A DNA stretch of 64,000 nt from an uncultured Prevotellaceae bacterium (GTDB lineage Bacteria; Bacteroidota; Bacteroidia; Bacteroidales; Bacteroidaceae), in NCBI GenBank assembly GCA_937898415.1, contig CALDLA010000009.1, positions 4,272-68,271 on the forward strand, in the 5' to 3' direction. Shown here piece by piece: positions 1 through 64,000 of this stretch. The notes beneath the pieces are model-generated. The model saw nothing but the letters and a program-made list of their open reading frames with translations. It ran no database searches and was not told the DNA's origin. How positions within the stretch are numbered: position 1 is the stretch's first letter; every line of letters begins with the position of its first letter. The translations under genes and the position numbers were made by a program.

Positions 1-127
1 TACCTACTTCTTATTAATCTGCATTTGCAGGTTTACACAGGTGCGCAATACTTAAAACACCGCGTTTTAGGTATTGCGCACCTTATTTAATTGCCGTACC
101 TTTGCAGCCGATTTTATAATATCAACT

Positions 128-199
128 ATGACAAAGAGTATTAAGATTTCGGTTCTGTGGCTGCTGACCATCTGCGGGTTTGCAGCACACTCCATTTGA
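128..199 (+). CDS. candidate 23-aa hydrophobic micropeptide (MTKSIKISVLWLLTICGFAAHSI)
   Basis: ATG-to-TGA ORF read by eye, below the track length cut-off. It lies about 20 nt downstream of the module GTACCTTTGCAGCCGAT (contains a TAnnTTTG -7 box), which recurs at 2883 and in near-identical form at 2493. Confidence 0.25.
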   Translation: MTKSIKISVLWLLTICGFAAHSI

Positions 200-333
200 A
201 GGCATGACAGCCTATTCGCCGGAGGATCTGAAAAACTGCTCGACGAAGCAGGTTTCACCCAGACGGAAATCCACCGTAAGAAACCTACGTATGCCACGAT
301 TTTAGGAGTAAAACCATAATTTGCAAACGTTAC

Positions 334-1239
334 TTACATATCCGCCAGCGTGGTATTGTGAAGGATGGCAGTTGATTGGCTGAGCATCTGGATAAACTCG
401 CGGGCAGAGGGCTTTTGATAGGCATCTTTCAAGGTGTGGATGCAACCTTGCATGTGGTTTGAGGGGGCATCGATGGGGATAGCGCGGAGGCCGGGCTCAT
501 TGACAACAGTCGATTCGGCAAGGATGGTGACGTAGCGGGTCTGGTGGACGAGCTTGAATAGCAGACTGACATAACTAATCTCGGCCTTTATTCGAAAATG
601 GCAATCGGTATCGGCGATGAGTTGCTCGAAAGCGTTGCGGGCCTGCATGCCGATGGCGGGAAGGACAAGGCAATACTTCTCCAGTTCCTGTAGCGTGACG
701 CTCTTTTTCTGTGCCAACGAGTGATGGTCGCTGACGATAGCGGCAAGACGATTGTCGAACAACTCGCGGCTCTCGATGTGGGCATTCTGCTCGGTGGGTT
801 TGAAGGCCAGTACGAGATCGAGCTCATGGCGTTGGAGTTTATTGATAAGATCTGTCATCGAGGCGTAGCAGACGTTGAGTTTCACCTTGGGGTACTTCTT
901 GAGGAAGTCGGCCATCGTCTCGGCAATCATACTGCTGAACGAGAAGGTAACGCCGATGTTCAGCTCGCCTGTCAGCATCTGCTTCAGCTCTTGTACGCGC
1001 TGCAGTAGTGTGTCGGCATCGTAGATACACTCGCGGGCCAGCGGCACCAGCATCTGTCCAGCTTCGGTGAGCAGCACCTCATGGCTATTGCGCTCGAAGA
1101 GCTGTTGGTCGAGTTCGTGCTCCAGGTTCAGGATCTGCTGAGAGAGCGTACTCTGCGTGATAAACAATTCGCGGGCCGCTACGGAGAAGTTAAGCGTCTC
1201 AGCCACACGGAGGAAATATTTCAGTTGGCGAAGTTCCAT
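334..1239 (-). CDS. LysR-family transcriptional regulator
   Basis: 301-aa ORF. The N-terminus MELRQLKYFLRVAETLNFSVAARELFITQSTLSQQI is a typical LysR wHTH, followed by a substrate-binding-like C-terminal part. It starts 12 nt after the upstream gene's stop. Confidence 0.9.
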   Translation of the reverse strand: MELRQLKYFLRVAETLNFSVAARELFITQSTLSQQILNLEHELDQQLFERNSHEVLLTEAGQMLVPLARECIYDADTLLQRVQELKQMLTGELNIGVTFSFSSMIAETMADFLKKYPKVKLNVCYASMTDLINKLQRHELDLVLAFKPTEQNAHIESRELFDNRLAAIVSDHHSLAQKKSVTLQELEKYCLVLPAIGMQARNAFEQLIADTDCHFRIKAEISYVSLLFKLVHQTRYVTILAESTVVNEPGLRAIPIDAPSNHMQGCIHTLKDAYQKPSAREFIQMLSQSTAILHNTTLADM

Positions 1240-1251
1240 ACTTTGTATGTA

Positions 1252-1650
1252 TTATAGGTTGGGAGATATTGCGCTAATCCAGTTGTCAATAGAATAATGT
1301 TGTATACCGAAAAGCGGGTTGATAATGTGTTTTACATTTCGTTGGTAGAGCACATACTTAAGAATATTAAGCCTCTCTGAAGTAAGACTATCAGATGGTA
1401 CATAGATGGCCAAGCATTTTCCTGTCAGATTCATGCTGTGGAAGGTGTCGATGAATTCCTGCCATTCTCTTTCTGCTCCCTCAGCGTTGATTGAGGGAAG
1501 ACAGAGCACGATATTCTCAACACCATTCATGAGGGCCTCACCAATGTGGCGAGTACAGGTTGTCTGCGCTCCAAGGAAAAAGGCAATGCGCTTGGCATCA
1601 GCCTTGGTCAGTTCGGACTCGTGTCCGTAGATTACTATTGTCGATTTCAT
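1252..1650 (-). CDS. flavodoxin-fold-like small protein (132 aa)
   Basis: Internal ATG (MKSTIVIYGHES...) of track ORF 1252..1872. The layout is flavodoxin-like (beta1 then loop, ...EREWQEFIDTF...LTGKCLAIYV), but the canonical T/S-x-T-G-x-T FMN loop is not evident. The upstream 74 codons of the track ORF overlie the structured leader. Confidence 0.55.
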   Translation of the reverse strand: MKSTIVIYGHESELTKADAKRIAFFLGAQTTCTRHIGEALMNGVENIVLCLPSINAEGAEREWQEFIDTFHSMNLTGKCLAIYVPSDSLTSERLNILKYVLYQRNVKHIINPLFGIQHYSIDNWISAISPNL

Positions 1651-1879
1651 TATCTTTTTGTTTAAAATGGGAGATGCTGTCTCACGACTGGGTCTCCCGT
1701 TGGCTTTGTCTTCGTCCGTCACGACTCGACCATCTTCGAGTGAACTCGGATGGTGCTCGCTGTTCCGTCCGTTGAACTTATATAATAATACACGTATGTG
1801 CGCATTGCTGCGCTGAGCCAATAAAAAGAGAGCTTGCACCTCTTCGCCCTTACATCGAGGGTCGTTCGGCATTTTACCG

Positions 1880-2125
1880 ACAAAGGCTGGTCTTCAGACT
1901 TTCCTCCACTCCCAAGCGCCTTCTCACCCAAACGGGCAATGGCGTGATTTAGCGAGAGCAAAGCCGAATACATTCGAGCTTTGCAGAGCGTGAACGTCAT
2001 CGAACGAAGTTCAATGGCGTTTATGCTTAGGAGCCATAACGGAGTTCACTGCTGCGGGACAGTCGGAGATTCTCACTCACATTCCCAATTAAGCACAGCT
2101 AAGTGCACCTTCGCGGGCAACACAT
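1880..2125 (-). promoter_or_regulatory. cobalamin (B12) riboswitch aptamer
   Basis: The minus-strand sense reads GGTGCACTTAGCTGTGCTTAATTGGGAATGTGAGTGAGAATCTCCGACTGTCCCGCAGCAGTGAA (2045-2086 core), then a variable insert, then the B12-box-like AAGTCTGAAGACCAGCC (1885-1901). It lies downstream of a TACCTTTG -7 box at 2149-2142. Confidence 0.75.
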
Positions 2126-2141
2126 TTCTGTATTACGGGTG

Positions 2142-2149
2142 CAAAGGTA
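2142..2149 (-). promoter_or_regulatory. Bacteroidota -7 promoter box TACCTTTG for the riboswitch operon
   Basis: The plus strand reads caaaggta, which is TAccTTTG on the minus strand, just upstream of the riboswitch. Confidence 0.5.
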
Positions 2150-2307
2150 CGAATAATTTTGGAATAAGCTTGCAACTAAGCTGGAAAATCGTTTATTGTT
2201 TTTTTCGATAGCGCCTTTCGGAACAACCAATAACCGAGCCGTCAGCCTTTAGCGGATAATCCGTATATTTGCACCAGAATTGTGAATCAATAAAAACTAT
2301 CAGCATT

Positions 2308-2397
2308 ATGCAGTACATTGTCATCGTAGCCCTTGAATTCGTGATTGCCTTCTCTGGTGTCGCATTGTTTGTCAGGTATTATAATAGCAAGCCTTAA
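2308..2397 (+). CDS. candidate 29-aa single-TM micropeptide (MQYIVIVALEFVIAFSGVALFVRYYNSKP)
   Basis: ORF read by eye with a TATATTTG -7-like box about 40 nt upstream and two hairpins directly downstream (2401-2419, 2421-2443). It shares the ALEFV(I/V)xF core with the next peptide. Confidence 0.35.
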   Translation: MQYIVIVALEFVIAFSGVALFVRYYNSKP

Positions 2398-2528
2398 CTG
2401 CTATCGAGAAATCCGATAGCAGCAATCCGTTTTCTGTGGATTGCCGCTTTCTTCACTTCCCATAGCCAACGCTTTCGGCTTTCCATGATTCGGCGTACCT
2501 TTGCATCCGAATTATAATATAAATAGAC

Positions 2529-2630
2529 ATGGAAAGTATTTATTGTTGGCTTATCATAGCCTTAGAGTTTGTTGTTGGTTTCTTCTTCGTGAAGTGGTTG
2601 GTCCGTCATAACAACATAGAAGTTGAGTGA
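2529..2630 (+). CDS. candidate 33-aa single-TM micropeptide (MESIYCWLIIALEFVVGFFFVKWLVRHNNIEVE)
   Basis: ORF read by eye, preceded by CGTACCTTTGCATCCGAATTATAATAT, which is near-identical to the leader of the 128..199 ORF. It looks like a paralog of the 2308..2397 peptide. Confidence 0.35.
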   Translation: MESIYCWLIIALEFVVGFFFVKWLVRHNNIEVE

Positions 2631-2691
2631 TGTTCATGCGCATTATCACCATACAGATATCGATATTAAACTTGGATAAAGGATTAAGATT

Positions 2692-2805
2692 ATGCTGAGA
2701 ATGATTATCATCGACATCATTGTCCTCGCCTTCGCTACTTGGGCTGTAATAATGTTCTTACACCACGACGAACGTAAACATGAACAGAGTAATCCACAAA
2801 AATAG
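2692..2805 (+). CDS. candidate 37-aa single-TM micropeptide (MLRMIIIDIIVLAFATWAVIMFLHHDERKHEQSNPQK)
   Basis: ORF read by eye. It has a hydrophobic N-terminal half and a charged, His-containing tail. Confidence 0.3.
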   Translation: MLRMIIIDIIVLAFATWAVIMFLHHDERKHEQSNPQK

Positions 2806-2896
2806 ATACAAATATAAGCATTAAATTTGTATTCTCAGAAAAAACTCTATCTGTTTGCAACCGAGTTGCGAATTATTTGTTGTACCTTTGCAGCCG

Positions 2897-4126
2897 ATGG
2901 ATATACAGAGTTTCTTCATATCACTCTTGAACGTGGTCTGCGAGATGGCTCCCTATCTGTTGTTGGGATTCTTCATCGCAGGAGTTCTGCACGTCTTTGT
3001 GCCGCAAAGGTTCTATGCCAATTATCTTTCGCGTAACAATAAGCTGTCCGTTGTTTGGGCGGCGCTGTTGGGCATACCCCTCCCGCTGTGTTCATGTGGA
3101 GTCATCCCCACCGCTATAGGACTAAGGAACGAGAAGGCGTCGAAGGGAGCCATTGCCTCGTTTCTGATTGCCACACCGCAGACGGGCATCGACTCCATTC
3201 TGGCCACTTTCTCGCTGATGGGACTTGGCTTTGCCATTATCCGTCCTACAGCAGCGCTTATCACAGGTGTTTGTGGCGGACTGCTGGTAAACCGTCTGGT
3301 TCGTGAGGATGATATAAAGGATGATTCGTCCACTTCATGCCAAGTAGAAAGCGGAAACAGGATTTGGCGCGTACTAAAGTATGCCTACTATGATATGCTT
3401 CGCGACATCGGTCTGCGACTGCTTATCGGACTTGTTGTTGCGGCATTGATTCAGGTCGCTGTACCTGATGAGTTTTTCCTCAGTTTCGGCAGTCAACCAC
3501 TGTTGCAGATGCTGGTAATCTTGGTTATCGCCGTACCGATGTATATCTGCTCGACGGGTAGTATTCCCGTGGCAGCAGCCCTGATGATGAAAGGACTCTC
3601 GCCAGGAGCGGCACTGGTGATGCTGATGGCCGGGCCTGCGGTAAATCTCGCCTCTATCCTCGTGGTTCATAAGTCGATGGGACGTCTCTTCACATCGATT
3701 TATCTGATGACCATTGTTGGTTTCGCAGTTCTATTCGGCCTGCTGCTCAATGCTACGGGAATCGACTTCTCCGTCGCTGCCCAAGATGCTTGCTGCATGA
3801 GCACGTCCGTTCTGCCAAGTCCGTTCAAATTCGTTTGCGCCACAGTATTAACACTATTAATAATATTTGCTCTTATGATGAAGTTTTTCAGCAAGTTTAC
3901 CAGCAAAAAGCCGTTAGACCCCGATGTAATCGTCTACCGGGTTGAGGATATGCATTGCAGCCATTGCGAGGCCGCCGTCGTCCGTGCCGTCGAGGAAGTG
4001 CCAGGCGTAGAGAAAGCCAAGGCCAGTGCATCAGCCAACACCCTCACCATCAAAGGCCCCGCCACAGAAGAGTCTATCCGTAAAGCTGTTGAGGGTATCG
4101 GATATACGTTCAAAGGAAAGGCTTGA
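2897..4126 (+). CDS. permease (SO_0444/ArsP-like, CSCG motif) fused to a C-terminal heavy-metal-associated domain
   Basis: Multi-TM protein with LPLCSCGVIP and a C-terminal VYRVEDMHCSHCEAAV... (MxCxxC HMA fold). I prefer the internal ATG at 2897 (MDIQSFF...) because the TAccTTTG box at 2883-2890 lies inside the longer track ORF. Confidence 0.8.
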   Translation: MDIQSFFISLLNVVCEMAPYLLLGFFIAGVLHVFVPQRFYANYLSRNNKLSVVWAALLGIPLPLCSCGVIPTAIGLRNEKASKGAIASFLIATPQTGIDSILATFSLMGLGFAIIRPTAALITGVCGGLLVNRLVREDDIKDDSSTSCQVESGNRIWRVLKYAYYDMLRDIGLRLLIGLVVAALIQVAVPDEFFLSFGSQPLLQMLVILVIAVPMYICSTGSIPVAAALMMKGLSPGAALVMLMAGPAVNLASILVVHKSMGRLFTSIYLMTIVGFAVLFGLLLNATGIDFSVAAQDACCMSTSVLPSPFKFVCATVLTLLIIFALMMKFFSKFTSKKPLDPDVIVYRVEDMHCSHCEAAVVRAVEEVPGVEKAKASASANTLTIKGPATEESIRKAVEGIGYTFKGKA

Positions 4127-4140
4127 TATAATTAATCAAA

Positions 4141-4176
4141 GCTCCGACCTGCAGTTAGCAAGCCGGAGCATCTTTT
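4141..4176. terminator. hairpin between convergent genes
   Basis: GCTCCG...CGGAGC stem followed by a TCTTTT run. The loop is long, so support is moderate. Confidence 0.35.
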
Positions 4177-4194
4177 GGAATTATATGGAATGGC

Positions 4195-4605
4195 TTACGC
4201 CACGAAGTGCTTGATGTTGTGGGCTGAAGTCTTGTTGGCATCGTAGCTGACTGTCAACTCACGAGTGCGTGGATTCCAGTTGGTGTCCATCACGCCCTTC
4301 ATATTCTCAACCTTTGCCACAACTTTCTTATGAGGTTCGTGACGGCTCACCTTGATAGTGCAGGTCTTCACGTCAGGACGATAGGCATGGGTCTTGTTGG
4401 CATCGAAGTGGCTTGTCTTTTTATCAACCTTGTCGAAGTGCGAACCCTTCTTATCGTTATTCACTACCACAACAACCTTGTCGTTCTTACCGTTGTTGTT
4501 CTTCTTATTACCGGCCATTGCTGGCATTGCGAATGTGATGCTCATCATCATCATGATTGCGATCACTTTATTCAGCCAATTAGTGCTCACTATTGTCTTC
4601 TTCAT
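4195..4605 (-). CDS. secreted hypothetical protein with a Cys-less HMA-like C-terminal fold
   Basis: Signal peptide ...MMMMSITFAMPAMAG, a Lys/Asn/His-rich linker, and a C-terminal beta-alpha-beta-like segment (TIKVSRHEPHKKVVAKVENMKGVMDTNWNPRTRELTVSYD) that lacks CxxC. TAACTTTG box on the minus strand at 4680-4673. Confidence 0.55.
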   Translation of the reverse strand: MKKTIVSTNWLNKVIAIMMMMSITFAMPAMAGNKKNNNGKNDKVVVVVNNDKKGSHFDKVDKKTSHFDANKTHAYRPDVKTCTIKVSRHEPHKKVVAKVENMKGVMDTNWNPRTRELTVSYDANKTSAHNIKHFVA

Positions 4606-4863
4606 AATCTTCTTCTTTTAAATTGTTCAACTTTCGTTATGTGTTCAGACTCCTATGTTCTGGATCACGGTGCAAAGTTAAGGCGAATCAATGGGATTTG
4701 AAAATGAAAAACCCGATTTTGAGATTCCTGAATCCCTAAACTTTCATGGGGATTTTCCCAAAGGCCCCGAATGTTTAACTGAGTTTAAAGAATTGACAGC
4801 GTAGTTTAAGCGAGTTTAAATTCCGTGCCATTCTGGCCTCTTTGGAATGTCAGATTGGCATTC

Positions 4864-4877
4864 GGCACGTAAGTTGC
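4864..4877 (+). promoter_or_regulatory. sigma-54-like -24/-12 element (GGCACGtaagTTGC)
   Basis: It matches TGGCACG-N4-TTGCW with correct GG-to-GC spacing, except for the T that should precede GG. It lies about 87 nt upstream of the Hsp20 ATG. Upstream are a CGTGCC/GGCACG inverted pair and two GAGTTTAAA copies. Confidence 0.35.
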
Positions 4878-4963
4878 TTTTAGATGTGTGAGAGCCGGAG
4901 CTCAAAAGGCAAAGGCACTCAGAACATACGTTAAACTAAAAGTATAATTAGGAGGTATTGATT

Positions 4964-5425
4964 ATGTTACCAGTAATGTTTCAGAACAGTTGGATGCCAA
5001 CAGTATTTGAGGATTTCTTGAACAATGATTGGATGCCTCGTGCCAACAGTACAGCACCCGCAGTCAATGTCAAGGAGAGTGAGAAGGCCTACACGATGGA
5101 ACTTGCAGCTCCAGGCATTAAGAAAGAATATTGCCGTGTGGCCATCAACGACGAGGGCAACCTCACCATCGCCATTGAGAAGGGAGGAGTCCACGATGTT
5201 GATAACATCGATGGAGGGCACCAACAGGAACACAAGCATGAGGACAAGCACCATCACTATCTGCGCCGCGAGTTCAGCTACTCGAACTACGAGCAGAGCT
5301 ACACGCTGCCAGACGATGTGGTGAAGGATCAGATCTCTGCCAAGGTCGAGGACGGCATCCTGACCGTCACCATGCCGAAGACCGAGCCGAAGCAGAAGGT
5401 CACCAAGGCCATCGAGGTATCATAA
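4964..5425 (+). CDS. Hsp20/alpha-crystallin small heat-shock protein with a His-rich insert
   Basis: Alpha-crystallin hallmarks (PAVNVKESEKAYTMELAAPG...YLRREFSYSNYEQSYTLPDDV...EDGILTVTMPK). AGGAGG lies 8 nt upstream of the ATG at 4964. The insert is HDVDNIDGGHQQEHKHEDKHHH. Confidence 0.9.
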   Translation: MLPVMFQNSWMPTVFEDFLNNDWMPRANSTAPAVNVKESEKAYTMELAAPGIKKEYCRVAINDEGNLTIAIEKGGVHDVDNIDGGHQQEHKHEDKHHHYLRREFSYSNYEQSYTLPDDVVKDQISAKVEDGILTVTMPKTEPKQKVTKAIEVS

Positions 5426-5472
5426 GCCTTTCATGGCTTTGTCTAAAAAGGATTGAAACATCTAAAACAGTT

Positions 5473-5513
5473 GGGAGCAGCATCCATTGCGGTGTTGCTC
5501 CTCTTTATTTATT
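5473..5513. terminator. bidirectional hairpin terminator between Hsp20 and dinB
   Basis: GGGAGCAGCA / TGTTGCTCC stem followed by TCTTTATTTATTT. Confidence 0.55.
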
Positions 5514-6606
5514 TCTCTGGCCATGGCTCAAATTCCAATTCCAACTCAATCCATTGATTTTCTTCCTGTGGTGTGGCAATCTTTTGATTGGAAACGCCCA
5601 ATCCTAACAGTCGGATGGGGTGTGTGTGGCGCTCGGCGTAGCCGCTTTGCTTGTCAAAGAACTCCACTTGTTGCATCAACTGCTTGGCCAACGGAAGGAT
5701 TTCGTCTTTGGTGCGGAGAATATAATCAACAGTGATGCTGCGGGTGATTTGCCGGAAGTCCAGAAACTTCACTTTCAGTGTCAGGGTGCGGCCCTCGAAG
5801 TCATTCTTCTCGATGCGCCTGACTAGTTCGAGCACCGTGTGATACAGGTGAATGGTGACGGCGGCATTCTCGCTGATGTCCGATTCAAAGGTCTGTTCAC
5901 AGCTGACACTCTTCCGTTCCCACTCGCTGATGACAGGCCGGTTGTCGATACCTCGCGAGAAATCGTAGAACACTTGCCCCATCTTGCCGAACTCCTGCGT
6001 CAGTCGGCTCAGCGACATGTTTCTCAGGTCAAGTCCCGTGAAGATTCCCATTCGGTGCATTTTCTCAGCGGTCTTCTGACCTATACCCCAAATCTTCTCT
6101 ATCTTCAGTTGTGCGATGAAGTCCAAAGCCCTGTCAGGGTGAATCACTGTCAGCCCGTCGGGTTTGCGCCAATCGGAGGCAATCTTTGCCAGGAACTTGC
6201 AGTAGCTCACGCCTGCCGATGCCGTCAGTCCCGTCGTCTCACGGATACGCTGCTTGATTTCTCGCGCAATATCCACGCCCAACTCAATTCCCTTCTTATT
6301 CTCCGTCACATCGAGGAAGGCTTCGTCGAGGGATATAGGCTCTATCAGGTCGGTATAGTCGTGGAATATCTCATGTAACTGTGCTGAAACCTCCTTATAC
6401 TTTTGGAAATGCGGCTCCACGATGATCAGTTGCGGACACAGCCGCTTGGCAACCTGAATGGACTGTGCCGAATGCACGCCAAACCGCCGTGCTTCGTAGC
6501 TGGCTGTTGATACCACGCCCCGTTCGGCATCGTGCCCCACCGCTATCGGCTTGCCACGAAGCTCAGGATTGTCGCGCTGCTCTACAGCCGCGAAAAACTG
6601 GTCCAT
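5509..6606 (-). CDS. dinB: DNA polymerase IV (Y-family), apparently N-terminally short
   Basis: MDQFFAAVEQRDNPELRGKPIAVG..., SLDEAFLDVT, and little-finger region. In-frame stops lie 9-10 codons upstream of the ATG. Confidence 0.88.
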   Translation of the reverse strand: MDQFFAAVEQRDNPELRGKPIAVGHDAERGVVSTASYEARRFGVHSAQSIQVAKRLCPQLIIVEPHFQKYKEVSAQLHEIFHDYTDLIEPISLDEAFLDVTENKKGIELGVDIAREIKQRIRETTGLTASAGVSYCKFLAKIASDWRKPDGLTVIHPDRALDFIAQLKIEKIWGIGQKTAEKMHRMGIFTGLDLRNMSLSRLTQEFGKMGQVFYDFSRGIDNRPVISEWERKSVSCEQTFESDISENAAVTIHLYHTVLELVRRIEKNDFEGRTLTLKVKFLDFRQITRSITVDYILRTKDEILPLAKQLMQQVEFFDKQSGYAERHTHPIRLLGLGVSNQKIATPQEENQWIELELEFEPWPEK

Positions 6607-6828
6607 ATTATCAGAAAGTTTTGATAATATGGATTATCAGAACCAAAGATATATCATATCAATTGTGTAAGTTGTTGAGTTTTAAATTATTTATTAGTCC
6701 TTAGTTCTGATAATATTGGAAAAGATAAACAATAATCATGAAACTGCAAAATATTTCGCCCACTTTTTTGCATAAGCAGGCGAAAAACACTGTAAGGCCG
6801 AATTATTATCGACTTACAGAACATAAAA

Positions 6829-6864
6829 GAAGCCGCGTTTCCCGAATGCGGAAAGCGCGACTTC
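6829..6864. terminator. strong hairpin terminator at the end of the SusCD/FAS1 operon
   Basis: GAAGCCGCGTTTCC-loop-GGAAAGCGCGACTTC, flanked by T-rich runs on both strands. Confidence 0.65.
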
Positions 6865-6884
6865 TTCTATTTTGTTTGCTCAAC

Positions 6885-8753
6885 TTACTTGAAAGGCAAG
6901 TACCAGTTGCGTTCGTCGAGCAGCGAAACGGCAGGCTGCTTGTAGGCTAACTTGGCGGCCAGCCAGCGGCTGCCGAAGTCGGAGCCATAAAGAGCGGCCT
7001 GATTCTTGTGACGGGCGATACGGGTAAGGTCGCCGTAGCGGCACCCCTCATAGGCCAGTTCAAGTGCCATTTCGTCGCAGATGATGTCCTCGACGGCATT
7101 GATGGTGTCGGCCATAGTGAACTGTGCGCCGGCAATGCCAAACTGGTCGTTCAGCTCAGCCAGTTTACGTCCTACGATAGTGTGGTACTGATAGGGCGAG
7201 AAAGCGCCCTGAGTGTAATAGACACCACGGCTATGGATAGACCAGTTGTCCTCGAACATGGTGAGATTCTCAGCCGACAGGAAAGGAACGGTGGTCTTCA
7301 GCATCGTCTCAGTCTCAGGACGGATATAGCGACCTGATGCCTGGTCGAGGCTGTCGCCGCGCATGACGTAGGAGAGGAGATCCTCGTTGATACCGTCCTT
7401 GAGGATGGCGAAGGCGGCATCAGGATAGCCCATGCGGTTGAGGGCCTCAGCCAGACGGAGGTAGACGGTGGCCGTGCGGTAGATGGGGATGTTGGCACTG
7501 GTGAACTTGGTCATGACGGCAAAGGTGGAGTCGTCCTTGCTAACCTGGCGCATGGTGTAATAACGGCGCAGGTCGCCCAGTTCAGCCGTCTTAACGACAG
7601 TGCTACCGCCGGAGGACGACGTGGGAGTATAGTAGTACTCCTGTGCGTCGGAAAGGGCGATGTAGGAGGGCGACGGGTCAATCTGACGCTCCAGAAGGTA
7701 GCGTGCGCTTGACGAAGCCGAACCGCCAGTGGTGCTGTAGAAGTCGTAACCGAAATAGCGTGGCAACTCGGTAACGGCTCCGCGCAAGTAGTTGGCAGCC
7801 ATGGGGATGTAGGTAATGATGTCGTTGGTGCTGGTGACGCTGAAAATGGTCGACCACTCAAAACTCGTATCAGAAGTGCGGAACGACATAGAAGTAGGAA
7901 TCTTGTCCTCCAGAATCTTTATGATAAAACTCTCTCTAGGGTCGGTGTATGCCTGACGGATACGCCACCGGTTGGTACGCAGGTAATTGAAGTAGTAACG
8001 TGCGGCCTGCTCGTACTGGTGAGTCTCAAGGAAGAGGTCGCCGAGGATGACGTCAACGGGAATCATGGCGTTCTTGGTCTGCACCTTCTTCTCCTGGGGA
8101 TTCTCAGAGTCACTGCTATTGAGTACACCGGCACTGGTCTCGCCATAGTCGGGGACGGGGGTACCGCTGAACTTGATGAGTTCGGGTGTCAGCGCGTCGC
8201 AAATGCCGCGCAGGTCCTTGGTCTCCATCTGGCTGTTGGCCTGTCCTATGCTGACCAATGGATCAGTGTAGAAGGGCACTTCACCGTAGTTCTTGCACAG
8301 CTGCAGATAGGCCCACGCACGGACAGCAAGGGCTTCAGCATACTCTGGGATAGCCACCAACCGGCTACCAGTGCGCAACGTGGTGTCGCGGTGGGCCAGG
8401 TAGTAGTTGCAGTTGTTGATGACGCGGTAATAGACGTAGGCCGAGTCGTACTTGTTGGTAGCGTCGGCGGTGAAGTTGGCCAGCCTCTGGAGGTCGGTCT
8501 CCGTATACATGTTGGTGGTCGTCAGGTCGCCGCGCATCTCGCCCGTCATGACATACTGGTCGGCCAGCAACTGCAGGCCCTTCAGTATGCCGAGTGTATA
8601 GAACATAGAGTCCGTCTTCTGGTCGAGTGCCGGGTCAAAAATCTGACGGTCGCTTTCGGTCTCGAACATATCCTCGCAGGAGGTGAAGATTGCGGCACCG
8701 CTGCAGCACAGCGAACAGGCGATAAGGTATTTTGTGATATTCTTTGTAATCAT
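6885..8753 (-). CDS. SusD/RagB-family lipoprotein
   Basis: 622 aa with a lipobox (...AAIFTSC-EDMFETESD). It sits immediately downstream of a SusC gene and has TPR-like SusD sequence character. Confidence 0.88.
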   Translation of the reverse strand: MITKNITKYLIACSLCCSGAAIFTSCEDMFETESDRQIFDPALDQKTDSMFYTLGILKGLQLLADQYVMTGEMRGDLTTTNMYTETDLQRLANFTADATNKYDSAYVYYRVINNCNYYLAHRDTTLRTGSRLVAIPEYAEALAVRAWAYLQLCKNYGEVPFYTDPLVSIGQANSQMETKDLRGICDALTPELIKFSGTPVPDYGETSAGVLNSSDSENPQEKKVQTKNAMIPVDVILGDLFLETHQYEQAARYYFNYLRTNRWRIRQAYTDPRESFIIKILEDKIPTSMSFRTSDTSFEWSTIFSVTSTNDIITYIPMAANYLRGAVTELPRYFGYDFYSTTGGSASSSARYLLERQIDPSPSYIALSDAQEYYYTPTSSSGGSTVVKTAELGDLRRYYTMRQVSKDDSTFAVMTKFTSANIPIYRTATVYLRLAEALNRMGYPDAAFAILKDGINEDLLSYVMRGDSLDQASGRYIRPETETMLKTTVPFLSAENLTMFEDNWSIHSRGVYYTQGAFSPYQYHTIVGRKLAELNDQFGIAGAQFTMADTINAVEDIICDEMALELAYEGCRYGDLTRIARHKNQAALYGSDFGSRWLAAKLAYKQPAVSLLDERNWYLPFK

Positions 8754-8766
8754 AATTTCTTATTCA

Positions 8767-11700
8767 TTAGAGGTTAATCTTGAGTCCCAATGTGAAGGTG
8801 CGTCCCAACGCTACATTGCCATTATCGATGCCTTGATAGAGGACGGCATTGGCCACCGACATTTCGGGATCGTTGCCTAAATAGCGGGTGATGGTCACAA
8901 GGTTGTTGGCCTCAGCCCAGATGCTGAGTCCCTGCAGCCAAGAGTAGTTGACAGGCACCTTGTAGGTGAGGTTCACGGTCTTGAGGCGCAGATAGCTGCC
9001 GTCCTCAATCCAGCGGTCGCTGAAACGGCTGTTGCCCATGGGGTCATTGTAGGAAATGCGGGGGATGTCAGTCTTCTGGCCGTCGGCACGCCAACGGTTG
9101 GTCATGGCCGTCGTCTGGTTGTAGAAGTTGAAGCCTCCCTCAATCAGGCTGCGCTGATAGTTGAAGATGTCGTTGCCCAGCGAGTAGTTGAAGCCTATGT
9201 GCAGGGTTAGGTTCTTCCAGTTGACGTTGGCGAAGATGTTACCATAGATGTCGGGGTTGGGATTGCCGATAATGGTCTTGTCAGCCTCACCGATGATGCC
9301 GTCGCCATTGATGTCAACGAAGTGGACATCGCCGGCCTTGAACTCCTGACGGGCACCAGTCTCGTCAATCAGGGCGAGGTAGCCTCCGCGTCCGGCAGCG
9401 GCAGCCTCCTGGTCGGTGGCAAACACGCCGTCAGTCTTGTAGCCGTAGAACACACCCACGGGCTGACCCACGATAGTGGCGATGTTGTCCTTGCCGTAGA
9501 TAGAGGAGGTGAAGCCCTGTGCGGTCTTCTCTCCACCTACGTACAGCTTGCTGTCGTTAGGCAGCGACTTGACCTTGTTGACGTAGTGTCCGGCACTGAC
9601 ACCCACCTCGACGTTCAGGCGGTTCATGACAACGGGCTTGGCCGTCACCGTCACCTCGAAGCCAGTATTGTCGAGCGATCCTCCATTGCTCCAGTAGCTG
9701 TTGATACCGGCAACAGGGTTCTCGAAGGTCTTCAGCGTCAGCAGGTTGCTAGTGTGGTTGAAATAGTAGTCGAAGTCAATGCCCAAGCGGTTGTTCAGCA
9801 TGTAAGCTCTCAGTCCCAGGTTCAGTTTGTTGGTCTGCTCCCAGGTGATGCTCTCATTGCCGATGTTGTCGAGTACGGCAGCCGTCGACTTATACAAGTA
9901 CTTGGTGACGTTGAACGACGTGCGGGCAGCGTTGCCCGAGATGTCGTCGTTACCCGAGATATCGTAGCCGGCCTTCAGCATCAAGTAGTTCAAGCCCTTC
10001 ACCTTGGGGAACCAGGCCTCGTTGGTGATGAGCCAGCCTAACTGCACATTGGGGAAGAGGCCCCACTTGACACCGCCGATGCTGATGCCGCCGTCGGCCT
10101 CCTCGCCAAAGCGGCTGCAGCTCTCGAGGGCTAACGACACCTGAGCGAAGTAGCGGTTGCGGTAGTTGTAGTCCACATTGCCGTACCACGTGAGGCTGCG
10201 CCACTCGTCATCGACGCCCGTGGCATCGACGAAGTCCATCTTCTCAGAGATGTTCGGAGTCTTGTCGTTACCTGCCGACGAGTACTGGCCTTCAGGCTGG
10301 TTATCGTCATAGGCAAACGAAGAATAGCGGATACCGGCAAAGGCATTGACATGGTGCTCACGCAGTTGCTTGGTCCACTCCAGACGAGTGTCGCTCATGA
10401 CGGCTGTCTCTTTCGAGAACATGGACATGGCCTTGTTCTGTACATAGCCCAGGCCGTCGATGAGGAAGGTAGGCATACCGTCCTTTGGGCGATAGTAGCG
10501 CTGGGATACGCGGTCGAGCGTATAGCTGAACACCTCGGTCAGCGTCAGGCTGTTATTGAACTCAAAACGCGGGGCAATCACCGTATTGAAGTGGGTCATC
10601 TCCACGCGGTTCTTATTGATAGCGTCACCGTTGGCAAGCAGGGCCGTGGGGTTACCTAATGTCAGGTCGCTGTCGAGCACGGTCAGGTAGTCATCGGCCT
10701 CAGCGAGGGTTGACGACAGCTTGCGCGTCACATTATTATAAGTATAGGGATTCAGGAACGGCGACTTGATGAGTGCCAAGAAGGTGGGCGAAGAGATGGT
10801 TCCCTCCGTTAGGCTGGAGGGAGCGCCGTTGTCGAATACGTCGCGGTTAATCTTGGCATACGACATGTCAAAACGGGTGGTGAGCCGGCTGATGATATTG
10901 ATGTCTGTGTTAAAGCGGACGTTCAGACGGTTGAAGCCGTTTCTGCGGGCAGTGCTCTGGCCATCGGTATAGCCTAACGAAAGGTTGTACATACCTACAT
11001 CGTCGCCACCCTGCACGTTGATGTTGTAGTTCTGGGTCATGGCCGTGTGGTAGACCTCATCCTTCCAGTCAGTACTGTTATGGTACTTGGCATAGTAGTA
11101 TTTCGACGGATCGTCGATGAGGAACTTGAAGGTCAGGGGGTCTGTGTAGTTCGATATGTCGGGGTAGGTACCTAACATTTCCGTAGCATAAACCCTGTAC
11201 TGGGCAGCGTCCATCATATCCGGCAGACGGGGCTTCAGGACGACACCCACGCCGATGTTGGCGTCGATGCGGGTAGCCATGCTATGACCGCGCTTCGTCG
11301 AGATAAGGATGACGCCGGCAGCGCCCTTGGCTCCGTAGAGAGCCGTGGCGTTCTTCAGCACGGTGACCTTCTCAATATCCTCGGGATTGATGTTGAGCAT
11401 CAGGTTGGTGTAGTCGCCGTCATGCAGGGCGATACGGGTCTGCTGCATGTCCTGGACGACGCCATCGACGACAATCAGCGGCTGGGCATTGGAGGTCAGT
11501 GAATTGAGACCGCGCACAAACATGGCCGAGCCGTATCCGGGACCTCCGGAGCGTGAGATGCTGCGGACATCGGCACCCAACGACCCCTCGATGTCGGTCT
11601 CGACGGTCTGAGAGGTGGTGTTGACAATGTTGGTCTCGGCCTGGGCACCAATGGTATTGGACTTGCCGTACATGGGGCGGAACTTGTCGCTCAGCATCTC

Positions 11701-12096
11701 TATGTTACCGACGGTTCCCTTCGGGCCAATGGCTACCTGCTGACTCAGAAACTCGGGGGCATGAATGTAGAGGGCCGTTGTGAACTCGGGAACCTTGATG
11801 ACGAACGTTCCGTCCTCGCCGGTCATGGCCGTATAATTGATGTCGTTGAGTGCCTGCACCATGATACCGGCCAGGGGCTTCTTGGTAGCGGCATCGATGC
11901 AGACGCCGGAAATCTCCACGGTCGGGTAAGTCGGTAGCTTGACCACAGGTTTCTTGACAACCTTAGCGGCGGTTACGTCATCATCGTCATCGTCCTGCGC
12001 AAAGCCCGGCAGCGTGCCAATAGCCAACAGACAACAGCCCATCACCGTGATTTTGCAGGTTCGCTTGCTTATCATTGATATCGTATTCATCTTCAA
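8767..12096 (-). CDS. SusC/RagA-family TonB-dependent OM transporter
   Basis: 1109 aa with a carboxypeptidase-regulatory-like N-domain, a plug (FVRGLNSLTSNAQPLIVVDGV) and a C-terminal ...FTLGLKINL. Confidence 0.92.
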   Translation of the reverse strand: MKMNTISMISKRTCKITVMGCCLLAIGTLPGFAQDDDDDDVTAAKVVKKPVVKLPTYPTVEISGVCIDAATKKPLAGIMVQALNDINYTAMTGEDGTFVIKVPEFTTALYIHAPEFLSQQVAIGPKGTVGNIEMLSDKFRPMYGKSNTIGAQAETNIVNTTSQTVETDIEGSLGADVRSISRSGGPGYGSAMFVRGLNSLTSNAQPLIVVDGVVQDMQQTRIALHDGDYTNLMLNINPEDIEKVTVLKNATALYGAKGAAGVILISTKRGHSMATRIDANIGVGVVLKPRLPDMMDAAQYRVYATEMLGTYPDISNYTDPLTFKFLIDDPSKYYYAKYHNSTDWKDEVYHTAMTQNYNINVQGGDDVGMYNLSLGYTDGQSTARRNGFNRLNVRFNTDINIISRLTTRFDMSYAKINRDVFDNGAPSSLTEGTISSPTFLALIKSPFLNPYTYNNVTRKLSSTLAEADDYLTVLDSDLTLGNPTALLANGDAINKNRVEMTHFNTVIAPRFEFNNSLTLTEVFSYTLDRVSQRYYRPKDGMPTFLIDGLGYVQNKAMSMFSKETAVMSDTRLEWTKQLREHHVNAFAGIRYSSFAYDDNQPEGQYSSAGNDKTPNISEKMDFVDATGVDDEWRSLTWYGNVDYNYRNRYFAQVSLALESCSRFGEEADGGISIGGVKWGLFPNVQLGWLITNEAWFPKVKGLNYLMLKAGYDISGNDDISGNAARTSFNVTKYLYKSTAAVLDNIGNESITWEQTNKLNLGLRAYMLNNRLGIDFDYYFNHTSNLLTLKTFENPVAGINSYWSNGGSLDNTGFEVTVTAKPVVMNRLNVEVGVSAGHYVNKVKSLPNDSKLYVGGEKTAQGFTSSIYGKDNIATIVGQPVGVFYGYKTDGVFATDQEAAAAGRGGYLALIDETGARQEFKAGDVHFVDINGDGIIGEADKTIIGNPNPDIYGNIFANVNWKNLTLHIGFNYSLGNDIFNYQRSLIEGGFNFYNQTTAMTNRWRADGQKTDIPRISYNDPMGNSRFSDRWIEDGSYLRLKTVNLTYKVPVNYSWLQGLSIWAEANNLVTITRYLGNDPEMSVANAVLYQGIDNGNVALGRTFTLGLKINL

Positions 12097-12123
12097 TACT
12101 TTTTATAGTTTGCATTTATTTGG

Positions 12124-13851
12124 TCATTCTCCCTTATCGTACTTGTAATCGGGGTACTCCTTCAAGTAATCGTCAAGCTCCTTGGGCCGCAAGATGATGC
12201 AGTCGATGCGTAACGTGCGGTCGTAGTTCAGACGATCACGGTTAGTGACGCTGCTGCTGACACGCAGGTAGGGGTAGTAGTTACCCGTTCCGGCGTAGGC
12301 CATCGGGAAGGTGAAGTCACCAAGATAGATGGTGTCAATCTTGGTGGTATCGCTGACGAAGTTCGACTCTGCCACCCACTTACGGTTGCTATCGTCGTTG
12401 ATGCCCGACGCATCAGCATAGCCCATCGACACGCTGAAGCGGTTGGGTTTGTTGGTACCCACCGTGCTGGTGATGTGGGGAGGAACGATGACGATGTAGA
12501 TGCTATAGGTCGTAGAGCGGACATCGGGCAGGTAGTAGTCCACTTCGGGGTTGACGTTCGAACTGGCAGGCTGCGCTTCGAGGTAGACATCCTTAGAGAG
12601 GCGTCCGGAAATCTCGGGGTTCTGGTTCTCACCCACGACGGTGACACGCTGCACGGGTTCATACACATTATTCGTATTGGCGAGATACTGCGACGTTTCG
12701 CCCTCGACCACGATTTCCGGGTTCCAGAACAGCCAAGGCTGCATGCGGAGGCTGTCGGTAATCCAAGCGATACCGTTACTGCAAGTGTAACGTGTGGCAC
12801 CATGAAGCAGCGATGCAGCATCCTCGGAATACACCTTCCTACGGAGGGTACTGTAAAGGGAGTCGCACTGCAGGGTCTCGCCCGTATTCAGCGTCTTCAG
12901 CTTCTTGTTGTCATAGAGGTTGTTGTTGTAATACAGGTTTGCAGTCAACATGCGGTTGACCATAGAGTCCTGCAGATACTGGACATCGGCTATCTCAACT
13001 TTCGTCTTCAGCTTAGTCGCCAAATCCTCAATGAACTCGAACGAGGGCACGTAGTGGAAGTACTGGCTGACCTTCTCCTTAGCCTTGGTCCACGCATCGT
13101 TGGTGGGGATAATCATCGAGTAATTACTGTCCTCGCGGTTGATGTAGGCATAGTAGTCAGCGAAGAGATCATTGTGCTCATCGAAGACGGAGTCCAGATA
13201 GGTGATCTCACCGTTCACGGTGGGTCCCTGAACACTCTTATACTCGTTCAGTTTCTTTACGTCGTAACTGTGATAGAAGTTGCTGATGGAGTCGATGGGG
13301 AATTCGTTGGCATTCAGCGACTCATAAATATTCTGCACAAACGGGATCTTGCCACCCAACAGGTGGATGGTGCCGTTTTCCGACGCCAGGTTGGGACGCA
13401 CCACGCTGATCCCCTGCATATCGTAGTACAGGTCTCCATTGAAGTGCGCCAGCTTCTCGTTAAGCGTGTAGATGGGCAGGTTGTCAAGTACACCCGAAGC
13501 GGGATAGTTACTGCGGGCTATGTGGTTCTCGATGAATTCCCTGCGCAGCCGTTCGTCACTAAAGGCGTTTACCGTCTCATAGTCGAAACTGCCGTTGACC
13601 GGCGCCCAGACGGTGTAGGTCTGCGACGCGTTGAGGACAGCATCATAGTCCACCTTCTTCAGCAGCGATGCAAACTGCGAGAGGTTGTCGGTATTGGCAA
13701 TGTTCTCCCAAAGCGTGGACTGCTGAGTGTCCAACAGTTCCGAGTTGGCATCGTAGTGGTCATCCCAGTCGGCACAGCCGTCGAAAGCTGTGGCACCGCC
13801 ACAGCACAACGAACAGGCGATGAGATATTTGGTTATATTCTTGCTATTCAT
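12124..13851 (-). CDS. fasciclin (FAS1) domain lipoprotein
   Basis: 575 aa with a lipobox (GC-ADWDDHYD) and the FAS1 motif YTVWAPVNGSF ... GTIHLLGG. Confidence 0.78.
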   Translation of the reverse strand: MNSKNITKYLIACSLCCGGATAFDGCADWDDHYDANSELLDTQQSTLWENIANTDNLSQFASLLKKVDYDAVLNASQTYTVWAPVNGSFDYETVNAFSDERLRREFIENHIARSNYPASGVLDNLPIYTLNEKLAHFNGDLYYDMQGISVVRPNLASENGTIHLLGGKIPFVQNIYESLNANEFPIDSISNFYHSYDVKKLNEYKSVQGPTVNGEITYLDSVFDEHNDLFADYYAYINREDSNYSMIIPTNDAWTKAKEKVSQYFHYVPSFEFIEDLATKLKTKVEIADVQYLQDSMVNRMLTANLYYNNNLYDNKKLKTLNTGETLQCDSLYSTLRRKVYSEDAASLLHGATRYTCSNGIAWITDSLRMQPWLFWNPEIVVEGETSQYLANTNNVYEPVQRVTVVGENQNPEISGRLSKDVYLEAQPASSNVNPEVDYYLPDVRSTTYSIYIVIVPPHITSTVGTNKPNRFSVSMGYADASGINDDSNRKWVAESNFVSDTTKIDTIYLGDFTFPMAYAGTGNYYPYLRVSSSVTNRDRLNYDRTLRIDCIILRPKELDDYLKEYPDYKYDKGE

Positions 13852-13855
13852 AATC

Positions 13856-13890
13856 TTCAGTTTTCAATGTTCAATCTTCAATTTCCAATC
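13856..13890. repeat. heptamer array TTCARTN x5 filling an intercistronic spacer
   Basis: TTCAGTT TTCAATG TTCAATC TTCAATT TCCAATC. In the mRNA sense this is GATTGGA AATTGAA GATTGAA CATTGAA AACTGAA, followed by GATT and then the ATG. Confidence 0.85.
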
Positions 13891-15984
13891 TTAGTACATG
13901 TCCTCCACGTAGCGGGTGTTGTTATAGACGTTCTCCGGACAGAACTCGATATAGTCCAGGTGGAACTCGCCCTGTGGATTCTCAATCACACTCTTACAGC
14001 GTACCCAGTAATCGCCCTGCTTAAACTCCTGGCGTGCGACGATACGGCGCAAGTCCTTGGGGTTGTTGCGGGCATAGCTACCAGAGTTGACGCCGACGGT
14101 ATAATAAAGAGGTCCGCGCATGTAACCGAGGTTACGCATGTTGGCGTCGCTCTCAATACCGCTGTCATCAAGCTTGGTCCAGTCGCACCAGCCCGTCACA
14201 GCGTCGGGCGTCAGGTTACTGTTGTTGGCAGGAATGTGACGCATGTCAAGAGGAATGTCAAGCGCCTTCATCGTTGTCAGGTCAGAACTGCTGCCGAGGT
14301 AGAACTGCAGCATGCCTCGCTGAGGATCCTCAGCGGTATAACCCACGCGCAGTTCGTAGGTGCCATCGGGTACCGGCGGCAGACGGAAGGAGAAGTCATA
14401 GTTACCCATGCAGTTAAACTCGTCCTCCTGATAGTTGCTCCAGCTGCTGCCGCGACCCGGGAAGTAGTAGAAGCGGGTGTCCTCGCCGTTATAGATGGCC
14501 AGGTTCTTGAAGAACTTCGGTGGGAAGCGGATGTAGTCACAGTTAGCGTGACGTCCGTCTGTACCCTGAAGACCACCGTTGAGGGCTTTCACCTGTGAAT
14601 AGGATATCCAGCGGAACGAGTTGGACATCATCTCGCCGAAGATGGCGGTATCGTCAATACGGATGCGCTCGTTCAGGGCGCCGCGCGGCACCTTGCTGTC
14701 ATAGACGAGGATATCGTTCACTGGATGGATATAGCCGTTAAGCGAGGATATCTGAGAGCTGGAGCCCTTCAGGTCGATACCTTCGAACAAGACGGAATGC
14801 ATACCGGCCGTGCCAAGTTCGGCCACCATGTCGGTGAGCGAGTTGTTGGCTATCCAACGGTTGATATAGAGTTTACTGCTATTTCTCGTAATCTTAAGCA
14901 TCGTGTAGGGCAACATAGTCTCGTAATACTCCACAAGCGTGACCTTGGAAATCTGGTTGCTGGAGATGACGAGCTTGTCGTAGGGAATCTTGTATTCCAG
15001 GATATGATAGCGCAGGAACATGTTCAGGGTGTTCCACGGGTTTGCATAGTCTGTCTCGGTGCTCACCTTGATGTCATGATTACGGGCATAGTCATACCAG
15101 CCTGCATCCTTGTCAGCACAATGGCCGTACACCTCGTTGGCATAGGCCTTCAGGTCTTCAATGTTGTTGATTCCCTTATCGGCCAGGGCCTGGTCGGTCT
15201 CGGGGAAGATGGTGTAGCCCAGCTCGCACTTTTCAGGGGTGTAAAACTTACGTTTGTTGTCCACTTGCCCCACATCGGTAGTGCTGACGGCATTCAGCGA
15301 GTCGGCGAGTCCCGTCAGTTTCAAGGCCTGCGTGAAGATGGTGAACAGGTCGGGATGGCTGTCCAGCTCACCGGCAATCAGCATGTTCGAACGGAGGATG
15401 ACATGGTCTATCTCATGCAGGACGCCGTTCTCCAACTCGTTGTCCATGCTGGTGATGGTGGACGCACGGCTAACGACCAGTGCTCCTGACTCCGGGTCGA
15501 TACTGGTGTTGATATCACGACCCAGCATGGTCTTGATGGTCATGCCATTGCCCATGTCGACACCCATCATCTCTGTGGACAACAGGTGGAACAAGGCAAT
15601 GTCTTCGCAGAGCGAGTCGGTAAGACCCTCCAGGCTCTTGGCCGTCATGCCGTTATGGGGGAAGTCTACGTTGACGGGGTCGTCATACAGACTGTCGATG
15701 TAAGCTTGAACGGCATCGTTATCCGGAGCAAAGCAGGTGTAGGTGCCGTAGGCGGAAAGGATCTTGTCGTAGCCAATTCTCGACAGGATGTAATTGAAGC
15801 TGCTGAAGCGGTCGCTACGGTTCACCAGATAGTCCTCAATCGTCTCACCCGTAAATGTATAAAGGTTCGATTCGTCAATGTCTTCCTTACAGGAGACAAA
15901 CGGTGAGAAGATGGCGGCTGTACCGCAGAACAACAGCCCCTTCACAATGTATTTCTTTATCTTCGTATTCATAATCTTATGCAA
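13891..15984 (-). CDS. fasciclin (FAS1) domain lipoprotein
   Basis: 697 aa with a lipobox (VSC-KEDIDESN) and the FAS1 motif YTCFAPDNDAVQAYI. Confidence 0.78.
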   Translation of the reverse strand: MHKIMNTKIKKYIVKGLLFCGTAAIFSPFVSCKEDIDESNLYTFTGETIEDYLVNRSDRFSSFNYILSRIGYDKILSAYGTYTCFAPDNDAVQAYIDSLYDDPVNVDFPHNGMTAKSLEGLTDSLCEDIALFHLLSTEMMGVDMGNGMTIKTMLGRDINTSIDPESGALVVSRASTITSMDNELENGVLHEIDHVILRSNMLIAGELDSHPDLFTIFTQALKLTGLADSLNAVSTTDVGQVDNKRKFYTPEKCELGYTIFPETDQALADKGINNIEDLKAYANEVYGHCADKDAGWYDYARNHDIKVSTETDYANPWNTLNMFLRYHILEYKIPYDKLVISSNQISKVTLVEYYETMLPYTMLKITRNSSKLYINRWIANNSLTDMVAELGTAGMHSVLFEGIDLKGSSSQISSLNGYIHPVNDILVYDSKVPRGALNERIRIDDTAIFGEMMSNSFRWISYSQVKALNGGLQGTDGRHANCDYIRFPPKFFKNLAIYNGEDTRFYYFPGRGSSWSNYQEDEFNCMGNYDFSFRLPPVPDGTYELRVGYTAEDPQRGMLQFYLGSSSDLTTMKALDIPLDMRHIPANNSNLTPDAVTGWCDWTKLDDSGIESDANMRNLGYMRGPLYYTVGVNSGSYARNNPKDLRRIVARQEFKQGDYWVRCKSVIENPQGEFHLDYIEFCPENVYNNTRYVEDMY

Positions 15985-15999
15985 TTTCTGTGATAACGA

Positions 16000-17772
16000 T
16001 TAATTCTTGGAAGTAGACTTCTCCTGTATGAAGACAGGATTCTGTTTCAAGAGGTTATTGACCTTGAGCTCACTCTCCTGAATAGGCCAGTAGAGATAGG
16101 GTTCGGTCTTCATCTTGTAGGAGATGGCATCGCCGCCGCTGTCGACATACTTCCTGACAATCTGCAGCAACATTGGCTTGTAAAGTGCTGGCCAACTTTC
16201 GGTATCGGCCAGTCGCTGACGACCGTTGACGCCCTCCATGTGGCGGTAGCAGAAGCGCATGAGGTCGAACCAGCGCTTACCCTCGAAGCACAGCTCGCGC
16301 TCGCGCTCGTTCATGACCAGCAGTTCCATGCCGGTCTTCGTCTGGAAGGCATCAAACTTCAGCGTGTCGGTGGAGTTCTTCTTTATAGAACGTTTGTTGA
16401 CAGACTGCACCAGGTCGAAGGCTTTCTTCAGGGTCACGACGTCACTGTCGTTGGCAGCCGTCTCCACCAGGGCCTCGGCCTGCATCAGCATGATGTCGGT
16501 TAGGCGATAGACAATCCAGTTCTGTCTGAACTCCTTGAACTGTCGGGAGTTGCTCTTTCTGGGACCGACGTTGGAGGTCACCTCGACGGTCGATCCTCCA
16601 TCATCCACCATCTTACGAATGCTCAACTGCTGAGCCTCTTCGTTGTTGGCTTCGTACACATTGTTCCAGAAACGGTAGTCATTCTTCGAACAATAGAATT
16701 TCTTCGATTCCGAGGTATTGGCGTTGGCAGCCACTGTGCTAAACAACTGCGAGGCCATCAGGATACTGGTCGACCTATAGCTATTCTCATTGCCCGACTG
16801 ATAATAATAGTTCTCCAGGGCCTGGTTGGAATTGTTGCGGCCGTTGTACTGCAACTCCAGGATGCTTTCACGTGAATTACCACTGCTGAAAATGGTGTAT
16901 AACGCTTTGTCACCGTCTATCAGGTGGTAACGATCCTCTTCCTTAGCAGTAATTTCCTTTTCCTGATAGAGCTTATAATATGCGTCTTTCGCGTTGATGA
17001 CCGAGTCAGTCAGGGCAATGGCCTGCTGGTAGTCACTGTTACTGTGGTTCATGGAAGCCCGCCATAGGTAGATGTCGGCCATGAGTGCATGGACGGCATC
17101 ACGGGTCATATAACCCCAATTGCGCCAGTCGCTACGTCCGTAGGAGCCAGAGCGCATGATGTACAGACGAGCCTCCTCCAAATCATCCAGACAGTGCTGA
17201 AGGACAGTCTCGGGATCACTCTGCGCCATAGGCTCTATCTGACTGTCATCCTCGTATGAACGAGTGACGTAGGGGACGTCGCGGAAAGCGCGTACTAAGT
17301 AGAAATAGCACAGGCTTCGCAGAGCCAGCATCTGGGCACGTACCACCTGGTAGTCGCCCTCGGTGAACTCTGGATCTTCGGCCATTACGTCGGCAGCATG
17401 GTTCAACACGATATTACAACTGTTGATGACATTGTAGAAGGCGTCCCACGTGGCATATCTGTTAGTGGGCAGCAGGTTCACGGCACTGATGTTATCGAGC
17501 GTGTTGTCGTTGTAGTCCTGTAGCTTCACCAACTCGTCAGAACGGAAACCGCCCCACATGATGAGCCGCTCCTGTATGTTATAGCTGATCATGCTCAGAT
17601 AGCAGCCGTCCACCATCTGCTCCACGTCGGCCTTGGTCTTCCAGAAGTCATCACCCACGATGCGGTCGGTGGGATAGATGGTCAGGAAGTCGTTGCAGCT
17701 GGCAAGGGCGGCGGCGGCACCACAGCACAGCAGCCCCTTCACCATATATTTCTTTATGCTTTTGGTAATCAT
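16000..17772 (-). CDS. SusD/RagB-family lipoprotein
   Basis: 590 aa with a lipobox (ALASC-NDF). It follows a SusC gene. Confidence 0.88.
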   Translation of the reverse strand: MITKSIKKYMVKGLLCCGAAAALASCNDFLTIYPTDRIVGDDFWKTKADVEQMVDGCYLSMISYNIQERLIMWGGFRSDELVKLQDYNDNTLDNISAVNLLPTNRYATWDAFYNVINSCNIVLNHAADVMAEDPEFTEGDYQVVRAQMLALRSLCYFYLVRAFRDVPYVTRSYEDDSQIEPMAQSDPETVLQHCLDDLEEARLYIMRSGSYGRSDWRNWGYMTRDAVHALMADIYLWRASMNHSNSDYQQAIALTDSVINAKDAYYKLYQEKEITAKEEDRYHLIDGDKALYTIFSSGNSRESILELQYNGRNNSNQALENYYYQSGNENSYRSTSILMASQLFSTVAANANTSESKKFYCSKNDYRFWNNVYEANNEEAQQLSIRKMVDDGGSTVEVTSNVGPRKSNSRQFKEFRQNWIVYRLTDIMLMQAEALVETAANDSDVVTLKKAFDLVQSVNKRSIKKNSTDTLKFDAFQTKTGMELLVMNERERELCFEGKRWFDLMRFCYRHMEGVNGRQRLADTESWPALYKPMLLQIVRKYVDSGGDAISYKMKTEPYLYWPIQESELKVNNLLKQNPVFIQEKSTSKN

Positions 17773-17821
17773 AATTCCTAAATCCTAATTTCTAATTACT
17801 CATTACTAATTACTCATTTCT
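17773..17821. repeat. heptamer array x7 that makes up the entire SusC-SusD spacer
   Basis: AATTCCT AAATCCT AATTTCT AATTACT CATTACT AATTACT CATTTCT. In the mRNA sense the unit is AGNAWTK x7, running straight into the ATG. Confidence 0.85.
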
Positions 17822-20800
17822 CAGAATCCCACTTGGATGTTCATCGTTACCGACTTGCTTCGTGGTGTCTGAGAACCGTCATAGGCGATACCCCATGAAC
17901 CGGGAGAGTGCTCAGGGTCGGTACCGCTATACTTGCTCCAGCAGAATAGGTTCTGTCCAGAGAGGCTCATCGTCAGTCGGTTCATTCCCAATGACTTCAG
18001 CACCTTCTTCTTGAAGTTATAGGAAAGCTGTACGTAGCTCATTCTGACGAAAGAGGCATCCTCGACGTAGCGGTCACTTCCTAACCAGTTGTAACCGGTG
18101 TCGAACATGGCGCGCGGAATGTAGGTCACATCACCGTTCTTGCGCCAGCGCCAGTTGACGGCTGAACTTTGGTTGTAGGCGTTGAACATCTCCTCAAGGC
18201 CCATCTTGGCTGAGTTGACAATCTTGATACCCTGACGATAGCTGAAACTCGTCTTCAAGGCCCAGTTGTCATACTGCAGGTTGAAGCCGAAACCGCCGTT
18301 GATGTGCGGGTTGGAGTTACCTAAGTAGACGATGTCGAGCGAGTTGATCTGTCCGTCGTTGTTCACGTCCTCATAGATGGCGTCGCCACCCTGGAACTCA
18401 TAGGTGGGGTCGCCGTCCTCGAAATTATATACCTGACGGATGGGGTCGCCCTTGGAAGTCATCATCACCTTGCCGTCTCTATTGATGGCAACAGGAGCTG
18501 TCTTGCCCTTGGCCAGGAACTCATTGTTGATGTAGTCTTCCAGCTGCTTGCCAGTCCATCCGTTACTCTGCTTCAGGTTCGTCAGGTACTCGTAGGTATA
18601 TTGATAGACGCCCTTGTAGCGCAGTCCGTAGATAGAACCTAACGGGTTGCCCTTCTGAATACGGTTCAGGTATTGTCCGCGCTTACTGGAGTCCCATTCG
18701 GCGTTGATGCTCTCCAGCACGCTCTCGTCCATGTCGACAATCTCGTTGAAGTTCTGCGAGATGTTGAAGTTGGCGCTGACGGAGAACTTGCCGATGTTGA
18801 CAATTTTATTCGCCGAAACATTCAGTTCCCATCCCTTGTTGGTCATCTCACCGACGTTAGCCCAAGACAACGACGAGAAACCTGTGGACGACGGGATGCG
18901 CACACCGCCCATCAGCAGGTCCTTGGTACGCTTGAAGTAGTAGTTGAAGTCACCCGTGAGGCGGTCGTCAAAGAATCCGAAGTCGCCACCTAAGTTATAT
19001 TGGGTCGTACGCTCCCACTTCAGTTCGTTCAGCTGCAAGCCTTCCAGATAGGTCACGCTACGCTTGTCAGAGATGGTACCGTACACACCCGACGTGTTGT
19101 ACTTGGCATACTGTAGGTACTGTCCGTCCGGCTGACGTCCGACGATACCCCACGAGGGACGGAAGGAGAGCATGGAGAGCCACTTCTTCGACCACTTCAT
19201 GAACGGCTCGTCGCTGATGTTCCAGCGGGCCGACAGACCAGGGAACCAACCCCACTTCTTAGAGTCGCCGAACTTCGTGGTACCGTCGGCACGGAGCGAG
19301 AAGTCAATAGAGTAGCGCGACATATAGGAGAAGTGTCCGCTGTAGATACCCGACATCGAGCGCCATTGTCCGTTGCCCGAGCTCATGCTTTCGATGGCAG
19401 TGTCTACGGTGGGCGAGGTGGTACCGTTCGGGGCATTGCGGTTCACGACGGTCTGGCTGTTGTCGTTGCCTGAGGTCATCTCCCAGCGGGCCAGCATCGT
19501 CAGGAACAAATCCTCGTTCGTGAAATGCGGATTCAGCGTCAGGGTGTGACGCGTGGTGAAGGCCAACGAGTTGTAGTCGTACACCTGGCTGCGGTTGTAG
19601 TTACCATTCGTCCATCCTCGGGTAGCCAAAGAACCTGGCAGGTATTTCGGCTCACTCTTCGAGAAGATGTCCATATAGACCAGTCCGCTGTAGTTCAGCT
19701 GTGTCGAGGAGTCGTCTTTGCTCAGCAGGTAGTAGTCCAAGCGGAACTCCGGCGAGATACGGTAGGTCTTCTCATCTCTCCACGCCAGATGGGCAATAGC
19801 CACGGGATTACCCAGGTCACGGATGGCACTGAGCTGTGCTGACGAAGTTCCTGCAATGTAGGAACCGGCATCGTTGGCACTTGAGAAACCGGCAGCACGG
19901 AACTGTTCCTCCGTGGGGTCGGGCTGCATGACGTAGAACTCGTTGGTATCGTTGCCGTTCATGTCCTGACGGTACACCGACATGTTAGGCGACAGTTTCT
20001 GGGCACGTCCCAGGATGTTGTCGTCGTAGTTACGGTGGTTCGACGTGTAGGTCAGGGGGAAGGTGGTGCGGAACGTGATGCGGTCAGAGACGAAGTAGTC
20101 CAGTGCCAGCTTCGTGGTGAAGCGGTCAAGTGTCTGCTTGATAATGGTACCGTTCTGGTGGTCGTAGCCGGCTGACACGCGGAAGTTGGCCTTCTCACCA
20201 CCACCGGTGATGGTCAGGTAGTGGTACTGGCTCCAGCCCACCTGCTGCACCTCGTCCACCCAGTCGGTGTTGTTGTTCCAGTTCTCGAAGTCAGCCCATG
20301 AGCGGTTGTAGTTGATTTCGTTGATATTGGTCGTAGCCGAGGCACTCTGGGCGGGATTGTAGTACATCTCCTTCAGCATCATGGTGTAGTCGTCACCATT
20401 CAGCAGGTTGTAGCCCTTGGGCTGCCAGCTGGCCTGGACACGTAGTGAGTAGTCCACACGGGTCTTACCGCGGGCACCGCGCTTCGTGCGGATTTGGATG
20501 ACACCGTTAGCACCGCGCGAACCCCAGATGGCGGTAGCGGCGGCGTCCTTCAGTACCTGGATGTCCTCGATGTCCGACGGGTTCACCGACAGCAGCGAGG
20601 CGTAGGTCTCTTCATTGGCGTTCTGGAAGTCGAAGTTGGCATCGGGGTTGTCGAAGATGTTACCGTCGACGACAATCAGCGGCTCGGCTGAGCCGTTGAT
20701 GCTGGTCACACCGCGCAGACGCATCGTCGTACCGGAACCAAGGTTACCTGAGTTGGCCACGATGTCGAGACCGGCAATCTGTCCTTGCAGAGCCTCGTCG

Positions 20801-21246
20801 GCCGATGTAAAGGCCAGACCTTCCACCTCTTTCATTGAGAAAGTCTGTGCGGCCACCGAGACCTCACGCTCGGGGATAGCCAGACCACCCTGATTGAACT
20901 TACGCTTGGCGACCACCGTCACCTCCTTAATCTGCGTGGCGTCCTCCAGCTTGATATCGAAGCGGGTACGGGTGCCGATAGGCAGGGTGACGGTCTTATA
21001 GCCTACATACGAGATCTTCAGTTTGTTCTTTGCGTTCTTGACGGTCATGGAGAAGTTACCGTTCATGTCTGTCTGTGCGAAGGATACGTTACGATTGTTA
21101 GCATCAATCTCCACGACATTACACATCATCACGGGTCCCATGGCGTCGTTGACAGTACCCGATATACGGGCCTCCTGTGCCAAGGCTGTCGTTGACAGTC
21201 CGCAGACGGCGCAGATGATACAGATGATATATTTTATGCTATTCAT
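17821..21246 (-). CDS. SusC/RagA-family TonB-dependent OM transporter
   Basis: 1141 aa with a CarbopepD_reg-like N-domain and a plug (MRLRGVTSINGSAEPLIVVDGN). The C-terminus ends ...MNIQVGF. Confidence 0.92.
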   Translation of the reverse strand: MNSIKYIICIICAVCGLSTTALAQEARISGTVNDAMGPVMMCNVVEIDANNRNVSFAQTDMNGNFSMTVKNAKNKLKISYVGYKTVTLPIGTRTRFDIKLEDATQIKEVTVVAKRKFNQGGLAIPEREVSVAAQTFSMKEVEGLAFTSADEALQGQIAGLDIVANSGNLGSGTTMRLRGVTSINGSAEPLIVVDGNIFDNPDANFDFQNANEETYASLLSVNPSDIEDIQVLKDAAATAIWGSRGANGVIQIRTKRGARGKTRVDYSLRVQASWQPKGYNLLNGDDYTMMLKEMYYNPAQSASATTNINEINYNRSWADFENWNNNTDWVDEVQQVGWSQYHYLTITGGGEKANFRVSAGYDHQNGTIIKQTLDRFTTKLALDYFVSDRITFRTTFPLTYTSNHRNYDDNILGRAQKLSPNMSVYRQDMNGNDTNEFYVMQPDPTEEQFRAAGFSSANDAGSYIAGTSSAQLSAIRDLGNPVAIAHLAWRDEKTYRISPEFRLDYYLLSKDDSSTQLNYSGLVYMDIFSKSEPKYLPGSLATRGWTNGNYNRSQVYDYNSLAFTTRHTLTLNPHFTNEDLFLTMLARWEMTSGNDNSQTVVNRNAPNGTTSPTVDTAIESMSSGNGQWRSMSGIYSGHFSYMSRYSIDFSLRADGTTKFGDSKKWGWFPGLSARWNISDEPFMKWSKKWLSMLSFRPSWGIVGRQPDGQYLQYAKYNTSGVYGTISDKRSVTYLEGLQLNELKWERTTQYNLGGDFGFFDDRLTGDFNYYFKRTKDLLMGGVRIPSSTGFSSLSWANVGEMTNKGWELNVSANKIVNIGKFSVSANFNISQNFNEIVDMDESVLESINAEWDSSKRGQYLNRIQKGNPLGSIYGLRYKGVYQYTYEYLTNLKQSNGWTGKQLEDYINNEFLAKGKTAPVAINRDGKVMMTSKGDPIRQVYNFEDGDPTYEFQGGDAIYEDVNNDGQINSLDIVYLGNSNPHINGGFGFNLQYDNWALKTSFSYRQGIKIVNSAKMGLEEMFNAYNQSSAVNWRWRKNGDVTYIPRAMFDTGYNWLGSDRYVEDASFVRMSYVQLSYNFKKKVLKSLGMNRLTMSLSGQNLFCWSKYSGTDPEHSPGSWGIAYDGSQTPRSKSVTMNIQVGF

Positions 21247-21270
21247 ATTCTATTATTCCTTAGATGGTTC

Positions 21271-24195
21271 CTAATTCTGCTGGTCATATCTCTTATATAA
21301 ATAGGAGTCGTACTGTTTGCGGTAAGCCTTCAGCTTTGCCCTGGCGCTACTGCCTGACCACAGCCCGTCGTAGCGGTCGGTGTCGGTATGTATGTTCAAC
21401 GGCGTGCTAATCTGGTGAAGGATGGCAAACGACGAGGTAGAGATGCTGCGCGTCCTGCTGTCAATGACATAGTCGCGGGCCATCTCGTTGACCATCTTCG
21501 ACGAGTTGGAGGCCTCGATGGTAATCGTCTGGCCGCGCTTGTCCTTGAGGGTGATATGGCCATTACCTCCTGACACAGTCAACTTCTCACGGATACCGAG
21601 CGTGTCGGAGCAGGCGGTAGGATAGACGCCAGCCTCCACCGTGTTGTCAGCATAGACGGAATTGTCCTGGAAGTGGTAGCGGATGAAGGTGTTGATTTCC
21701 TCCACCATAGCCAGTGCCTGGTCGCGGTCGGCCTGGAAGGCCTCCTTGTCGTTGTCGAAGGCACCGGCCTGTACGGCCTCCTTCCAGGTCATCTCGGCCT
21801 TGCCCGCACGCTCGGCAGCGGCGTTCTTGGCAGGTGTCCAGCGGTCCACGAGCACCTTGATGTCGCTCCACTTGGGCAATCCCTGTCCGTAAGCTTTCTG
21901 CATGGCGTCGTTATCGGGCGCGTATACCGTATAATTATATGAGTTGAAGTAGTTGACGTTATCCGTCAGACCGCCTTTGGCGGCAAAAGTGTGGTAGGCG
22001 TCCATACGTGGTTTCTTGGTCACCTCGTTCTTCTCCGTCATCCTGTCGCTGGCAAACTCCATGATGCTGTCCATGTCGAAGTCGGTGCAGAGGTTGATGA
22101 ACTCTGAGAAGCGCGAGTCATTCTCCAACACGTCGAGCACCGAGCGGAGCGGGGGCTCAATGACGTGGTCGATGGCGTAGGCATCACCATTGGCCTGGTG
22201 GTAGACCTGCGTAATCTGCGACACGGGCGACTTGCCTTCCAACTGTCCGCCGCTCACCACGGTGTTACCGTCAAAGCGGATGGTACCGCCGTGCTTGGTC
22301 TTGTAATACTTGTTGCCACCTAACTTCTCACCCTCCTGCAGCACGATGGTGTGGTAGTTCAGGATGTCGATGAACTGGCTGCGGAACTGGTCGGCCGAGA
22401 CACGTCCGATGGAGTCTTCAGGCGCCGTACCGACGGTACCCGTAGCCAAGTCATACTTCCATGCCGAGCAATAGACGTACGGACTGCGGTCCTGATAGTA
22501 GAACTTCAGGGCGCGCGGCTGGGTGCTGTTCAGCGATGCCGGGTCCACATAGAAGCGGCCGAAGGCATCATCCGTCGGGATGAAGAAAGCGTAGTTGGCA
22601 CTCATGGCCAGCAGGTAGGCGTAGTAGTTCTGGTTCAGGGCCAGCGTCGTACGGCTCTTACCGTCGTTCACGGCCTCGTTCATAATGCGCATGTTGCTGC
22701 TCAGCGTCACCGGAGCCGAGACGGCAATCAGCGAGGGCGGTGCAAACACGGTGTTCAGCATGTAAGCTACACCGTTGTTGGCAATCTTCACGTCATACGA
22801 GCCATCTGCGTTCTTGTTCAGCACGTCAAGCGACAAGCCCATCGGGTCGTTGGCCTCATCCATCACGCGGTTGAACTTGCTGGGGACGGTACCCACGAAC
22901 GAACTCTTCATCAGGTTACCGATGAGTTGTTGCACGTTCTGCAAAGGGATGGAGTCGATGTTTTCAGCCAGGTTCTCCTCCGTGTTGGGTTTCTTGCCGA
23001 AGGCGTTAATGAGGAACTCGCCGCCGCCACCCGGCAGGAAGTACTCCTTCATAGCCTGGTCCGTAGGTACGAACATAGCGGCAATGTCCTTGATGGAGTT
23101 CTCGTTCGTACCATTATTATAGTTGTTCCATCCCGGGTCGAAGGGCAGCACATACTGTGACACCATTTTATTGGGGTCTGTCGTCAGCTCACCGCCCTGC
23201 GAGCGCTGGCTCATGTAGCGCTTCTGGTAGATAGAGTCTATCAGCGGCAAGTTGTTAACCTGCGCATAGTCATTGTAGTTCTTGGTGGTGGTGGCGTCAA
23301 AGTAGGGTGCCGAGAAACGGTCGAGCATACGGCTGAACAGATTGCTCTCGCCGTTGGTCCTAATCAGCTCGGCCAGGTTGCCCGGGGGCACCAGCACGTC
23401 CTGCATCTGGTGGATGTAACCGTTCTTGCAGGTGACGTCAGAGTTGATAATCTTGTTGCGGTAAATGTAGGCCGACTTCTCCTCCATGTTATACGGAGTA
23501 CCAGTGACCACCTCAAAGTCGCTCTTCTCGCCACGGGTCGTGATGTTGTTGCCGGTCATCTGCTCCTCGGTGAAGTGTACCATCATCGGGCGCGTGGCAT
23601 CCATCACGATGTGGACGCCCTTGTCGTAATACTTCTCCCAGTAGGGGTTGTTCACAGGCATGCTCTCGCGGTTCCTCAGCCAGGTGATGGTGTCAATCAC
23701 GTTGGCACCCGTCGTGTGCTTCAAGGCCTGGCCCTGAATCACGGCGGTAGATCCGTCCGAGATGTTCGACAGCATTTCTACCAGTAGCGCATTATCGAGC
23801 ATCGACGAATAGAGTAGCTGTTTCTTCATGGCGACTGTCAGGTCCTCATACTTCCTGACGCCCCACGGGTTCTCAGCATAGAATCGGCTGAAGGCTTCGT
23901 CGTTGGCTGGGAACACCGTCTTCGAACCCGTCTTCGACAGCGTCTCAGCGTAACCCAAGTCGTCAATCAGCCTCAGGTAGTTGTTGAAAGTACCCGTCAG
24001 CACGTTGCCATTGGTGCTTCTTAAGTTCTCCGGGTTCTTCATGGCATCATAGATACTGCCACCTAACCACGACGGATAGTTATCCGGGTCGTCCAGGTCG
24101 TAGTCGTCAGTACATGCCGTGAAGCACCCACAGGCCATGGCCACGCCGAGACACAGACATGCTCTTCGGGCCAGCTCAATCAAGTGGTTGTTCAT
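21271..24195 (-). CDS. multi-FAS1 (fasciclin) domain lipoprotein
   Basis: 974 aa with a lipobox (FTAC-TDDYDLDDPD) and repeated FAS1 H1-like motifs (KTVFPANDEAF, MFVPTDQAM, FFIPTDDAF, YTVYAPDNDAM). Confidence 0.78.
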   Translation of the reverse strand: MNNHLIELARRACLCLGVAMACGCFTACTDDYDLDDPDNYPSWLGGSIYDAMKNPENLRSTNGNVLTGTFNNYLRLIDDLGYAETLSKTGSKTVFPANDEAFSRFYAENPWGVRKYEDLTVAMKKQLLYSSMLDNALLVEMLSNISDGSTAVIQGQALKHTTGANVIDTITWLRNRESMPVNNPYWEKYYDKGVHIVMDATRPMMVHFTEEQMTGNNITTRGEKSDFEVVTGTPYNMEEKSAYIYRNKIINSDVTCKNGYIHQMQDVLVPPGNLAELIRTNGESNLFSRMLDRFSAPYFDATTTKNYNDYAQVNNLPLIDSIYQKRYMSQRSQGGELTTDPNKMVSQYVLPFDPGWNNYNNGTNENSIKDIAAMFVPTDQAMKEYFLPGGGGEFLINAFGKKPNTEENLAENIDSIPLQNVQQLIGNLMKSSFVGTVPSKFNRVMDEANDPMGLSLDVLNKNADGSYDVKIANNGVAYMLNTVFAPPSLIAVSAPVTLSSNMRIMNEAVNDGKSRTTLALNQNYYAYLLAMSANYAFFIPTDDAFGRFYVDPASLNSTQPRALKFYYQDRSPYVYCSAWKYDLATGTVGTAPEDSIGRVSADQFRSQFIDILNYHTIVLQEGEKLGGNKYYKTKHGGTIRFDGNTVVSGGQLEGKSPVSQITQVYHQANGDAYAIDHVIEPPLRSVLDVLENDSRFSEFINLCTDFDMDSIMEFASDRMTEKNEVTKKPRMDAYHTFAAKGGLTDNVNYFNSYNYTVYAPDNDAMQKAYGQGLPKWSDIKVLVDRWTPAKNAAAERAGKAEMTWKEAVQAGAFDNDKEAFQADRDQALAMVEEINTFIRYHFQDNSVYADNTVEAGVYPTACSDTLGIREKLTVSGGNGHITLKDKRGQTITIEASNSSKMVNEMARDYVIDSRTRSISTSSFAILHQISTPLNIHTDTDRYDGLWSGSSARAKLKAYRKQYDSYLYKRYDQQN

Positions 24196-24250
24196 ACTTT
24201 TTAGGTTTTTATTTTTTTGATAATATTTATGTAGCTATAATAAAACGCTG

Positions 24251-24258
24251 CAAAATTA
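24251..24258 (-). promoter_or_regulatory. -7 box TAATTTTG for the SusCD/FAS1 operon
   Basis: The plus strand reads caaaatta, in the AT-rich divergent region about 55 nt upstream of the 21271..24195 start. Confidence 0.4.
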
Positions 24259-24394
24259 ATAAAAAAAATCTGAAACGATAGCAAATTTACCCCAAAAAAA
24301 TATCATTAGAATAAATATGTAATCAGAATAACTAAAAAATGTTATAAAGGCTTAAATTATCAGTATAAATGAAACGGGGAAAGCAGGAAAATAC

Positions 24395-24402
24395 TATCTT
24401 TG
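24395..24402 (+). promoter_or_regulatory. -7 box TATCTTTG for the fimbrillin-like gene
   Basis: The motif sits about 65 nt upstream of the ATG at 24468. Confidence 0.4.
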
Positions 24403-24467
24403 TACACTAAAACGTGTAAAGCGACAGAACGAATCTAAAAAAATAATGAAATAAAAAACAAAAGAAC

Positions 24468-25901
24468 ATGAAAAAACTATTTCTTTTTGCAGCCGTTGCT
24501 GCCATGTTAGCTGGCTGCTCAGAGACCGACGAGCTGGCACAGCGCCAGGTCCAACAGCAGGCAGAAAACGGTGCTGTCTCGTTCAACGTCTACACCAACC
24601 GCGCCGTCACCCGTGCCGGTAAGGCGGGTATGCTGAGCACTGAAAGCCTACAGGAGGCCGACGGAGGCTTCGGCGTCTTCGCCTACCACACCAACAACTC
24701 GTTCTACGACAGTCAGAACTCCGAAATCAACTTCATGTACAACCAGAAGGTGACGTGGAGCGGCCAGAAGTGGGAATACGACCCCGTGAAGTACTGGCCT
24801 AACGAGTTCGGCACCAATGCCAAGAGCAACGACATCGACTATGTGACGTTCTTTGCCTATGCCCCGTATGTCGATCTCAACTCCATGACGGGCGTAGTCC
24901 TTGCTGGCGACGATGCTGCCCAGCAGCAGTGGAAGAACATCACGTCGGCATCGCGTAACGGCGACAAGGGTGACCCTGTCATCCGCTACATGGTGGATAC
25001 CAACCCGCAGACGTCGGTAGACCTGCTCTGGGGCGTTGCCGCCAATGCAAACTTCCAGGGATTGGCTCCTGCGGCCACCGCTACGCCGCTCAAGGAGGGC
25101 GGCTGCTACCTGAACCTGTCGAAGCAGAAGGGTGTGGACGACAAGATTGAGTGGCGGTTCCACCACGCTCTCTCCAAACTGAAGGTCGAGATTATCGCCG
25201 CCTCCGACATTGCCACCGAGGGCACGACCGAATACGTGGCTGCTGGCGACGCTACTCCTATTGACGCTCCCACGCGCGTCTATCTGCGTTGGATTGAGTT
25301 CCAGGGCTTTGCCATGAGCGGTGCACTGAACCTCAACAGCGCCACTCCCCTCAACGGCACCGTTCCCACGGCCAGGTGGATGAGCTATGACGGCGCTACC
25401 GACCTGAAGATTACGGCTGTCCGCTTCAATGACGGTCTGTTCGACGACAAGGAGGGTATCGCCAACAACGTGAACCCCAATGAGCGGGTGCTGGGCAAGC
25501 TGAACGAAACAATCATTGAGGAGTCGACTCCCGCTGGAGGTTGGCTGGATAAGAACGCGGGCATCCCCACCGCTAACTATACCAACATCTTTGCCAATGC
25601 CACTGAAGACAAGGACTGCATCTACGTCATCCCGACAGGCTTACCCGTCAAGATCAGCATGCTCTACGACATTGAGACGGCCGACAAGCGCGTGGGCAAG
25701 TACCTCTCTGACGGCAAGACCACGGGCGTCCACATTGCCAACGAGATTTCCAAAAGCCTCGACAACCTGAAGTTCGAGGCTGGCAAGGCCTACATCATCA
25801 AGATTGTGGTGGGTCTGGAGAGCGTGAAGGTGACGGCCGAGGTGCAGCCTTGGGGCGACACGGCTCAGGCTGTCGATGTTGACATGCCCGACAACCCCTA
25901 G
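24468..25901 (+). CDS. fimbrillin-like (Mfa/FimA-family-like) lipoprotein
   Basis: Lipobox MLAGC-SETDE. GFGVFAYHTNN and the overall beta-rich character are typical of Bacteroidota fimbrillin-family proteins. The family call is from memory of motifs only. Confidence 0.6.
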   Translation: MKKLFLFAAVAAMLAGCSETDELAQRQVQQQAENGAVSFNVYTNRAVTRAGKAGMLSTESLQEADGGFGVFAYHTNNSFYDSQNSEINFMYNQKVTWSGQKWEYDPVKYWPNEFGTNAKSNDIDYVTFFAYAPYVDLNSMTGVVLAGDDAAQQQWKNITSASRNGDKGDPVIRYMVDTNPQTSVDLLWGVAANANFQGLAPAATATPLKEGGCYLNLSKQKGVDDKIEWRFHHALSKLKVEIIAASDIATEGTTEYVAAGDATPIDAPTRVYLRWIEFQGFAMSGALNLNSATPLNGTVPTARWMSYDGATDLKITAVRFNDGLFDDKEGIANNVNPNERVLGKLNETIIEESTPAGGWLDKNAGIPTANYTNIFANATEDKDCIYVIPTGLPVKISMLYDIETADKRVGKYLSDGKTTGVHIANEISKSLDNLKFEAGKAYIIKIVVGLESVKVTAEVQPWGDTAQAVDVDMPDNP

Positions 25902-26482
25902 GGACCCCCGAGGGCAGTACTGACGTTGTAGCAGAGGGACATGCCCTTGCAGATGCTGTATTAGGTGAAATTGTTGGTAGCGACGGTTTGGCATACGCTG
26001 TGGCCAACAAAGACAACCTACCTTCGGAAGTAACTGTTGCAGGTGTGGTGGCTTATAAAAATGGTTCTAATGGTTTAGTCATTGCTCTTTCTAACGAAGG
26101 CGACAATAAGAATTGGACTTGGGCTGACGCCACAGGTGAGGGCGGAGCTGCAGCCCACGCACCAACCATTATTGGCCAGACATGGAAACTGCCAAGTCAG
26201 GAAGATTGGGAGAATATGTTCACAGCCAACGGCGGCAACGCAACAAACTGTAGCGGACTGAATACGGTTATCAACGCCGCCGGGGGCACACCCTTGGAGA
26301 AGACCCGCAACTATTGGTCGTCTACGGAAGGAGCTTCGGCGCTTACGCCAGAGGAGAACAATGGTGACGGCGCTATTCGCATTTACATCAATAAAGAAGG
26401 CGTAGGTAATGATGGCGATCTCAACTTCTATCCCCGTGGTAAGAACCGTAGTTATCTTGTCCGTGCCTGCTTCGCTTTTTAA
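25883..26482 (+). pseudogene. DUF1566/Lcl-C-terminal-like domain ORF without its own start; probable frameshifted continuation of 24468..25901
   Basis: The open frame begins at 25883 with protein-like sequence (EGHALADAVLGEIVGSDGLAYAVANKD...) but has no ATG/GTG/TTG before 25988 and no signal peptide. The C-terminal part has WKLPSQEDW, YWSST and VRACFAF. Confidence 0.5.
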
Positions 26483-26527
26483 CAACACTGGGACTGACAC
26501 CCTGAAAGAATTATCAAAAAGCTGAAA

Positions 26528-26570
26528 ATATGGCGGATGGCTCTTCAAAGGCCAGCCGCCATTATATTTC
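26528..26570 (+). terminator. hairpin terminator
   Basis: ATGGCGGaTGGC-loop-GCCAgCCGCCAT followed by TATATTT. Confidence 0.55.
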
Positions 26571-26695
26571 TCCACTCTATGATACACATAAAAGATCGGT
26601 TAGAGCCAATTTCTTGGGGGCACTTTTTACGTAACTTTTTTTAAAAAAACGCGTTATTATCAGAAAACTTTCGTACCTTTGCAGCAGAAAAAGCT

Positions 26696-29600
26696 ATGAA
26701 TATGAAGAGATCTTTACAAACAATCGTTTTCGCCGTCTGTGCCACATTGGGAATGTGGGCACAGGGCACGAAGCCGCTGCCCTCGCTCCACGTGGAAGGC
26801 AAGTGGCTGGTTGACACGCACGGCAACCACGTCGTGCTGCATGGTGTGATGGACACACCGAGTATGTGGTTCAACAACAACCGCTGGACAGGCGGGTACA
26901 ACGAGACGGGAGCCACCAACTGTAAGAAATACTTCACGAAGCTGTTCACGGGACTGGAGCAGGCCAAGTGCAACGTGTTTCGCCTACACCTGGACCCGGC
27001 CTGGACGAGTGGCGACAACAGCTATACCTATCAGACGGCTGTAGTCCAGTCGGACGAGTGGACGAATGAGGCCAACATCAAGCACTTCAACCCGTCGAAA
27101 CTCACGAATTTCCTTTCTACACTCTACGTTCCCCTGATGCTCGACGCCCTGAAGCACGGCATGTACGTGGTGGTGCGCCCTCCCGGCGTATGCCCTGGCC
27201 GTCTGCAGGTGGGCGACTACTATCAGAAGTACCTGATTCAGGTGTGGGACATCGTCAGTAAGAACGACTCGGTGCGCAAGTATGCCGGACAGATCAGTCT
27301 TGAGCTGGCCAACGAGCCCGTGAGCATCAAGAACTCGCAGAACGCTGACGACGCGAAGGCCATGCACGACTACTTCCAGCCCGTCTACGACAAGATTCGC
27401 AGCAACGGCTTCACGGGCATCATCTGGATTCCCGGCACGGGCTGGCAGTCGAGCTATGCCGACTACAAGACCTACCCCATCACGGGCTACAACATCGGCT
27501 ATGCCGTTCACGACTATGACGGCTGGTACGGCTGTGAGGACAAGAAGTGGGAAGCCAAGGACGTGGCTGCAAGGACGAAGGCGAAGATTACCCAGTTCCA
27601 TAATCAGGTGCCCGTGGTGGATACCAATCCTATCATCATCACCGAGATTGACTGGAGCCCGAAGAAGCCCGGCTCGGGCCACTACAACGAGCACAACGAG
27701 TGGGTGGAGTCGAACTACGGCACATGGGCCACGGGCCGCACGTCGGTCTGGGGACAGATAACGAAGAACGTACACGACTACTACGGCAACATCTCGATGA
27801 CGCTGTCGGGCACGCACTGCCTGCTCGACGTGGACACGCTGGTCAAGAAGAACAAGGTGGTGCCGTCGTTCGGCGGACTGGAGGAGGCCTGCGGCAAGGC
27901 CTGCATGGACTGGTATGCCGAATACTACAACCAGAACTACCCGAAGGCCGACTTCCAGAGCGTGCCCGTCAGCGACTTCGGCAAGACGTACCAGAACCCC
28001 ATCGTGCGCGCCGACTTCCCCGACCCCGACGTCATCCGCGTGGGTAATACCTATTATATGGTTTCGACGACGATGCACCACTTCCCCGGCGCCACCATCC
28101 TGAAGTCGCAGGACCTGGTGAACTGGGAATACTGTGCCCACCCACTGCAGCAGTTAGGCAGCGACGCGGGCTACACCCTGCTGAACAACAAGAACGCCTA
28201 CGCATCGGGCATGTGGGCCTGCTCCATGAAATACCACAACGGCAAGTTCCACATCCTGATCAACGAGAAACGCCCCATCGACGGCTGGAGCCTGAACGGA
28301 TACCTGCTGACGGCCACCGACCCCGAGGGCGTGTGGACGATGAAGAAGCTGTCGCGCAGCTACTACGACCCGGGAATGCTCTTCGACAACGGCAAGGTAT
28401 ATGTGGCTCAGGGCATCGGCACCATCTCCGTCTGCGAGCTCGACGAGAACTTCAACTTCAAGAAAGAGGTGGCAGTCATCAAGGATAAGGACGGACTCGA
28501 AGGCAGCCACTTCTACAAGGTGGGCGACTACTACTACATCTACGCCACCTACGGCGGTTGGCCCTCGGGGCAGGCCGTGTTCCGCTCGAAGGACCCCTTC
28601 GGCCCCTACGAGGAGAAGATGGTGGTGGAGAAGTCCTACGACAACGTGCCCAACACCATTCACCAGGGTGCCCTGGTCGAGGACGTGAACGGCAAGTGGT
28701 GGACCGTCATGCAGGAGGACCTCGGCGCCATGGGCCGTATGCCCAACCTGCAGCCCGTGAAGTGGACCACCGACGGATGGCTCACCGTGGGTCTGAACGG
28801 CAAGCCCTACAAGAGCTTCGACAGCAAGGTGACCAAGCCTGCTGCCACGGGCGACGTCAGGGTGAAGCGGCTGCCGACGACCGACATCTTCCGCACCTAC
28901 CCCATCGGTATGCAGTGGGAGTGGAACCACAAGCCCGACAACACGGCGTGGAGCCTCTTCGAGCGTCCGGGCTGGCTGCGGCTGAAGACGGCCAACGTCA
29001 CCACGAAGCTGCCGCAGGCCCGCAACATGCTGACACAGCGCATCTTTGCCATCAAAGGCAAGGAGACCACCGGCACCGTCCGCATCGACACCCGTGGACT
29101 GACCGAGGGCGACCGCGCCGGCATCTGCATCCTGCAGGACCCCTACGCCATGATCTGTGTCGAAATGGTCGACGGCAAGCTGCAGCTGCGCTGGGAGCAG
29201 GACAAGGTACGCGACGACAATTCCAAGTCAGCCGAGAAGACGCTGGCCATTGAGCTGCCCGACAGCATCATCTACTTGCGCGGCGGCATCAAGTACGAGG
29301 AGAACAAGGCGAAGTTCTACTATTCAACCGACAATAAGACCTGGAAGCGACTGGGCAGCGAGACCTCGCAGAGCTTCAACCTCAGCGTCTTCGTCGGTTC
29401 ACGCTTTGGCCTGTTCTGCTACGCCACGAAGGCCAAGGGCGGCTATGCCGACTTCGACTGGTTCAGCACCGAGGCCAACTTCAACGAGGAAGACATCTAT
29501 CCCGCTGAGTTCCAGGCTCCTGTAGAGGACATGTACAAGGCCGAGGCCCTGAACGTAGCCGCCACGCTGACCCTGTCCTCGAGTGCTATTGCCGAGGTGA

Positions 29601-30412
29601 TGATTGGCGAGAAGTACATACCCGTCGTTACCGCCACCTATGCCGACAAGCACACGGCATTCGTCAACAACAATACGGAGTTCGCTGTTACTGACAAGGA
29701 CATCGTAGAGTTCTACAACGGCGAGATGTTAGGTGTGGGCCAGGGAAGCACGGAGGTTGTCGCTACCCATCACGACGTGTTGGGCAACGCGGTCGAGAAG
29801 AAGTTCACGGCTAAGTCGGGCTACTTCCCCTTCAGCAACCAGTACGTTCGTGGCGACATTGCCGGAACGGGCACCTACAGGCTGAACCAGACGAACATCA
29901 ACTTCAAGTTCACCTCTGCCGACAGCCAGATGGGCTGGGTCTATGAAGCCGCCAAGGACTTGTCAGAATATAAGTACCTGGTCATCAGGACATCATCCAA
30001 GCAGGCTGCCAATGCCAAGGTCAACTTCTACACAACCGAAAGGACGGCAGGCGTTTGCTGTTCGCTGCCCCTGAGCACGACCGAAATGGAGACCGTCTTC
30101 GACCTGACACAGGCTGTCTATACGTCGAAGACCAGCAACGGCAAGCCGCTCAACCTGAAGAGTATCCGTATGGTGACCTTCTCTGGCGACCTCAACAAGA
30201 CGCTCAACGTCAAGGAGATGTTCCTGAGCAGCGACCCGCAGTACGACCCGACGGGCATCGCCGAAGCCAAGGTACGCCCGGCTGAAGGCACGGTCAACGT
30301 ATACACCGTCTCGGGTCAGCTTGTCCGCAGCAATGTCAACCGCGGTCAGGCCACCCAGGGACTTACCCCCGGCCTCTACATCGTCAACGGTGCCAAAGTC
30401 ATCGTCCGCTAA
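26696..30412 (+). CDS. multidomain glycoside hydrolase: GH5-like + GH43-like + lectin-like modules + T9SS C-terminal sorting domain
   Basis: Signal peptide, GH5-type LELANEP, GH43-type NPIVRADFPDPDVIRVGNTYYMVSTT, and a C-terminal ...VNVYTVSGQLVRS...LTPGLYIVNGAKVIVR typical of type A CTDs. Confidence 0.82.
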   Translation: MNMKRSLQTIVFAVCATLGMWAQGTKPLPSLHVEGKWLVDTHGNHVVLHGVMDTPSMWFNNNRWTGGYNETGATNCKKYFTKLFTGLEQAKCNVFRLHLDPAWTSGDNSYTYQTAVVQSDEWTNEANIKHFNPSKLTNFLSTLYVPLMLDALKHGMYVVVRPPGVCPGRLQVGDYYQKYLIQVWDIVSKNDSVRKYAGQISLELANEPVSIKNSQNADDAKAMHDYFQPVYDKIRSNGFTGIIWIPGTGWQSSYADYKTYPITGYNIGYAVHDYDGWYGCEDKKWEAKDVAARTKAKITQFHNQVPVVDTNPIIITEIDWSPKKPGSGHYNEHNEWVESNYGTWATGRTSVWGQITKNVHDYYGNISMTLSGTHCLLDVDTLVKKNKVVPSFGGLEEACGKACMDWYAEYYNQNYPKADFQSVPVSDFGKTYQNPIVRADFPDPDVIRVGNTYYMVSTTMHHFPGATILKSQDLVNWEYCAHPLQQLGSDAGYTLLNNKNAYASGMWACSMKYHNGKFHILINEKRPIDGWSLNGYLLTATDPEGVWTMKKLSRSYYDPGMLFDNGKVYVAQGIGTISVCELDENFNFKKEVAVIKDKDGLEGSHFYKVGDYYYIYATYGGWPSGQAVFRSKDPFGPYEEKMVVEKSYDNVPNTIHQGALVEDVNGKWWTVMQEDLGAMGRMPNLQPVKWTTDGWLTVGLNGKPYKSFDSKVTKPAATGDVRVKRLPTTDIFRTYPIGMQWEWNHKPDNTAWSLFERPGWLRLKTANVTTKLPQARNMLTQRIFAIKGKETTGTVRIDTRGLTEGDRAGICILQDPYAMICVEMVDGKLQLRWEQDKVRDDNSKSAEKTLAIELPDSIIYLRGGIKYEENKAKFYYSTDNKTWKRLGSETSQSFNLSVFVGSRFGLFCYATKAKGGYADFDWFSTEANFNEEDIYPAEFQAPVEDMYKAEALNVAATLTLSSSAIAEVMIGEKYIPVVTATYADKHTAFVNNNTEFAVTDKDIVEFYNGEMLGVGQGSTEVVATHHDVLGNAVEKKFTAKSGYFPFSNQYVRGDIAGTGTYRLNQTNINFKFTSADSQMGWVYEAAKDLSEYKYLVIRTSSKQAANAKVNFYTTERTAGVCCSLPLSTTEMETVFDLTQAVYTSKTSNGKPLNLKSIRMVTFSGDLNKTLNVKEMFLSSDPQYDPTGIAEAKVRPAEGTVNVYTVSGQLVRSNVNRGQATQGLTPGLYIVNGAKVIVR

Positions 30413-30425
30413 AGATTCCGTCACA

Positions 30426-30460
30426 AGGGGGTGTGCCAGCAAGGACACACCCCTTTTTTA
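30426..30460 (+). terminator. rho-independent terminator
   Basis: GGGGTGTGCC-loop-GGaCACACCCC followed by TTTTTT. Confidence 0.8.
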
Positions 30461-30507
30461 TTTACATACGATAGCAATAAAAAACGTTTTCCGGCGTTAT
30501 ATAGGAT

Positions 30508-31443
30508 GTGCTTAGACGTTATGCCCTCATAGCCGCTGTACTCTCAGCCGTGCTGACAGCACGGGCACAGTACGACCCCGCGTTCAGTCATTACTGGGCG
30601 CTGGAGCCTTCGTATAACCCGGCGGCAGTGGGCAAGGACCCGAAAATGAACGTGGCGGCGGCCTACAATATGACGCTGGTGGGATTCGAGCACAGCCCGA
30701 AGACCATGTACATCGGCACCGACATGCCCGTCAGCCTGTTAGGCAGCATGCACGGTGTGGGCGTGCAGATCATGAACGACGAGATAGGACTCTTCTCGCA
30801 TAAGCGAGTGAGCGGACAGTACGCCTTCCGCTTCCGGCTGCTCGGGGGCAAGCTCAGCATCGGCGTACAGGCCGGACTGCTGAGCGAGACGTTCGATGGC
30901 TCCGGTGTCGATACGGAACAGGACGGCGACGAGGCCTTTTCCAAGGCCGACGTCACCGGAAACGGCTTCGACCTGGGCGGCGGACTCTACTACCAGCACC
31001 GCAATTGGTACGTGGGAGCATCGGTGCAGCACGCCCTGGCGCCTACCATCGACCTGGGTGAAACCAACGAGCTGGAGATAGCCCGTAGTTATTATTTTAC
31101 GGCTGGATACAATATTCAGCTCAGAAATCCGTTTCTTATGATACAGACCTCGGTGTTCGGGCGTTCCGACGGCGTTGCCTACAGGGGTGACGTGACGGGG
31201 CGCCTGAAGTACACCCACGAGAATAAGGTGATGTATGCCGGCCTGTCCTACAGTCCCACCAACTCGGTGACGTTGTTGATAGGCGGCTGTTTCCGCGGCA
31301 TCCTGGTCGGCTACAGCTACGAGGCTTACACCACCGCCATCAACATCGGCAACGGCAGCCACGAGATGTTTGTGGGGTACCAGACGGACATCGACTTCGG
31401 GAAAAAAGGCCGGAACAGACATCAAAGTGTAAGACTATTATAA
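30508..31443 (+). CDS. porP: T9SS membrane protein, PorP/SprF family (GTG start)
   Basis: AQYDPAFSHYWALEPSYNPAAVG... is the PorP/SprF N-terminal signature. It sits directly upstream of porK. Confidence 0.82.
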   Translation: MLRRYALIAAVLSAVLTARAQYDPAFSHYWALEPSYNPAAVGKDPKMNVAAAYNMTLVGFEHSPKTMYIGTDMPVSLLGSMHGVGVQIMNDEIGLFSHKRVSGQYAFRFRLLGGKLSIGVQAGLLSETFDGSGVDTEQDGDEAFSKADVTGNGFDLGGGLYYQHRNWYVGASVQHALAPTIDLGETNELEIARSYYFTAGYNIQLRNPFLMIQTSVFGRSDGVAYRGDVTGRLKYTHENKVMYAGLSYSPTNSVTLLIGGCFRGILVGYSYEAYTTAINIGNGSHEMFVGYQTDIDFGKKGRNRHQSVRLL

Positions 31444-31450
31444 AAATGAT

Positions 31451-32896
31451 ATGAAAAGACTGACAATAGGATTTTGCGCCATGGCGGTGCTGATGATGAG
31501 CAGCTGCTTCGGCAGCAAGGTGTCATCAGGCGCCGGTGGCGAACTGACAGGATCGGGAGGCCGGGCTTTCTCTGAGCCGGCTCCCTTCGGCATGATACTC
31601 GTCAAGCGCGGTCATTTGCGCATGGGTATTGACCAGCAGGACTCCCTCTGGGGCAAACAGACACCGGTGCGCGACATCTCGGTGGACGGATTCTGGATGG
31701 ACGATACGGAGATTACCAACTCTGAGTACCGCCAGTTTGTGAACTACGTGCGCGACTCCATCCTTCGTGAGCGCCTGGCCGACCCTAACTACGGCGGCGA
31801 CGAGTCGTACAAGATTGAAGAAGACAAGAACGGCGACCCCGTGAAGCCTCATCTGAATTGGAAGAAGTCGCTGCCGCGTAAGCCCAACGAGGACGAGCTG
31901 CGCGCTTTCGAGAGCCTCTACGTCACCAACCCCGTGACTGGCGAGAAGATGCTGGACGCCTCGCAGATGAACTACCGCTACGAAATCTACGACTACACGA
32001 CAGCCGCCCTGCGCCGCAACCGTCTGAACCCGGAGGAGCGTAACCTGAACACCGACGTGACCATCGACCCGAACGAAAAGGTGTGGATCTCGAAGGACAC
32101 CGCCTACATCAACGACGAGGGCAAGATTGTGCGCGAGACCATCAACCGCGAACTCAGCGGCCCGTGGGACTTCCTGAACACGTACATTATTAATATATAC
32201 CCCGACACGACGTGCTGGGTGAACGACTTCCCCAATGCCGACAATGAGGTGTATATGCGCAACTACTTCTCGAACTCCGCCTACAACGACTACCCCGTGG
32301 TGGGTGTCACCTGGGAGCAGGCCAACGCCTTCTGTGCCTGGCGCACGGAGTACCTGCTGAAGGGCCTCGGCCCGGCTGCCCGCTACGTACAGCGCTACCG
32401 TCTGCCGACAGAGGCTGAGTGGGAGTATGCCGCCCGTGGCAAGGACGGCAATGAGTTCCCCTGGGAGAACGAGGACGTGGCCTCAGGCAAGGGCTGCTTC
32501 TACGCCAACTTCAAGCCCGACAACGGTAACTACACCAAGGACGGTAACCTGATTACCTCGAAGGTGGGCATCTACAGCGCCAACACCAATGGCCTGTACG
32601 ACATGGCCGGAAATGTGGCCGAGTGGACATCGACCATCTACACCGAGGCCGGTGTTGATGCCATGAACGATGTGAACCCGCAACTGCGCTACAATGCGGC
32701 CAAGGAAGACCCCTACCGGCTGAAGAAGAAGTCGGTGCGCGGCGGCTCATGGAAAGACCCTGAGAGCTACATCCGCTCGGCCTGGCGCAGCAGCGAGTTC
32801 CAGAACCAGCCCCGCTCCTACATCGGCTTCCGCTGCGTACGCTCATTAGCCAATACTGTAAGCGAAAAAGCAAAAACCTCAAAGAAAAGAAAATAA
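31451..32896 (+). CDS. porK: T9SS lipoprotein PorK/GldK (SUMF1/FGE-like domain)
   Basis: Lipobox MMSSC. GFWMDDTEITNSEYRQF, YRLPTEAEWEYAARG and RGGSW are typical of GldK. Confidence 0.92.
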   Translation: MKRLTIGFCAMAVLMMSSCFGSKVSSGAGGELTGSGGRAFSEPAPFGMILVKRGHLRMGIDQQDSLWGKQTPVRDISVDGFWMDDTEITNSEYRQFVNYVRDSILRERLADPNYGGDESYKIEEDKNGDPVKPHLNWKKSLPRKPNEDELRAFESLYVTNPVTGEKMLDASQMNYRYEIYDYTTAALRRNRLNPEERNLNTDVTIDPNEKVWISKDTAYINDEGKIVRETINRELSGPWDFLNTYIINIYPDTTCWVNDFPNADNEVYMRNYFSNSAYNDYPVVGVTWEQANAFCAWRTEYLLKGLGPAARYVQRYRLPTEAEWEYAARGKDGNEFPWENEDVASGKGCFYANFKPDNGNYTKDGNLITSKVGIYSANTNGLYDMAGNVAEWTSTIYTEAGVDAMNDVNPQLRYNAAKEDPYRLKKKSVRGGSWKDPESYIRSAWRSSEFQNQPRSYIGFRCVRSLANTVSEKAKTSKKRK

Positions 32897-32899
32897 GCC

Positions 32900-33835
32900 A
32901 TGACCAGATACAGTAAATTCAATATCATCTACCGGCTGCAGAAGTGGCTGGATAGTGTCCCCGGACAGACGTTCATGAACTACGCCTACAGCTGGGGTGC
33001 CTCCATTGTGATTCTCGGTACGCTCTTCAAGCTGACCCACCTGCCAGGTGCCAACTTCATGCTGTTCCTCGGCATGGGTACTGAGGTTGTCGTGTTCTTC
33101 ATCGCGGCCTTCGACCGTCCGTTCGACAAGACGGCCGACGGCATGGAACTGCCGACGCATGTCAATGAAATCGGAGCGGTGGCTGCTGCAACGGCTGTTC
33201 CGCAGCAAGGCGAACAAGCCGAAACGGACGGCGAAGGTGCCGTCTATAGCGGCAGTGGCGAGGGCATCGTCTATGGCGGTGGCGGCGGCACGGTGATTGG
33301 TGGCGGCGGCGTCATTGGCGGCGGTACGGTGATTATTGGCGGCGGTGGAGCTGCGACAGCACCTCAGAGCAGCGGACAAGCTGCTGATGCCGGACAGATA
33401 GCAGCCTTGGCCGAAGGTGCCGGACAGGCAGCCGTTGACAGCGAGGCTATCGCAGCCGTTGCCTCGTCGGTAACGACCGTTGCTGGCGGCAGCGTGGCAG
33501 CACCTGTACCCGTCAATCCCGAACTGGAAGAGGCAACCGCCAACTATGTGGACGAGCTGAAGCGCCTGACAGAGATGCTGTCGAAGGTGGCTGAGCAGAG
33601 TGAACGCCTGACACGCGACTCGGAGGAGATGGAGAACCTGAACCGCACGCTGACGGGCATCTGCAAAATCTACGAGATGCAGCTCAAGGGCGCCAGCCAG
33701 CAGATTGGCACCATTGACGAGATTAACGAGCAGACGCGCAAGATGGCTGACCAGATAGCCGAACTGAACCAAATCTACACCCGCATGATTGAGGCTATGA
33801 CGGTGAACATGCCCAAGGCCCCAATAACCCAGTAA
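32900..33835 (+). CDS. porL: T9SS motor component PorL/GldL
   Basis: N-terminal two-TM region WGASIVILGTLFKLTHLPGANFMLFLGMGTEVVVFFIAAFDRP, followed by a long Gly/Ala-rich linker. Confidence 0.9.
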   Translation: MTRYSKFNIIYRLQKWLDSVPGQTFMNYAYSWGASIVILGTLFKLTHLPGANFMLFLGMGTEVVVFFIAAFDRPFDKTADGMELPTHVNEIGAVAAATAVPQQGEQAETDGEGAVYSGSGEGIVYGGGGGTVIGGGGVIGGGTVIIGGGGAATAPQSSGQAADAGQIAALAEGAGQAAVDSEAIAAVASSVTTVAGGSVAAPVPVNPELEEATANYVDELKRLTEMLSKVAEQSERLTRDSEEMENLNRTLTGICKIYEMQLKGASQQIGTIDEINEQTRKMADQIAELNQIYTRMIEAMTVNMPKAPITQ

Positions 33836-33881
33836 TCCCAGTAGCCCCAGAGGTCCCATTAGCCCCATAAAACAATAACCC

Positions 33882-35450
33882 ATGGCAATAAAGAAAAGAC
33901 CGGTATCTCCGCGCCAGAAGATGATCAACCTGATGTACGTCGTCTTGATGGCCATGCTTGCCCTGAACGTCTCGAATGAGGTGCTCAATGGCTTCGCCAT
34001 CGTCGGCGAGAGCATCGGACGGACTACCGAGAACGCTATCAAGGACAACCAAGCCATCTACGAAGCCTTCGAACAGCAGATGAAAGCCAACCCCCAGAAA
34101 GTGAAGGAGTGGTACGACAAGGCTCAGCAGGTGCGCCAGATGAGCGACTCGCTCTATAACTTTGCCGCCGAACTGAAACTGGCCATCGCCCGCGAGGCCG
34201 ACGGTGAAGAGGGAGACCCCGAGAACCTGGAAAACCAGGAAGACCTGGAGGCCTCAAACCAAGTGATGTTAGCCCCAGGACGAGGACGTGGCGATGCGCT
34301 GAAGCAGGCTATCGACTCGTACCGTGAACGCATTCTGAAGATGATTCCCGACACGGCCAAGCAGCGCAACATTGCCAACGACCTCACCACCGAGGTGTCG
34401 GCCAAGAAGCGCACACTCGGCAAGAACTGGCAGGAGACGCAGTTTGAGTCCATGCCGGCCATCGCTGCCGTCACCATTCTCTCGAAACTGCAGGGCGACG
34501 TGCGCAATGCTGAAAAGGAGGTGCTGCACACGCTGGTACAGAACATCGACGTGAAGGATATCCGCGTCAACCTACTGGAGGCATTCGTCATCCCCAACTC
34601 TCAGACGGTCGTCCGTGGCGACAAATTCTCGGCCAAGATTGTGATGGCTGCCGTCGATACGACCCAGGTGCCCGACATCTACATCGGCGGAAAGAAAATG
34701 ACCCTGCGCGACAATACCTATGAACTGGTCTGCGGACGCACGGGTGACTTCACCCTGGCCGGATACATTGAGACTGTCAACGGCAACGGCGACAAGATTC
34801 GCCGCGACTTCTCGCAGAAGTACACCGTCGTCGACCCCTCGGCCACCGTCTCGGCTGACCTGATGAACATGCTCTATGCCGGTTACTCGAACCCCATCAG
34901 CGTATCGGTGCCGGGCGTACCTCTTAATAAGATTCAGGCCTCGATGAGCGGCGGAGGAACCCTGCAGCCCACAGGCCCCGGCAAGTATATTGCCCGTCCG
35001 TCGAAGGTAGGCGAGAACGTGACCATCACTGTCACCTCGACCAACACCGGACGGCCGCAGCAGATGGGACAGTTCACCTTCCGCGTGCGCAAGTTACCCG
35101 ACCCCACCCCGTTCATCCCTATCCGCGACGAGCAGGGCAACCCCTCACGCTTCAAGGGAGGCGGTATGGCGAAGGGTAGTCTGATGGGCATGGAGGGCAT
35201 TGGTGCCGCCATCGACGACGGTATTCTCGACATCGCCTTCAGGGTGGTATCGTTCGAGACGGTATTCTTCGACAACATGGGTAACGCCGTGCCCATGGCC
35301 AGCAACGGCGCACAGTTCAGCGACCGCCAGAAGGACACGTTCCGCAAACTGGCCCGCAACCGCCGCTTCTATATCTCGCGCGTCGTTGCTGTCGGCCCCG
35401 ACGGCATCCAGCGCACCTTGCAGAACCCGATGGAAATCATTGTGAAGTAA
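33882..35450 (+). CDS. porM: T9SS component PorM/GldM
   Basis: SPRQKMINLMYVVLMAMLALNVSNEVL N-terminal signature, in gene order K-L-M-N. Confidence 0.92.
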   Translation: MAIKKRPVSPRQKMINLMYVVLMAMLALNVSNEVLNGFAIVGESIGRTTENAIKDNQAIYEAFEQQMKANPQKVKEWYDKAQQVRQMSDSLYNFAAELKLAIAREADGEEGDPENLENQEDLEASNQVMLAPGRGRGDALKQAIDSYRERILKMIPDTAKQRNIANDLTTEVSAKKRTLGKNWQETQFESMPAIAAVTILSKLQGDVRNAEKEVLHTLVQNIDVKDIRVNLLEAFVIPNSQTVVRGDKFSAKIVMAAVDTTQVPDIYIGGKKMTLRDNTYELVCGRTGDFTLAGYIETVNGNGDKIRRDFSQKYTVVDPSATVSADLMNMLYAGYSNPISVSVPGVPLNKIQASMSGGGTLQPTGPGKYIARPSKVGENVTITVTSTNTGRPQQMGQFTFRVRKLPDPTPFIPIRDEQGNPSRFKGGGMAKGSLMGMEGIGAAIDDGILDIAFRVVSFETVFFDNMGNAVPMASNGAQFSDRQKDTFRKLARNRRFYISRVVAVGPDGIQRTLQNPMEIIVK

Positions 35451-35466
35451 GCGGCGCTACGCGCCT

Positions 35467-35494
35467 AGTGAGAAGTGAAGAGTGAAAAGTGAAA
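35467..35494. repeat. heptamer array AGTGARN x4 upstream of porN
   Basis: AGTGAGA AGTGAAG AGTGAAA AGTGAAA, located 17 nt before the porN ATG. Confidence 0.8.
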
Positions 35495-35510
35495 TAATAA
35501 GACTGATATA

Positions 35511-36635
35511 ATGGAAAGAAAGGAAATGAATAATAAGGGAATATTGAGCAGCCGTTGGATGGTGCTTGTTGCACTATTCGCTATTCACTGTTCACTATTC
35601 ACTAGCGAAGCGCAAGCGCAGCCTAAAAAGAGCCGCGTACAGCAAACACAACAGTCTCAGAAGTCCCAGACATCTAAGACATCTCAGACATCCCAGAACA
35701 GCAGTATGACGCGCCGTATGCAGATCAGCTATCCCGTGGCCATCGACATGCCTGAGGACGTGGTATGGCGCCGCGACATCTACCGCGAGATCGACCTCAA
35801 TGAGGAAGCCAACGCCGGACTGTACTACCCCGTACAACCGCAGGGCAAGCAGATGAACCTGTTTACCTACATCTTCAAGCTGGCCCAGGGCGGCTACATC
35901 CCCATCTACGAATACTCCGTGGCCAATGACGGCAACGATGACTTCTCGGACGGAGCCAAGGTGAAGCTGAAGACGGTGCTCGACAACTACCACATCTTCT
36001 ACGAGGAGCAGGACGGCAAACTGAAGATTGACAACAGCGACATCCCGTCGCAGGAGGTGATGAAGTACTTCCTGAAGGAGAGTGCCTACTATGACCAGAG
36101 CAACGCCACCTTCCACATCAAGCCGCTGGCTCTCTGTCCCGTAATGATGCGCGAGGACGACTTCGGCGGCGAGGCTGCCCAGTACCCGCTCTTCTGGATT
36201 AAGTACAGCGACCTGGAGCCCTACCTGAGCCGCCAGACCATCATGACGTCCGACGTCAACAACGCTGCCGTCATGTCGATGGACGACTACTTCACCCTGA
36301 ACAAGTACAAGGGCAAGATCTACAAGACCAACAACATGCTGGGCAAGACGCTGGCTCAGCTTGCCGGAGGCGACACCGCCAAATACACCAAAGAACAGCA
36401 GCGGATAGAGGCTGAACTGGAGGCGTTCAAGAACAACATCTTCGGCGACAAGCTGAAGCGTGACTCGCTTGACAGCGTGGCCGACACCAAGGCCGGCAAA
36501 GCCACCAAGTCAGCCAAGAAGGAGCGCAAGGCCAAGACCAAGACCGAGAAGGCCAGCCGCCGCACCAAGTCGTCGGCTTCGTCAAGTTCGTCTTCAAGTG
36601 CCGCCCGCGTATCCGTACGCCGCCAACGCCACTAA
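35511..36635 (+). CDS. porN: T9SS ring component PorN/GldN
   Basis: YPVAIDMPEDVVWRRDIYREIDL and gene position. It has a Q/S/T-rich N-terminal low-complexity stretch and a Lys/Ser-rich C-terminal tail. Confidence 0.87.
   Translation: MERKEMNNKGILSSRWMVLVALFAIHCSLFTSEAQAQPKKSRVQQTQQSQKSQTSKTSQTSQNSSMTRRMQISYPVAIDMPEDVVWRRDIYREIDLNEEANAGLYYPVQPQGKQMNLFTYIFKLAQGGYIPIYEYSVANDGNDDFSDGAKVKLKTVLDNYHIFYEEQDGKLKIDNSDIPSQEVMKYFLKESAYYDQSNATFHIKPLALCPVMMREDDFGGEAAQYPLFWIKYSDLEPYLSRQTIMTSDVNNAAVMSMDDYFTLNKYKGKIYKTNNMLGKTLAQLAGGDTAKYTKEQQRIEAELEAFKNNIFGDKLKRDSLDSVADTKAGKATKSAKKERKAKTKTEKASRRTKSSASSSSSSSAARVSVRRQRH
35584..35603. repeat. inverted copy of the heptamer array (TTCACTN x3) inside the porN signal-peptide coding region
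   Basis: TTCACTG TTCACTA TTCACT. Its reverse complement matches 18 of 20 positions of 35474-35493. Confidence 0.75.
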
Positions 36636-36645
36636 GGACTGAGAA

Positions 36646-37272
36646 GTGATGGGCAGGAAGTGGATCGTTCTCTTGACTGTCATCCTGTGCCAGTCAGTGC
36701 AGGCGGGTAAACCTGTGAATTTTGCCCTCAAGGGAGGACTGGAACTGACAGAAATGACCTTTAGCGGCCACGACCTGGACGACAGCAACAGGGCAGGTTT
36801 CTACATCGGCCCCATGCTGGGAATCTCACTACCGGTCGTCGGACTGGGCATCGACGTATCGCTCCTCTACAACCAGCGTTCTCTGAAGGTGGACGGTGAA
36901 CGGCTCAAGCAGAAGAGCCTGTTGATACCGGCCAACGTGCGCTACGGCATAGACATCGGCGACGCCCTCGGCATCTTCTTCAGCGGCGGCCCTCAGCTGG
37001 CCTTCAACGTAGGCAAGGACATCTATTACTGGAAGGACGAACAGAAAGACAATCACCAGTACATCCTGCAAAACACGCTCGTCAGTTTCAACTTCGGTGC
37101 CGGTGTCCACATCGGACCGCGACTGGAAGCTGGCATCTACTATAACATTCCCTTGGGCAAGACTGCCGACTTCACATGGGACAAACTGAGCTCGGAACTG
37201 AGGGAGACCACCTGGAGCCGCGCCAAATCGAGAACCAACGTCTGGCACATTGCCGTGGCCTTATACTTCTGA
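36646..37272 (+). CDS. small OM beta-barrel (porin-family / OMP_b-brl-like) protein
   Basis: Signal peptide, alternating amphipathic strands, and a C-terminal ...VALYF aromatic end. It starts 10 nt after porN. Confidence 0.72.
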   Translation: MMGRKWIVLLTVILCQSVQAGKPVNFALKGGLELTEMTFSGHDLDDSNRAGFYIGPMLGISLPVVGLGIDVSLLYNQRSLKVDGERLKQKSLLIPANVRYGIDIGDALGIFFSGGPQLAFNVGKDIYYWKDEQKDNHQYILQNTLVSFNFGAGVHIGPRLEAGIYYNIPLGKTADFTWDKLSSELRETTWSRAKSRTNVWHIAVALYF

Positions 37273-37278
37273 TACGCC

Positions 37279-39555
37279 TTGAACTTTGCCGACATCATAC
37301 TGCCCGTGCCGCTCGACGGCACTTTTACCTACGCCGTACCGTCCCAGTGGCAACAGCAGGCGGCGCCGGGATGCCGTGTACTCGTCCCCTTCGGACGCGG
37401 CAAGCAGTATGTCGGACTGATTGCCACCCTACACGACAACCGTCCCGAGGGCTACGAGGTGAAGGACATCCAGATGCTCATCGACACACAGCCGATATTG
37501 CTTCCTGAGCAGTATCGGCTGTGGCAGTGGATAGCCGACTATTATATGTCGCCCATCGGCGAGGTTTTCAAGGCGGCCCTGCCTGCCGGACTGAAGGCCG
37601 AGGACGGCTACCGTCCGAAGACGGAGACCTACATCCGACTGACTCCCCAGTTCCGCAACGAGCAGTCGCTGCACATCGCCCTCGACATGCTGAAACGGGC
37701 ACAGAAGCAGCTGGACTGCTTCGTGGAGTTCCTGACTCTCTCGGGAGCCGACATGAATCCCGAATGCCCGGCCGAAGTCACACGCGAGGAACTGATGAAC
37801 TCGTCGAACGCCACCCTCCAGACCGTCACCATGCTGCAGAAACGCGGCATGCTGGAGACCTATGAGGTGGAGGTGGGCCGACTGAATCACGGCGGCGAGC
37901 CACACCCTGAGAATATCAAACGCCTGAGCGAGGCTCAGGAAACGGCCTACAACCAGATACTGCTGTCGATGATGAAGAAGCAGGTGACATTGCTCCACGG
38001 CGTCACCTCCAGTGGCAAGACCGAAATCTATATCCACCTCATCCAGCGCGAGATAGAGCAGCACCGGCAGGTGCTCTACCTGCTGCCCGAGATTGCCCTG
38101 ACCGTACAGATGATGGACCGTCTGCGCCGCGTCTTCGGCGACCGCTTGGGCATCTATCACTCCAAGTACAGCGATGCCGAGCGGGTGGAAATCTGGCAGA
38201 AGCAACTCTCCGGCCATCCTTACGACGTCATCCTCGGTGCCCGTTCTGCCGTTTTCCTGCCCTTCCAACGGCTCGGCCTCGTCATCGTCGACGAGGAGCA
38301 CGAGACCAGCTTCAAGCAGCAGGACCCCATGCCCCGCTATCATGCACGCTCAGCAGCCATCATGATGGCAAGTCTCACTCCACCCTCCACCCTCCACCCT
38401 CCACGAGTGTTACTCGGCTCCGCCACCCCCTCGATGGAGTCCTACCACAACGCGATGACGGGCAAGTACGGCTATGTGCAGCTGACGGAGCGCCACCAAG
38501 GGCTCGAATTGCCTGAGATACAGGTCGTGGACATCAAGGACCTGCAGCACCGCAAGATGATGAACGGTCCCTTCTCACCGCTTCTGTTAACACGCATACG
38601 CGAGGCGCTGGAACGTGGCGAACAGGCCATCCTCTTCCAGAACCGCCGAGGCTACGCCCCGATGTTGGAGTGCAAGTCGTGCGGATGGGTGCCCCACTGC
38701 CAGAACTGTGATGTATCGCTGACGCTCCACCGACAGATGAACCAGCTGGTCTGCCACTATTGCGGCGCCGTCTATCAGGTGCCCATAGAGTGTCCCAACT
38801 GCGGCGACATCCATCTGCAGGCCCACGGCTATGGTACGGAGAAGATTGAGGCCGACGTACGCGACATTTTCCCTGAAGCCCGCATCAGCCGCATGGACCT
38901 CGACACCACCCGTACCCGCAATGCCTACGAACGGCTCATCAGCGACTTCGCCTCCGGGCGCACCAACCTGCTCATCGGCACCCAGATGATTTCCAAGGGT
39001 CTCGACTTCGACCGTGTCAGCATCGTCGGCATCTTAGATGCTGATAAAATGCTCAACTATCCCGACTTCCGGGCTTACGAGCACGCCTTCATGATGATGT
39101 CTCAGGTCAGCGGACGCGCCGGACGCAAAGGGCGACGCGGACTGGTCATCCTACAGACGCGCCAGCCCCAACTGCCCATCATTCAGCAGATTGTACGCGG
39201 TGACTACCCCACCCTCTACCGCACGCTCTGCACCGAGCGCCAGCAGTTCCACTACCCACCCTTCTACCGACTTATCGACGTCTACCTGAAACACCGCAGC
39301 GACGAATTGGTCGAGGTTGCCGCCCAGGAGCTGGGCTTCCGCCTGCGCCAGTGGTTCGGCGGTCGCGTCCTCGGCCCCGACAAACCCGGCATCTCGCGCG
39401 TAAAATCCCTCTGCATCCGCAAACTCGTCCTCAAATTAGAGAACAGCCTCAACATGGCCGAGGTGCGCCGATACCTGACGCTTGCCCAACAGCAGATGCT
39501 CCAGGACAAGCGCTACGCCTCCCTCCAGGTCTATTACGACGTTGACCCCCTCTGA
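37279..39555 (+). CDS. priA: primosomal protein N' (replication restart helicase), TTG start
   Basis: ADIILPVPLDGTFTYAVP N-terminus, Walker A GVTSSGKTE, DEEHE, Cys4 zinc motifs (CKSCGW...CQNCD...CHYCG...CPNCG), and LIGTQMISKGLDF. Confidence 0.93.
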   Translation: MNFADIILPVPLDGTFTYAVPSQWQQQAAPGCRVLVPFGRGKQYVGLIATLHDNRPEGYEVKDIQMLIDTQPILLPEQYRLWQWIADYYMSPIGEVFKAALPAGLKAEDGYRPKTETYIRLTPQFRNEQSLHIALDMLKRAQKQLDCFVEFLTLSGADMNPECPAEVTREELMNSSNATLQTVTMLQKRGMLETYEVEVGRLNHGGEPHPENIKRLSEAQETAYNQILLSMMKKQVTLLHGVTSSGKTEIYIHLIQREIEQHRQVLYLLPEIALTVQMMDRLRRVFGDRLGIYHSKYSDAERVEIWQKQLSGHPYDVILGARSAVFLPFQRLGLVIVDEEHETSFKQQDPMPRYHARSAAIMMASLTPPSTLHPPRVLLGSATPSMESYHNAMTGKYGYVQLTERHQGLELPEIQVVDIKDLQHRKMMNGPFSPLLLTRIREALERGEQAILFQNRRGYAPMLECKSCGWVPHCQNCDVSLTLHRQMNQLVCHYCGAVYQVPIECPNCGDIHLQAHGYGTEKIEADVRDIFPEARISRMDLDTTRTRNAYERLISDFASGRTNLLIGTQMISKGLDFDRVSIVGILDADKMLNYPDFRAYEHAFMMMSQVSGRAGRKGRRGLVILQTRQPQLPIIQQIVRGDYPTLYRTLCTERQQFHYPPFYRLIDVYLKHRSDELVEVAAQELGFRLRQWFGGRVLGPDKPGISRVKSLCIRKLVLKLENSLNMAEVRRYLTLAQQQMLQDKRYASLQVYYDVDPL
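38378..38405. repeat. heptamer array CTCCACC x3 + CTCCACG inside priA coding sequence
   Basis: Read directly from the sequence. It encodes ...SLTPPSTLHPPRV... just before the conserved LLGSATPS. Confidence 0.85.
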
Positions 39556-39562
39556 CAAATTT

Positions 39563-39620
39563 TACGAAGCCTTCCAACACTTTTTTGGAAGCCATGGAAA
39601 AAGTGTTGGATGGCTTCGTA
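39563..39620. repeat. 23-bp-arm inverted repeat after priA (possible terminator, no T-run)
   Basis: TACGAAGCCTTCCAACACTTTTT ... AAAAAGTGTTGGATGGCTTCGTA. The loop TGGAAGCCATGG carries a third GAAGCC copy. Confidence 0.45.
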
Positions 39621-39961
39621 GCAAGAAATGCGTAGGCAAGCACATTGAACCTATTGTTCTTTCTTGGCATAAAATCGCCTTTATTCCGCTATGAAGGGCG
39701 AGAAACTATAAGGTTTAGCGGAATAAGCTTTATTTCATTCCGTTTTTAACACTTTGCAGTGTTGATATTACGATTTTTTTAAACTTTGCAGCACGATTGA
39801 AAACGAAAGCATTGTATATTTGCAGCCAAACAAAACAGGAAAGTATGAGCTTTTTATCAAAAATCTCATTAAAAAACTTAGATTTTTGATGATTTGCTCA
39901 TACTTTTTTTTGGCTGATTGACTTTTTTTCCTTACATTTGCAGCTATATTTGGTAACTGTT

Positions 39962-41054
39962 ATGAATAAAGGGATTGTTATAGGACGTGAACGTGAGATG
40001 TCTGAACTCCAACGTTGCATGGAGTCGGACCGCTCTGAGTTCGTGATTGTGTATGGCCGTCGTCGAGTCGGCAAAACATACCTTGTGGATAACTTCTTTA
40101 ATTATGAGTATGATTACCAACAATATCTATGTCCGACCATTCACATTGAATGAGGTAGAGCAATATATGCATAGCCGCGGAGCCTCATGGGACAGATATC
40201 AACTACTGCAGACGTACATGATCATTGGCGGCATTCCTTTTTACTATAGTCTGCTGAATGTAAAGGAGAGCCTTGTTCAGAATGTGGACCGTCTGTTCTT
40301 TCGCAAGAATGGGGAATTGAGAATAGAGTTTGAAGAACTGTTCAGCGCACTATTCAGCAATACAGAGAAATATACCAGTGTTGTGAAACTGCTGAATGGC
40401 AAGCGAGAGGGCATGACACGTGAGGAGATAGAAAAGGCAACAAATATAGACAAATCGGTACTAACCATCGTACTTCGAAACTTAGAACGTAGCGACTTCG
40501 TTCTGCGTTATTCACAGTTCGGCAACAAATCGAAGGGTGCCATTTATCGGTTGGTTGATTTTTATACCTTATTTTATTATAGGTTTATTGACAGCTTCAA
40601 TGCCCAGGACGAAGAATGGTGGAGCCATAATTTCCAGTCTCCGTCAGTAGAGTCGTGGCAGGGACTGTCGTTCGAACTTCTTAGCCTGTTACACTTGCAG
40701 CAAATAAAACAGAAGCTGGGTATATCAGGCATGGCCACTTCAGCTTCTTCATGGAGGTATGTGCCCACAAAGAAGCAAAAAGACAATGGCGAAAAAGGTA
40801 CGCAAATAGATTTGCTGATTGACCGTGCAGACAGGATTATTAACCTATGCGAGATGAAATTCTCTGTAAAGCCGTACAACATCACCGACAGCTACGAGAA
40901 TACACTCAGAAACAGGATGAGTCTGTTCCAAGAGAAGGCAAAGACGACAAAAACGCTTGTCTATTCTTTTGTCACGACATTCGGAGTGGCAAATGCCGTT
41001 GGGCGAAGCATCGTAGGTAGTGAAGTGACCATGGATGATTTATTCGGCAAATAA
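39962..41054 (+). pseudogene. decayed AAA-type ATPase (archaeal-ATPase/DUF234-like 'ATP-binding protein') with internal deletion and frameshift
   Basis: The N-terminal part MNKGIVIGREREMSELQ...VIVYGRRRVGKTYLVDNFFN stops at 40153. A second frame continues ...NNIYVRPFTLNEVEQYMHS... to 41054. No Walker B region lies between the P-loop and the PFTL segment. Confidence 0.7.
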
Positions 41055-41080
41055 AAGAAGTTTGCACTTGTTTTTTTAAT

Positions 41081-41390
41081 GAACATATGTTCGTTGGCCT
41101 TTTCACATATGTTCATAAGGTTGAGAACCTATGTTGGGCTGAAATCGCGTTTATTAATAAATAGCATGCAAATTATTAATAAGTAGCGTGCTATTTATTA
41201 ATAAATGACGACGAAGTCAAAAATACCCCCCAATAAATTGGCTCGAGCCAAAACCCCATTTAGCTCGAGCCAATGCCCCTTTTGGCTCGAGCCAACTCCC
41301 CGATTGGCTCTTAATGACTTTTCCTGATTTCAAAACCCTGCCTTATTGCGTAATAACCCAAGGTTATTTGACGATAACCCCGGGTTATTT
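41081..41390. repeat. four consecutive triplet arrays of distinct palindromes phased at 21-22 bp
   Basis: ACATATGTTC-type cores at 41083/41105/41127. TTATTAATAA at 41151/41173/41195. TTGGCTCGAGCCAA at 41238/41260(TTAG..)/41282 plus a half-site at 41304. ATAACC-N3-GGTTAT-type at 41332 (degenerate)/41353/41374. Confidence 0.85.
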
Positions 41391-41473
41391 GCTATACGTA
41401 CGTTTTTACGCTCTGGCAGTTAAATTTTTCTTAAATTACGCCCAATTGTACAAGAAGTAAGGATTTTATTTCG

Positions 41474-41481
41474 TATTTTTG
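41474..41481 (+). promoter_or_regulatory. -7 box TATTTTTG upstream of hsdM
   Basis: The sequence is cgTATTTTTGcaaatg, about 210 nt upstream of the hsdM ATG. Confidence 0.4.
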
Positions 41482-41692
41482 CAAATGCTATTGCCCTGCT
41501 GACTCTAAATCTATTTAGTGAGAAGAGTTATCGGGCGAGGGCACTACTTTGTGGAAAAGCGACACTGCACGTATTGTGGCAGCAGGAGATACCCTCGTTT
41601 TTTCTGCTTTGTGGAAACCTAAAACTGTAGAACCCTCTGACGCTTGGGTATCAGTCAGACCAATTGCTGCTGACCACGCTATCCAAGGATAT

Positions 41693-43297
41693 ATGGCAAA
41701 GAAAGTAAAAGAGGAAACGCTGAATCTTGATAACATTCTATTCAAGTGTCGGGATATTCTGCGACAGGCAAAGAACTCAGGGTCGTTTTTCGAAAAGCGC
41801 GACATGATGCTGACACTCGTGTTCCTACGGTTTATTGGTGAGAAATACGAGGATGGTGTTGCAAAGTTGCGCCAGAAGTTGATAGACGAAGGGCTTGACC
41901 CTGATGACGAAGAAATCGTAAAGGCTTTCTTCGAGGATGCCACCTTTGCCGACGGTACTTTCGACCTTCCACCAGAATCGCGTTGGTCCACCATCATCAA
42001 CACGGCAGCACCACAATTGAACGTGGCTCTTGATACAGCTCTCAGAAGTATTGGTGCCACTAATCCTGACTTGAAAGGATGCTTCGTGGAGGGTACGTTC
42101 ACGCAGCGCAATCTGGGTGCCAACGACATCAAGAAGATTGTGGATGAGGTGAACAAGATCAGTCATAAGACTTTTGGCGAAGAAAAAGACCTCATTGGAC
42201 GTGTCTATGAATATTTCCTGAAGGAGTTTGCCGTCAACGCCACCAAAGAAGAGGGTGAGTTCTATACCCCGCACGATGTGGTACAACTGATTGCTACCGT
42301 CATAGAGCCTTTTGACGGTACGCTCTATGACCCCTGTTGCGGTTCGGGCGGAATGTTCATCCAAAGCTCAGAACTGGTAAAAGCCAAGCAGGGCGATATA
42401 AGCCGTATCAATGTGTATGGTCAGGAGAAAGAGGCAGCGACCTATCGACTGGCCAAGATGAACCTTGCACTTCGTGGCATCAGTCATAATCTGGGGAGCG
42501 AGAGCGATTCCTCCTTCACCAACGACCTTCACCGAGGGCTGTATTTCGACTACATCATGGCCAATCCTCCCTTCAACCTCAAAGGCTGGTATAATGACAA
42601 CCTTCAGTATGATAGCCGATGGGCAGACTATCAGACTCCTCCAGAAAGCAATGCCAACTATGCCTGGATTCTTCACATGCTTTCCCATCTGAAGAAAACT
42701 TCAGGTGTGGCAGGCTTCTTGCTGGCCAATGGTGCTCTGGGCGATACCGATGCCCTCGAAATCCGAAAGAAACTGATAGAAAATGATAAGGTGGAAGCCA
42801 TTATCATTCTGCCCAGAGAGCTGTTTATCACCACTGACATCAGCGTCACCTTCTGGATTCTCAATCAGAACAAACGAGGAGGCCGCTATCATGGGCGCGA
42901 GCTTCGCAACCGTGAGCACGAAATTCTCTTCATGGACTTACGCCGCTGGACTGAGAATCCTGTTAAGGGCGAACAAAAGAAAAAGGTGCAACTCGTTACT
43001 GAACAGATTCAGCGAGTAGCCGACCTTTATCATCAATGGCAATCTGTCGGTACAGACGGCAAGAACTTTGCCGAGCCAGAGCTTTATCGCAGCGTAGGGA
43101 TAAAGGAGATAGAGCAAAACAACTGGACGCTGGTTCCCAGCAAATATATTGAGTTTATCGACCACGATTTAGAGATAGACTATCCCAAGGAAATGGCTCG
43201 CATTCAGCAGGAAATGAAGGAGCTGATGACAAGGGAAAAGGAATCACAACGAATGCTTGAAGAGGCGTTTAAAGGTATTGGATATGGGATTGAATAA
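41693..43297 (+). CDS. hsdM: type I restriction-modification system methyltransferase subunit
   Basis: HsdM N-domain (LFKCRDILR...LVFLRFI), motif I DPCCGSGGM and motif IV NPPF. The internal ATG at 41693 (MAKKVKEE...) is preferred over the track start. Confidence 0.93.
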   Translation: MAKKVKEETLNLDNILFKCRDILRQAKNSGSFFEKRDMMLTLVFLRFIGEKYEDGVAKLRQKLIDEGLDPDDEEIVKAFFEDATFADGTFDLPPESRWSTIINTAAPQLNVALDTALRSIGATNPDLKGCFVEGTFTQRNLGANDIKKIVDEVNKISHKTFGEEKDLIGRVYEYFLKEFAVNATKEEGEFYTPHDVVQLIATVIEPFDGTLYDPCCGSGGMFIQSSELVKAKQGDISRINVYGQEKEAATYRLAKMNLALRGISHNLGSESDSSFTNDLHRGLYFDYIMANPPFNLKGWYNDNLQYDSRWADYQTPPESNANYAWILHMLSHLKKTSGVAGFLLANGALGDTDALEIRKKLIENDKVEAIIILPRELFITTDISVTFWILNQNKRGGRYHGRELRNREHEILFMDLRRWTENPVKGEQKKKVQLVTEQIQRVADLYHQWQSVGTDGKNFAEPELYRSVGIKEIEQNNWTLVPSKYIEFIDHDLEIDYPKEMARIQQEMKELMTREKESQRMLEEAFKGIGYGIE

Positions 43298-44399
43298 GTA
43301 TAAACTTGGGGAACTCATCGAATTATCTGATGAGAGGAATTACTCGGGCAAGTATTCGCTTGATAGTGTTAAAGGCATTTCAACAGAGAAAACTTTTATT
43401 GATACAAAAGCAAATATGGACGGTGTATCATTAGATACATATAAAGTTGTTAATCCTGGTGAATTCTCTTATGTTCCAGATACATCAAGAAGAGGAGATA
43501 AAATAGCTTTGGCATTTAACAACTCAAATGTAGCCATTCTTATTTCATCCATCTACACGACATTTAAGTGTAGGCGAAAAGATTTATTAATACCAGAATT
43601 CCTATTTATATTCTTCAACCGCCCTGAGTTTGACCGTTATTCTCGTTTCAATTCATGGGGAAGTGCAAGAGAGACTTTCTCGTGGGAAGATTTCTGTGAT
43701 ATTGACATCACTCTCCCTTCCGTTGAACAGCAGCGCAAATACGTTGACGTTTATCTGTCACTTCAAAAGAACCTTGAAGCATACCAAAGCAAGGTAGATG
43801 AATTAAAACTTGTCTGTGATGGGTACTTGGACAAATTAAAGGCTGAGAGTGGAAGATTGAAAATCGGAGAACTTCTTGAAGAGGTGGACAACAGGAATAA
43901 TGGTTCGAAGATACAATCGGTCAAGGGAATCAATATTGAGAAGAGTTTCATGGACTCTGTTGCTGATACGAATGGCGTTGATTTGTCGAAGTACAAGGTC
44001 GTCAATGAGAATGAATTTGCTTTCAGCGGTATGCAAACAGGAAGAGACGAATGTATAAGGATTGCCCTTAATGAAAGCAAAAATCCCATTATCGTTTCAC
44101 CCGCTTATACAGTCTTGAAGGTTAAGAACGATTCCGTACTGGTTCCGTATATCCAGCTGTGGTTCTCCAGAAAGGAGATTGACCGTTATGGATGGTTTGC
44201 AAGCGATGGGAGCATACGCTCAAATCTGGACTTGGAGCGTTTCTTTGATATGCAAATCCCCATCCCGTCTATTGAGACCCAGCGTTCGATAGCCTCAATA
44301 TACAAAGTCTATAAGGAGCGTAAGGCCATTGCCTCCCAGCTAAAAGAGCAACTAAACAATCTCTGTCCTATACTGATAAAAGGCTCATTACAAAACTAA
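43284..44399 (+). CDS. hsdS: type I R-M specificity subunit (two target-recognition domains)
   Basis: It overlaps the hsdM stop by 14 nt. It has duplicated TRD architecture with central and C-terminal coiled conserved regions. Confidence 0.87.
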   Translation: MGLNKYKLGELIELSDERNYSGKYSLDSVKGISTEKTFIDTKANMDGVSLDTYKVVNPGEFSYVPDTSRRGDKIALAFNNSNVAILISSIYTTFKCRRKDLLIPEFLFIFFNRPEFDRYSRFNSWGSARETFSWEDFCDIDITLPSVEQQRKYVDVYLSLQKNLEAYQSKVDELKLVCDGYLDKLKAESGRLKIGELLEEVDNRNNGSKIQSVKGINIEKSFMDSVADTNGVDLSKYKVVNENEFAFSGMQTGRDECIRIALNESKNPIIVSPAYTVLKVKNDSVLVPYIQLWFSRKEIDRYGWFASDGSIRSNLDLERFFDMQIPIPSIETQRSIASIYKVYKERKAIASQLKEQLNNLCPILIKGSLQN

Positions 44400-44414
44400 A
44401 ATCATTACCAGACA

Positions 44415-46076
44415 ATGGAAGACTATAAAGCCATATTTCAACAGCTCATTACCCATGTAGAGCAGGAGGTGATAGAATACAAGACTGCCGAGAATCAGTA
44501 TGATATGAATAAACTCGGCAAGTATTTCTCTGCATTGAGCAATGAGGCAAATCTGCGTGATGTGGAGTTCGCATGGATTGTGCTGGGCGTGAATAACGAC
44601 CGTAAGGCCGTAGGCACACAATTCCTGATGGACGAGACCAAACGGCAACTTATGAAACATGATATTGCTGTCAACACCACAGGAGGTCTGACCTTCCGAG
44701 AGATAGTTCCCATCGATGTAGAAGGGAAACGGGTGCTGATGTTCAAGATACCAGCTGCGCCAAGGAATATTGTCACCAAGTGGAAGGGCATAGCATACGG
44801 GCGAAGCGGAGAAAGCTTAGAGCCATTGTCGCAAGACAAATATGACGCCATTCGCAACCAGCGTCCTGTGGATGACTGGTCTGCACACGTGGTTGAAGGA
44901 GCAACCATCAAGGATGATCTTGACGAACTGGCGCTGGCCAAAGCTCGCATCATGTTCAAGAAAGTGTATGATGACAAGCCGGCCGAAATGGTGGACGGAT
45001 GGTCTCAGGAAGAGTTTTTAAGGCATAGCGGGATGCTGAATGACGGAAAACTGACACGTGGCGCACTCCTTCTATTAGGAAAGCCAGAGGTGGCCTATAA
45101 GCTTTCGCCCGCTGTTCCTCAGATTACGTGGACACTGGTAAACGAGGAAGGCCGTAAGATAAACTATCAGCACTTCTCTATACCCTATATACTGACCGTT
45201 GATGAGGTGTTGGGCAAAATTCGCAACCTTACCATGCGGGAGATGCCTGGAGGCACACTGTTCCCTGACAAACTTATGCAGTATGATGACTTCATTATAC
45301 GCGAGGTGCTACATAACGCCATAGCACATCAGGACTATACGCTCTGTCAGAGAATAAACTTCATCGAGGGGTCGGACTATCTGTACTATTCAAATGCAGG
45401 CACCTTCTTCCCAGGCACGTTGGAGAATGCTCTTGACTCGCTAAAACAACAGAAGTTCTACAGGAATGACTGTCTTTGCAAAGGTATGGTGAGTTTCAAT
45501 ATGATTGACACAATAAGCAGTGGTATTCAGACGATGTTCTTCAAGCAGAAAGAGCGTCATTTCCCAATGCCTGACTATGAAATCAATGAGAACGTCCCAG
45601 AGGTAAACGTGAAGATATATGGTCGCGTCATCGATGAAAACTATGTTGAATTATTGAAGAGAGACAACTCGCTGTCGCTTAAAGAATGTATTTGGCTCGA
45701 TGCAATTCAGAAAAAGCGTCCAATAACTGATGATGCGCTGAGGATACTGAAAAGCAAAAAACTCATAGAATGGCACAAGCCTCATTATATCATATCGCGG
45801 GCTGTTGCCCAAAAGACTCACCAAGTTCCTGAATATACCAAGCAGAAGGGGCTGGATAAGAACAAACTGCTAAACATGTTGCAGCAATGCGTGGAAAATG
45901 CTGGTGATACAGGGATTATGCTTAAAGATATATATGAGTATATGCAAGTGACACTGCCATCAGGCAAATCGATTGATGCCAAAAAGAAAACGCTCAGTTA
46001 TTTGCTTCAGTGTCTTAAAGAATCGGGGCATATTTATTCCGAAAGACTAAAATGGAAAGCTTTAAAAAATAATTAG
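44415..46076 (+). CDS. AlbA_2/Schlafen-like DNA-binding domain protein with C-terminal ATPase-like and wHTH-like regions
   Basis: N-terminal ...EYKTAENQYDMNKLGKYFSALSNEANL...AWIVLGV... resembles AlbA_2 ('divergent AAA') domains, and the middle has ...REVLHNAIAHQDY.... It is embedded between hsdS and hsdR. Confidence 0.7.
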   Translation: MEDYKAIFQQLITHVEQEVIEYKTAENQYDMNKLGKYFSALSNEANLRDVEFAWIVLGVNNDRKAVGTQFLMDETKRQLMKHDIAVNTTGGLTFREIVPIDVEGKRVLMFKIPAAPRNIVTKWKGIAYGRSGESLEPLSQDKYDAIRNQRPVDDWSAHVVEGATIKDDLDELALAKARIMFKKVYDDKPAEMVDGWSQEEFLRHSGMLNDGKLTRGALLLLGKPEVAYKLSPAVPQITWTLVNEEGRKINYQHFSIPYILTVDEVLGKIRNLTMREMPGGTLFPDKLMQYDDFIIREVLHNAIAHQDYTLCQRINFIEGSDYLYYSNAGTFFPGTLENALDSLKQQKFYRNDCLCKGMVSFNMIDTISSGIQTMFFKQKERHFPMPDYEINENVPEVNVKIYGRVIDENYVELLKRDNSLSLKECIWLDAIQKKRPITDDALRILKSKKLIEWHKPHYIISRAVAQKTHQVPEYTKQKGLDKNKLLNMLQQCVENAGDTGIMLKDIYEYMQVTLPSGKSIDAKKKTLSYLLQCLKESGHIYSERLKWKALKNN

Positions 46077-46186
46077 TCAGTTTTTAGTTAGTTTTTAGTT
46101 AGTTTTTAGTTAGTTTTTAGTTGGTTTTTAGTTGGTTTTTAGGTCGATTTGGCTCGATTTAGTTAATTTTTAGTTAGATTTTAGAT
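46075..46186. repeat. about 10 tandem copies of an 11-bp unit (AGTTAGTTTTT and variants) ending 3 nt before the hsdR ATG
   Basis: agtcagttttt, agttagttttt x3, agttggttttt x2, aggtcgattt, ggctcgattt, agttaattttt, agttagatttt. Confidence 0.9.
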
Positions 46187-46188
46187 AT

Positions 46189-49100
46189 ATGGCGAGAAAC
46201 CTAAACAACATCAATGGCCGCTTCGTGGAGAGTGACTACGAGAATGCGCTCATCTCTTTCTTGGAGAAAGAAGAATGGGAGTATCTCTTTGGTGATAATA
46301 TTTCAAGAGCCGACAAGAAGGAAGTCCTGAATATGGATGACCTCGTTAATTTCTTGAAGGACAACAATAAAGAGAAAGGCTTGGATGATGAAGAAATCCG
46401 TCAGATTGCCGATAAAGTCAGACTTGTAGGAGCCGACACCGACTTTGCCACATTGCATGAGGTCTATAAATGGATGGTGGATGGCATATCATTTACCTCG
46501 AAGAAAGGCATAACTTATACCATCAGTTTAATTGACTTTGGTAAATGGGACAATAACATCTTCAGGGTAGTCAATCAGTTCAGCGTTGAGTACATTAACA
46601 ATGGAGAGAAGAAAACACGTCGCCCCGATGTGTTACTCTATGTGAATGGCTTGCCTGTTTGTGTCATAGAACTGAAGAATCCAGCTGATGCCAATGCCAC
46701 GATAGAGGACGCTTGGGAGCAAATCAACATACGTTATTGGCGCGACATTCCCCACCTGCTGCATTATTGTCCGCTGGCCTGCATCAGCGATGGGGTGAAG
46801 ACACGCTTAGGCACGGTGCGTACACCCTATGAGCATTTCTATGCCTGGCGAAGAGTAGAGAATGAGGATAAAGTCTCTACTATGCCTTTCGAGGAACTGG
46901 AAACGATGGTAAGAGGCGTTTATCGTCCGGAGCGTTTCTTGGAGATATTCAGGGACTATGTCTATTTCCAAGACGAGAAATATGATAGTGACGAGAAGGA
47001 AATAGTGTGTCGCTATCCGCAATTCTTCGCCACACGATTACTGCGCGAGAGCATCATCGGCTCAGTAAAGACCAAGAGCGGGAAGGGTGGAACCTATTTC
47101 GGCGCTACGGGCTGCGGCAAGACATATACTATGGCTTTTCTGGCCCGTCAGCTATCCATGCGGTGTGCGGCAGAGATAGGTTCGCCAACCATCCTGATGA
47201 TAGTTGACCGCGAGGATCTGCAGAAGCAGGGGGCAAAGCTATTCACCAAGAGCGAAGAGTATCTTGGTCTTGGTGTTGTAGAAACGGTGCCTACCAGAAA
47301 GAAATTGCGCGAAGAACTTGGTGCCCGAGAGAGTGGCGGTTTCTTCATCTGCACGATACAGAAGTTCTGCGACAGGAAGAATGACCCAATAGGTCTTATC
47401 AATGAGCGTTCCAATATCATTTGTTTCAGCGATGAAGCTCACCGCACACAGATAGAAGGCTCGAAGCGTATCAAGTTCAGCGACGATGCCGACGAGAACA
47501 TGAAGGCCATGATTTCCAAGCCATACGCCAAAGTGTTGCGCGAGGCCCTCCCTAATGCTACGTTTGTTGGTTTCACGGGTACGCCCATTGCCGAGACCTA
47601 TCAGACCTTTGGCGATGAGATAGACCGCTACACGATGGACCAGGCTGTGGCCGACGAGATTACCGTCCCCATCAAATATCATCCTCGCATAGCCAAGGTG
47701 CTGCTCAATCAAGAGAAGGTGAAGGAGATAGAGGCTTACTATGCACAATGCGCTGAGGAGGGCTCGACCAAAGAGGATATAGAAAAGAGCAAGAAGGCCA
47801 TGAGTTCGTTAGAGGAAATTTTAGGTCAGTCCGACCGTCTTGAAAAGTTGGCCGTTGATATTCACGACCACTATGTGGCTGCTGTTGCCAAAGATCCAGA
47901 CAGGGTGCAAAAAGCCATGATTGTCTGTTCCAAGAGAGAAATAGCATATAATCTGCTGATGAAGTTCAAGGAACACTATTCAGAATGGTTCGTTGAGCGT
48001 AAAACACCAGAAGGTGTGGAAGTTTCTGAGGAAGAGCTGAAGAAACTGAAGCTGATGCCAACGATTGCTATGGTGGCCAGTGTTGCCAGCAACGATGCCC
48101 CGGATATGTATAACTATCTAGGCGGTGTGAAGAATGACAAGCGGACAGAAGATTTGGATGCAGCTTACAAGCAGGAACATTCAAACTTCCGTATTGTCAT
48201 TGTTGTGGATATGTGGATTACCGGCTTTGATGTGGACTGTCTCACCTATATCTATAATGACAAACCGCTGCAAAAGCATACTCTTATCCAAACCATCAGT
48301 CGCGCCAACCGGAAATATCCAGGGAAGAAATACGGTCTGATTGTCGACTACATTGGTATTCGTGACCAGCTGTTGGAAGCAAGGAAAATATACGGAGGAG
48401 ACAATTCTGTAGCACTTACGGCAGATGATGTGGCGCAAGCTACAGGCATCTTCCGTGAACACCTGCAGATACTCATGATGCTGTTTAAGGATTATGACCT
48501 CACTCCTTTCCTGGATGTTGAAACTGATCCCGGACAGAGATACATCCTTTTAGCAAAGGCAGCAGAGTATGTGTTTGCATCAACAAAGGTGTTGAATTCT
48601 GAAAGCAAGGATGGCAAGAAGGCCAAGAAAGTCTCGTTCAAGACCTACTTCCTGAAAGAGGTGAAGAGAATGAGGAAAGCATATGACCTGTGTCAGCCAT
48701 CGGGTGAGTTGGAGGAAGAAGAAGAGGCATTGGCTCAGTGCTTCATGGCCATAGCCGGAATGGTTTATAAGATGAACGGAACGGATGCCCCAGACACTGA
48801 GACCATGAACCGCCGTGTGGCAAAAATGGTGGAGGAAGCGCTGAAATATAATAACGTTGAGAGTATTCTCGAAGACGGCGAAGAGATGGATATCTTTGGG
48901 CCAGAGTTCGTAGAGAGACTACATGATATTAAGATGCCCGCTTCAGGGCTGGAAATGCTCGTCAAGATGCTCCGTCAAAAGATTACGGAATACGGCAGAA
49001 CCAATCAAGTGGCATCAAAGAAATTTCAGGAAATGCTTGAGGCCACCATTAAACAGTATCATGACAGGCGCAAGTTCCTGTCTGAGCAGGAAGCTGGTGC

Positions 49101-49800
49101 TGCACAAGAGGCAACGGCAGAAAGCATCATCAAGGAGGCAACAGAGCAGGCTCTGGAAATACTGAAGAGGATGCAGGCCGACAAAGAAAGTTTCCGCAAG
49201 TTGGGCCTGACTTTTGAAGAGAAAGCCTTCTATGACATTCTGATTCACCTGAGAGACCAATACAACTTCGAGTATGGTGAGGACAAGGAGGTAGATGGGG
49301 TTGTCGTGAATGAGAAATGTAAGAGTCTGGCCAAGAAGATCCGTGTCATCATTGATGCCAAGTCATCCTTTGCCGACTGGCTTAACAACAAGAACATTCG
49401 CAACCAGCTCAAACAAGACATCAAGATATGTCTTGTGAAAAACAAGTATCCACCACAGTATACTCCAGAAGTTTTCCGTGAAGTAATGGTTCAAGTGGAG
49501 AACTTCAAGGAGAATGAGGATGTGATAGTTCGCAGGTTGGAGAATGTTGAAGATGACCGCGAAGTTCGCAATCTTATCTATCAGCGTCTACAGATGGATG
49601 TTGCCACAACTGATGCTGTTTTACAGCGTGAAGTGATGGAGACATATGGCGAACGCTATCCTAATATGGAGCCTAATGATTGGAGGCACGTCATTGAAGC
49701 ATACACTCCGATGGTAAGAGAAGCGGCTAAGCCAAAAGCGAAGAAAATATCTATGCCGCAGTATGAAAAGGCTGCGGGAGGTGACGACTATGACAATTAA
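46189..49800 (+). CDS. hsdR: type I restriction enzyme endonuclease/translocase subunit
   Basis: 1203 aa with a nuclease N-domain (RPDVLLYVNGLPVCVIELK), SF2 motifs (GATGCGKT, DEAHR, TGTP) and a long C-terminal extension. Confidence 0.93.
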   Translation: MARNLNNINGRFVESDYENALISFLEKEEWEYLFGDNISRADKKEVLNMDDLVNFLKDNNKEKGLDDEEIRQIADKVRLVGADTDFATLHEVYKWMVDGISFTSKKGITYTISLIDFGKWDNNIFRVVNQFSVEYINNGEKKTRRPDVLLYVNGLPVCVIELKNPADANATIEDAWEQINIRYWRDIPHLLHYCPLACISDGVKTRLGTVRTPYEHFYAWRRVENEDKVSTMPFEELETMVRGVYRPERFLEIFRDYVYFQDEKYDSDEKEIVCRYPQFFATRLLRESIIGSVKTKSGKGGTYFGATGCGKTYTMAFLARQLSMRCAAEIGSPTILMIVDREDLQKQGAKLFTKSEEYLGLGVVETVPTRKKLREELGARESGGFFICTIQKFCDRKNDPIGLINERSNIICFSDEAHRTQIEGSKRIKFSDDADENMKAMISKPYAKVLREALPNATFVGFTGTPIAETYQTFGDEIDRYTMDQAVADEITVPIKYHPRIAKVLLNQEKVKEIEAYYAQCAEEGSTKEDIEKSKKAMSSLEEILGQSDRLEKLAVDIHDHYVAAVAKDPDRVQKAMIVCSKREIAYNLLMKFKEHYSEWFVERKTPEGVEVSEEELKKLKLMPTIAMVASVASNDAPDMYNYLGGVKNDKRTEDLDAAYKQEHSNFRIVIVVDMWITGFDVDCLTYIYNDKPLQKHTLIQTISRANRKYPGKKYGLIVDYIGIRDQLLEARKIYGGDNSVALTADDVAQATGIFREHLQILMMLFKDYDLTPFLDVETDPGQRYILLAKAAEYVFASTKVLNSESKDGKKAKKVSFKTYFLKEVKRMRKAYDLCQPSGELEEEEEALAQCFMAIAGMVYKMNGTDAPDTETMNRRVAKMVEEALKYNNVESILEDGEEMDIFGPEFVERLHDIKMPASGLEMLVKMLRQKITEYGRTNQVASKKFQEMLEATIKQYHDRRKFLSEQEAGAAQEATAESIIKEATEQALEILKRMQADKESFRKLGLTFEEKAFYDILIHLRDQYNFEYGEDKEVDGVVVNEKCKSLAKKIRVIIDAKSSFADWLNNKNIRNQLKQDIKICLVKNKYPPQYTPEVFREVMVQVENFKENEDVIVRRLENVEDDREVRNLIYQRLQMDVATTDAVLQREVMETYGERYPNMEPNDWRHVIEAYTPMVREAAKPKAKKISMPQYEKAAGGDDYDN

Positions 49801-49854
49801 CACAAAATAATGAAAGCTATTTTGTCACTCCTTTTAGTAGGCTCCAAAAAACGG

Positions 49855-49919
49855 CACTCGAGTCAAATCATCGCTTGAGTCGAGTCAGATGATGAATTGA
49901 CTCGAGTGAATGTTTTTTT
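49855..49919 (+). terminator. long compound hairpin + T7 run after hsdR
   Basis: CACTCGAGTCAA-ATCATC-loop(GCTTGAGTCGAGTCA)-GATGAT-gaa-TTGACTCGAGTG followed by aatgTTTTTTT. Confidence 0.65.
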
Positions 49920-49989
49920 AAGCCATGTTTTAAGTCATTAATCATCAAGGCTAATTTCATATCGGCCGTCGTCTCTGCATCCACAACTT

Positions 49990-50115
49990 AAATATAGAGT
50001 CATCAAATGTTACAGAATGTTATGGAGTCGGAAAAATCTGCTATCTGCTGGAACTCATCAAGGCACACTATGAGACGTATGTTCTTCTTTTGAGCAATCT
50101 TCTGTGGCAGTTGAA
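49990..50115 (-). pseudogene. remnant of an ATPase Walker-B region
   Basis: The minus-strand frame reads ...VDYDNLQLPQKIAQKKNIRLIVCLDEFQQIADFSDSITFCNI*. This is an isolated fragment with no start codon. Confidence 0.4.
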
Positions 50116-50351
50116 GATTATCATAATCTACAGCATTTGTATGCTGCAAAGTTATGTATTTTTTTTATTAGTAACAAACTTCTTACTAATTTTTTAATGA
50201 CTTTTATAGAATCAATACCCGCCGAGACCTTGTTGAGATTGGTCGTACCATCGTTATTGACAATTCATAAGGTTCTTCTGCCATTTTGTTGAACACTTGT
50301 AAACAATTCGGATAAAGTTCTTATTTTCATCTGAAGATACCCTCAAACTGT

Positions 50352-50407
50352 TGAGTCGACTCATTCGATCAAATGAGTCGACTCGTTCGATCGAATGAGT
50401 CGACTCA
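50352..50407. repeat. three TGAGTCGACTC(A) palindromes phased at exactly 22 bp
   Basis: Copies start at 50352, 50374 and 50396. The spacers are TTCGATCAAA, TTCGATCGAA, then ACGCTTCGAACGAG. Confidence 0.88.
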
Positions 50408-50539
50408 ACGCTTCGAACGAGTTAATTAATGGAAAACTTGCCTTTTGTGTTAAAAAGACATAGGAAACGGCAGAATATAATATATTTTATTTTGCCGATT
50501 GCTATACTTTTACTATCTTTGCGGCAAAATTAGACAATT

Positions 50540-50878
50540 ATGAGTACTGTCATTGGAAGAAAAAAGAAATAGAAGTCTTCCATTTCCGCATGGAATATAA
50601 AGGGTGATGAAACGAGGGCTGGTGCGCAAGTGGATCTGCTTATTATCAGGGCTGACAACATCGTCAACCTCTGCGAGATGAAATTCTGCGACTCACCTTA
50701 TTCTATTGATAAGGAAGAAGAGACAAAGATGCTTCATCGGGAAAATTTGCTAAAGGAGACGCTTTCTTCTAAACAAAAAGTGCATCTGACATTGATAACT
50801 ACTTATGGACTTGTGCAAGGTAAGCATAGCGGAAAAGTTCAGAGGGTTGTTACGTGCGATGACTTATTCAAGAAATGA
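50540..50878 (+). pseudogene. second decayed paralog of the 39962..41054 ATPase (N-terminal stub + C-terminal 82 aa)
   Basis: TATCTTTG box, then ATG..MSTVIGRKKK*. The C-terminal ORF DLLIIRADNIVNLCEMKF...VVTCDDLFKK parallels QIDLLIDRADRIINLCEMKF...EVTMDDLFGK of the first copy. Confidence 0.6.
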
Positions 50879-50998
50879 AATCACCTCTATCAGTATAAGT
50901 CACGTTGAGGGGGAATCGTAAGAAAGTTTCCGTAAAATTTGGAGGTATCAAAAATAATTCCTATTTTTGCACCAAAAAGAGCAAAACATTATAGGATT

Positions 50999-51268
50999 AT
51001 GCCAGAAGTATTCAGATTTTTTGGTTTTTCTTTCTTCTTTTACAGCAGGGAGCATGAACCACCACACATTCATGTGGAAGGCAATGGTGGTATGGCAAAA
51101 TTCGACTGGGACGGAGAGGAATTCGTGCAAGTTGAAAAAACTGGGATAAAAGCCAACGACTTTAAGAAGATCAAGAAGATGGTTGATGACAACTTAAGCG
51201 TTGGAAAGAGTATTTTGACAAAGACAAAAGGGAGGACTGAACATGAAGATCACGAAGATTTGGTTTGA
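50999..51268 (+). CDS. DUF4160-family protein
   Basis: MPEVFRFFGFSFFFYSREHEPPHIHVEG is the family hallmark. A TATTTTTG box lies about 30 nt upstream. It overlaps the next gene by 26 nt. Confidence 0.72.
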   Translation: MPEVFRFFGFSFFFYSREHEPPHIHVEGNGGMAKFDWDGEEFVQVEKTGIKANDFKKIKKMVDDNLSVGKSILTKTKGRTEHEDHEDLV

Positions 51269-51644
51269 TGCCGACTATATTTATGGCAAGGACGAAAAAG
51301 AAAAGGAGTACAAGCAATCATTGCTATGGTATCCAAAGTTGCGTGATGCCTCTGACGATGTACGCAGTAAATACACCTTCGGAATGGGCGGTATCCATTG
51401 GCGCGACCTTGATGAGGACATAAGTTTTGAGAGCTTCGAGTACGAGGATGCCGAACCGAGCGCTTTGCAGCGTTTCTTCTTGACACACAAAGAAATCAAC
51501 ATAGCAGAGTTTGCCCGTTCAATGGGCTTAAACCCTACGTTGCTCCGAAATTACATAAATGGCTTCAAAAAGCCTTCGAAAGAACGTGAAGAGGAAATCA
51601 TTTCCCGTATTCACAAATTGGGTGAAGAGATGTTGGCTGCTTAA
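51243..51644 (+). CDS. DUF2442-like domain fused to a C-terminal HTH (XRE-like) segment
   Basis: N-terminal KITKIWFDADYIYG...GIHWRDLDEDISFESF and C-terminal INIAEFARSMGLNPTLLRNYINGFKKPS. Confidence 0.65.
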   Translation: MKITKIWFDADYIYGKDEKEKEYKQSLLWYPKLRDASDDVRSKYTFGMGGIHWRDLDEDISFESFEYEDAEPSALQRFFLTHKEINIAEFARSMGLNPTLLRNYINGFKKPSKEREEEIISRIHKLGEEMLAA

Positions 51645-51659
51645 ATACCAGATTAGTAT

Positions 51660-52358
51660 ATGGATGCAAAAAGAATACTGGGCTATCTGCGCCAGATTAT
51701 GGCGAACAACAACCGCGAATGGTTCCATGCCAACCATCAGGAGTATGAGGCAGTGCGGGCTGAGTGGGAGCGGGGTGTGCAGCAGGCCATCGGACGTATC
51801 ATCACCTTCGATCCCACGGTGGCTACACAGACAGTGAAGGACTGTACTTATCGCTTCAATCGCGATACACGTTTCTCGACAGACAAGTCTCCCTACAAGA
51901 ATCACTTCGGAGCCTACATCAATGCACACGGCAAGAAGGCGCTGCGCGGCGGCTATTACCTGCACATGGAGCCCGACAGCTGTCTGCTGGCCGTCGGCAA
52001 CTACTGGCTGCCAACGAATATCCTCACGGCTTGTCGTAATGAGCTGATGGCTAACGAGGAGCAGTGGCTGCGCTGCGTCGATACGCCAGCGTTCAAGAAG
52101 CTTTTCGCTGACGACGGCAACGCTACGTGGGAAAGTGCGCAGGGCTTCGGCATGTCGAAACTGAAGACCAGCCCGTCAGGCTTCCCACGTGACTATGCCT
52201 ACGTGAACTTCCTCCGGCTGAAGGACTACTGCGCCTGGCATCGCTTCGATAATGATTTCTTCGAGGGCGATGCCTGGCTCGATGAGATGGAACACGTCTT
52301 CCGAACAGCCAAGCCCATGATGGACTTTATGAACGCCGTTATCGATGACTACGAATAG
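51660..52358 (+). CDS. DUF2461 (TIGR02453)-family protein
   Basis: NNREWFHANHQEYE...YRFNRDTRFSTDKSPYKNHFGAYI...GGYYLHMEP. Confidence 0.78.
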   Translation: MDAKRILGYLRQIMANNNREWFHANHQEYEAVRAEWERGVQQAIGRIITFDPTVATQTVKDCTYRFNRDTRFSTDKSPYKNHFGAYINAHGKKALRGGYYLHMEPDSCLLAVGNYWLPTNILTACRNELMANEEQWLRCVDTPAFKKLFADDGNATWESAQGFGMSKLKTSPSGFPRDYAYVNFLRLKDYCAWHRFDNDFFEGDAWLDEMEHVFRTAKPMMDFMNAVIDDYE

Positions 52359-52395
52359 CTGATTTCCACAACTTTGCCATTTAAAAATCTGACAT

Positions 52396-55300
52396 ATGAA
52401 GAAACTATTATTGTTGTTAGCGTGTGCTTTCCTTGGATTAGTGGCACAGGCAGAGAAAGTGACAGAGCGAGAGGCTCTGCAGAAAGCCCAGCAGTTTATG
52501 CAGGGCAAGGTATTCAAGCATAGCGGCATGAGGAAGCGTGCTCCGCAGAAGGATAGAGGCAGTGCGGGCTACTATGTTTTTAATGCTGAGAACAACGGCG
52601 GCTTTGTCATTGTGGCAGGCGATAACCGCCTGAAGGACATTCTCGGTTATTCCGAGAGTGGCAGCTTCAGCATGGATCAACTGCCTGACAACGTGAAGTG
52701 GCTGCTGGACTACTACGACGAGATTGCCAATGCACCTTCCGATGGTGCCCAGCATCTCAGCGCCCCTGCTTCAGCCAGCAGGCCGGAGGTGCAGCCGCTG
52801 GTTACGACGAAATGGGATCAGTGGGCTCCTTACAACAATCACTGCCCCGTAGTGAATGGACAGAAGTCTCCTACGGGCTGTGTGGCCACGGCAATGGCAC
52901 AGGTCATCAACTACTTCCAGTGGCCTATCAACGAGGTGAGGTCGGTAGCAGACTATACATCGAATACGGAGCAGGTCTATATGCCAGAACTTCCTGCCCG
53001 TAAGATTGGATGGTACAGCATGACTGACGACGAAATCGCCTGGCTGATGCGCTATTGTGGCCAGGCCGTCACGATGGACTACATGCCCATCGAGTCGGGA
53101 GCCCGTGCCATCGATATTGCCGGTGCCCTGATATCGGTCTTCAACTACAGCAAGACGACCACGCTTGTAGGCCGCAGCTCCTATTCCGATGCTGAATGGG
53201 AGGAGTTGATCTACAACGAACTGACTGTGGGACGCCCTGTGATCTACAGTGGTGACGCGGGAAACGGCTTGTCGGGCCACTCCTTCGTCCTACATGGCTA
53301 TAAGGACGGCCTGTTCTGTGTGAACTGGGGCTGGAGCGGACAGTGTGACGGCTATTTCGCCTTGACCAACCTGAGTCCCAACGACATGCAGCACTACACG
53401 GAAAACCAGAATGCCATCATCGCAATCCAGCCTGCATCTAACAACAATGACGATGCTATAGATGCTGCTTTCGAGCGTACCATTCAACTTGACAAGGCTG
53501 GCACGCTGGCCGACATGATTCCTGAGAAGGAACGTGGCAGTATCAAGAAACTCACCATCGCTGGCAACCTGAATGGTGACGACATCTATGTGATTCGAGA
53601 AATGGCGAATTCCAGCTTGCAGACGCTCGACATGAAGGATGCCAGGATTGTGAAGGGTGGAAAGGCGTACTACAGGAGCTATACAACTGAGGATGATGTG
53701 GTGGGCGAGAACATGTTCTCTGGGTGCCAAGCCCTGCAGACGCTCATCCTTCCCTCCAGCATCAAGTCCTACAAGTTAGGTGCCTTTTCTAGTACCGACT
53801 TGCGTTCTTTCGTCGTGCCGAAGACCGTCACCAGCATAGGCCGAGGCCTCTTCACGGGATGCAAGAACCTGGGGGCTATAGAGGTGGAGGAGGACAACCC
53901 CACCTACTACTCGCCTGCCGGCAGCAATGCCATCATCGAGCGTGCCACGAACACGCTCATTGCCGGCTGTCCTGCTACCGTCATCCCTGAGGGCGTGACC
54001 ACGATAGCAACCTTTTCTCTCTCCACGAACATTCTCGGCATAACGTTGCCTGAGAGCCTGACAACCATCGAGCCAAATGCTTTTGAGGGCGCACCGCTGA
54101 AATACCTGCATATTCCCAAGAATGTCACGTCGATAGGAATGGCAGCATTCAGCGTTGCTCTTTTGCAAGGCATTTCGGTGGATAGCGAAAACACCGTCTA
54201 TGATAGCAGGAATAACTGTAACTGTTTGATTGAGACGGCCACGAACACCGTCCTGATGGGCAGTGCCGGTTCTGAAATTCCAGAAGGCATTGAGGCCATC
54301 GGCGATGCGGCGTTTCGTTACAACGATATAAGAACTGTCACACTGCCACAGTCGCTGAAGCACATAGGCAAGTTGGCCTTTGAAGGTATCTGGTTGCGTT
54401 ATCTGGAGATTCCCTCCAATGTCACCACCATTGGCAGCTCTGCTTTTGGCTTCTTCAAGCCGAAGGTGTGCCGGGTAAAGTGTCAGACGCCGCCCACCAT
54501 TGATGCCACCACCTTTAACCAGGTTTCGCCGGAAGCCAGGCTGATAGTGCCTGACGGTACGAAGGCTCTGTATCAGGATGCAACGGGATGGAATGCTTTC
54601 TCCACCATATTGGAGGAGTCGGAACTCCAGTCATCACGTACGTTGCATGTGGCTACTGCCGGGAGCCTGTCGACACTCATCCCTGAGGACGAGATTGACA
54701 ACATTGAGAGTCTGACGCTGACGGGGCAGCTCAATGCCGATGACCTCCGCTTTATCAAATACAATTTGTGTGGAGTCAATCAGCATGGCATCTTGCGCCT
54801 CCTCGACATGACCAATGCAAGAATAGAGAATGATGCCATCGGCCAAGATGGATTGGCTGGCGCCATCACGCTGGAGGAGATTAAGCTTCCCAACACCTTG
54901 AAGTCTATTGGCAAGAGTGCATTCATGAATTCGGGCATCAAGAAGATTGTTATTCCCAAGTCTGTCACTAAGCTGGACTTCGAAATCTTCTATCAATGCC
55001 ATAGCCTGGCATCCATCAGTGTTGAGGCCGGCAACCCTGTGTTCGACTCTCGTGAGGACTGCAATGCCATCATCGAGACCTCTACCAATATCCTGCTCAT
55101 TGGCTGCCGCTCCACCATGGTGCCGGCCAGTGTGGTGGGCCTTGGCAGATCTTCCTTCAGTGGTGTGAGAGGTCTGACCAGCCTCGACCTGCCCGATGGT
55201 GTGAGGAGCATTGACAATTCCGCTTTCTGGGCCGACGAGGGCCTGACCTCCGTCAGGCTTTCCAAGAGCATCGTCGAGCTGGGTACAGGCCCGTTTGTAG

Positions 55301-57597
55301 GCTGTTCGAATATTTCGTCGCTTGTCATCGATCCTGAGAATCCTGTCTATGACTCGCGAAATAATTGCAACGCCATTATCGAGACGGCCACCAACACGCT
55401 GATTCAGGGCTTCGGCACGACAAAGATTCCTGAGGACGTGGTGAAGATTGCGCCTCTGGCTTTCCAGTATCAGTCTTTGGCCTATATCGAAATACCTGCC
55501 GGTATAAAGGAGTTGGGCGAGTCCTGCTTCCGCTTCTGCAACAACCTCACCACTGTGGTCAGCTACATCAAGAAGCCGTTCCCCGTCAGTTCCACGGTAT
55601 TCAGCGGCTCAAACATGGAGACGGCTGTGCTCTATGTCCCCTTCGGCACAAAGAACGCCTATGCTGCCACTTCTGGCTGGGGTTCCTTCCCGAAGATTAT
55701 CGAGATGGATCCTACCGATGATGAGCTTGGACAGTATGCCGCCAGCGTGGCTGTATCCGACTTCGGCACGCATTATGCCGGACTGAACACGCTGGTCGAC
55801 GTGCCCGTCTACATGGTGGGTGGCAGCATCGACCCCATCACCAACATCGACTATACTATTACCACCGGCGACAACGTCTATCAGGGGCATATCGACATCT
55901 CGCCCCTCTCCTATATGATGACGGCACAGGTGCTCATACCTTTCCCTGCCGATGCCACCGTTGGCGAGAAAGTGAAGACGCTGACCATCACCAAGGTGAA
56001 CGGGGTGGATAACGAGGCGACCGAGAAGACAGCCACCGGTACGCTGGTCACCGTGAAGCGCAAGCCCAAGTTCGTGCCGCTGGTCGAGGAGGCTACTGGC
56101 ACCTGGTGCGGATGGTGCCCCCGTGGTGCCACTGGCCTGAAACTGCTCAACAAGACCTTCCACGATGACGTCGTTACCGTTGCTGTGCATAGCAACGACC
56201 TCATGGAACTGCCCGGCTACAGCGTCAATGCCACCAGCTTCCCCAGTTGCCAGATCAACCGTGTCGAGGTGGTCGACCCCTACTATGGTTCCAGCATCCT
56301 TCCCTTTGGCATCAAGCTCGATGTCGAGAATGCCATGCGTCAATATACCATTGGCGAGATAGCGGTGGATGCCCAGTGGGCCGATGACAGCAAGACGGCC
56401 ATCAAGGTCAGTACCACCACTACCTTCGTTGAGGACGTCGCCTCGTCGCCCTATCAGATTGGCTACCTGCTGCTTGAGGATAAGCAGACAGGCTGGAGTC
56501 AGAAGAACTACTTCTCGGGCAGCACCATCAACGACCCCAACCTCAAGCCGTTGGTAGACAGCCCCAGTGTGATGCAGGACGTGAAGTATGACCATGTTCC
56601 CGTGGCCACTTGGCAGCACGACACCGGCGTTGTAGGCTCACTGCCTGCCACCATCACCAGCGAGGTGCCCATGAACTATACCTACACGCTCGACATCACG
56701 GGCAACACACGCATCCAGAACAAGGATCAGCTGGTCGTCGTGGCACTGCTACTCAACAAGGACACCAAGGAGCTCGTCAACTGTGCGAAGTTCAAGTTCA
56801 CGCCAGATCCCGATCCCTCAGTGATCACCGCACAAAATTACAGTCGCCTCTATGGCGATGCCAACCCCGCCTTTGAATATACTGTCGAAGGCGGAGACCT
56901 CGAGGGAACGCCAGTCATCAGCTGTGAGGCTACGGCCAACTCGCCCGTAGGCACCTATCCCATCGTCGTGAGCCAAGGCACCGTCAGCAACGAAGAGGTC
57001 ACCTATGTGGAAGGCACCCTCACCATCGAGCCTGCTCCCCTCACCATCAGTGCTGGCACCTACACCAAACGCGAAGGCGACCCGCTGCCTGAGTTCACCC
57101 TCACCTATCAGGGCTTCAAGAACAATGAGACCAGTGCCGTGCTGACACGCCAGCCTGTTGTCACCAGCGAGGCCACCGCCAGCAGCGCCCCCGGCGAATA
57201 TCCCGTCACCGTAGGCGGAGCGGAAGCCCAGAACTATGCCATCAGCTATGTCGACGGCAAGCTCATCATCACCGAGTTGCCCAGCTACACCCTGACCTAT
57301 CTCATCGACGACACCCCCTACAAGACCAGTCTCGTCAAGGAGGGCACCCCCATCACGCCAGAGCCCGCCCCGCAGGGCGACTACGTCAGCTTCGTGTGGG
57401 AAGGTGAGCCTGCCGTGATGCCTGACCACGACGTCACCGTGATAGCCGTTTACGCAACGGGAATCACTGAGGTGATGATGGTGCAGCAAGGGAAAGTACG
57501 CATCTACACGCCTGATGGTAAGCGGATTGGCAAGTTACAGAAGGGTATGAACATCCTCGTAATGCCTGATGGCACCACGAGGAAGATATGGAAGTAA
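52396..57597 (+). CDS. 1733-aa mosaic: Spi/I69 propeptide + C10 cysteine peptidase + BspA-type leucine-rich repeats + Omp28/thioredoxin-like module + MBG repeats + T9SS-CTD-like end
   Basis: GFVIVAGDNRLKDILGYSESG (propeptide). C10 Cys motif SPTGCVATAMAQVINYFQWP and His motif GHSFVLHGY...NWGWSG. Many IPxxVTxIGxxAF LRR units. EEATGTWCGWCPRG. YGDANPAFEYTVEGGDLEG-type MBG repeats. C-terminal ...KVRIYTPDGKRIGKLQKGMNILVMPDGTTRKIWK. Confidence 0.82.
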   Translation: MKKLLLLLACAFLGLVAQAEKVTEREALQKAQQFMQGKVFKHSGMRKRAPQKDRGSAGYYVFNAENNGGFVIVAGDNRLKDILGYSESGSFSMDQLPDNVKWLLDYYDEIANAPSDGAQHLSAPASASRPEVQPLVTTKWDQWAPYNNHCPVVNGQKSPTGCVATAMAQVINYFQWPINEVRSVADYTSNTEQVYMPELPARKIGWYSMTDDEIAWLMRYCGQAVTMDYMPIESGARAIDIAGALISVFNYSKTTTLVGRSSYSDAEWEELIYNELTVGRPVIYSGDAGNGLSGHSFVLHGYKDGLFCVNWGWSGQCDGYFALTNLSPNDMQHYTENQNAIIAIQPASNNNDDAIDAAFERTIQLDKAGTLADMIPEKERGSIKKLTIAGNLNGDDIYVIREMANSSLQTLDMKDARIVKGGKAYYRSYTTEDDVVGENMFSGCQALQTLILPSSIKSYKLGAFSSTDLRSFVVPKTVTSIGRGLFTGCKNLGAIEVEEDNPTYYSPAGSNAIIERATNTLIAGCPATVIPEGVTTIATFSLSTNILGITLPESLTTIEPNAFEGAPLKYLHIPKNVTSIGMAAFSVALLQGISVDSENTVYDSRNNCNCLIETATNTVLMGSAGSEIPEGIEAIGDAAFRYNDIRTVTLPQSLKHIGKLAFEGIWLRYLEIPSNVTTIGSSAFGFFKPKVCRVKCQTPPTIDATTFNQVSPEARLIVPDGTKALYQDATGWNAFSTILEESELQSSRTLHVATAGSLSTLIPEDEIDNIESLTLTGQLNADDLRFIKYNLCGVNQHGILRLLDMTNARIENDAIGQDGLAGAITLEEIKLPNTLKSIGKSAFMNSGIKKIVIPKSVTKLDFEIFYQCHSLASISVEAGNPVFDSREDCNAIIETSTNILLIGCRSTMVPASVVGLGRSSFSGVRGLTSLDLPDGVRSIDNSAFWADEGLTSVRLSKSIVELGTGPFVGCSNISSLVIDPENPVYDSRNNCNAIIETATNTLIQGFGTTKIPEDVVKIAPLAFQYQSLAYIEIPAGIKELGESCFRFCNNLTTVVSYIKKPFPVSSTVFSGSNMETAVLYVPFGTKNAYAATSGWGSFPKIIEMDPTDDELGQYAASVAVSDFGTHYAGLNTLVDVPVYMVGGSIDPITNIDYTITTGDNVYQGHIDISPLSYMMTAQVLIPFPADATVGEKVKTLTITKVNGVDNEATEKTATGTLVTVKRKPKFVPLVEEATGTWCGWCPRGATGLKLLNKTFHDDVVTVAVHSNDLMELPGYSVNATSFPSCQINRVEVVDPYYGSSILPFGIKLDVENAMRQYTIGEIAVDAQWADDSKTAIKVSTTTTFVEDVASSPYQIGYLLLEDKQTGWSQKNYFSGSTINDPNLKPLVDSPSVMQDVKYDHVPVATWQHDTGVVGSLPATITSEVPMNYTYTLDITGNTRIQNKDQLVVVALLLNKDTKELVNCAKFKFTPDPDPSVITAQNYSRLYGDANPAFEYTVEGGDLEGTPVISCEATANSPVGTYPIVVSQGTVSNEEVTYVEGTLTIEPAPLTISAGTYTKREGDPLPEFTLTYQGFKNNETSAVLTRQPVVTSEATASSAPGEYPVTVGGAEAQNYAISYVDGKLIITELPSYTLTYLIDDTPYKTSLVKEGTPITPEPAPQGDYVSFVWEGEPAVMPDHDVTVIAVYATGITEVMMVQQGKVRIYTPDGKRIGKLQKGMNILVMPDGTTRKIWK

Positions 57598-57625
57598 TCT
57601 ATTTGGACTTTTGCCAGGCACCCAT

Positions 57626-58039
57626 CTACGGCACCTGGCTGACACCTTCGGCGGTGGCGGGAATCCTGCAGATGCGCCCGTCACCGTCATAGTTCATAGG
57701 CTCGGCAATGATGCTGCGACTGTAGCTGGTGCCGTCGGTCAGACCGCCGTTGTGGGAGAAGAAAAGCCATTGGTTCCTGAAATTGACGATGGCGGGGTGT
57801 GTGGTGTTCGAGTTACCGGCAATCTCGCTGATGATGCCCATGGGAGCGTAGGGGTCTGTTCTCGTTCAGCGCATACCAGTTCTGTGCGTCCTCGCTCACT
57901 GCGAACCGCAGTTGTTCCATCAGGTTCTGCTCGCCCCTCCTTCGAAATAGGCGAAAAGGTAACCAGCGAACTTTTGTCTATTTTGAGCCTGCACTGTAAA
58001 TGCCAGCCCTAATAGTATTAATAGAAAGGCTCTTTTCAT
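57626..58039 (-). pseudogene. decayed GH43-like gene (signal peptide + N-terminal stub fused to C-terminal about 70 aa, multiple frames)
   Basis: MKRAFLLILLGLAFTVQAQ...YLFAYFEGG... stops. The next frame reads EQNLMEQLRFAVSEDAQNWYALNENRP. The third frame is the track ORF 57626..57841, with ...WLFFSHNGGLTDGTSYSRSIIAEPMNYDGDGRI. Confidence 0.6.
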
Positions 58040-58046
58040 GTTCGTT

Positions 58047-59534
58047 TTATTTTTCTACAAACGTATTGAACGAATGGGCGGCGAGGGTCGCATTGAGGTA
58101 ACGCTTGCCAACGGGAATACTAAGTTCACGAGCCTCGTTATTGGTATTGCCGCAGATGATGACGCGCTTGCCATCAGGACGCTGGAAGGCGATGGTCTGG
58201 AGACCGTCTTTTATCGGATAGAAAGCAAGGAGGGTGCTGCCCGGCTCCACGAAGTGGGAGAAGTGCTTGTAGGCGTAGTACTCGGGAGTGTAGCGATAAG
58301 TGCGGTTGGCCGAGCGCACCTGCACGAGGGCGTTCTGCTTCCAGCCCCAGGCGCTGCGGCCCTGGTCACAAAGGATGAAGTTCCAGTTGTAGTACTCGTC
58401 GCAGCCACGACCGATGTACTCGTGCAGCAGGTAGAAGGTGTGCTCGCCGGCACGCCAGCCCATCTGGCCGTTGCCGCACTCGCTCTCGCTGCTCACCATG
58501 TGCAGTTCGGGATGGTGTTCGCGCATATAGTCAAGATTCTCGCGGCCTTCCCACTGAAAGCCGAGTCCCTCCACACAGCCTTGCAGCCCGTTGACAATGC
58601 GCTGCACATAGTCCTGACGGTTGGTGTTGAACGTGCCCACATAAAGCTTCACCTCAGGATGCTTTTCGCGCAGGGTGGGCGCCAGATAATCCTTGTTAAA
58701 CTTAATGGTGCCCTCTGCCGTCCATGCGCATCCTGGATAAGGCGTGTAGCTGTATGCTTCGTTCTGGTACATCACCATGTCAATGGGTATGTTCTCCCCA
58801 GCATAGAGGTCGATGAACTTGCAGAACATATTCGCATAGGCCTGCAGGTAGCGCGGGTCTTGGATAAAATAGTTCTGCGAGGCCAGCTTCTTGGGGAACA
58901 GACCCTTGCGCTCTCCTAAGAACTGCATCTCGTTGGGATCGGGCATGCCGCCGTCGTCGAAGAGCAAATAATCCTTCTCCTTCGGCTGTGTGTTATATGG
59001 CGAGCTTGCAACGCAGTAGTCCTGGTTTATCTTCATCCACGCTGGCGGACTCCACGGCGACACCCAGAAAGTCATGGCAGGCTGCCACCGCTGCGCCATC
59101 TTGATGAGCTGGATAACATTTTCTTTGTCGTGCTCGATGTTGAAGTACTTCAGCGCGAAGTCGCCCGCCACTGTGTCACACGAGTACCACGCACGACTAT
59201 AGTCGTTGGCGTTCATCGTCAGACGTCCGCGTGTGAAGCGCAGGTCGCCGTCGGGCGCGAAGATATCGTGCATGATTTTCTCCTGCTCCTCCGGCTTCAG
59301 CAGTCGGATAGCATCAAGGTCGAGTTCGTTGAAGCAGGTACCGAAAGCCTTGAAAGGCTTTGAGTGAAGAGTGAAGAGTGAAGAGTGAAGAATAGGCTGC
59401 GCCTTGGCTTTCGCCGAGAGCGAGACCTTACCTTTCGTTTGCCACGGCTGCTGCTCCGTCGTGGTGTACTGCGTGAACGTTTGTGCTGATACCTGCACGG
59501 CAATCAGACTTAGGATGCATAATATTTTTCTCAT
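58047..59534 (-). CDS. GH30-like glycoside hydrolase (secreted)
   Basis: Signal peptide ...IAVQVSAQ. FGTCFNELD, NANDYS, WVSPWSPPAWMK and MYQNE are consistent with the GH30 TIM barrel. Confidence 0.78.
   Translation of the reverse strand: MRKILCILSLIAVQVSAQTFTQYTTTEQQPWQTKGKVSLSAKAKAQPILHSSLFTLHSKPFKAFGTCFNELDLDAIRLLKPEEQEKIMHDIFAPDGDLRFTRGRLTMNANDYSRAWYSCDTVAGDFALKYFNIEHDKENVIQLIKMAQRWQPAMTFWVSPWSPPAWMKINQDYCVASSPYNTQPKEKDYLLFDDGGMPDPNEMQFLGERKGLFPKKLASQNYFIQDPRYLQAYANMFCKFIDLYAGENIPIDMVMYQNEAYSYTPYPGCAWTAEGTIKFNKDYLAPTLREKHPEVKLYVGTFNTNRQDYVQRIVNGLQGCVEGLGFQWEGRENLDYMREHHPELHMVSSESECGNGQMGWRAGEHTFYLLHEYIGRGCDEYYNWNFILCDQGRSAWGWKQNALVQVRSANRTYRYTPEYYAYKHFSHFVEPGSTLLAFYPIKDGLQTIAFQRPDGKRVIICGNTNNEARELSIPVGKRYLNATLAAHSFNTFVEK
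59362..59392. repeat. heptamer array GAGTGAA x4.4 inside GH30 coding sequence
   Basis: Four perfect units at 59362-59389 plus GAA. In the gene's sense strand it encodes ILHSSLFTLHS. Confidence 0.9.
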
Positions 59535-59606
59535 CTTTGCGGTAGTTTTTACTTAATAACGTATTTCATGCCGTTTTTGATATATACACCACGCATTTTT
59601 GTTGCA

Positions 59607-61370
59607 TTAGCGCCAGCCACCAGGACCGCCACCACCGGGACCGCCGCCCATGCCACTGCCGCTTGTATAGGTGGAGAGGCTGACGCTGGAGCCACCGCTG
59701 ACGGTGCCGCCGCTGATACCGAGACCACCGAAGTAGGCCGTGCCGCCACTAATGCTGACGCCCGACTGGAGTGTGGGCTGCGAAGCCCCGCTGACCACCA
59801 AGCCAGTACCACCGCTTGACGGAGTCTGGAACGAGAACGTATTGCTGCCGACGGTCAGCGCATACCACGTGTTGGCCGACCATGAACTCTGATAGCACGA
59901 CTGCGAGAGCTGAGAGCCGTTCTCCAATCCGCCCACGGCGACGACGGTGCCGCCCGTCAGGTAGAGCTTGTAGCCGCCCTCGGTGTTGGCGTCGATGGCC
60001 ACCTCTGGCGAGCCGGAACAGATGGCGTAGACGGTGCCGCCTTTGATGTAGCAGTTGCCGTTGGCATCCAGCCCGTCGTTGTGCTGGCCTTGGGCATAGA
60101 CGTAGCCTCCGCTGATGGTCATCGTGCTTTTCGAGTTGACGGCGTCGTCGTAGGCATACGAGGCCACCTCGCCACCCGTGATGCTCAATTCCTTCTTCGT
60201 CTCAATGCCCTCGCCGTTATAGCCGCTGGTGCGCACCCAGATACGGCCGCCGCTCACGGTGATGTTGCCATCGGCTTTGATGCCCTTGGGCGACGAGGTG
60301 TCGTTGTTGCTCTTGTACTGTCCGCCCTTGGTGATGACATAGACGCTGCCGCCATTGAACCGGGCCTCCATATCCACGTTGATGCCCTTGCCGCCCGAGC
60401 CTGTATTCTTCAGCCACAGCTCGCCGCCATTCACCGTCAGCGCTGAGTCGGCCTTGATGCCTGCCGCCCCCTTGGCCTCGCGGTCATCCGTGTCGTACAT
60501 ACCGTCGCCCGTGGTCAGCACGGTGGTGCGCCCGCCGTTGACGATGATGTTACTCTCGCAGTTGATGCCCTTCGCAGCCGCCGCCGTCACCTCGACGTTC
60601 AGGATGCCCCCGTTGATGTAGATGCCGTCGTTGGCCTTGATGCCGTGATTGGCCGTCGACTTCACGTAAATATTATTACCTTTGTTAAAGGCGATGTAGT
60701 CGGCCGAATGGATGCCATTATTGCTATTACCAGTGACACTGAGCGTCCCGCTTCCATTGAACAGCAGCTTGCCCTTGCAGTAGAGGGCGCCCTTCTGCGA
60801 GCCGCCCGTACCGTCGGCCAGTGTGTTTGTAGTGCCGTCGGTCAGGATGATGAATGCCCGCTTGCCGCTCAGCAGGTTCAGCGCCGCCGAGTCGGGATTG
60901 GTGATGCTCGCACCGCTGAGCTTCACGGCATACTTCTTCTCGCCCAAGATGGTCAGCGAACCGTTGGCCGTCGTACCACTCACCACGTAGCACACCTTCT
61001 TCTCCGACCCGTGGTTGGCCGTCACATGACCGCCACTGACCGTCACCTCCACACCGTTCTCCGTCTTTGCCACGGGATTCGACAGGTCGATGCTGACCTC
61101 CGTCGTGAAGTCATTGTCCTCCAGCGCGTCCTCCTCGTCGGGCAGATAGGCCGTTGCGGCCTCTGTCGGCTCAGCCGTGGTCCTGTCTATTGCAACGTCG
61201 AACGTGGTCAGTTCGCCTATTGTGGCTGAATTCCCATTTGTCTGCATACCGCCACCGTTCCAGCTGTCATTACCATTGTCTACAAACTCCTCGAACGGGT
61301 CTTCCGCCGAGCAGCACGTCAGTACTGCTACCGATGCTGCAAGCATCATGAAATACAAAATCTTCTTCAT
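59607..61370 (-). CDS. lipoprotein with parallel beta-helix repeats (Cthe_2159-like carbohydrate-binding family) and a Gly/Pro-rich tail
   Basis: Internal ATG MKKILYFMMLAASVAVLTCC-S. It has repeated ...GIxxxxxIxINGGxLxV... units and ends GMGGGPGGGGPGGWR. TATCTTTG box on the minus strand at 61407-61400. Confidence 0.68.
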   Translation of the reverse strand: MKKILYFMMLAASVAVLTCCSAEDPFEEFVDNGNDSWNGGGMQTNGNSATIGELTTFDVAIDRTTAEPTEAATAYLPDEEDALEDNDFTTEVSIDLSNPVAKTENGVEVTVSGGHVTANHGSEKKVCYVVSGTTANGSLTILGEKKYAVKLSGASITNPDSAALNLLSGKRAFIILTDGTTNTLADGTGGSQKGALYCKGKLLFNGSGTLSVTGNSNNGIHSADYIAFNKGNNIYVKSTANHGIKANDGIYINGGILNVEVTAAAAKGINCESNIIVNGGRTTVLTTGDGMYDTDDREAKGAAGIKADSALTVNGGELWLKNTGSGGKGINVDMEARFNGGSVYVITKGGQYKSNNDTSSPKGIKADGNITVSGGRIWVRTSGYNGEGIETKKELSITGGEVASYAYDDAVNSKSTMTISGGYVYAQGQHNDGLDANGNCYIKGGTVYAICSGSPEVAIDANTEGGYKLYLTGGTVVAVGGLENGSQLSQSCYQSSWSANTWYALTVGSNTFSFQTPSSGGTGLVVSGASQPTLQSGVSISGGTAYFGGLGISGGTVSGGSSVSLSTYTSGSGMGGGPGGGGPGGWR

Positions 61371-61782
61371 AACTCTGTCTTTTTCTATTTTTGATGATGC
61401 AAAGATAATCCAAACAAACCGGCTCGCCAAAAATATTCAGCGAACCGGTTGTTTCATTCAACAAAAAGTTTTGTCGGCTAATCCCGAAGCGGAATACCTC
61501 AGGATTCTTTGGGGGTTGGGGGGTAAGTCGCGCAAACGCCCGGCTTTTTACGTTTTACATTTTTTACGTTTGAAAAATGCGTAAATAATCTTTTCGCCAA
61601 AACGTAAAAATATCTCATTTTGCAAAATGCGTTTTTTCTGCCAAAAAACTTACACGTTTCAATTATCTTATCTACCTTTGCCACCGGAACCCGAGTTGGA
61701 GTGCTACTCCCAGTCTTCTCCGAGGCTGCTCCCGTTTCTGTAACTATTCATATTGTTTAACCCAACTTAATCTAAACTTTTT

Positions 61783-62019
61783 ATGGCAAAAGTAGGATTT
61801 TGGCTCAAAGGAGCAAAAGGAAAGTTGGCAGGCTCGACCATCTATAAGGATGGTAATGGCGACACCGTTATGCGCGAGGTCGTATCTCCCGCCAACCCGC
61901 AGACCGACGCACAGATGATTCAGCGTATCATCATGCACACCGTTATGTCTGCCTTCAGCAAGATGAAGGCCATTACCGACCACTCTTTCGAGGGTGTGAA
62001 GGCCGGAATGCCATCCTAA
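61783..62019 (+). CDS. 78-aa hypothetical ORF, possibly the N-terminal stub of a longer gene
   Basis: Track ORF with a TACCTTTG box at about 61670. I could not identify a family. Confidence 0.3.
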   Translation: MAKVGFWLKGAKGKLAGSTIYKDGNGDTVMREVVSPANPQTDAQMIQRIIMHTVMSAFSKMKAITDHSFEGVKAGMPS

Positions 62020-62267
62020 GAAGGTATACCAATCGCTATAAACGAAATACGATAGCGAAGATTATTACCAAGTGGGCACCGCCTAACGAGAATGCGACAC
62101 AACGCTACATCAATAACGTTTCGAAGAGTGTAGGAATACCGAAAGATGCGCCAATTAGGTTTGAAGATAAAACAACCATGATAGCTTTGTTCGGGGCTAT
62201 GGCCTTCATGGAATGTGGACAATTCATAGACGAGGCAATCATCGAAAAGGGCTACGACATGGTATAA
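62020..62267 (+). pseudogene. start-less out-of-frame fragment (...IAKIITKWAPPNENATQRYINNVSKSVGIP...IEKGYDMV*)
   Basis: An open frame without a start codon follows the previous ORF directly. The WAPPxEN...YI motif is reminiscent of phage or cell-wall-enzyme accessory domains, but that recollection is weak. Confidence 0.3.
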
Positions 62268-62376
62268 CTCAAAGAGAACTCATCATCATCCGATGGGTTC
62301 TCTTTTTGTAAAACGTAAAAAATCTAAAACCTAAAAAGCTGGGCATTTGTGCCACGTATCTGCTACGCAACGGATA

Positions 62377-63783
62377 TCAGAACTTAAAGTCCACACCCAG
62401 GCCGACGACGTTGTTGGTACGTGAGTAGGTCTCCTTGCCGTAGGCGGCCTGCTTGTCGTAGTCGCTGTAGAGGCTGCAGAAGTAGCCGGCGTTGAGGCGG
62501 ATCTTTTCGGTAATGTTCCAGGCACCGCCCAGACCGACGGAGTAGCTGTCGCAGGCAAACGACGTGTTCTGCTGGTAGCCGTCGGAGAGGCCGTAGTCGG
62601 TACGCTGGCCACCAAGACTGACGGTGAACTTGTCATTGATGTCGTACTCTACACCGGCGAGAATCTCGTGGGTGCCGTGCTCCAGTTCCTTCTGGCGGTC
62701 ACCAGCCATCTTGGCGTTCTTGTCGTCATAGAAGTGATATTCCACGGTAGCGCGCAGCTTGTCCGTAAAGGCGTAACCGGCGGCCACGGAGAGCAGGGCG
62801 GGCATGTCGTAGCGGGTCTTGGCACCATCCTCGTAGGGAGCGGTATAAGCGCTGAAGCCACCTCCCATCTTCTCCTGGATGCCTTGTCCGATAGCCTGAG
62901 CCTGGGCTGCCGTGATGGCACCAGCCACCACTAACTGTGTCAACGGTTCCGTGACAAGCTTGGTGGTGTTCAGTTCGGCGTTCAGACTGTTTGTCTCGTT
63001 TTCGGTCTCAATCTTCGTGCGGAACTCATAACGGGCCGTAATCGTGAGTGGTCCCTGATGGAAAGCCAGACTGACGAGTGGCGTGAAGCCCCAGCCCTTC
63101 TGGTCGACGTCGAGCGAGAGGTTGGCGAGGTTTCCCGAGGCAGAGTGATTGGCCTTGACGTGGCCGCGATAGTAGCCGTCATAGTAATTGGCACGAATAC
63201 CGGCGGCAGCCGAGAGGCAGTCGAGCAGTCTGTAAGTAAAGTTGAACTGACCGCCATAGATGTACTGCTTGCCCTTCATCTCGGCATCGTACTGATCGGG
63301 GGTGACGACGGGCGTGTGGCCGCCGGTCACCTCTGACAGACCTTGAGTGAGCGTGGTGATGGTGCTACCCAGCAGTGCGTTGAACATGGGCACACCCTCT
63401 TTGTACTCCACAAAGCCGCCACTGCCCACGATACCTATCATCGTGCTGACGGCCCAGCGATCCTGCTTGTAGGAGGCAAAGAGTGCCGGCACGATAGGAG
63501 CCGAAGCCTTTCCTTCGTAGGTGTGACTGCCTGCCGCTGTGGTCAGCTCGATGTCACGGTATTGCCACGGTTTCTGGAAGTTCAGCGACAGCTGGAAACC
63601 GTCGTAGCCCCACGCCATTCCGGCTGGGTTGGAGTAGGCGGCGTCAATGTCGAACGTGGCACCGCGCGCCATCATGCGGTCGAATGCAATGTGGTAGTTT
63701 GTGTTGGTCATCAGACCACCAGCACGTACTGTCAGCGCCGTACTGGCAATGACAGCAATCATCATGAAAAACTTTCTCGTCAT
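62377..63783 (-). CDS. OM transport protein, OMPP1/FadL/TodX-like
   Basis: Internal ATG MTRKFFMMIAVIASTALTVRAGG. It has the N-terminal hatch-like motif GGLMTNTNYHIAFDRMMARGATFDIDAAYSNPAG, beta-barrel character, and ends ...GLGVDFKF. Confidence 0.78.
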   Translation of the reverse strand: MTRKFFMMIAVIASTALTVRAGGLMTNTNYHIAFDRMMARGATFDIDAAYSNPAGMAWGYDGFQLSLNFQKPWQYRDIELTTAAGSHTYEGKASAPIVPALFASYKQDRWAVSTMIGIVGSGGFVEYKEGVPMFNALLGSTITTLTQGLSEVTGGHTPVVTPDQYDAEMKGKQYIYGGQFNFTYRLLDCLSAAAGIRANYYDGYYRGHVKANHSASGNLANLSLDVDQKGWGFTPLVSLAFHQGPLTITARYEFRTKIETENETNSLNAELNTTKLVTEPLTQLVVAGAITAAQAQAIGQGIQEKMGGGFSAYTAPYEDGAKTRYDMPALLSVAAGYAFTDKLRATVEYHFYDDKNAKMAGDRQKELEHGTHEILAGVEYDINDKFTVSLGGQRTDYGLSDGYQQNTSFACDSYSVGLGGAWNITEKIRLNAGYFCSLYSDYDKQAAYGKETYSRTNNVVGLGVDFKF

Positions 63784-63879
63784 AACTTGGGTAGATATTT
63801 TAATGGATTTCGGGTGCAAAGTTACAACATTTTTGCGAAAAAATGATTATTTTTGTTCATTTTTAGGCTCAATTGTCAA

Positions 63880-64000
63880 TTAAAAGCAAAAAGCAACGCC
63901 CAGCATGACGGAAAGGGTACTCAGATAGCGCGGGTCGCTCAGATGAGGATAGCCCTTGTGATGGCTGACAAAGTCGTAGTAATACAACGCATCGAGGGTC
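63880..64000 (-). CDS. C-terminal 39 codons of an unidentified gene running off the window
   Basis: The open frame ...TLDALYYYDFVSHHKGYPHLSDPRYLSTLSVMLGVAFCF* extends to the window edge. Confidence 0.3.
   Translation of the reverse strand, partial: TLDALYYYDFVSHHKGYPHLSDPRYLSTLSVMLGVAFCF

Follow-up and report, generated by a model that had tools for sequence, protein, structure and literature searches.

REP/BIME elements and REPINs of enterobacteria and pseudomonads are short extragenic palindromes that form hairpins, occur in several classes per genome and are arranged in mosaics past the 3' ends of genes; a REP is a single palindrome of about 35 bp or an inverted doublet. The BOX elements of Streptococcus pneumoniae are modular, non-coding intergenic repeats with variable internal tandem units and a stable predicted structure, and their modules boxA, boxB and boxC measure 45-59 bp. 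Neisserial dRS3/RS mosaics are assembled from small repeats, are bounded by short palindromes and lie beside variable genes as proposed promoters of recombination, with RS units of 50-150 bp enclosed by a single kind of inverted repeat, dRS3, which is 20 bp long. A spacing of about 22 bp, which is two helical turns, and sets of three or more sites are found in plasmid iterons and in Tn7 and Mu ends, which are asymmetric, follow one consensus per element and are located beside rep or transposase genes. Among Bacteroidales, the BrickBuilt MITE of Porphyromonas gingivalis is a non-coding repeat in which an internal minisatellite of about 22-23 nt, made of 23-nt direct repeats, is enclosed by IS-like terminal inverted repeats (PMC4596501).

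The DNA analyzed here, referred to as the window, is a stretch of 64,000 nucleotides from an uncultured Prevotellaceae bacterium. Between 41081 and 41390 of the window, direct reading on a 22-bp ruler (41059-41420) shows four adjoining triplets of palindromes with a period of 21-22 bp, here called A1 to A4, and two further triplets, which are not in the earlier note, follow after hsdR (A5 at 49853-49908 and A6 at 50352-50407). We think it rather probable that four separate members of a dispersed family of extragenic palindromic repeats, each about 60-95 bp long, have piled up in the 310-bp stretch. The family is present in Prevotellaceae and other Bacteroidales. We read the arrays as undescribed tri-palindromic extragenic repeats of the REP/BIME/BOX kind that have built up past priA, where a variable hot spot is located. 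In our best reading they are closest in kind to REP/BIME, pneumococcal BOX, neisserial dRS3/NIME and BrickBuilt, and the features of REP are partly shared. The relevant features of the window are the following.

39563..39620, no strand assigned: post-priA hairpin, a long hairpin directly past the priA stop codon
39962..41054, + strand: decayed ATPase_2-family gene, frameshifted and about 120 aa shorter than its 484-aa homologues
41081..41136, no strand assigned: A1, three 22-bp units with core GAACATATGTTC, unit 3 decayed
41150..41205, no strand assigned: A2, three times TTTATTAATAAA with the near-palindromic spacer TAGCATGCAA / TAGCGTGCTA, the entire array being one palindrome
41225..41316, + strand: A3 element, a run of six C, three times TTGGCTCGAGCCAA with C4 spacers, a half-site and the tail GGCTCTTAATGA
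41330..41391, + strand: A4, AATAACC-N3-GGTTATT twice at 21 bp, preceded by a first copy that is half-decayed
41693..49800, + strand: type I R-M operon with hsdM, hsdS, an AlbA_2/HATPase_c_4 insert and hsdR
49846..49918, no strand assigned: A5, a run of six A, then CACTCGAGTCA / TGAGTCGAGTCA / TGACTCGAGTG, then a run of seven T
50352..50417, no strand assigned: A6, three times TGAGTCGACTCA with the palindromic spacer TTCGATCGAA

An element generally consists of three 22-bp units, each with a palindrome of 12-15 bp and a spacer of 8-10 bp that is often palindromic itself, and in many copies the whole element is one long imperfect palindrome. A1 starts 27 bp past the stop codon of the decayed ATPase_2 ORF, has its cores GAACATATGTTC, TCACATATGTTC and GAACCTATGTTG at 41081, 41103 and 41125, and has no homologue among the fetched loci. 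The core of A2, TTATTAATAA, is located at 41151, 41173 and 41195, and the array contains a perfect 17-bp inverted repeat (41150-41166 / 41189-41205). In A3, TTGGCTCGAGCCAA is found at 41238 and 41282, with a TTAG variant at 41260 and a half-site at 41304, and a run of four to six C precedes each unit; in the window this array, with its asymmetric C4 spacers, is directly repeated and not globally palindromic. A4 possesses the palindrome ATAACC-N3-GGTTAT at 41354 and 41375, 21 bp apart, together with the half-decayed copy near 41332. The A5 element begins about 50 bp past the hsdR stop codon, and an ATPase fragment lies downstream of A6; the interval between these two arrays (49906-50352) has no detectable homologue. 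As the spacers of A2 and A6 are palindromic, a dyad axis occurs every 11 bp in both, in A6 by way of TTCGATCGAA.

The four triplets that had been noticed initially are real, since they can be read directly at their positions and TRF calls A2 and A3 as period-22 arrays. A scan of the window for phased near-palindromes gave 35 matches versus 1-5 in Markov shuffles, almost all of them at 41.0-41.4 kb and 49.8-50.4 kb. The arrays are indeed non-coding and phased at 21-22 bp, and they are neither CRISPR arrays nor plasmid iterons nor ordinary single terminators, as had been stated before. The further statement that they all lie on one register holds for the period of 21-22 bp but not for the phase, because the palindrome centers modulo 22 differ (12.5 in A1, 15.5 in A2, 16.5 in A3 and about 1 in A4). 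A1 to A4 have a common period but no common register, and neighboring arrays are offset in phase by 1-7 bp.

Compared with REP/BIME, in which single palindromes or doublets are the rule, the unit of the present elements is a fixed triplet of 22-bp sub-palindromes. No GTAG head was seen in them, and a RAYT-type transposase is missing from the gene families listed for flanking ORFs. Their copy number is so far low in comparison to REP, with at least five copies for one subfamily in one genome. Unlike in BOX with its longer modules, the internal units are palindromes of 22 bp that nearly always number three, and neither 22-bp phasing nor triplets are features of dRS3. The present elements differ from BrickBuilt in being palindromic and in showing no terminal inverted repeats. 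Of the traits that set iterons and Tn7 or Mu ends apart, namely asymmetry, one consensus per element and adjacent rep or transposase genes, none applies here.

The variable junction past priA, where the R-M island is located, contains elements of this family. The gene order in the window is gldLMN, an OMP gene, priA (37279-39555), an insert of about 12 kb, DUF2461 and a C10 peptidase gene. The insert holds, in this order, the decayed ATPase_2 gene, A1 to A4, hsdM, hsdS, the AlbA_2/HATPase_c_4 gene, hsdR, A5, A6, a second ATPase fragment and a DUF4160/DUF2442 pair. The gap between priA and DUF2461 (39556-51660), which carries the R-M island here, holds a 581-aa ORF in its place in strains whose PriA is 97% identical. 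None of A1 to A6 is present in these strains, and their sole repeat is a 22-bp unit in 2.3 copies with a GGCGCC core. In a species with 86% identical PriA, the cargo differs between contigs despite an identical PriA protein, with DUF4160 and an LRR gene in one contig and an MNT-type nucleotidyltransferase in another, and several contigs of this species stop about 200 bp past priA. Directly past priA, it carries three copies of TTTACCCGGAGTAAA and four copies of TGCTAAGTAGGCTAGTTAGCA with exact 22-bp periods, followed by 11-bp repeats; the layout of the hot spot therefore recurs with unrelated cores. Whether the phasing persists across different cores had been asked in the earlier note, and this point goes in its favor; the 22-bp arrays of the related species adjoin each other as well. 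The hot-spot loci are L197, L198 and L209-L214. In three of them (L209 10560-10900, L210 10990-11190 and L214 9090-9210), direct and inverted 11-bp repeats (ACACCTCACTCA or ACACCTCCCGT) surround a conserved core, CTTTCTACAAAGGGGTTTCAGAAGAAAA, immediately upstream of the next gene, in a layout reminiscent of the arm-type sites of integrases or of a promoter with flanking iterons.

Within the island, the second ATPase remnant (50541-50878) joins about ten N-terminal codons directly to the C-terminal 91 aa, which share 41% identity with the C-terminal part of the first decayed ATPase. The two remnants flank the R-M operon and have the same orientation (+ strand). The hsdM leader (41400-41692) is long, with about 200 nt past a Bacteroidetes-type TAnnTTTG box near 41474, and it could be a structured 5' UTR; its final 118 bp are 91.5% identical in L114. 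Between the stop codon of the AlbA_2 gene and the ATG of hsdR, the gap is filled by ten 11-bp units (TTTTTAGTTAG) with phased T tracts (46073-46184). In L114, the closest operon, the AlbA_2 gene is missing and hsdS and hsdR are only 12 bp apart (TTAGTAACAGAT), and L119 has the AlbA_2 insert as in the window but different amplified 11-bp units (four times ATTTTGGCTCG and four times AATTTAGGTAT; 5483-5600). Because L114 lacks both and L119 amplifies other units, the AlbA_2 gene and the 11-bp array together look like an inserted module, in which the array appears to be fast-evolving.

The elements are copied into intergenic sites that are unrelated to each other, mostly just past the 3' ends of genes. 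The pattern CTCGAG-N16-CTCGAG-N16-CTCGAG was scanned across 185,579 species genomes, and more than 112 loci were among the matches listed, versus about 17 estimated by chance from 18 specified bases and about 1.2e12 positions on both strands. Many of the listed matches belong to Prevotella, Prevotellaceae, "Bacteroidaceae" and Alistipes assemblies. There they consist of exactly three TTGGCTCGAGCCAA, TTCACTCGAGTGAA or TTGACTCGAGTCAA at 22 bp, often several per genome, and several genomes have 2-5 matches among those listed. A subfamily of the type AAAAGGGGGGTCTCGAGCCAAA ... GTCGAC is present at at least five unrelated loci in Prevotella UBA2754 and also in other genomes, and its copies have sharp ends and unrelated flanks. 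The A5 family aligns across about 75-80 bp in ten loci, with the homology ending at the edges of the A run and the T run, and A5 itself shares 80-89% identity with copies in L052, L110, L103, L043, L039 and others.

L039 is a locus of a rumen Prevotellaceae MAG in which modules of the window are found within 0.8 kb in a different order and downstream of unrelated genes. It contains an A5-like array, an A2-like array of two units (5760-5806), A3 with A4, three copies of GAGTTAACTC, and the post-priA hairpin. The block of A3 and A4 has 82% identity over 174 bp between the window and this locus, where A4 again follows A3 (5957-6015). The post-priA hairpin is 93% identical to L039 6331-6388 and is itself a dispersed repeat. 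Arrays with three copies of GAGTTAACTC, which are related to A6, are present in L039, L091 and L110, and the A3 element, about 95 bp long, occurs with unrelated flanks in L039, L041 and L091, in the latter two alone. As the modules are reordered in L039 and A3 stands alone in L041 and L091, A1 to A4 are separate modules prone to stack and not one designed region. In L091, the two internal spacers of A3 are, compared with the window, in reverse-complement form between the same outer flanks, which indicates from the alignment that the inner segment was probably inverted between palindromic units. Between genomes catalogued as different species, the arrays are conserved to 80-90% in sequence. A pattern search for four array types found none in 2.9 million viral contigs, the region 41060-41420 with A1 to A4 had no BLAST match in plasmid records, and its matches in phage records were all non-significant (E about 0.1-0.3).

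Each of the 34 CTCGAG arrays examined in Bacteroidales lies between genes, in most cases less than 200 bp away from a gene 3' end; the flanking genes are convergent at seven arrays, in tandem at 11 and divergent at two. The confinement of palindromes to extragenic DNA, a feature of REP, is therefore seen here as well (34/34, with hairpin z of -7 to -8). The arrays do not serve the R-M operon as a control region. In 80 metagenome loci with an HsdM that is 80-99% identical (1.03 Mb), neither a strict array of three palindromes nor a homologue of any of A1 to A6 was found. Of the hsdM leader, only the proximal 118 bp are shared, and among the 80 related operons by L114 alone. None of these operons is located near priA, ATPase_2 or DUF2461. 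Also downstream of close homologues of the ATPase_2 protein, which normally has 484 aa, there are no 22-bp arrays. The earlier note had named the AlbA_2 protein and the ATPases as candidate readers. A binding array that is specific to this locus and belongs to the R-M operon is not supported, as the elements are dispersed and absent from the 80 related operons, and neither is a co-occurrence with R-M genes, for which the note had proposed a test. A co-occurrence with ATPase loci fails for the close ATPase_2 homologues and is favored only insofar as orphan ATPase-nuclease and AlbA_2 genes are commoner beside the copies than as second neighbors. By and large, the arrays behave as generic, dispersed REP-like repeats with no locus association, which was the outcome named beforehand as speaking against the initial interpretation.

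Among 54 ORFs adjacent to arrays, the families AAA-ATPase_like/PDDEXK_9 (4), AAA_14/DUF4143 (2), ATPase_2 (1), AlbA_2 (1), PIN_3 (2) and YafQ (1) were found, and among 134 second-neighbor ORFs, neither ATPase family is among the listed families, which have at least two members. We read this difference as probable co-location in variable regions; a closer link is conceivable. A Y1 transposase (RAYT) is not among the best 25 families listed for the 54 adjacent and 134 nearby ORFs, and the listed flanking families include no DNA-binding gene that is consistently beside the arrays.

As RNA, A2 (dG -30 kcal/mol, z -7.5), A5 (dG -43.9, z -8.4) and A6 (dG -45, z -7.3) are each predicted to fold into a single hairpin, and the post-priA hairpin reaches similar values (dG -35, z -8.3). 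A1 gives a weak single hairpin (dG -19.8, z -1.9), and in A3 neighboring units pair. The self-complementarity of the spacers in 41 arrays is about twice the shuffled value. Pairing models were compared on 21 arrays of the CACTCGAGTG type, which is the A5 family. In a hairpin of the whole array, with unit 1 paired to unit 3 and spacer 1 to spacer 2, 82.5% of the cells are paired, and 33 double-change cells are distributed over nine pairs. The covariation of this model is 0.162 versus 0.115 in shuffles and was reached in 0 of 500 shuffles, a control that kinship among the copies can inflate. With three local hairpins, 74.2% of the cells are paired, with 11 double-change cells over three pairs and no excess of covariation (0.075 versus 0.089 shuffled). 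Because the covariation exceeds the shuffles for the whole-array hairpin and not for the local hairpins, the constraint in the A5 family appears to be the symmetry of the whole element and not three independent sites. An intrinsic terminator is a G+C-rich hairpin directly before a U tract, downstream of a gene. A run of at least four T within 20 nt past the array, when read in the direction of the upstream gene, was found in 10 of 28 gene-array pairs; A5 is flanked by its A and T runs, and A1 to A4 as well as A6 are without a T run. Rfam 15 gave only sub-threshold matches, to miRNA hairpin models.

In the reading that we prefer, an element would fold as a hairpin with a stem of 25-30 bp, either as RNA or as extruded or single-stranded DNA. 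The elements could then act as 3'-end hairpins that terminate or protect transcripts or insulate, like REP and BOX elements, and such recombinogenic palindromes may aid the turnover of cargo at the hot spot. Several observations do not sit easily with this. A plain hairpin leaves the retention of three 22-bp units unaccounted for, the unrelated cores of A1, A2 and A4 share one layout, and a terminator-like T run accompanies only about a third of the copies. The A3 array of the window is not globally palindromic, terminal inverted repeats, target duplications and an associated transposase were not found in the flank alignments and the listed flanking families, and the comparison of L038 with L061, in which synteny stops at the gene, yielded no clean empty site. 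A hairpin role alone does not predict the 11/22-bp period or the near-constant number of three units. As this period, the three-unit count and the scarcity of T runs are not accounted for by a hairpin role, it must be considered that the arrays are helically phased binding sites on duplex DNA, occupied by dimers or alternating monomers every one or two turns. They would then form a nucleoprotein scaffold comparable to an operator, iteron, centromere or silencer, with cores that are read by paralogous proteins. Indeed, an unbiased scan for periods of 12-45 bp over 412 kb found triple arrays of near-palindromes only at 22 bp, including five with cores that were no part of the selection. In 1.2 Mb of related DNA, TRF found tandem repeats (at least 2.5 copies) with periods of 7, 9, 11, 12, 15, 18, 22, 24 and 44 and none of 13, 14, 16, 17, 19-21, 23, 25 or 26. 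The only periods above 10 that are not multiples of 3 are hence 11, 22 and 44. In non-coding DNA the tandem repeats have periods of 11 or 22 bp alone, and this strict periodicity suggests a constraint that has to do with the helical repeat. A scaffold is also favored by spacers that are palindromic above expectation, with a dyad about every 11 bp, by the sequence conservation of 80-90% between catalogued species, and by the 22-bp arrays with different cores at the priA hot spot of another species. The CTCGAG scan of species genomes moreover recovered a known case of 22-bp phasing, the dnaA-dnaN origin region of Nocardia. However, the many unrelated cores would require many readers, no DNA-binding gene is consistently adjacent, and the pair counts favor pairing of unit 1 with unit 3 over independent palindromes. 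Together with the position mostly at gene 3' ends and the phase shifts of 1-7 bp between neighbors, this makes such a scaffold doubtful in our view. In the Nocardia loci (L003, L013, L030, L044, L049 and L064), three GGATTCCTCGAGGAATCC-like palindromes are placed at 22-bp intervals between dnaA and dnaN, with conservation across Nocardia species. As the dnaA-dnaN intergenic region is the usual chromosomal origin in Actinobacteria, these palindromes may be phased pairs of DnaA boxes.

Other explanations start from the hot spot. The arrays could be sites of recombination or delimit cassettes, in the manner of integron attC sites or neisserial dRS3/NIME repeats, at which R-M, orphan ATPase and toxin-antitoxin genes are exchanged. 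The priA-DUF2461 cargo varies among near-identical strains and related species with 22-bp arrays there in several lineages, and the arrays bracket the R-M operon and adjoin decayed ATPases. Also the enrichment of AAA-ATPase_like/PDDEXK_9, AAA_14/DUF4143, ATPase_2, AlbA_2, PIN and YafQ in the flanks over second neighbors, the inverted inner segment of A3 in L091 and the many contigs that stop directly past priA would fit. We nevertheless think that this is unlikely, as the surroundings yielded no recombinase gene, a conserved crossover core is not apparent, most copies are beside housekeeping genes, and related R-M operons and ATPase_2 genes elsewhere are without arrays. A further reading, in which the 11/22-bp arrays are a distinct class of geometry-conserved, sequence-variable scaffolds that mark accessory and defense hot spots in Bacteroidales, appears similarly improbable. 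A dedicated protein, possibly an orphan ATPase-nuclease or AlbA_2 protein, would then read the duplex or cruciform DNA and promote insertion, inversion or silencing of the cargo beside the arrays. It is very unlikely that the arrays are functionless by-products of hairpin-driven template switching and of slippage that amplifies short palindromes, tolerated in permissive intergenic DNA. The different amplification of 11-bp units in sister loci (window 46073-46184 versus L119 5483-5600), the decay of outer half-units and the flips of spacer orientation among copies would be expected from such processes, but identical subfamilies at unrelated loci of different species and a copy number of nearly always three would not, nor would exclusive periods of 11/22 bp result from unconstrained slippage. 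We give hardly any credence to relic ends of Tn7- or Mu-like transposons, with three 22-bp transposase sites per end, that are stacked at an attachment site downstream of priA. The number and length of the sites in an array and a hot spot with defense cargo downstream of a conserved gene are reminiscent of such ends. Yet the units are palindromic, each array is its own inverted repeat, the arrays flanking the operon have different cores with no matching opposite end found, tnsABC and DDE genes are missing among the families listed for flanking ORFs, and copies sit singly past housekeeping genes.

Some known classes could be dismissed. For a MITE, flank alignments of nine and ten copies show sharp ends and neither a terminal repeat distinct from the internal palindrome nor a flanking direct repeat; terminal inverted repeats, target duplications and an associated transposase were not found in the flank alignments and the listed flanking families. 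Plasmid iterons or an oriV, which comprise direct repeats beside a rep gene, DnaA boxes and an A+T-rich unwinding element, are contradicted by the absence of a rep gene and of a plasmid match for A1 to A4, and by units that are palindromic and dispersed. Ends of the Tn7 or Mu type, in which asymmetric 22-bp transposase sites at both ends are inverted relative to each other and enclose transposase genes, were rejected on account of the palindromic units, the different cores on either side of the operon and the lack of a detected transposase gene. In a CRISPR array, usually accompanied by cas genes, identical repeats of 24-48 bp alternate with unique spacers that are similarly long, whereas here the period is 22 bp, the units are three and the spacers of 8-10 bp are mutually similar. 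A known RNA family was dismissed as well, with no Rfam 15 match at the gathering score, and so was an operator of the R-M operon, as the arrays are absent from the 80 loci with 80-99% identical HsdM. Arrays as decoys for restriction were considered, as CTCGAG is depleted outside the arrays, and this idea was dropped. In the whole window CTCGAG occurs eight times versus 18.9 expected, five times inside arrays and three times outside, and GATC occurs 74 times versus 246 expected; palindromes avoided by this genome are concentrated in its repeat elements.

A description of the elements was not found in the literature on BrickBuilt, on REP/RAYT in Bacteroides and on Prevotella intergenic repeats, and searches with literal cores gave only shRNA loops. 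If our preferred reading as dispersed extragenic repeats is correct, an undescribed REP/BOX-like family with an unusually regular three-unit 22-bp layout is present in abundant Prevotellaceae of gut and rumen and in some Rikenellaceae. Such elements break assemblies, and many contigs stop directly past priA. They can also mislead annotation towards false operators, iterons or CRISPR-like arrays, and they mark variable junctions of defense-gene exchange.

Leyella stercorea DSM 18206 is a cultured carrier of the elements, and Alistipes ihumii is among the carriers as well. Alistipes-type CACTCGAGTG arrays were also seen in L060 and L061, from an assembly labelled Methanomethylophilaceae archaeon, and in L055 (Oscillibacter); L060 in addition has an AAA-ATPase_like family gene that recurs in Bacteroidales loci, which suggests that these three are mis-binned Bacteroidales contigs. 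Two related R-M loci have other 22-bp arrays upstream of hsdM, not homologous to A1 to A6, namely seven copies of ACATCTCGTATATGTTCATCAA about 3.5 kb upstream (L125 333-481) and two adjoining sets on one register about 300 bp upstream (L153 742-913). A conserved hairpin of the form ATCAAAAATC ... GATTTTTGAT is found upstream of ATPase_2-family genes at three unrelated loci (window 39850-39915, L199 3895-3950 and L207 3915-3965) and probably belongs to the leader or promoter of these genes. On a rumen metagenome scaffold of 34.9 kb (L199/L208), five consecutive orphan ATPase genes (AAA_14/DUF4143 and ATPase_2) are separated by spacers of 300-650 bp that are rich in other long palindromes, and many homologues are located on contigs of 1.6-2.7 kb, as if flanked by assembly-breaking repeats.

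Follow-up and report, generated by a model that had tools for sequence, protein, structure and literature searches.

A 22-bp-phased palindrome triplet beside a type I restriction-modification operon in a Prevotellaceae genome as the probable core of a truncated, ISL3-type miniature element

The locus and its phased palindromes

The window, that is, the whole stretch of 64,000 nucleotides analysed here, derives from the genome of an uncultured Prevotellaceae bacterium (G000; draft assembly of 4.76 Mb in 184 contigs, 51% GC, 99.95% complete, with Bacteroidota-type promoters), and the sequencing runs that contain this organism are of bovine gut. It carries, in this order, priA (37279–39555), a decayed ATPase gene, a stack of dispersed repeats, a type I restriction-modification (R-M) operon, a palindrome array referred to as T-type, and ATPase remnants around a further palindrome array referred to as R; past the R region follow a DUF4160/DUF2442 gene pair, a DUF2461 gene, and the gene of a 1733-aa surface protease. 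The operon is a cargo of 44.6% GC between flanks of 54.7% GC. The T-type array, whose closest copy is C7:46982–47051 (86%), stands directly 3′ of the hsdR stop codon with a T-run after it, and the R array lies approximately 550 bp downstream of hsdR, separated from it by a terminator-like array and a gene remnant (Table 1).

Table 1. Positions, strands, and supporting evidence of the repeat modules and the cargo in the window
Feature	Positions	Strand	Basis or copies
Left stack, 22-bp-phased dispersed modules	41095–41395	.	repeat detection and genome copy counts
GAACATATGTTC boxes	41095–41150		approximately 11 places in the genome
TTATTAATAA array (TTATTAATAAATAGCATGCAAA, period 22, at 41151–41206)	41151–41216		approximately 23 places in the genome
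GGCTCGAGCC "L" array (TTGGCTCGAGCCAA)	41238–41310		approximately 24 places in the genome
ATAACCC..GGGTTAT module	41332–41395		approximately 19 places in the genome
Cargo: type I R-M operon (hsdM, hsdS, AlbA_2/Schlafen-like gene, hsdR)	41549–49800	+	Pfam
Degenerate T-type array (GACTCGAGTC-type cores, 22-bp phase)	49845–49915	.	match to a combined TCGA-core triple pattern
R left terminal inverted repeat (GGTTCTTCTGCCATTTTGTTGAA)	50272–50294	+	21/23 bases as in the terminal repeats of an ISL3-family insertion sequence (L250:131–2113)
R leader (ACTTGTAAACAATTCGGATAAAG...GATACCCTCAAACT)	50295–50348	+	approximately 90–95% conserved in 14 copies; ends in CCCTC and an A-run
R triplet, three 22-bp units	50349–50411	.	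Tandem Repeats Finder, shuffles, hairpin prediction, copy alignment
R tail start with a degenerate fourth half-unit (CGAGTTAATT)	50412–50435	+	truncation point of the window copy

Further features were observed next to R. Two remnants of AAA-type "ATP-binding protein" genes flank it, one on either side (49938–50300 on the minus strand and 50541–50878 on the plus strand); the right one keeps a Bacteroidota-type promoter (TTTG..TAtcTTTG, approximately 50495–50522) and a start codon, and it runs into a stop after 10 codons. A small stem-loop with a T-run (TTAGTAACAAACTTCTTACTAATTTTTT) is located at 50166–50196.

The earlier note on this DNA had reported a palindromic word in exact 22-bp phase to the right of the operon, and this triplet is real: TGAGTCGACTC starts at 50352, 50374, and 50396 on the plus strand, in a stretch (50340–50430) that reads CCCTCAAACTGTTGAGTCGACTCATTCGATCAAATGAGTCGACTCGTTCGATCGAATGAGTCGACTCAACGCTTCGAACGAG, with the spacers ATTCGATCAAA and GTTCGATCGAA between the copies. 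Tandem Repeats Finder reports a period of 22, 2.5 copies, and 91% matches, and the 11-mer TGAGTCGACTC with at most one mismatch is found 10 times in the window against 1.37 expected, a count reached by none of 100 shuffles. The core given as TTGAGTCGACTCAA needs correction, as no single copy is spelled so; the first copy reads TTGAGTCGACTCAT, the middle one ATGAGTCGACTCGT, and the third one ATGAGTCGACTCAA. Each R unit is composed of a 12-bp palindrome, TGAGTCGACTCA, and a 10-bp quasi-palindromic spacer, repeated three times at 22 bp; because the spacers are near-palindromic themselves (TTCGATCGAA), the entire array from 50350 to 50409 is a single near-perfect palindrome of 60 bp. This palindrome is predicted to fold as one hairpin, with an RNA energy of −45.2 kcal/mol (z −7.2) for the plus strand and −50.5 kcal/mol (z −9.2) for the minus strand, and the DNA fold is predicted likewise.

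The shape that the triplet was said to have in common with the left array TTGGCTCGAGCCAA (41238–41295) is likewise real. Half-site-like words do occur at 46141–46160, as had been proposed; they belong to an 11-bp tandem array (46073–46184; TTAGTTAGTTT, approximately 10 copies, between the AlbA_2-like gene and hsdR) that occurs once in the 4.76-Mb genome and is unrelated to the dispersed 22-bp families, and it was therefore dropped as a family member.

The R element and its ISL3-type ends

The triplet is the core of R, a dispersed, non-coding element of approximately 225 bp with no open reading frame. Fourteen copies are present on 14 contigs of the genome, aligning over approximately 190–225 bp at 90–95% identity; triplets of GAGTCGACTC at 22-bp spacing are found in 14 places, and those of GGCTCGAGCC in approximately 24. 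A full copy is composed of a 23-bp terminal inverted repeat (TIR; GGTTCTTCTGCAATTTAGTTGAA), a leader of approximately 55 bp, three 22-bp units, a tail of approximately 75 bp, and a second TIR, and inverted pairs of GGTTCTTCTGCAATTTAGTTGAA approximately 202 bp apart bound R and T copies on contigs C6, C10, C33, C88, C176, C69, and C172. In the other R copies, approximately 75 bp more of tail (GGAAATATACTTGGTGTGATATTGTCAAGATTTCTGACGAAATTTCAAC...) lead to the right terminal repeat. Past 50435, the window copy instead enters the promoter of the decayed ATPase gene, and thus its last 75 bp or so and its right terminal repeat have been lost.

The array is far more uniform than the remainder of the element. 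There are exactly three units in 13 of the 14 copies and two units in one. The 39 repeats of the three-unit copies show no change at all in the 10-mer core, whereas leader and tail differ by 5–10%; such divergence next to invariant cores requires gene conversion or selection, neither of which would be expected of a relic that is wholly passive. Within the arrays of these 13 copies, variation is limited to four pair positions of the inner spacers, of which one is compensatory (G-C to A-T through G-T) and the others are mostly mismatched, so that covariation is weak. When spacer 1 was set against the reverse complement of spacer 2 in 52 arrays, the quasi-palindromic nature of the spacers themselves confounded the comparison. 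Judged from these alignments, invariant cores together with varying spacers would fit a constraint on a hairpin and a constraint on protein binding equally, and the pattern does not separate the two.

The predicted fold raises the alternative of action at the RNA level, in which the transcribed 60-nt hairpin would serve as a bidirectional terminator, as a target of RNase, or as a stabiliser, shielding host genes from island transcription. The great stability predicted for both strands speaks for such a role, as do the T-type array and T-run right after the hsdR stop codon, the intergenic position of every R, T, L, and TTATTAATAA array, and a related array carried by a rumen metatranscriptome contig. 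However, the flanking genes are tandem, convergent, or divergent alike with no rule of orientation or preference for gene ends, no T-run follows the R array, the L and T arrays are not global hairpins, and only the one compensatory pair was seen. Moreover, no Rfam family is matched, since a scan of 39500–52000 returned only sub-threshold, microRNA-like matches on the hairpins. The RNA runs contain too little of this organism for transcription across the array to be seen. Altogether, action at the RNA level is considered quite unlikely.

The origin of R is indicated by its ends. Those of R and T match both ends of a full insertion sequence (IS) of the ISL3 family in a Prevotellaceae metagenome-assembled genome (L250:131–2113) at 92–96% over 24–26 bp; its inverted ends are 1.98 kb apart, and its 570-aa product has DDE_Tnp_ISL3 and Zn_ribbon_ISL3 domains. 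In a further locus (L257), inverted copies of the end enclose, 1.96 kb apart, the same transposase family split into two open reading frames. The subterminal IS motif ATTGTCAACATTTCAGACG is also common to R, T, and the IS. With one genome per species, more than 112 loci were found to carry the end motif; most belong to Prevotellaceae and Bacteroidaceae of the ruminant gut, and the motif often stands at the end of a contig. It adjoins this ISL3 transposase in 19 loci and other 22-bp palindrome arrays in five (ACATATGT, ACTCGAGT, CCTTAAGG). A full IS copy of 82% identity was also noticed in a bin labelled Spirochaetia (L216), suggesting either horizontal spread or a binning error.

As R has the ends of the IS and shares its subterminal motif, it is an ISL3-family element's MITE (miniature inverted-repeat transposable element); it is short, non-coding, multi-copy, and dispersed, with TIRs that match those of an IS. 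The window copy is truncated, having one of the two ends, and the element is an orphan in its genome, in which neither tblastn with the L250 transposase nor a PF01610 search finds an ISL3 transposase. The T arrays constitute a sister family with the ends of R, whose three palindromes, TGACTCGAGTCA, are the R half-sites swapped, and on contig C30, T and R are fused inside one pair of ends. Several observations speak against the MITE reading. The 8-bp target-site duplication expected for ISL3 is absent around the full copies on C6, C10, C33, C176, C172, and C69, and direct repeats do not flank the L250 IS either. The likeness of R to the IS is confined to the terminal 23–26 bp and the subterminal motif, whereas the leader and the palindrome array have no counterpart inside the IS, so that the arrival of the array between such ends is not accounted for.

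Among published elements, the closest to R is BrickBuilt of Porphyromonas gingivalis, which has a leader, a 23-nt minisatellite, a tail, and IS5-like ends in 19 copies (Klein et al. 2015, PMC4596501). Both are elements of Bacteroidota that are found in one species or close kin, in about 14–19 intergenic copies of which many are partial, and both have the plan of a leader, 22–23-bp tandem units, a tail, and short TIRs matching an IS, with no clean target-site duplications. The units of BrickBuilt, however, vary in number from 1 to 22.8 (PMC4596501), whereas those of R are fixed at three, of 22 bp, each with a 12-bp perfect palindrome; likewise, R has ISL3-type ends, lacks a transposase partner in its own genome, and is linked to the borders of defence islands, and no sequence similarity between the two was seen. 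The fixed perfect-palindrome triplet, the ISL3-type ends, the missing resident transposase, and the defence-island linkage set R apart from BrickBuilt.

The 22-bp lattice and its distribution

When the whole genome was scanned for 8-bp palindromes with three copies at one fixed spacing of 14–33 bp, 81 arrays were obtained, all of which have a period of 22; every other period in that range yielded zero. By core, the arrays number 21 for GCTCGAGC, 19 for TATTAATA, 15 for ACTCGAGT, 13 for AGTCGACT, 8 for ATGCGCAT, 4 for ACATATGT, and 1 for ATTGCAAT, and most arrays of the genome have exactly three copies. R is thus one of at least seven palindrome families on a 22-bp lattice; the ATGCGCAT core is a further triplet family of this genome, and ATTGCAAT occurs as single arrays.

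The left and right arrays, which had been held to be related, do share a leader shape (CCCNC and an A-run), a 12-bp TCGA-centred palindrome, the 22-bp phase, and three copies. The leader ending is common to R, T, and L, and the cores of the three differ from one another by paired, symmetric substitutions under which the dyad is preserved (TGAGTC|GACTCA, TGACTC|GAGTCA, and TGGCTC|GAGCCA). The L and TTATTAATAA arrays lack recognisable terminal repeats, which speaks against the MITE reading.

Within the genus, the arrays are rare. Forty relatives, 24 species of the genus among them, lack the R element, and TCGA-type triple arrays are found in 4 of 151 species, with 50 in the genome of the window and 10, 2, and 2 in the others. 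A genome of the same genus (G067) was observed to have approximately 10 arrays of CACTCGAGTCCTAAAGCCCTAA units in 22-bp phase, i.e., another family of the same architecture. Y1 (RAYT-like) transposases, on the other hand, are present in 84 of the 151 species against the 4 with arrays, which bears on an origin of the arrays as REP, BIME, or REPIN repeats, which RAYT (Y1) transposases mobilise. There is a likeness in the short intergenic palindromes, the mosaics of module types, and the possible hairpins, but the arrays lack a GTAG or CGTC tag. The genome has two RAYT-like Y1 genes of approximately 270–280 aa with a C-terminal extension (C157:136–1057, L067; C32:41885–42794, L066), and these are flanked by inverted hairpins of their own, GATCAYGGGGWCGGTTCT..TGATC or AATCA.GGGGACAGGTTTTTGATTC, which also occur as approximately 15 REPIN-like doublets elsewhere in the genome. 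A REP/RAYT origin was therefore rejected, given that the RAYT genes have different hairpins and that there is no co-distribution over the 151 genomes. An L array was observed 80 bp upstream of the RAYT-like gene on C157.

Outside the genus, the R core paired at the same phase (GAGTCGACTC-N12-GAGTCGACTC) was found at 49 loci in approximately 17 genomes, which by bin label include other Prevotellaceae, Bacteroidales, Vescimonas (Bacillota), Myxococcales, Polyangiales, and Acidobacteriota; the spacers of the Vescimonas-labelled bin are nearly those of R. The everted core GACTCGAGTC at 22-bp phase occurs at 22 loci, in contrast to 4 loci for a control palindrome, GTGTCGACAC, of equal composition and with a GTCGAC centre. 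Such recurrence in unrelated phyla, far above the control, hints at sequence-specific recognition and speaks against the MITE reading. Viral contigs gave no match to the R-core pattern. In metagenomes, the triple pattern occurs at 58 loci and is of two kinds, i.e., arrays of gut and rumen with three units and W3-YRATSR-W3 spacers, and arrays of high-GC soil with four or more direct repeats. Multi-copy 22-bp arrays with GGACTCGAGTCC or GACTCGAGTC cores were also noticed in bins labelled Streptococcaceae and Thiotrichaceae (L075–L080, L071, L078); in the Streptococcaceae-labelled bin, the palindrome centre drifts (GGACTGGTGTCC) and the outer GGAC..GTCC is kept.

These regularities bear on an alternative in which the triplet is a platform for protein: three dimers, or paralogues for each palindrome type, would occupy one helix face every 22 bp as an architectural or insulating complex at island borders, the MITE ends having served only to spread one platform of this kind. 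In its favour are the strict 22-bp phase and three copies across 81 arrays of seven sequence types with no other period, cores that stay invariant while their flanks drift, the paired changes by which the R, T, and L cores keep their dyad, and the occurrence of core and phase in other phyla at more than 10 times the rate of the control palindrome. However, invariance and symmetric changes are equally expected for hairpins, seven palindromes would require several proteins, and the presence of arrays in only 4 of 151 species is more in keeping with a mobile element than with a conserved host protein. Moreover, a recurring neighbour gene was sought three times beside the arrays and none was found, the only repeated finds being surface proteins, orthologous ROK kinases, and repeat-spanning open reading frames. 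A protein platform as the primary nature of the triplet is thus regarded as unlikely.

Defence islands, strain differences, and the role of the arrays

The earlier note had further proposed that related sites bracket the R-M cassette. The perception is correct and extends genome-wide: an L array lies within 20 kb of 11 of the 14 R arrays, against 1.95 on average and at most 8 in 2000 random placements, and four R arrays are less than 1 kb from an L array. Similarly, 4 of the 14 R loci have a T array within 1 kb, and at 7 of the 24 L loci a TTATTAATAA array lies within 300 bp, where 0.05 such loci would be expected. The order of sides is regular, in that TTATTAATAA and L take one side and T, R, or both take the opposite one, C146 being the exception; the orientation of R relative to L is either. 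At seven loci, 3.6–16 kb of DNA of 37–45% GC lies between R and L, with flanks of 51–55% GC at six of them and low flanks of 43% at C50. Defence or toxin genes are present in the cargo at all six annotated loci (the C10 cargo being left out), namely, type I R-M in the window; type III R-M, SNF2 helicase, RhuM, Fic, and HipA on C50; a pair of AAA_21 ATPases on C69; AbiH and a caspase-domain protein on C172; AbiEii, a protein kinase, and a radical-SAM enzyme on C68; and DarT with kinases on C176. Four further loci (C6, C30, C100, and C146) are without cargo, and their array types are 160–340 bp apart.

Accordingly, the part of the proposal that stands is that two array types flank variable DNA across the genome, and the tie to this R-M operon in particular does not. 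The earlier note had itself named genome-wide commonness of the motif as part of what would refute it; with 14 R and 24 L arrays beside unrelated neighbours in every orientation, that reading fails by this measure. The same applies to the idea that the triplet controls the type I R-M operon or downstream genes, as an operator or another kind of control site. It does resemble a tripartite operator, in which three 14-bp dyads are approximately 22 bp apart, and it is near the operon; nevertheless, the 14 near-identical copies beside unrelated genes already contradict such a role, the array lies downstream of hsdR past the terminator-like array and a gene remnant, and there is no adjacent regulator gene. 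An operator function is therefore extremely improbable.

The cassette differs between strains. In a bovine-gut metagenome run (X1), 41418–50148 has essentially zero depth with approximately 28× on both flanks, and one contig of this run joins 50169–50294 to 50880–51024 with no mismatch; the contig is thus without the R leader, array, tail stub, and ATPase remnant, and its junction is the exact boundary of terminal repeat and leader. The sequence that precedes 50169 in this contig is DNA of contig C160 in the genome of the window, so that either X1 is rearranged there or the contig comes from a paralogous locus. In another run (X7), the T-type array is present at 49844–49908 with one mismatch, and the DNA to its left differs from hsdR. 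From this comparison, the R-M cassette is polymorphic between strains; the X1 and X7 contigs break in repeats, so that any alternative cargo is not readable from these runs. The breakpoints on the right-hand side (49844, 50169, and 50294/50295) lie within repeat modules or at their borders; none is inside the R palindromes, which counts against the MITE reading. In seven genomes of the same genus, priA is more than 18 kb from the DUF2461 gene, so no empty site is readable by synteny; an exact-protein look-up of the DUF2461 gene returned the same strain only, and the donor of hsdR is not traceable, as its closest relatives are at most 77% identical and in other genera.

An ordered frame of this kind could also be read as the work of a dedicated system, of site-specific recombination or of transposition, by which defence cassettes are inserted between L and R as its ends or attachment sites. 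The frame TTATTAATAA-L ... T-R around different cargo at seven loci, and empty at four, is in agreement with this idea, and so is the start of the window cargo: on C30, the L linker (..TTTTCCTGATGATTTCACT) continues directly into the MITE terminal repeat, and the window cargo starts at the linker point equivalent to that junction. However, scanning 30 proteins in or beside the annotated islands revealed no integrase, resolvase, or transposase, the orientation of R relative to L varies, and the breakpoints in strains are off the array cores. Moreover, the L and R cores differ, so a single recombinase could not pair them. The suggestion of the earlier note that a recombination system brackets the cassette is not sustained either, in that the R array sits inside a MITE with ISL3-type TIRs and no recombinase is found among the scanned proteins. 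Attachment sites of this sort are hence very unlikely.

Very large surface or secreted proteins were often observed to adjoin the array stacks, for instance, in the window (52396–57597, with C10 protease and LRR domains by Pfam), on C50 (16819–24234), and on C172 (14181–17321, homologous to the window gene by BLAST). Array-flanking genes of a similar kind in other Bacteroidales metagenome-assembled genomes have T9SS C-terminal domains by Pfam. The neighbours of BrickBuilt also include many PorSS-CTD genes (PMC4596501). The association may be only a common residence in variable regions.

Taken together, the triplet is best read, with a probability of roughly 0.7, as the core of a 3′-truncated, orphan, ISL3-derived MITE whose core would form a hairpin and which shares its stacks with related repeats at island-turnover hot spots. 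Under the MITE reading, the R copies would now be immobile relics or would have come with imported DNA, and they would be tolerated between genes. The arrays would act passively, through hairpin- or cruciform-forming DNA and dispersed homology, at which insertion, deletion, and RecA-type exchange of island DNA may occur; they may incidentally block read-through transcription, and the R-M genes would probably not be regulated by them. Comparable sites exist in Neisseria, in which Correia/NIME repeats and "minimal mobile element" sites accumulate as small TIR repeats in intergenic DNA, and homologous recombination swaps variable gene cassettes there. Unlike the Correia repeats, the present arrays bear phased palindrome triplets, and the exchange is here only inferred.

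A bolder and doubtful proposal is that the 22-bp triplets are a widespread, undescribed functional DNA module that marks and holds open the docking frames (TTATTAATAA-L and T-R) for defence-island swapping, in which case they might be sites for an architectural or recombination-promoting protein or portable homology arms of rumen Bacteroidales, with the ISL3 ends as one vehicle of several.

If only the conservative reading holds, R would be another bacterial MITE that is useful for annotation in rumen Prevotellaceae, where it would explain contig breaks and false "operators" beside defence genes. The finding would matter more in view of the strict 22-bp, three-copy plan that is common to seven families in one genome and recurs in distant phyla. 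At the same time, the ordered pairing of arrays around low-GC defence islands suggests that defence systems may be gained and lost by a simple, repeat-based route without integrases.
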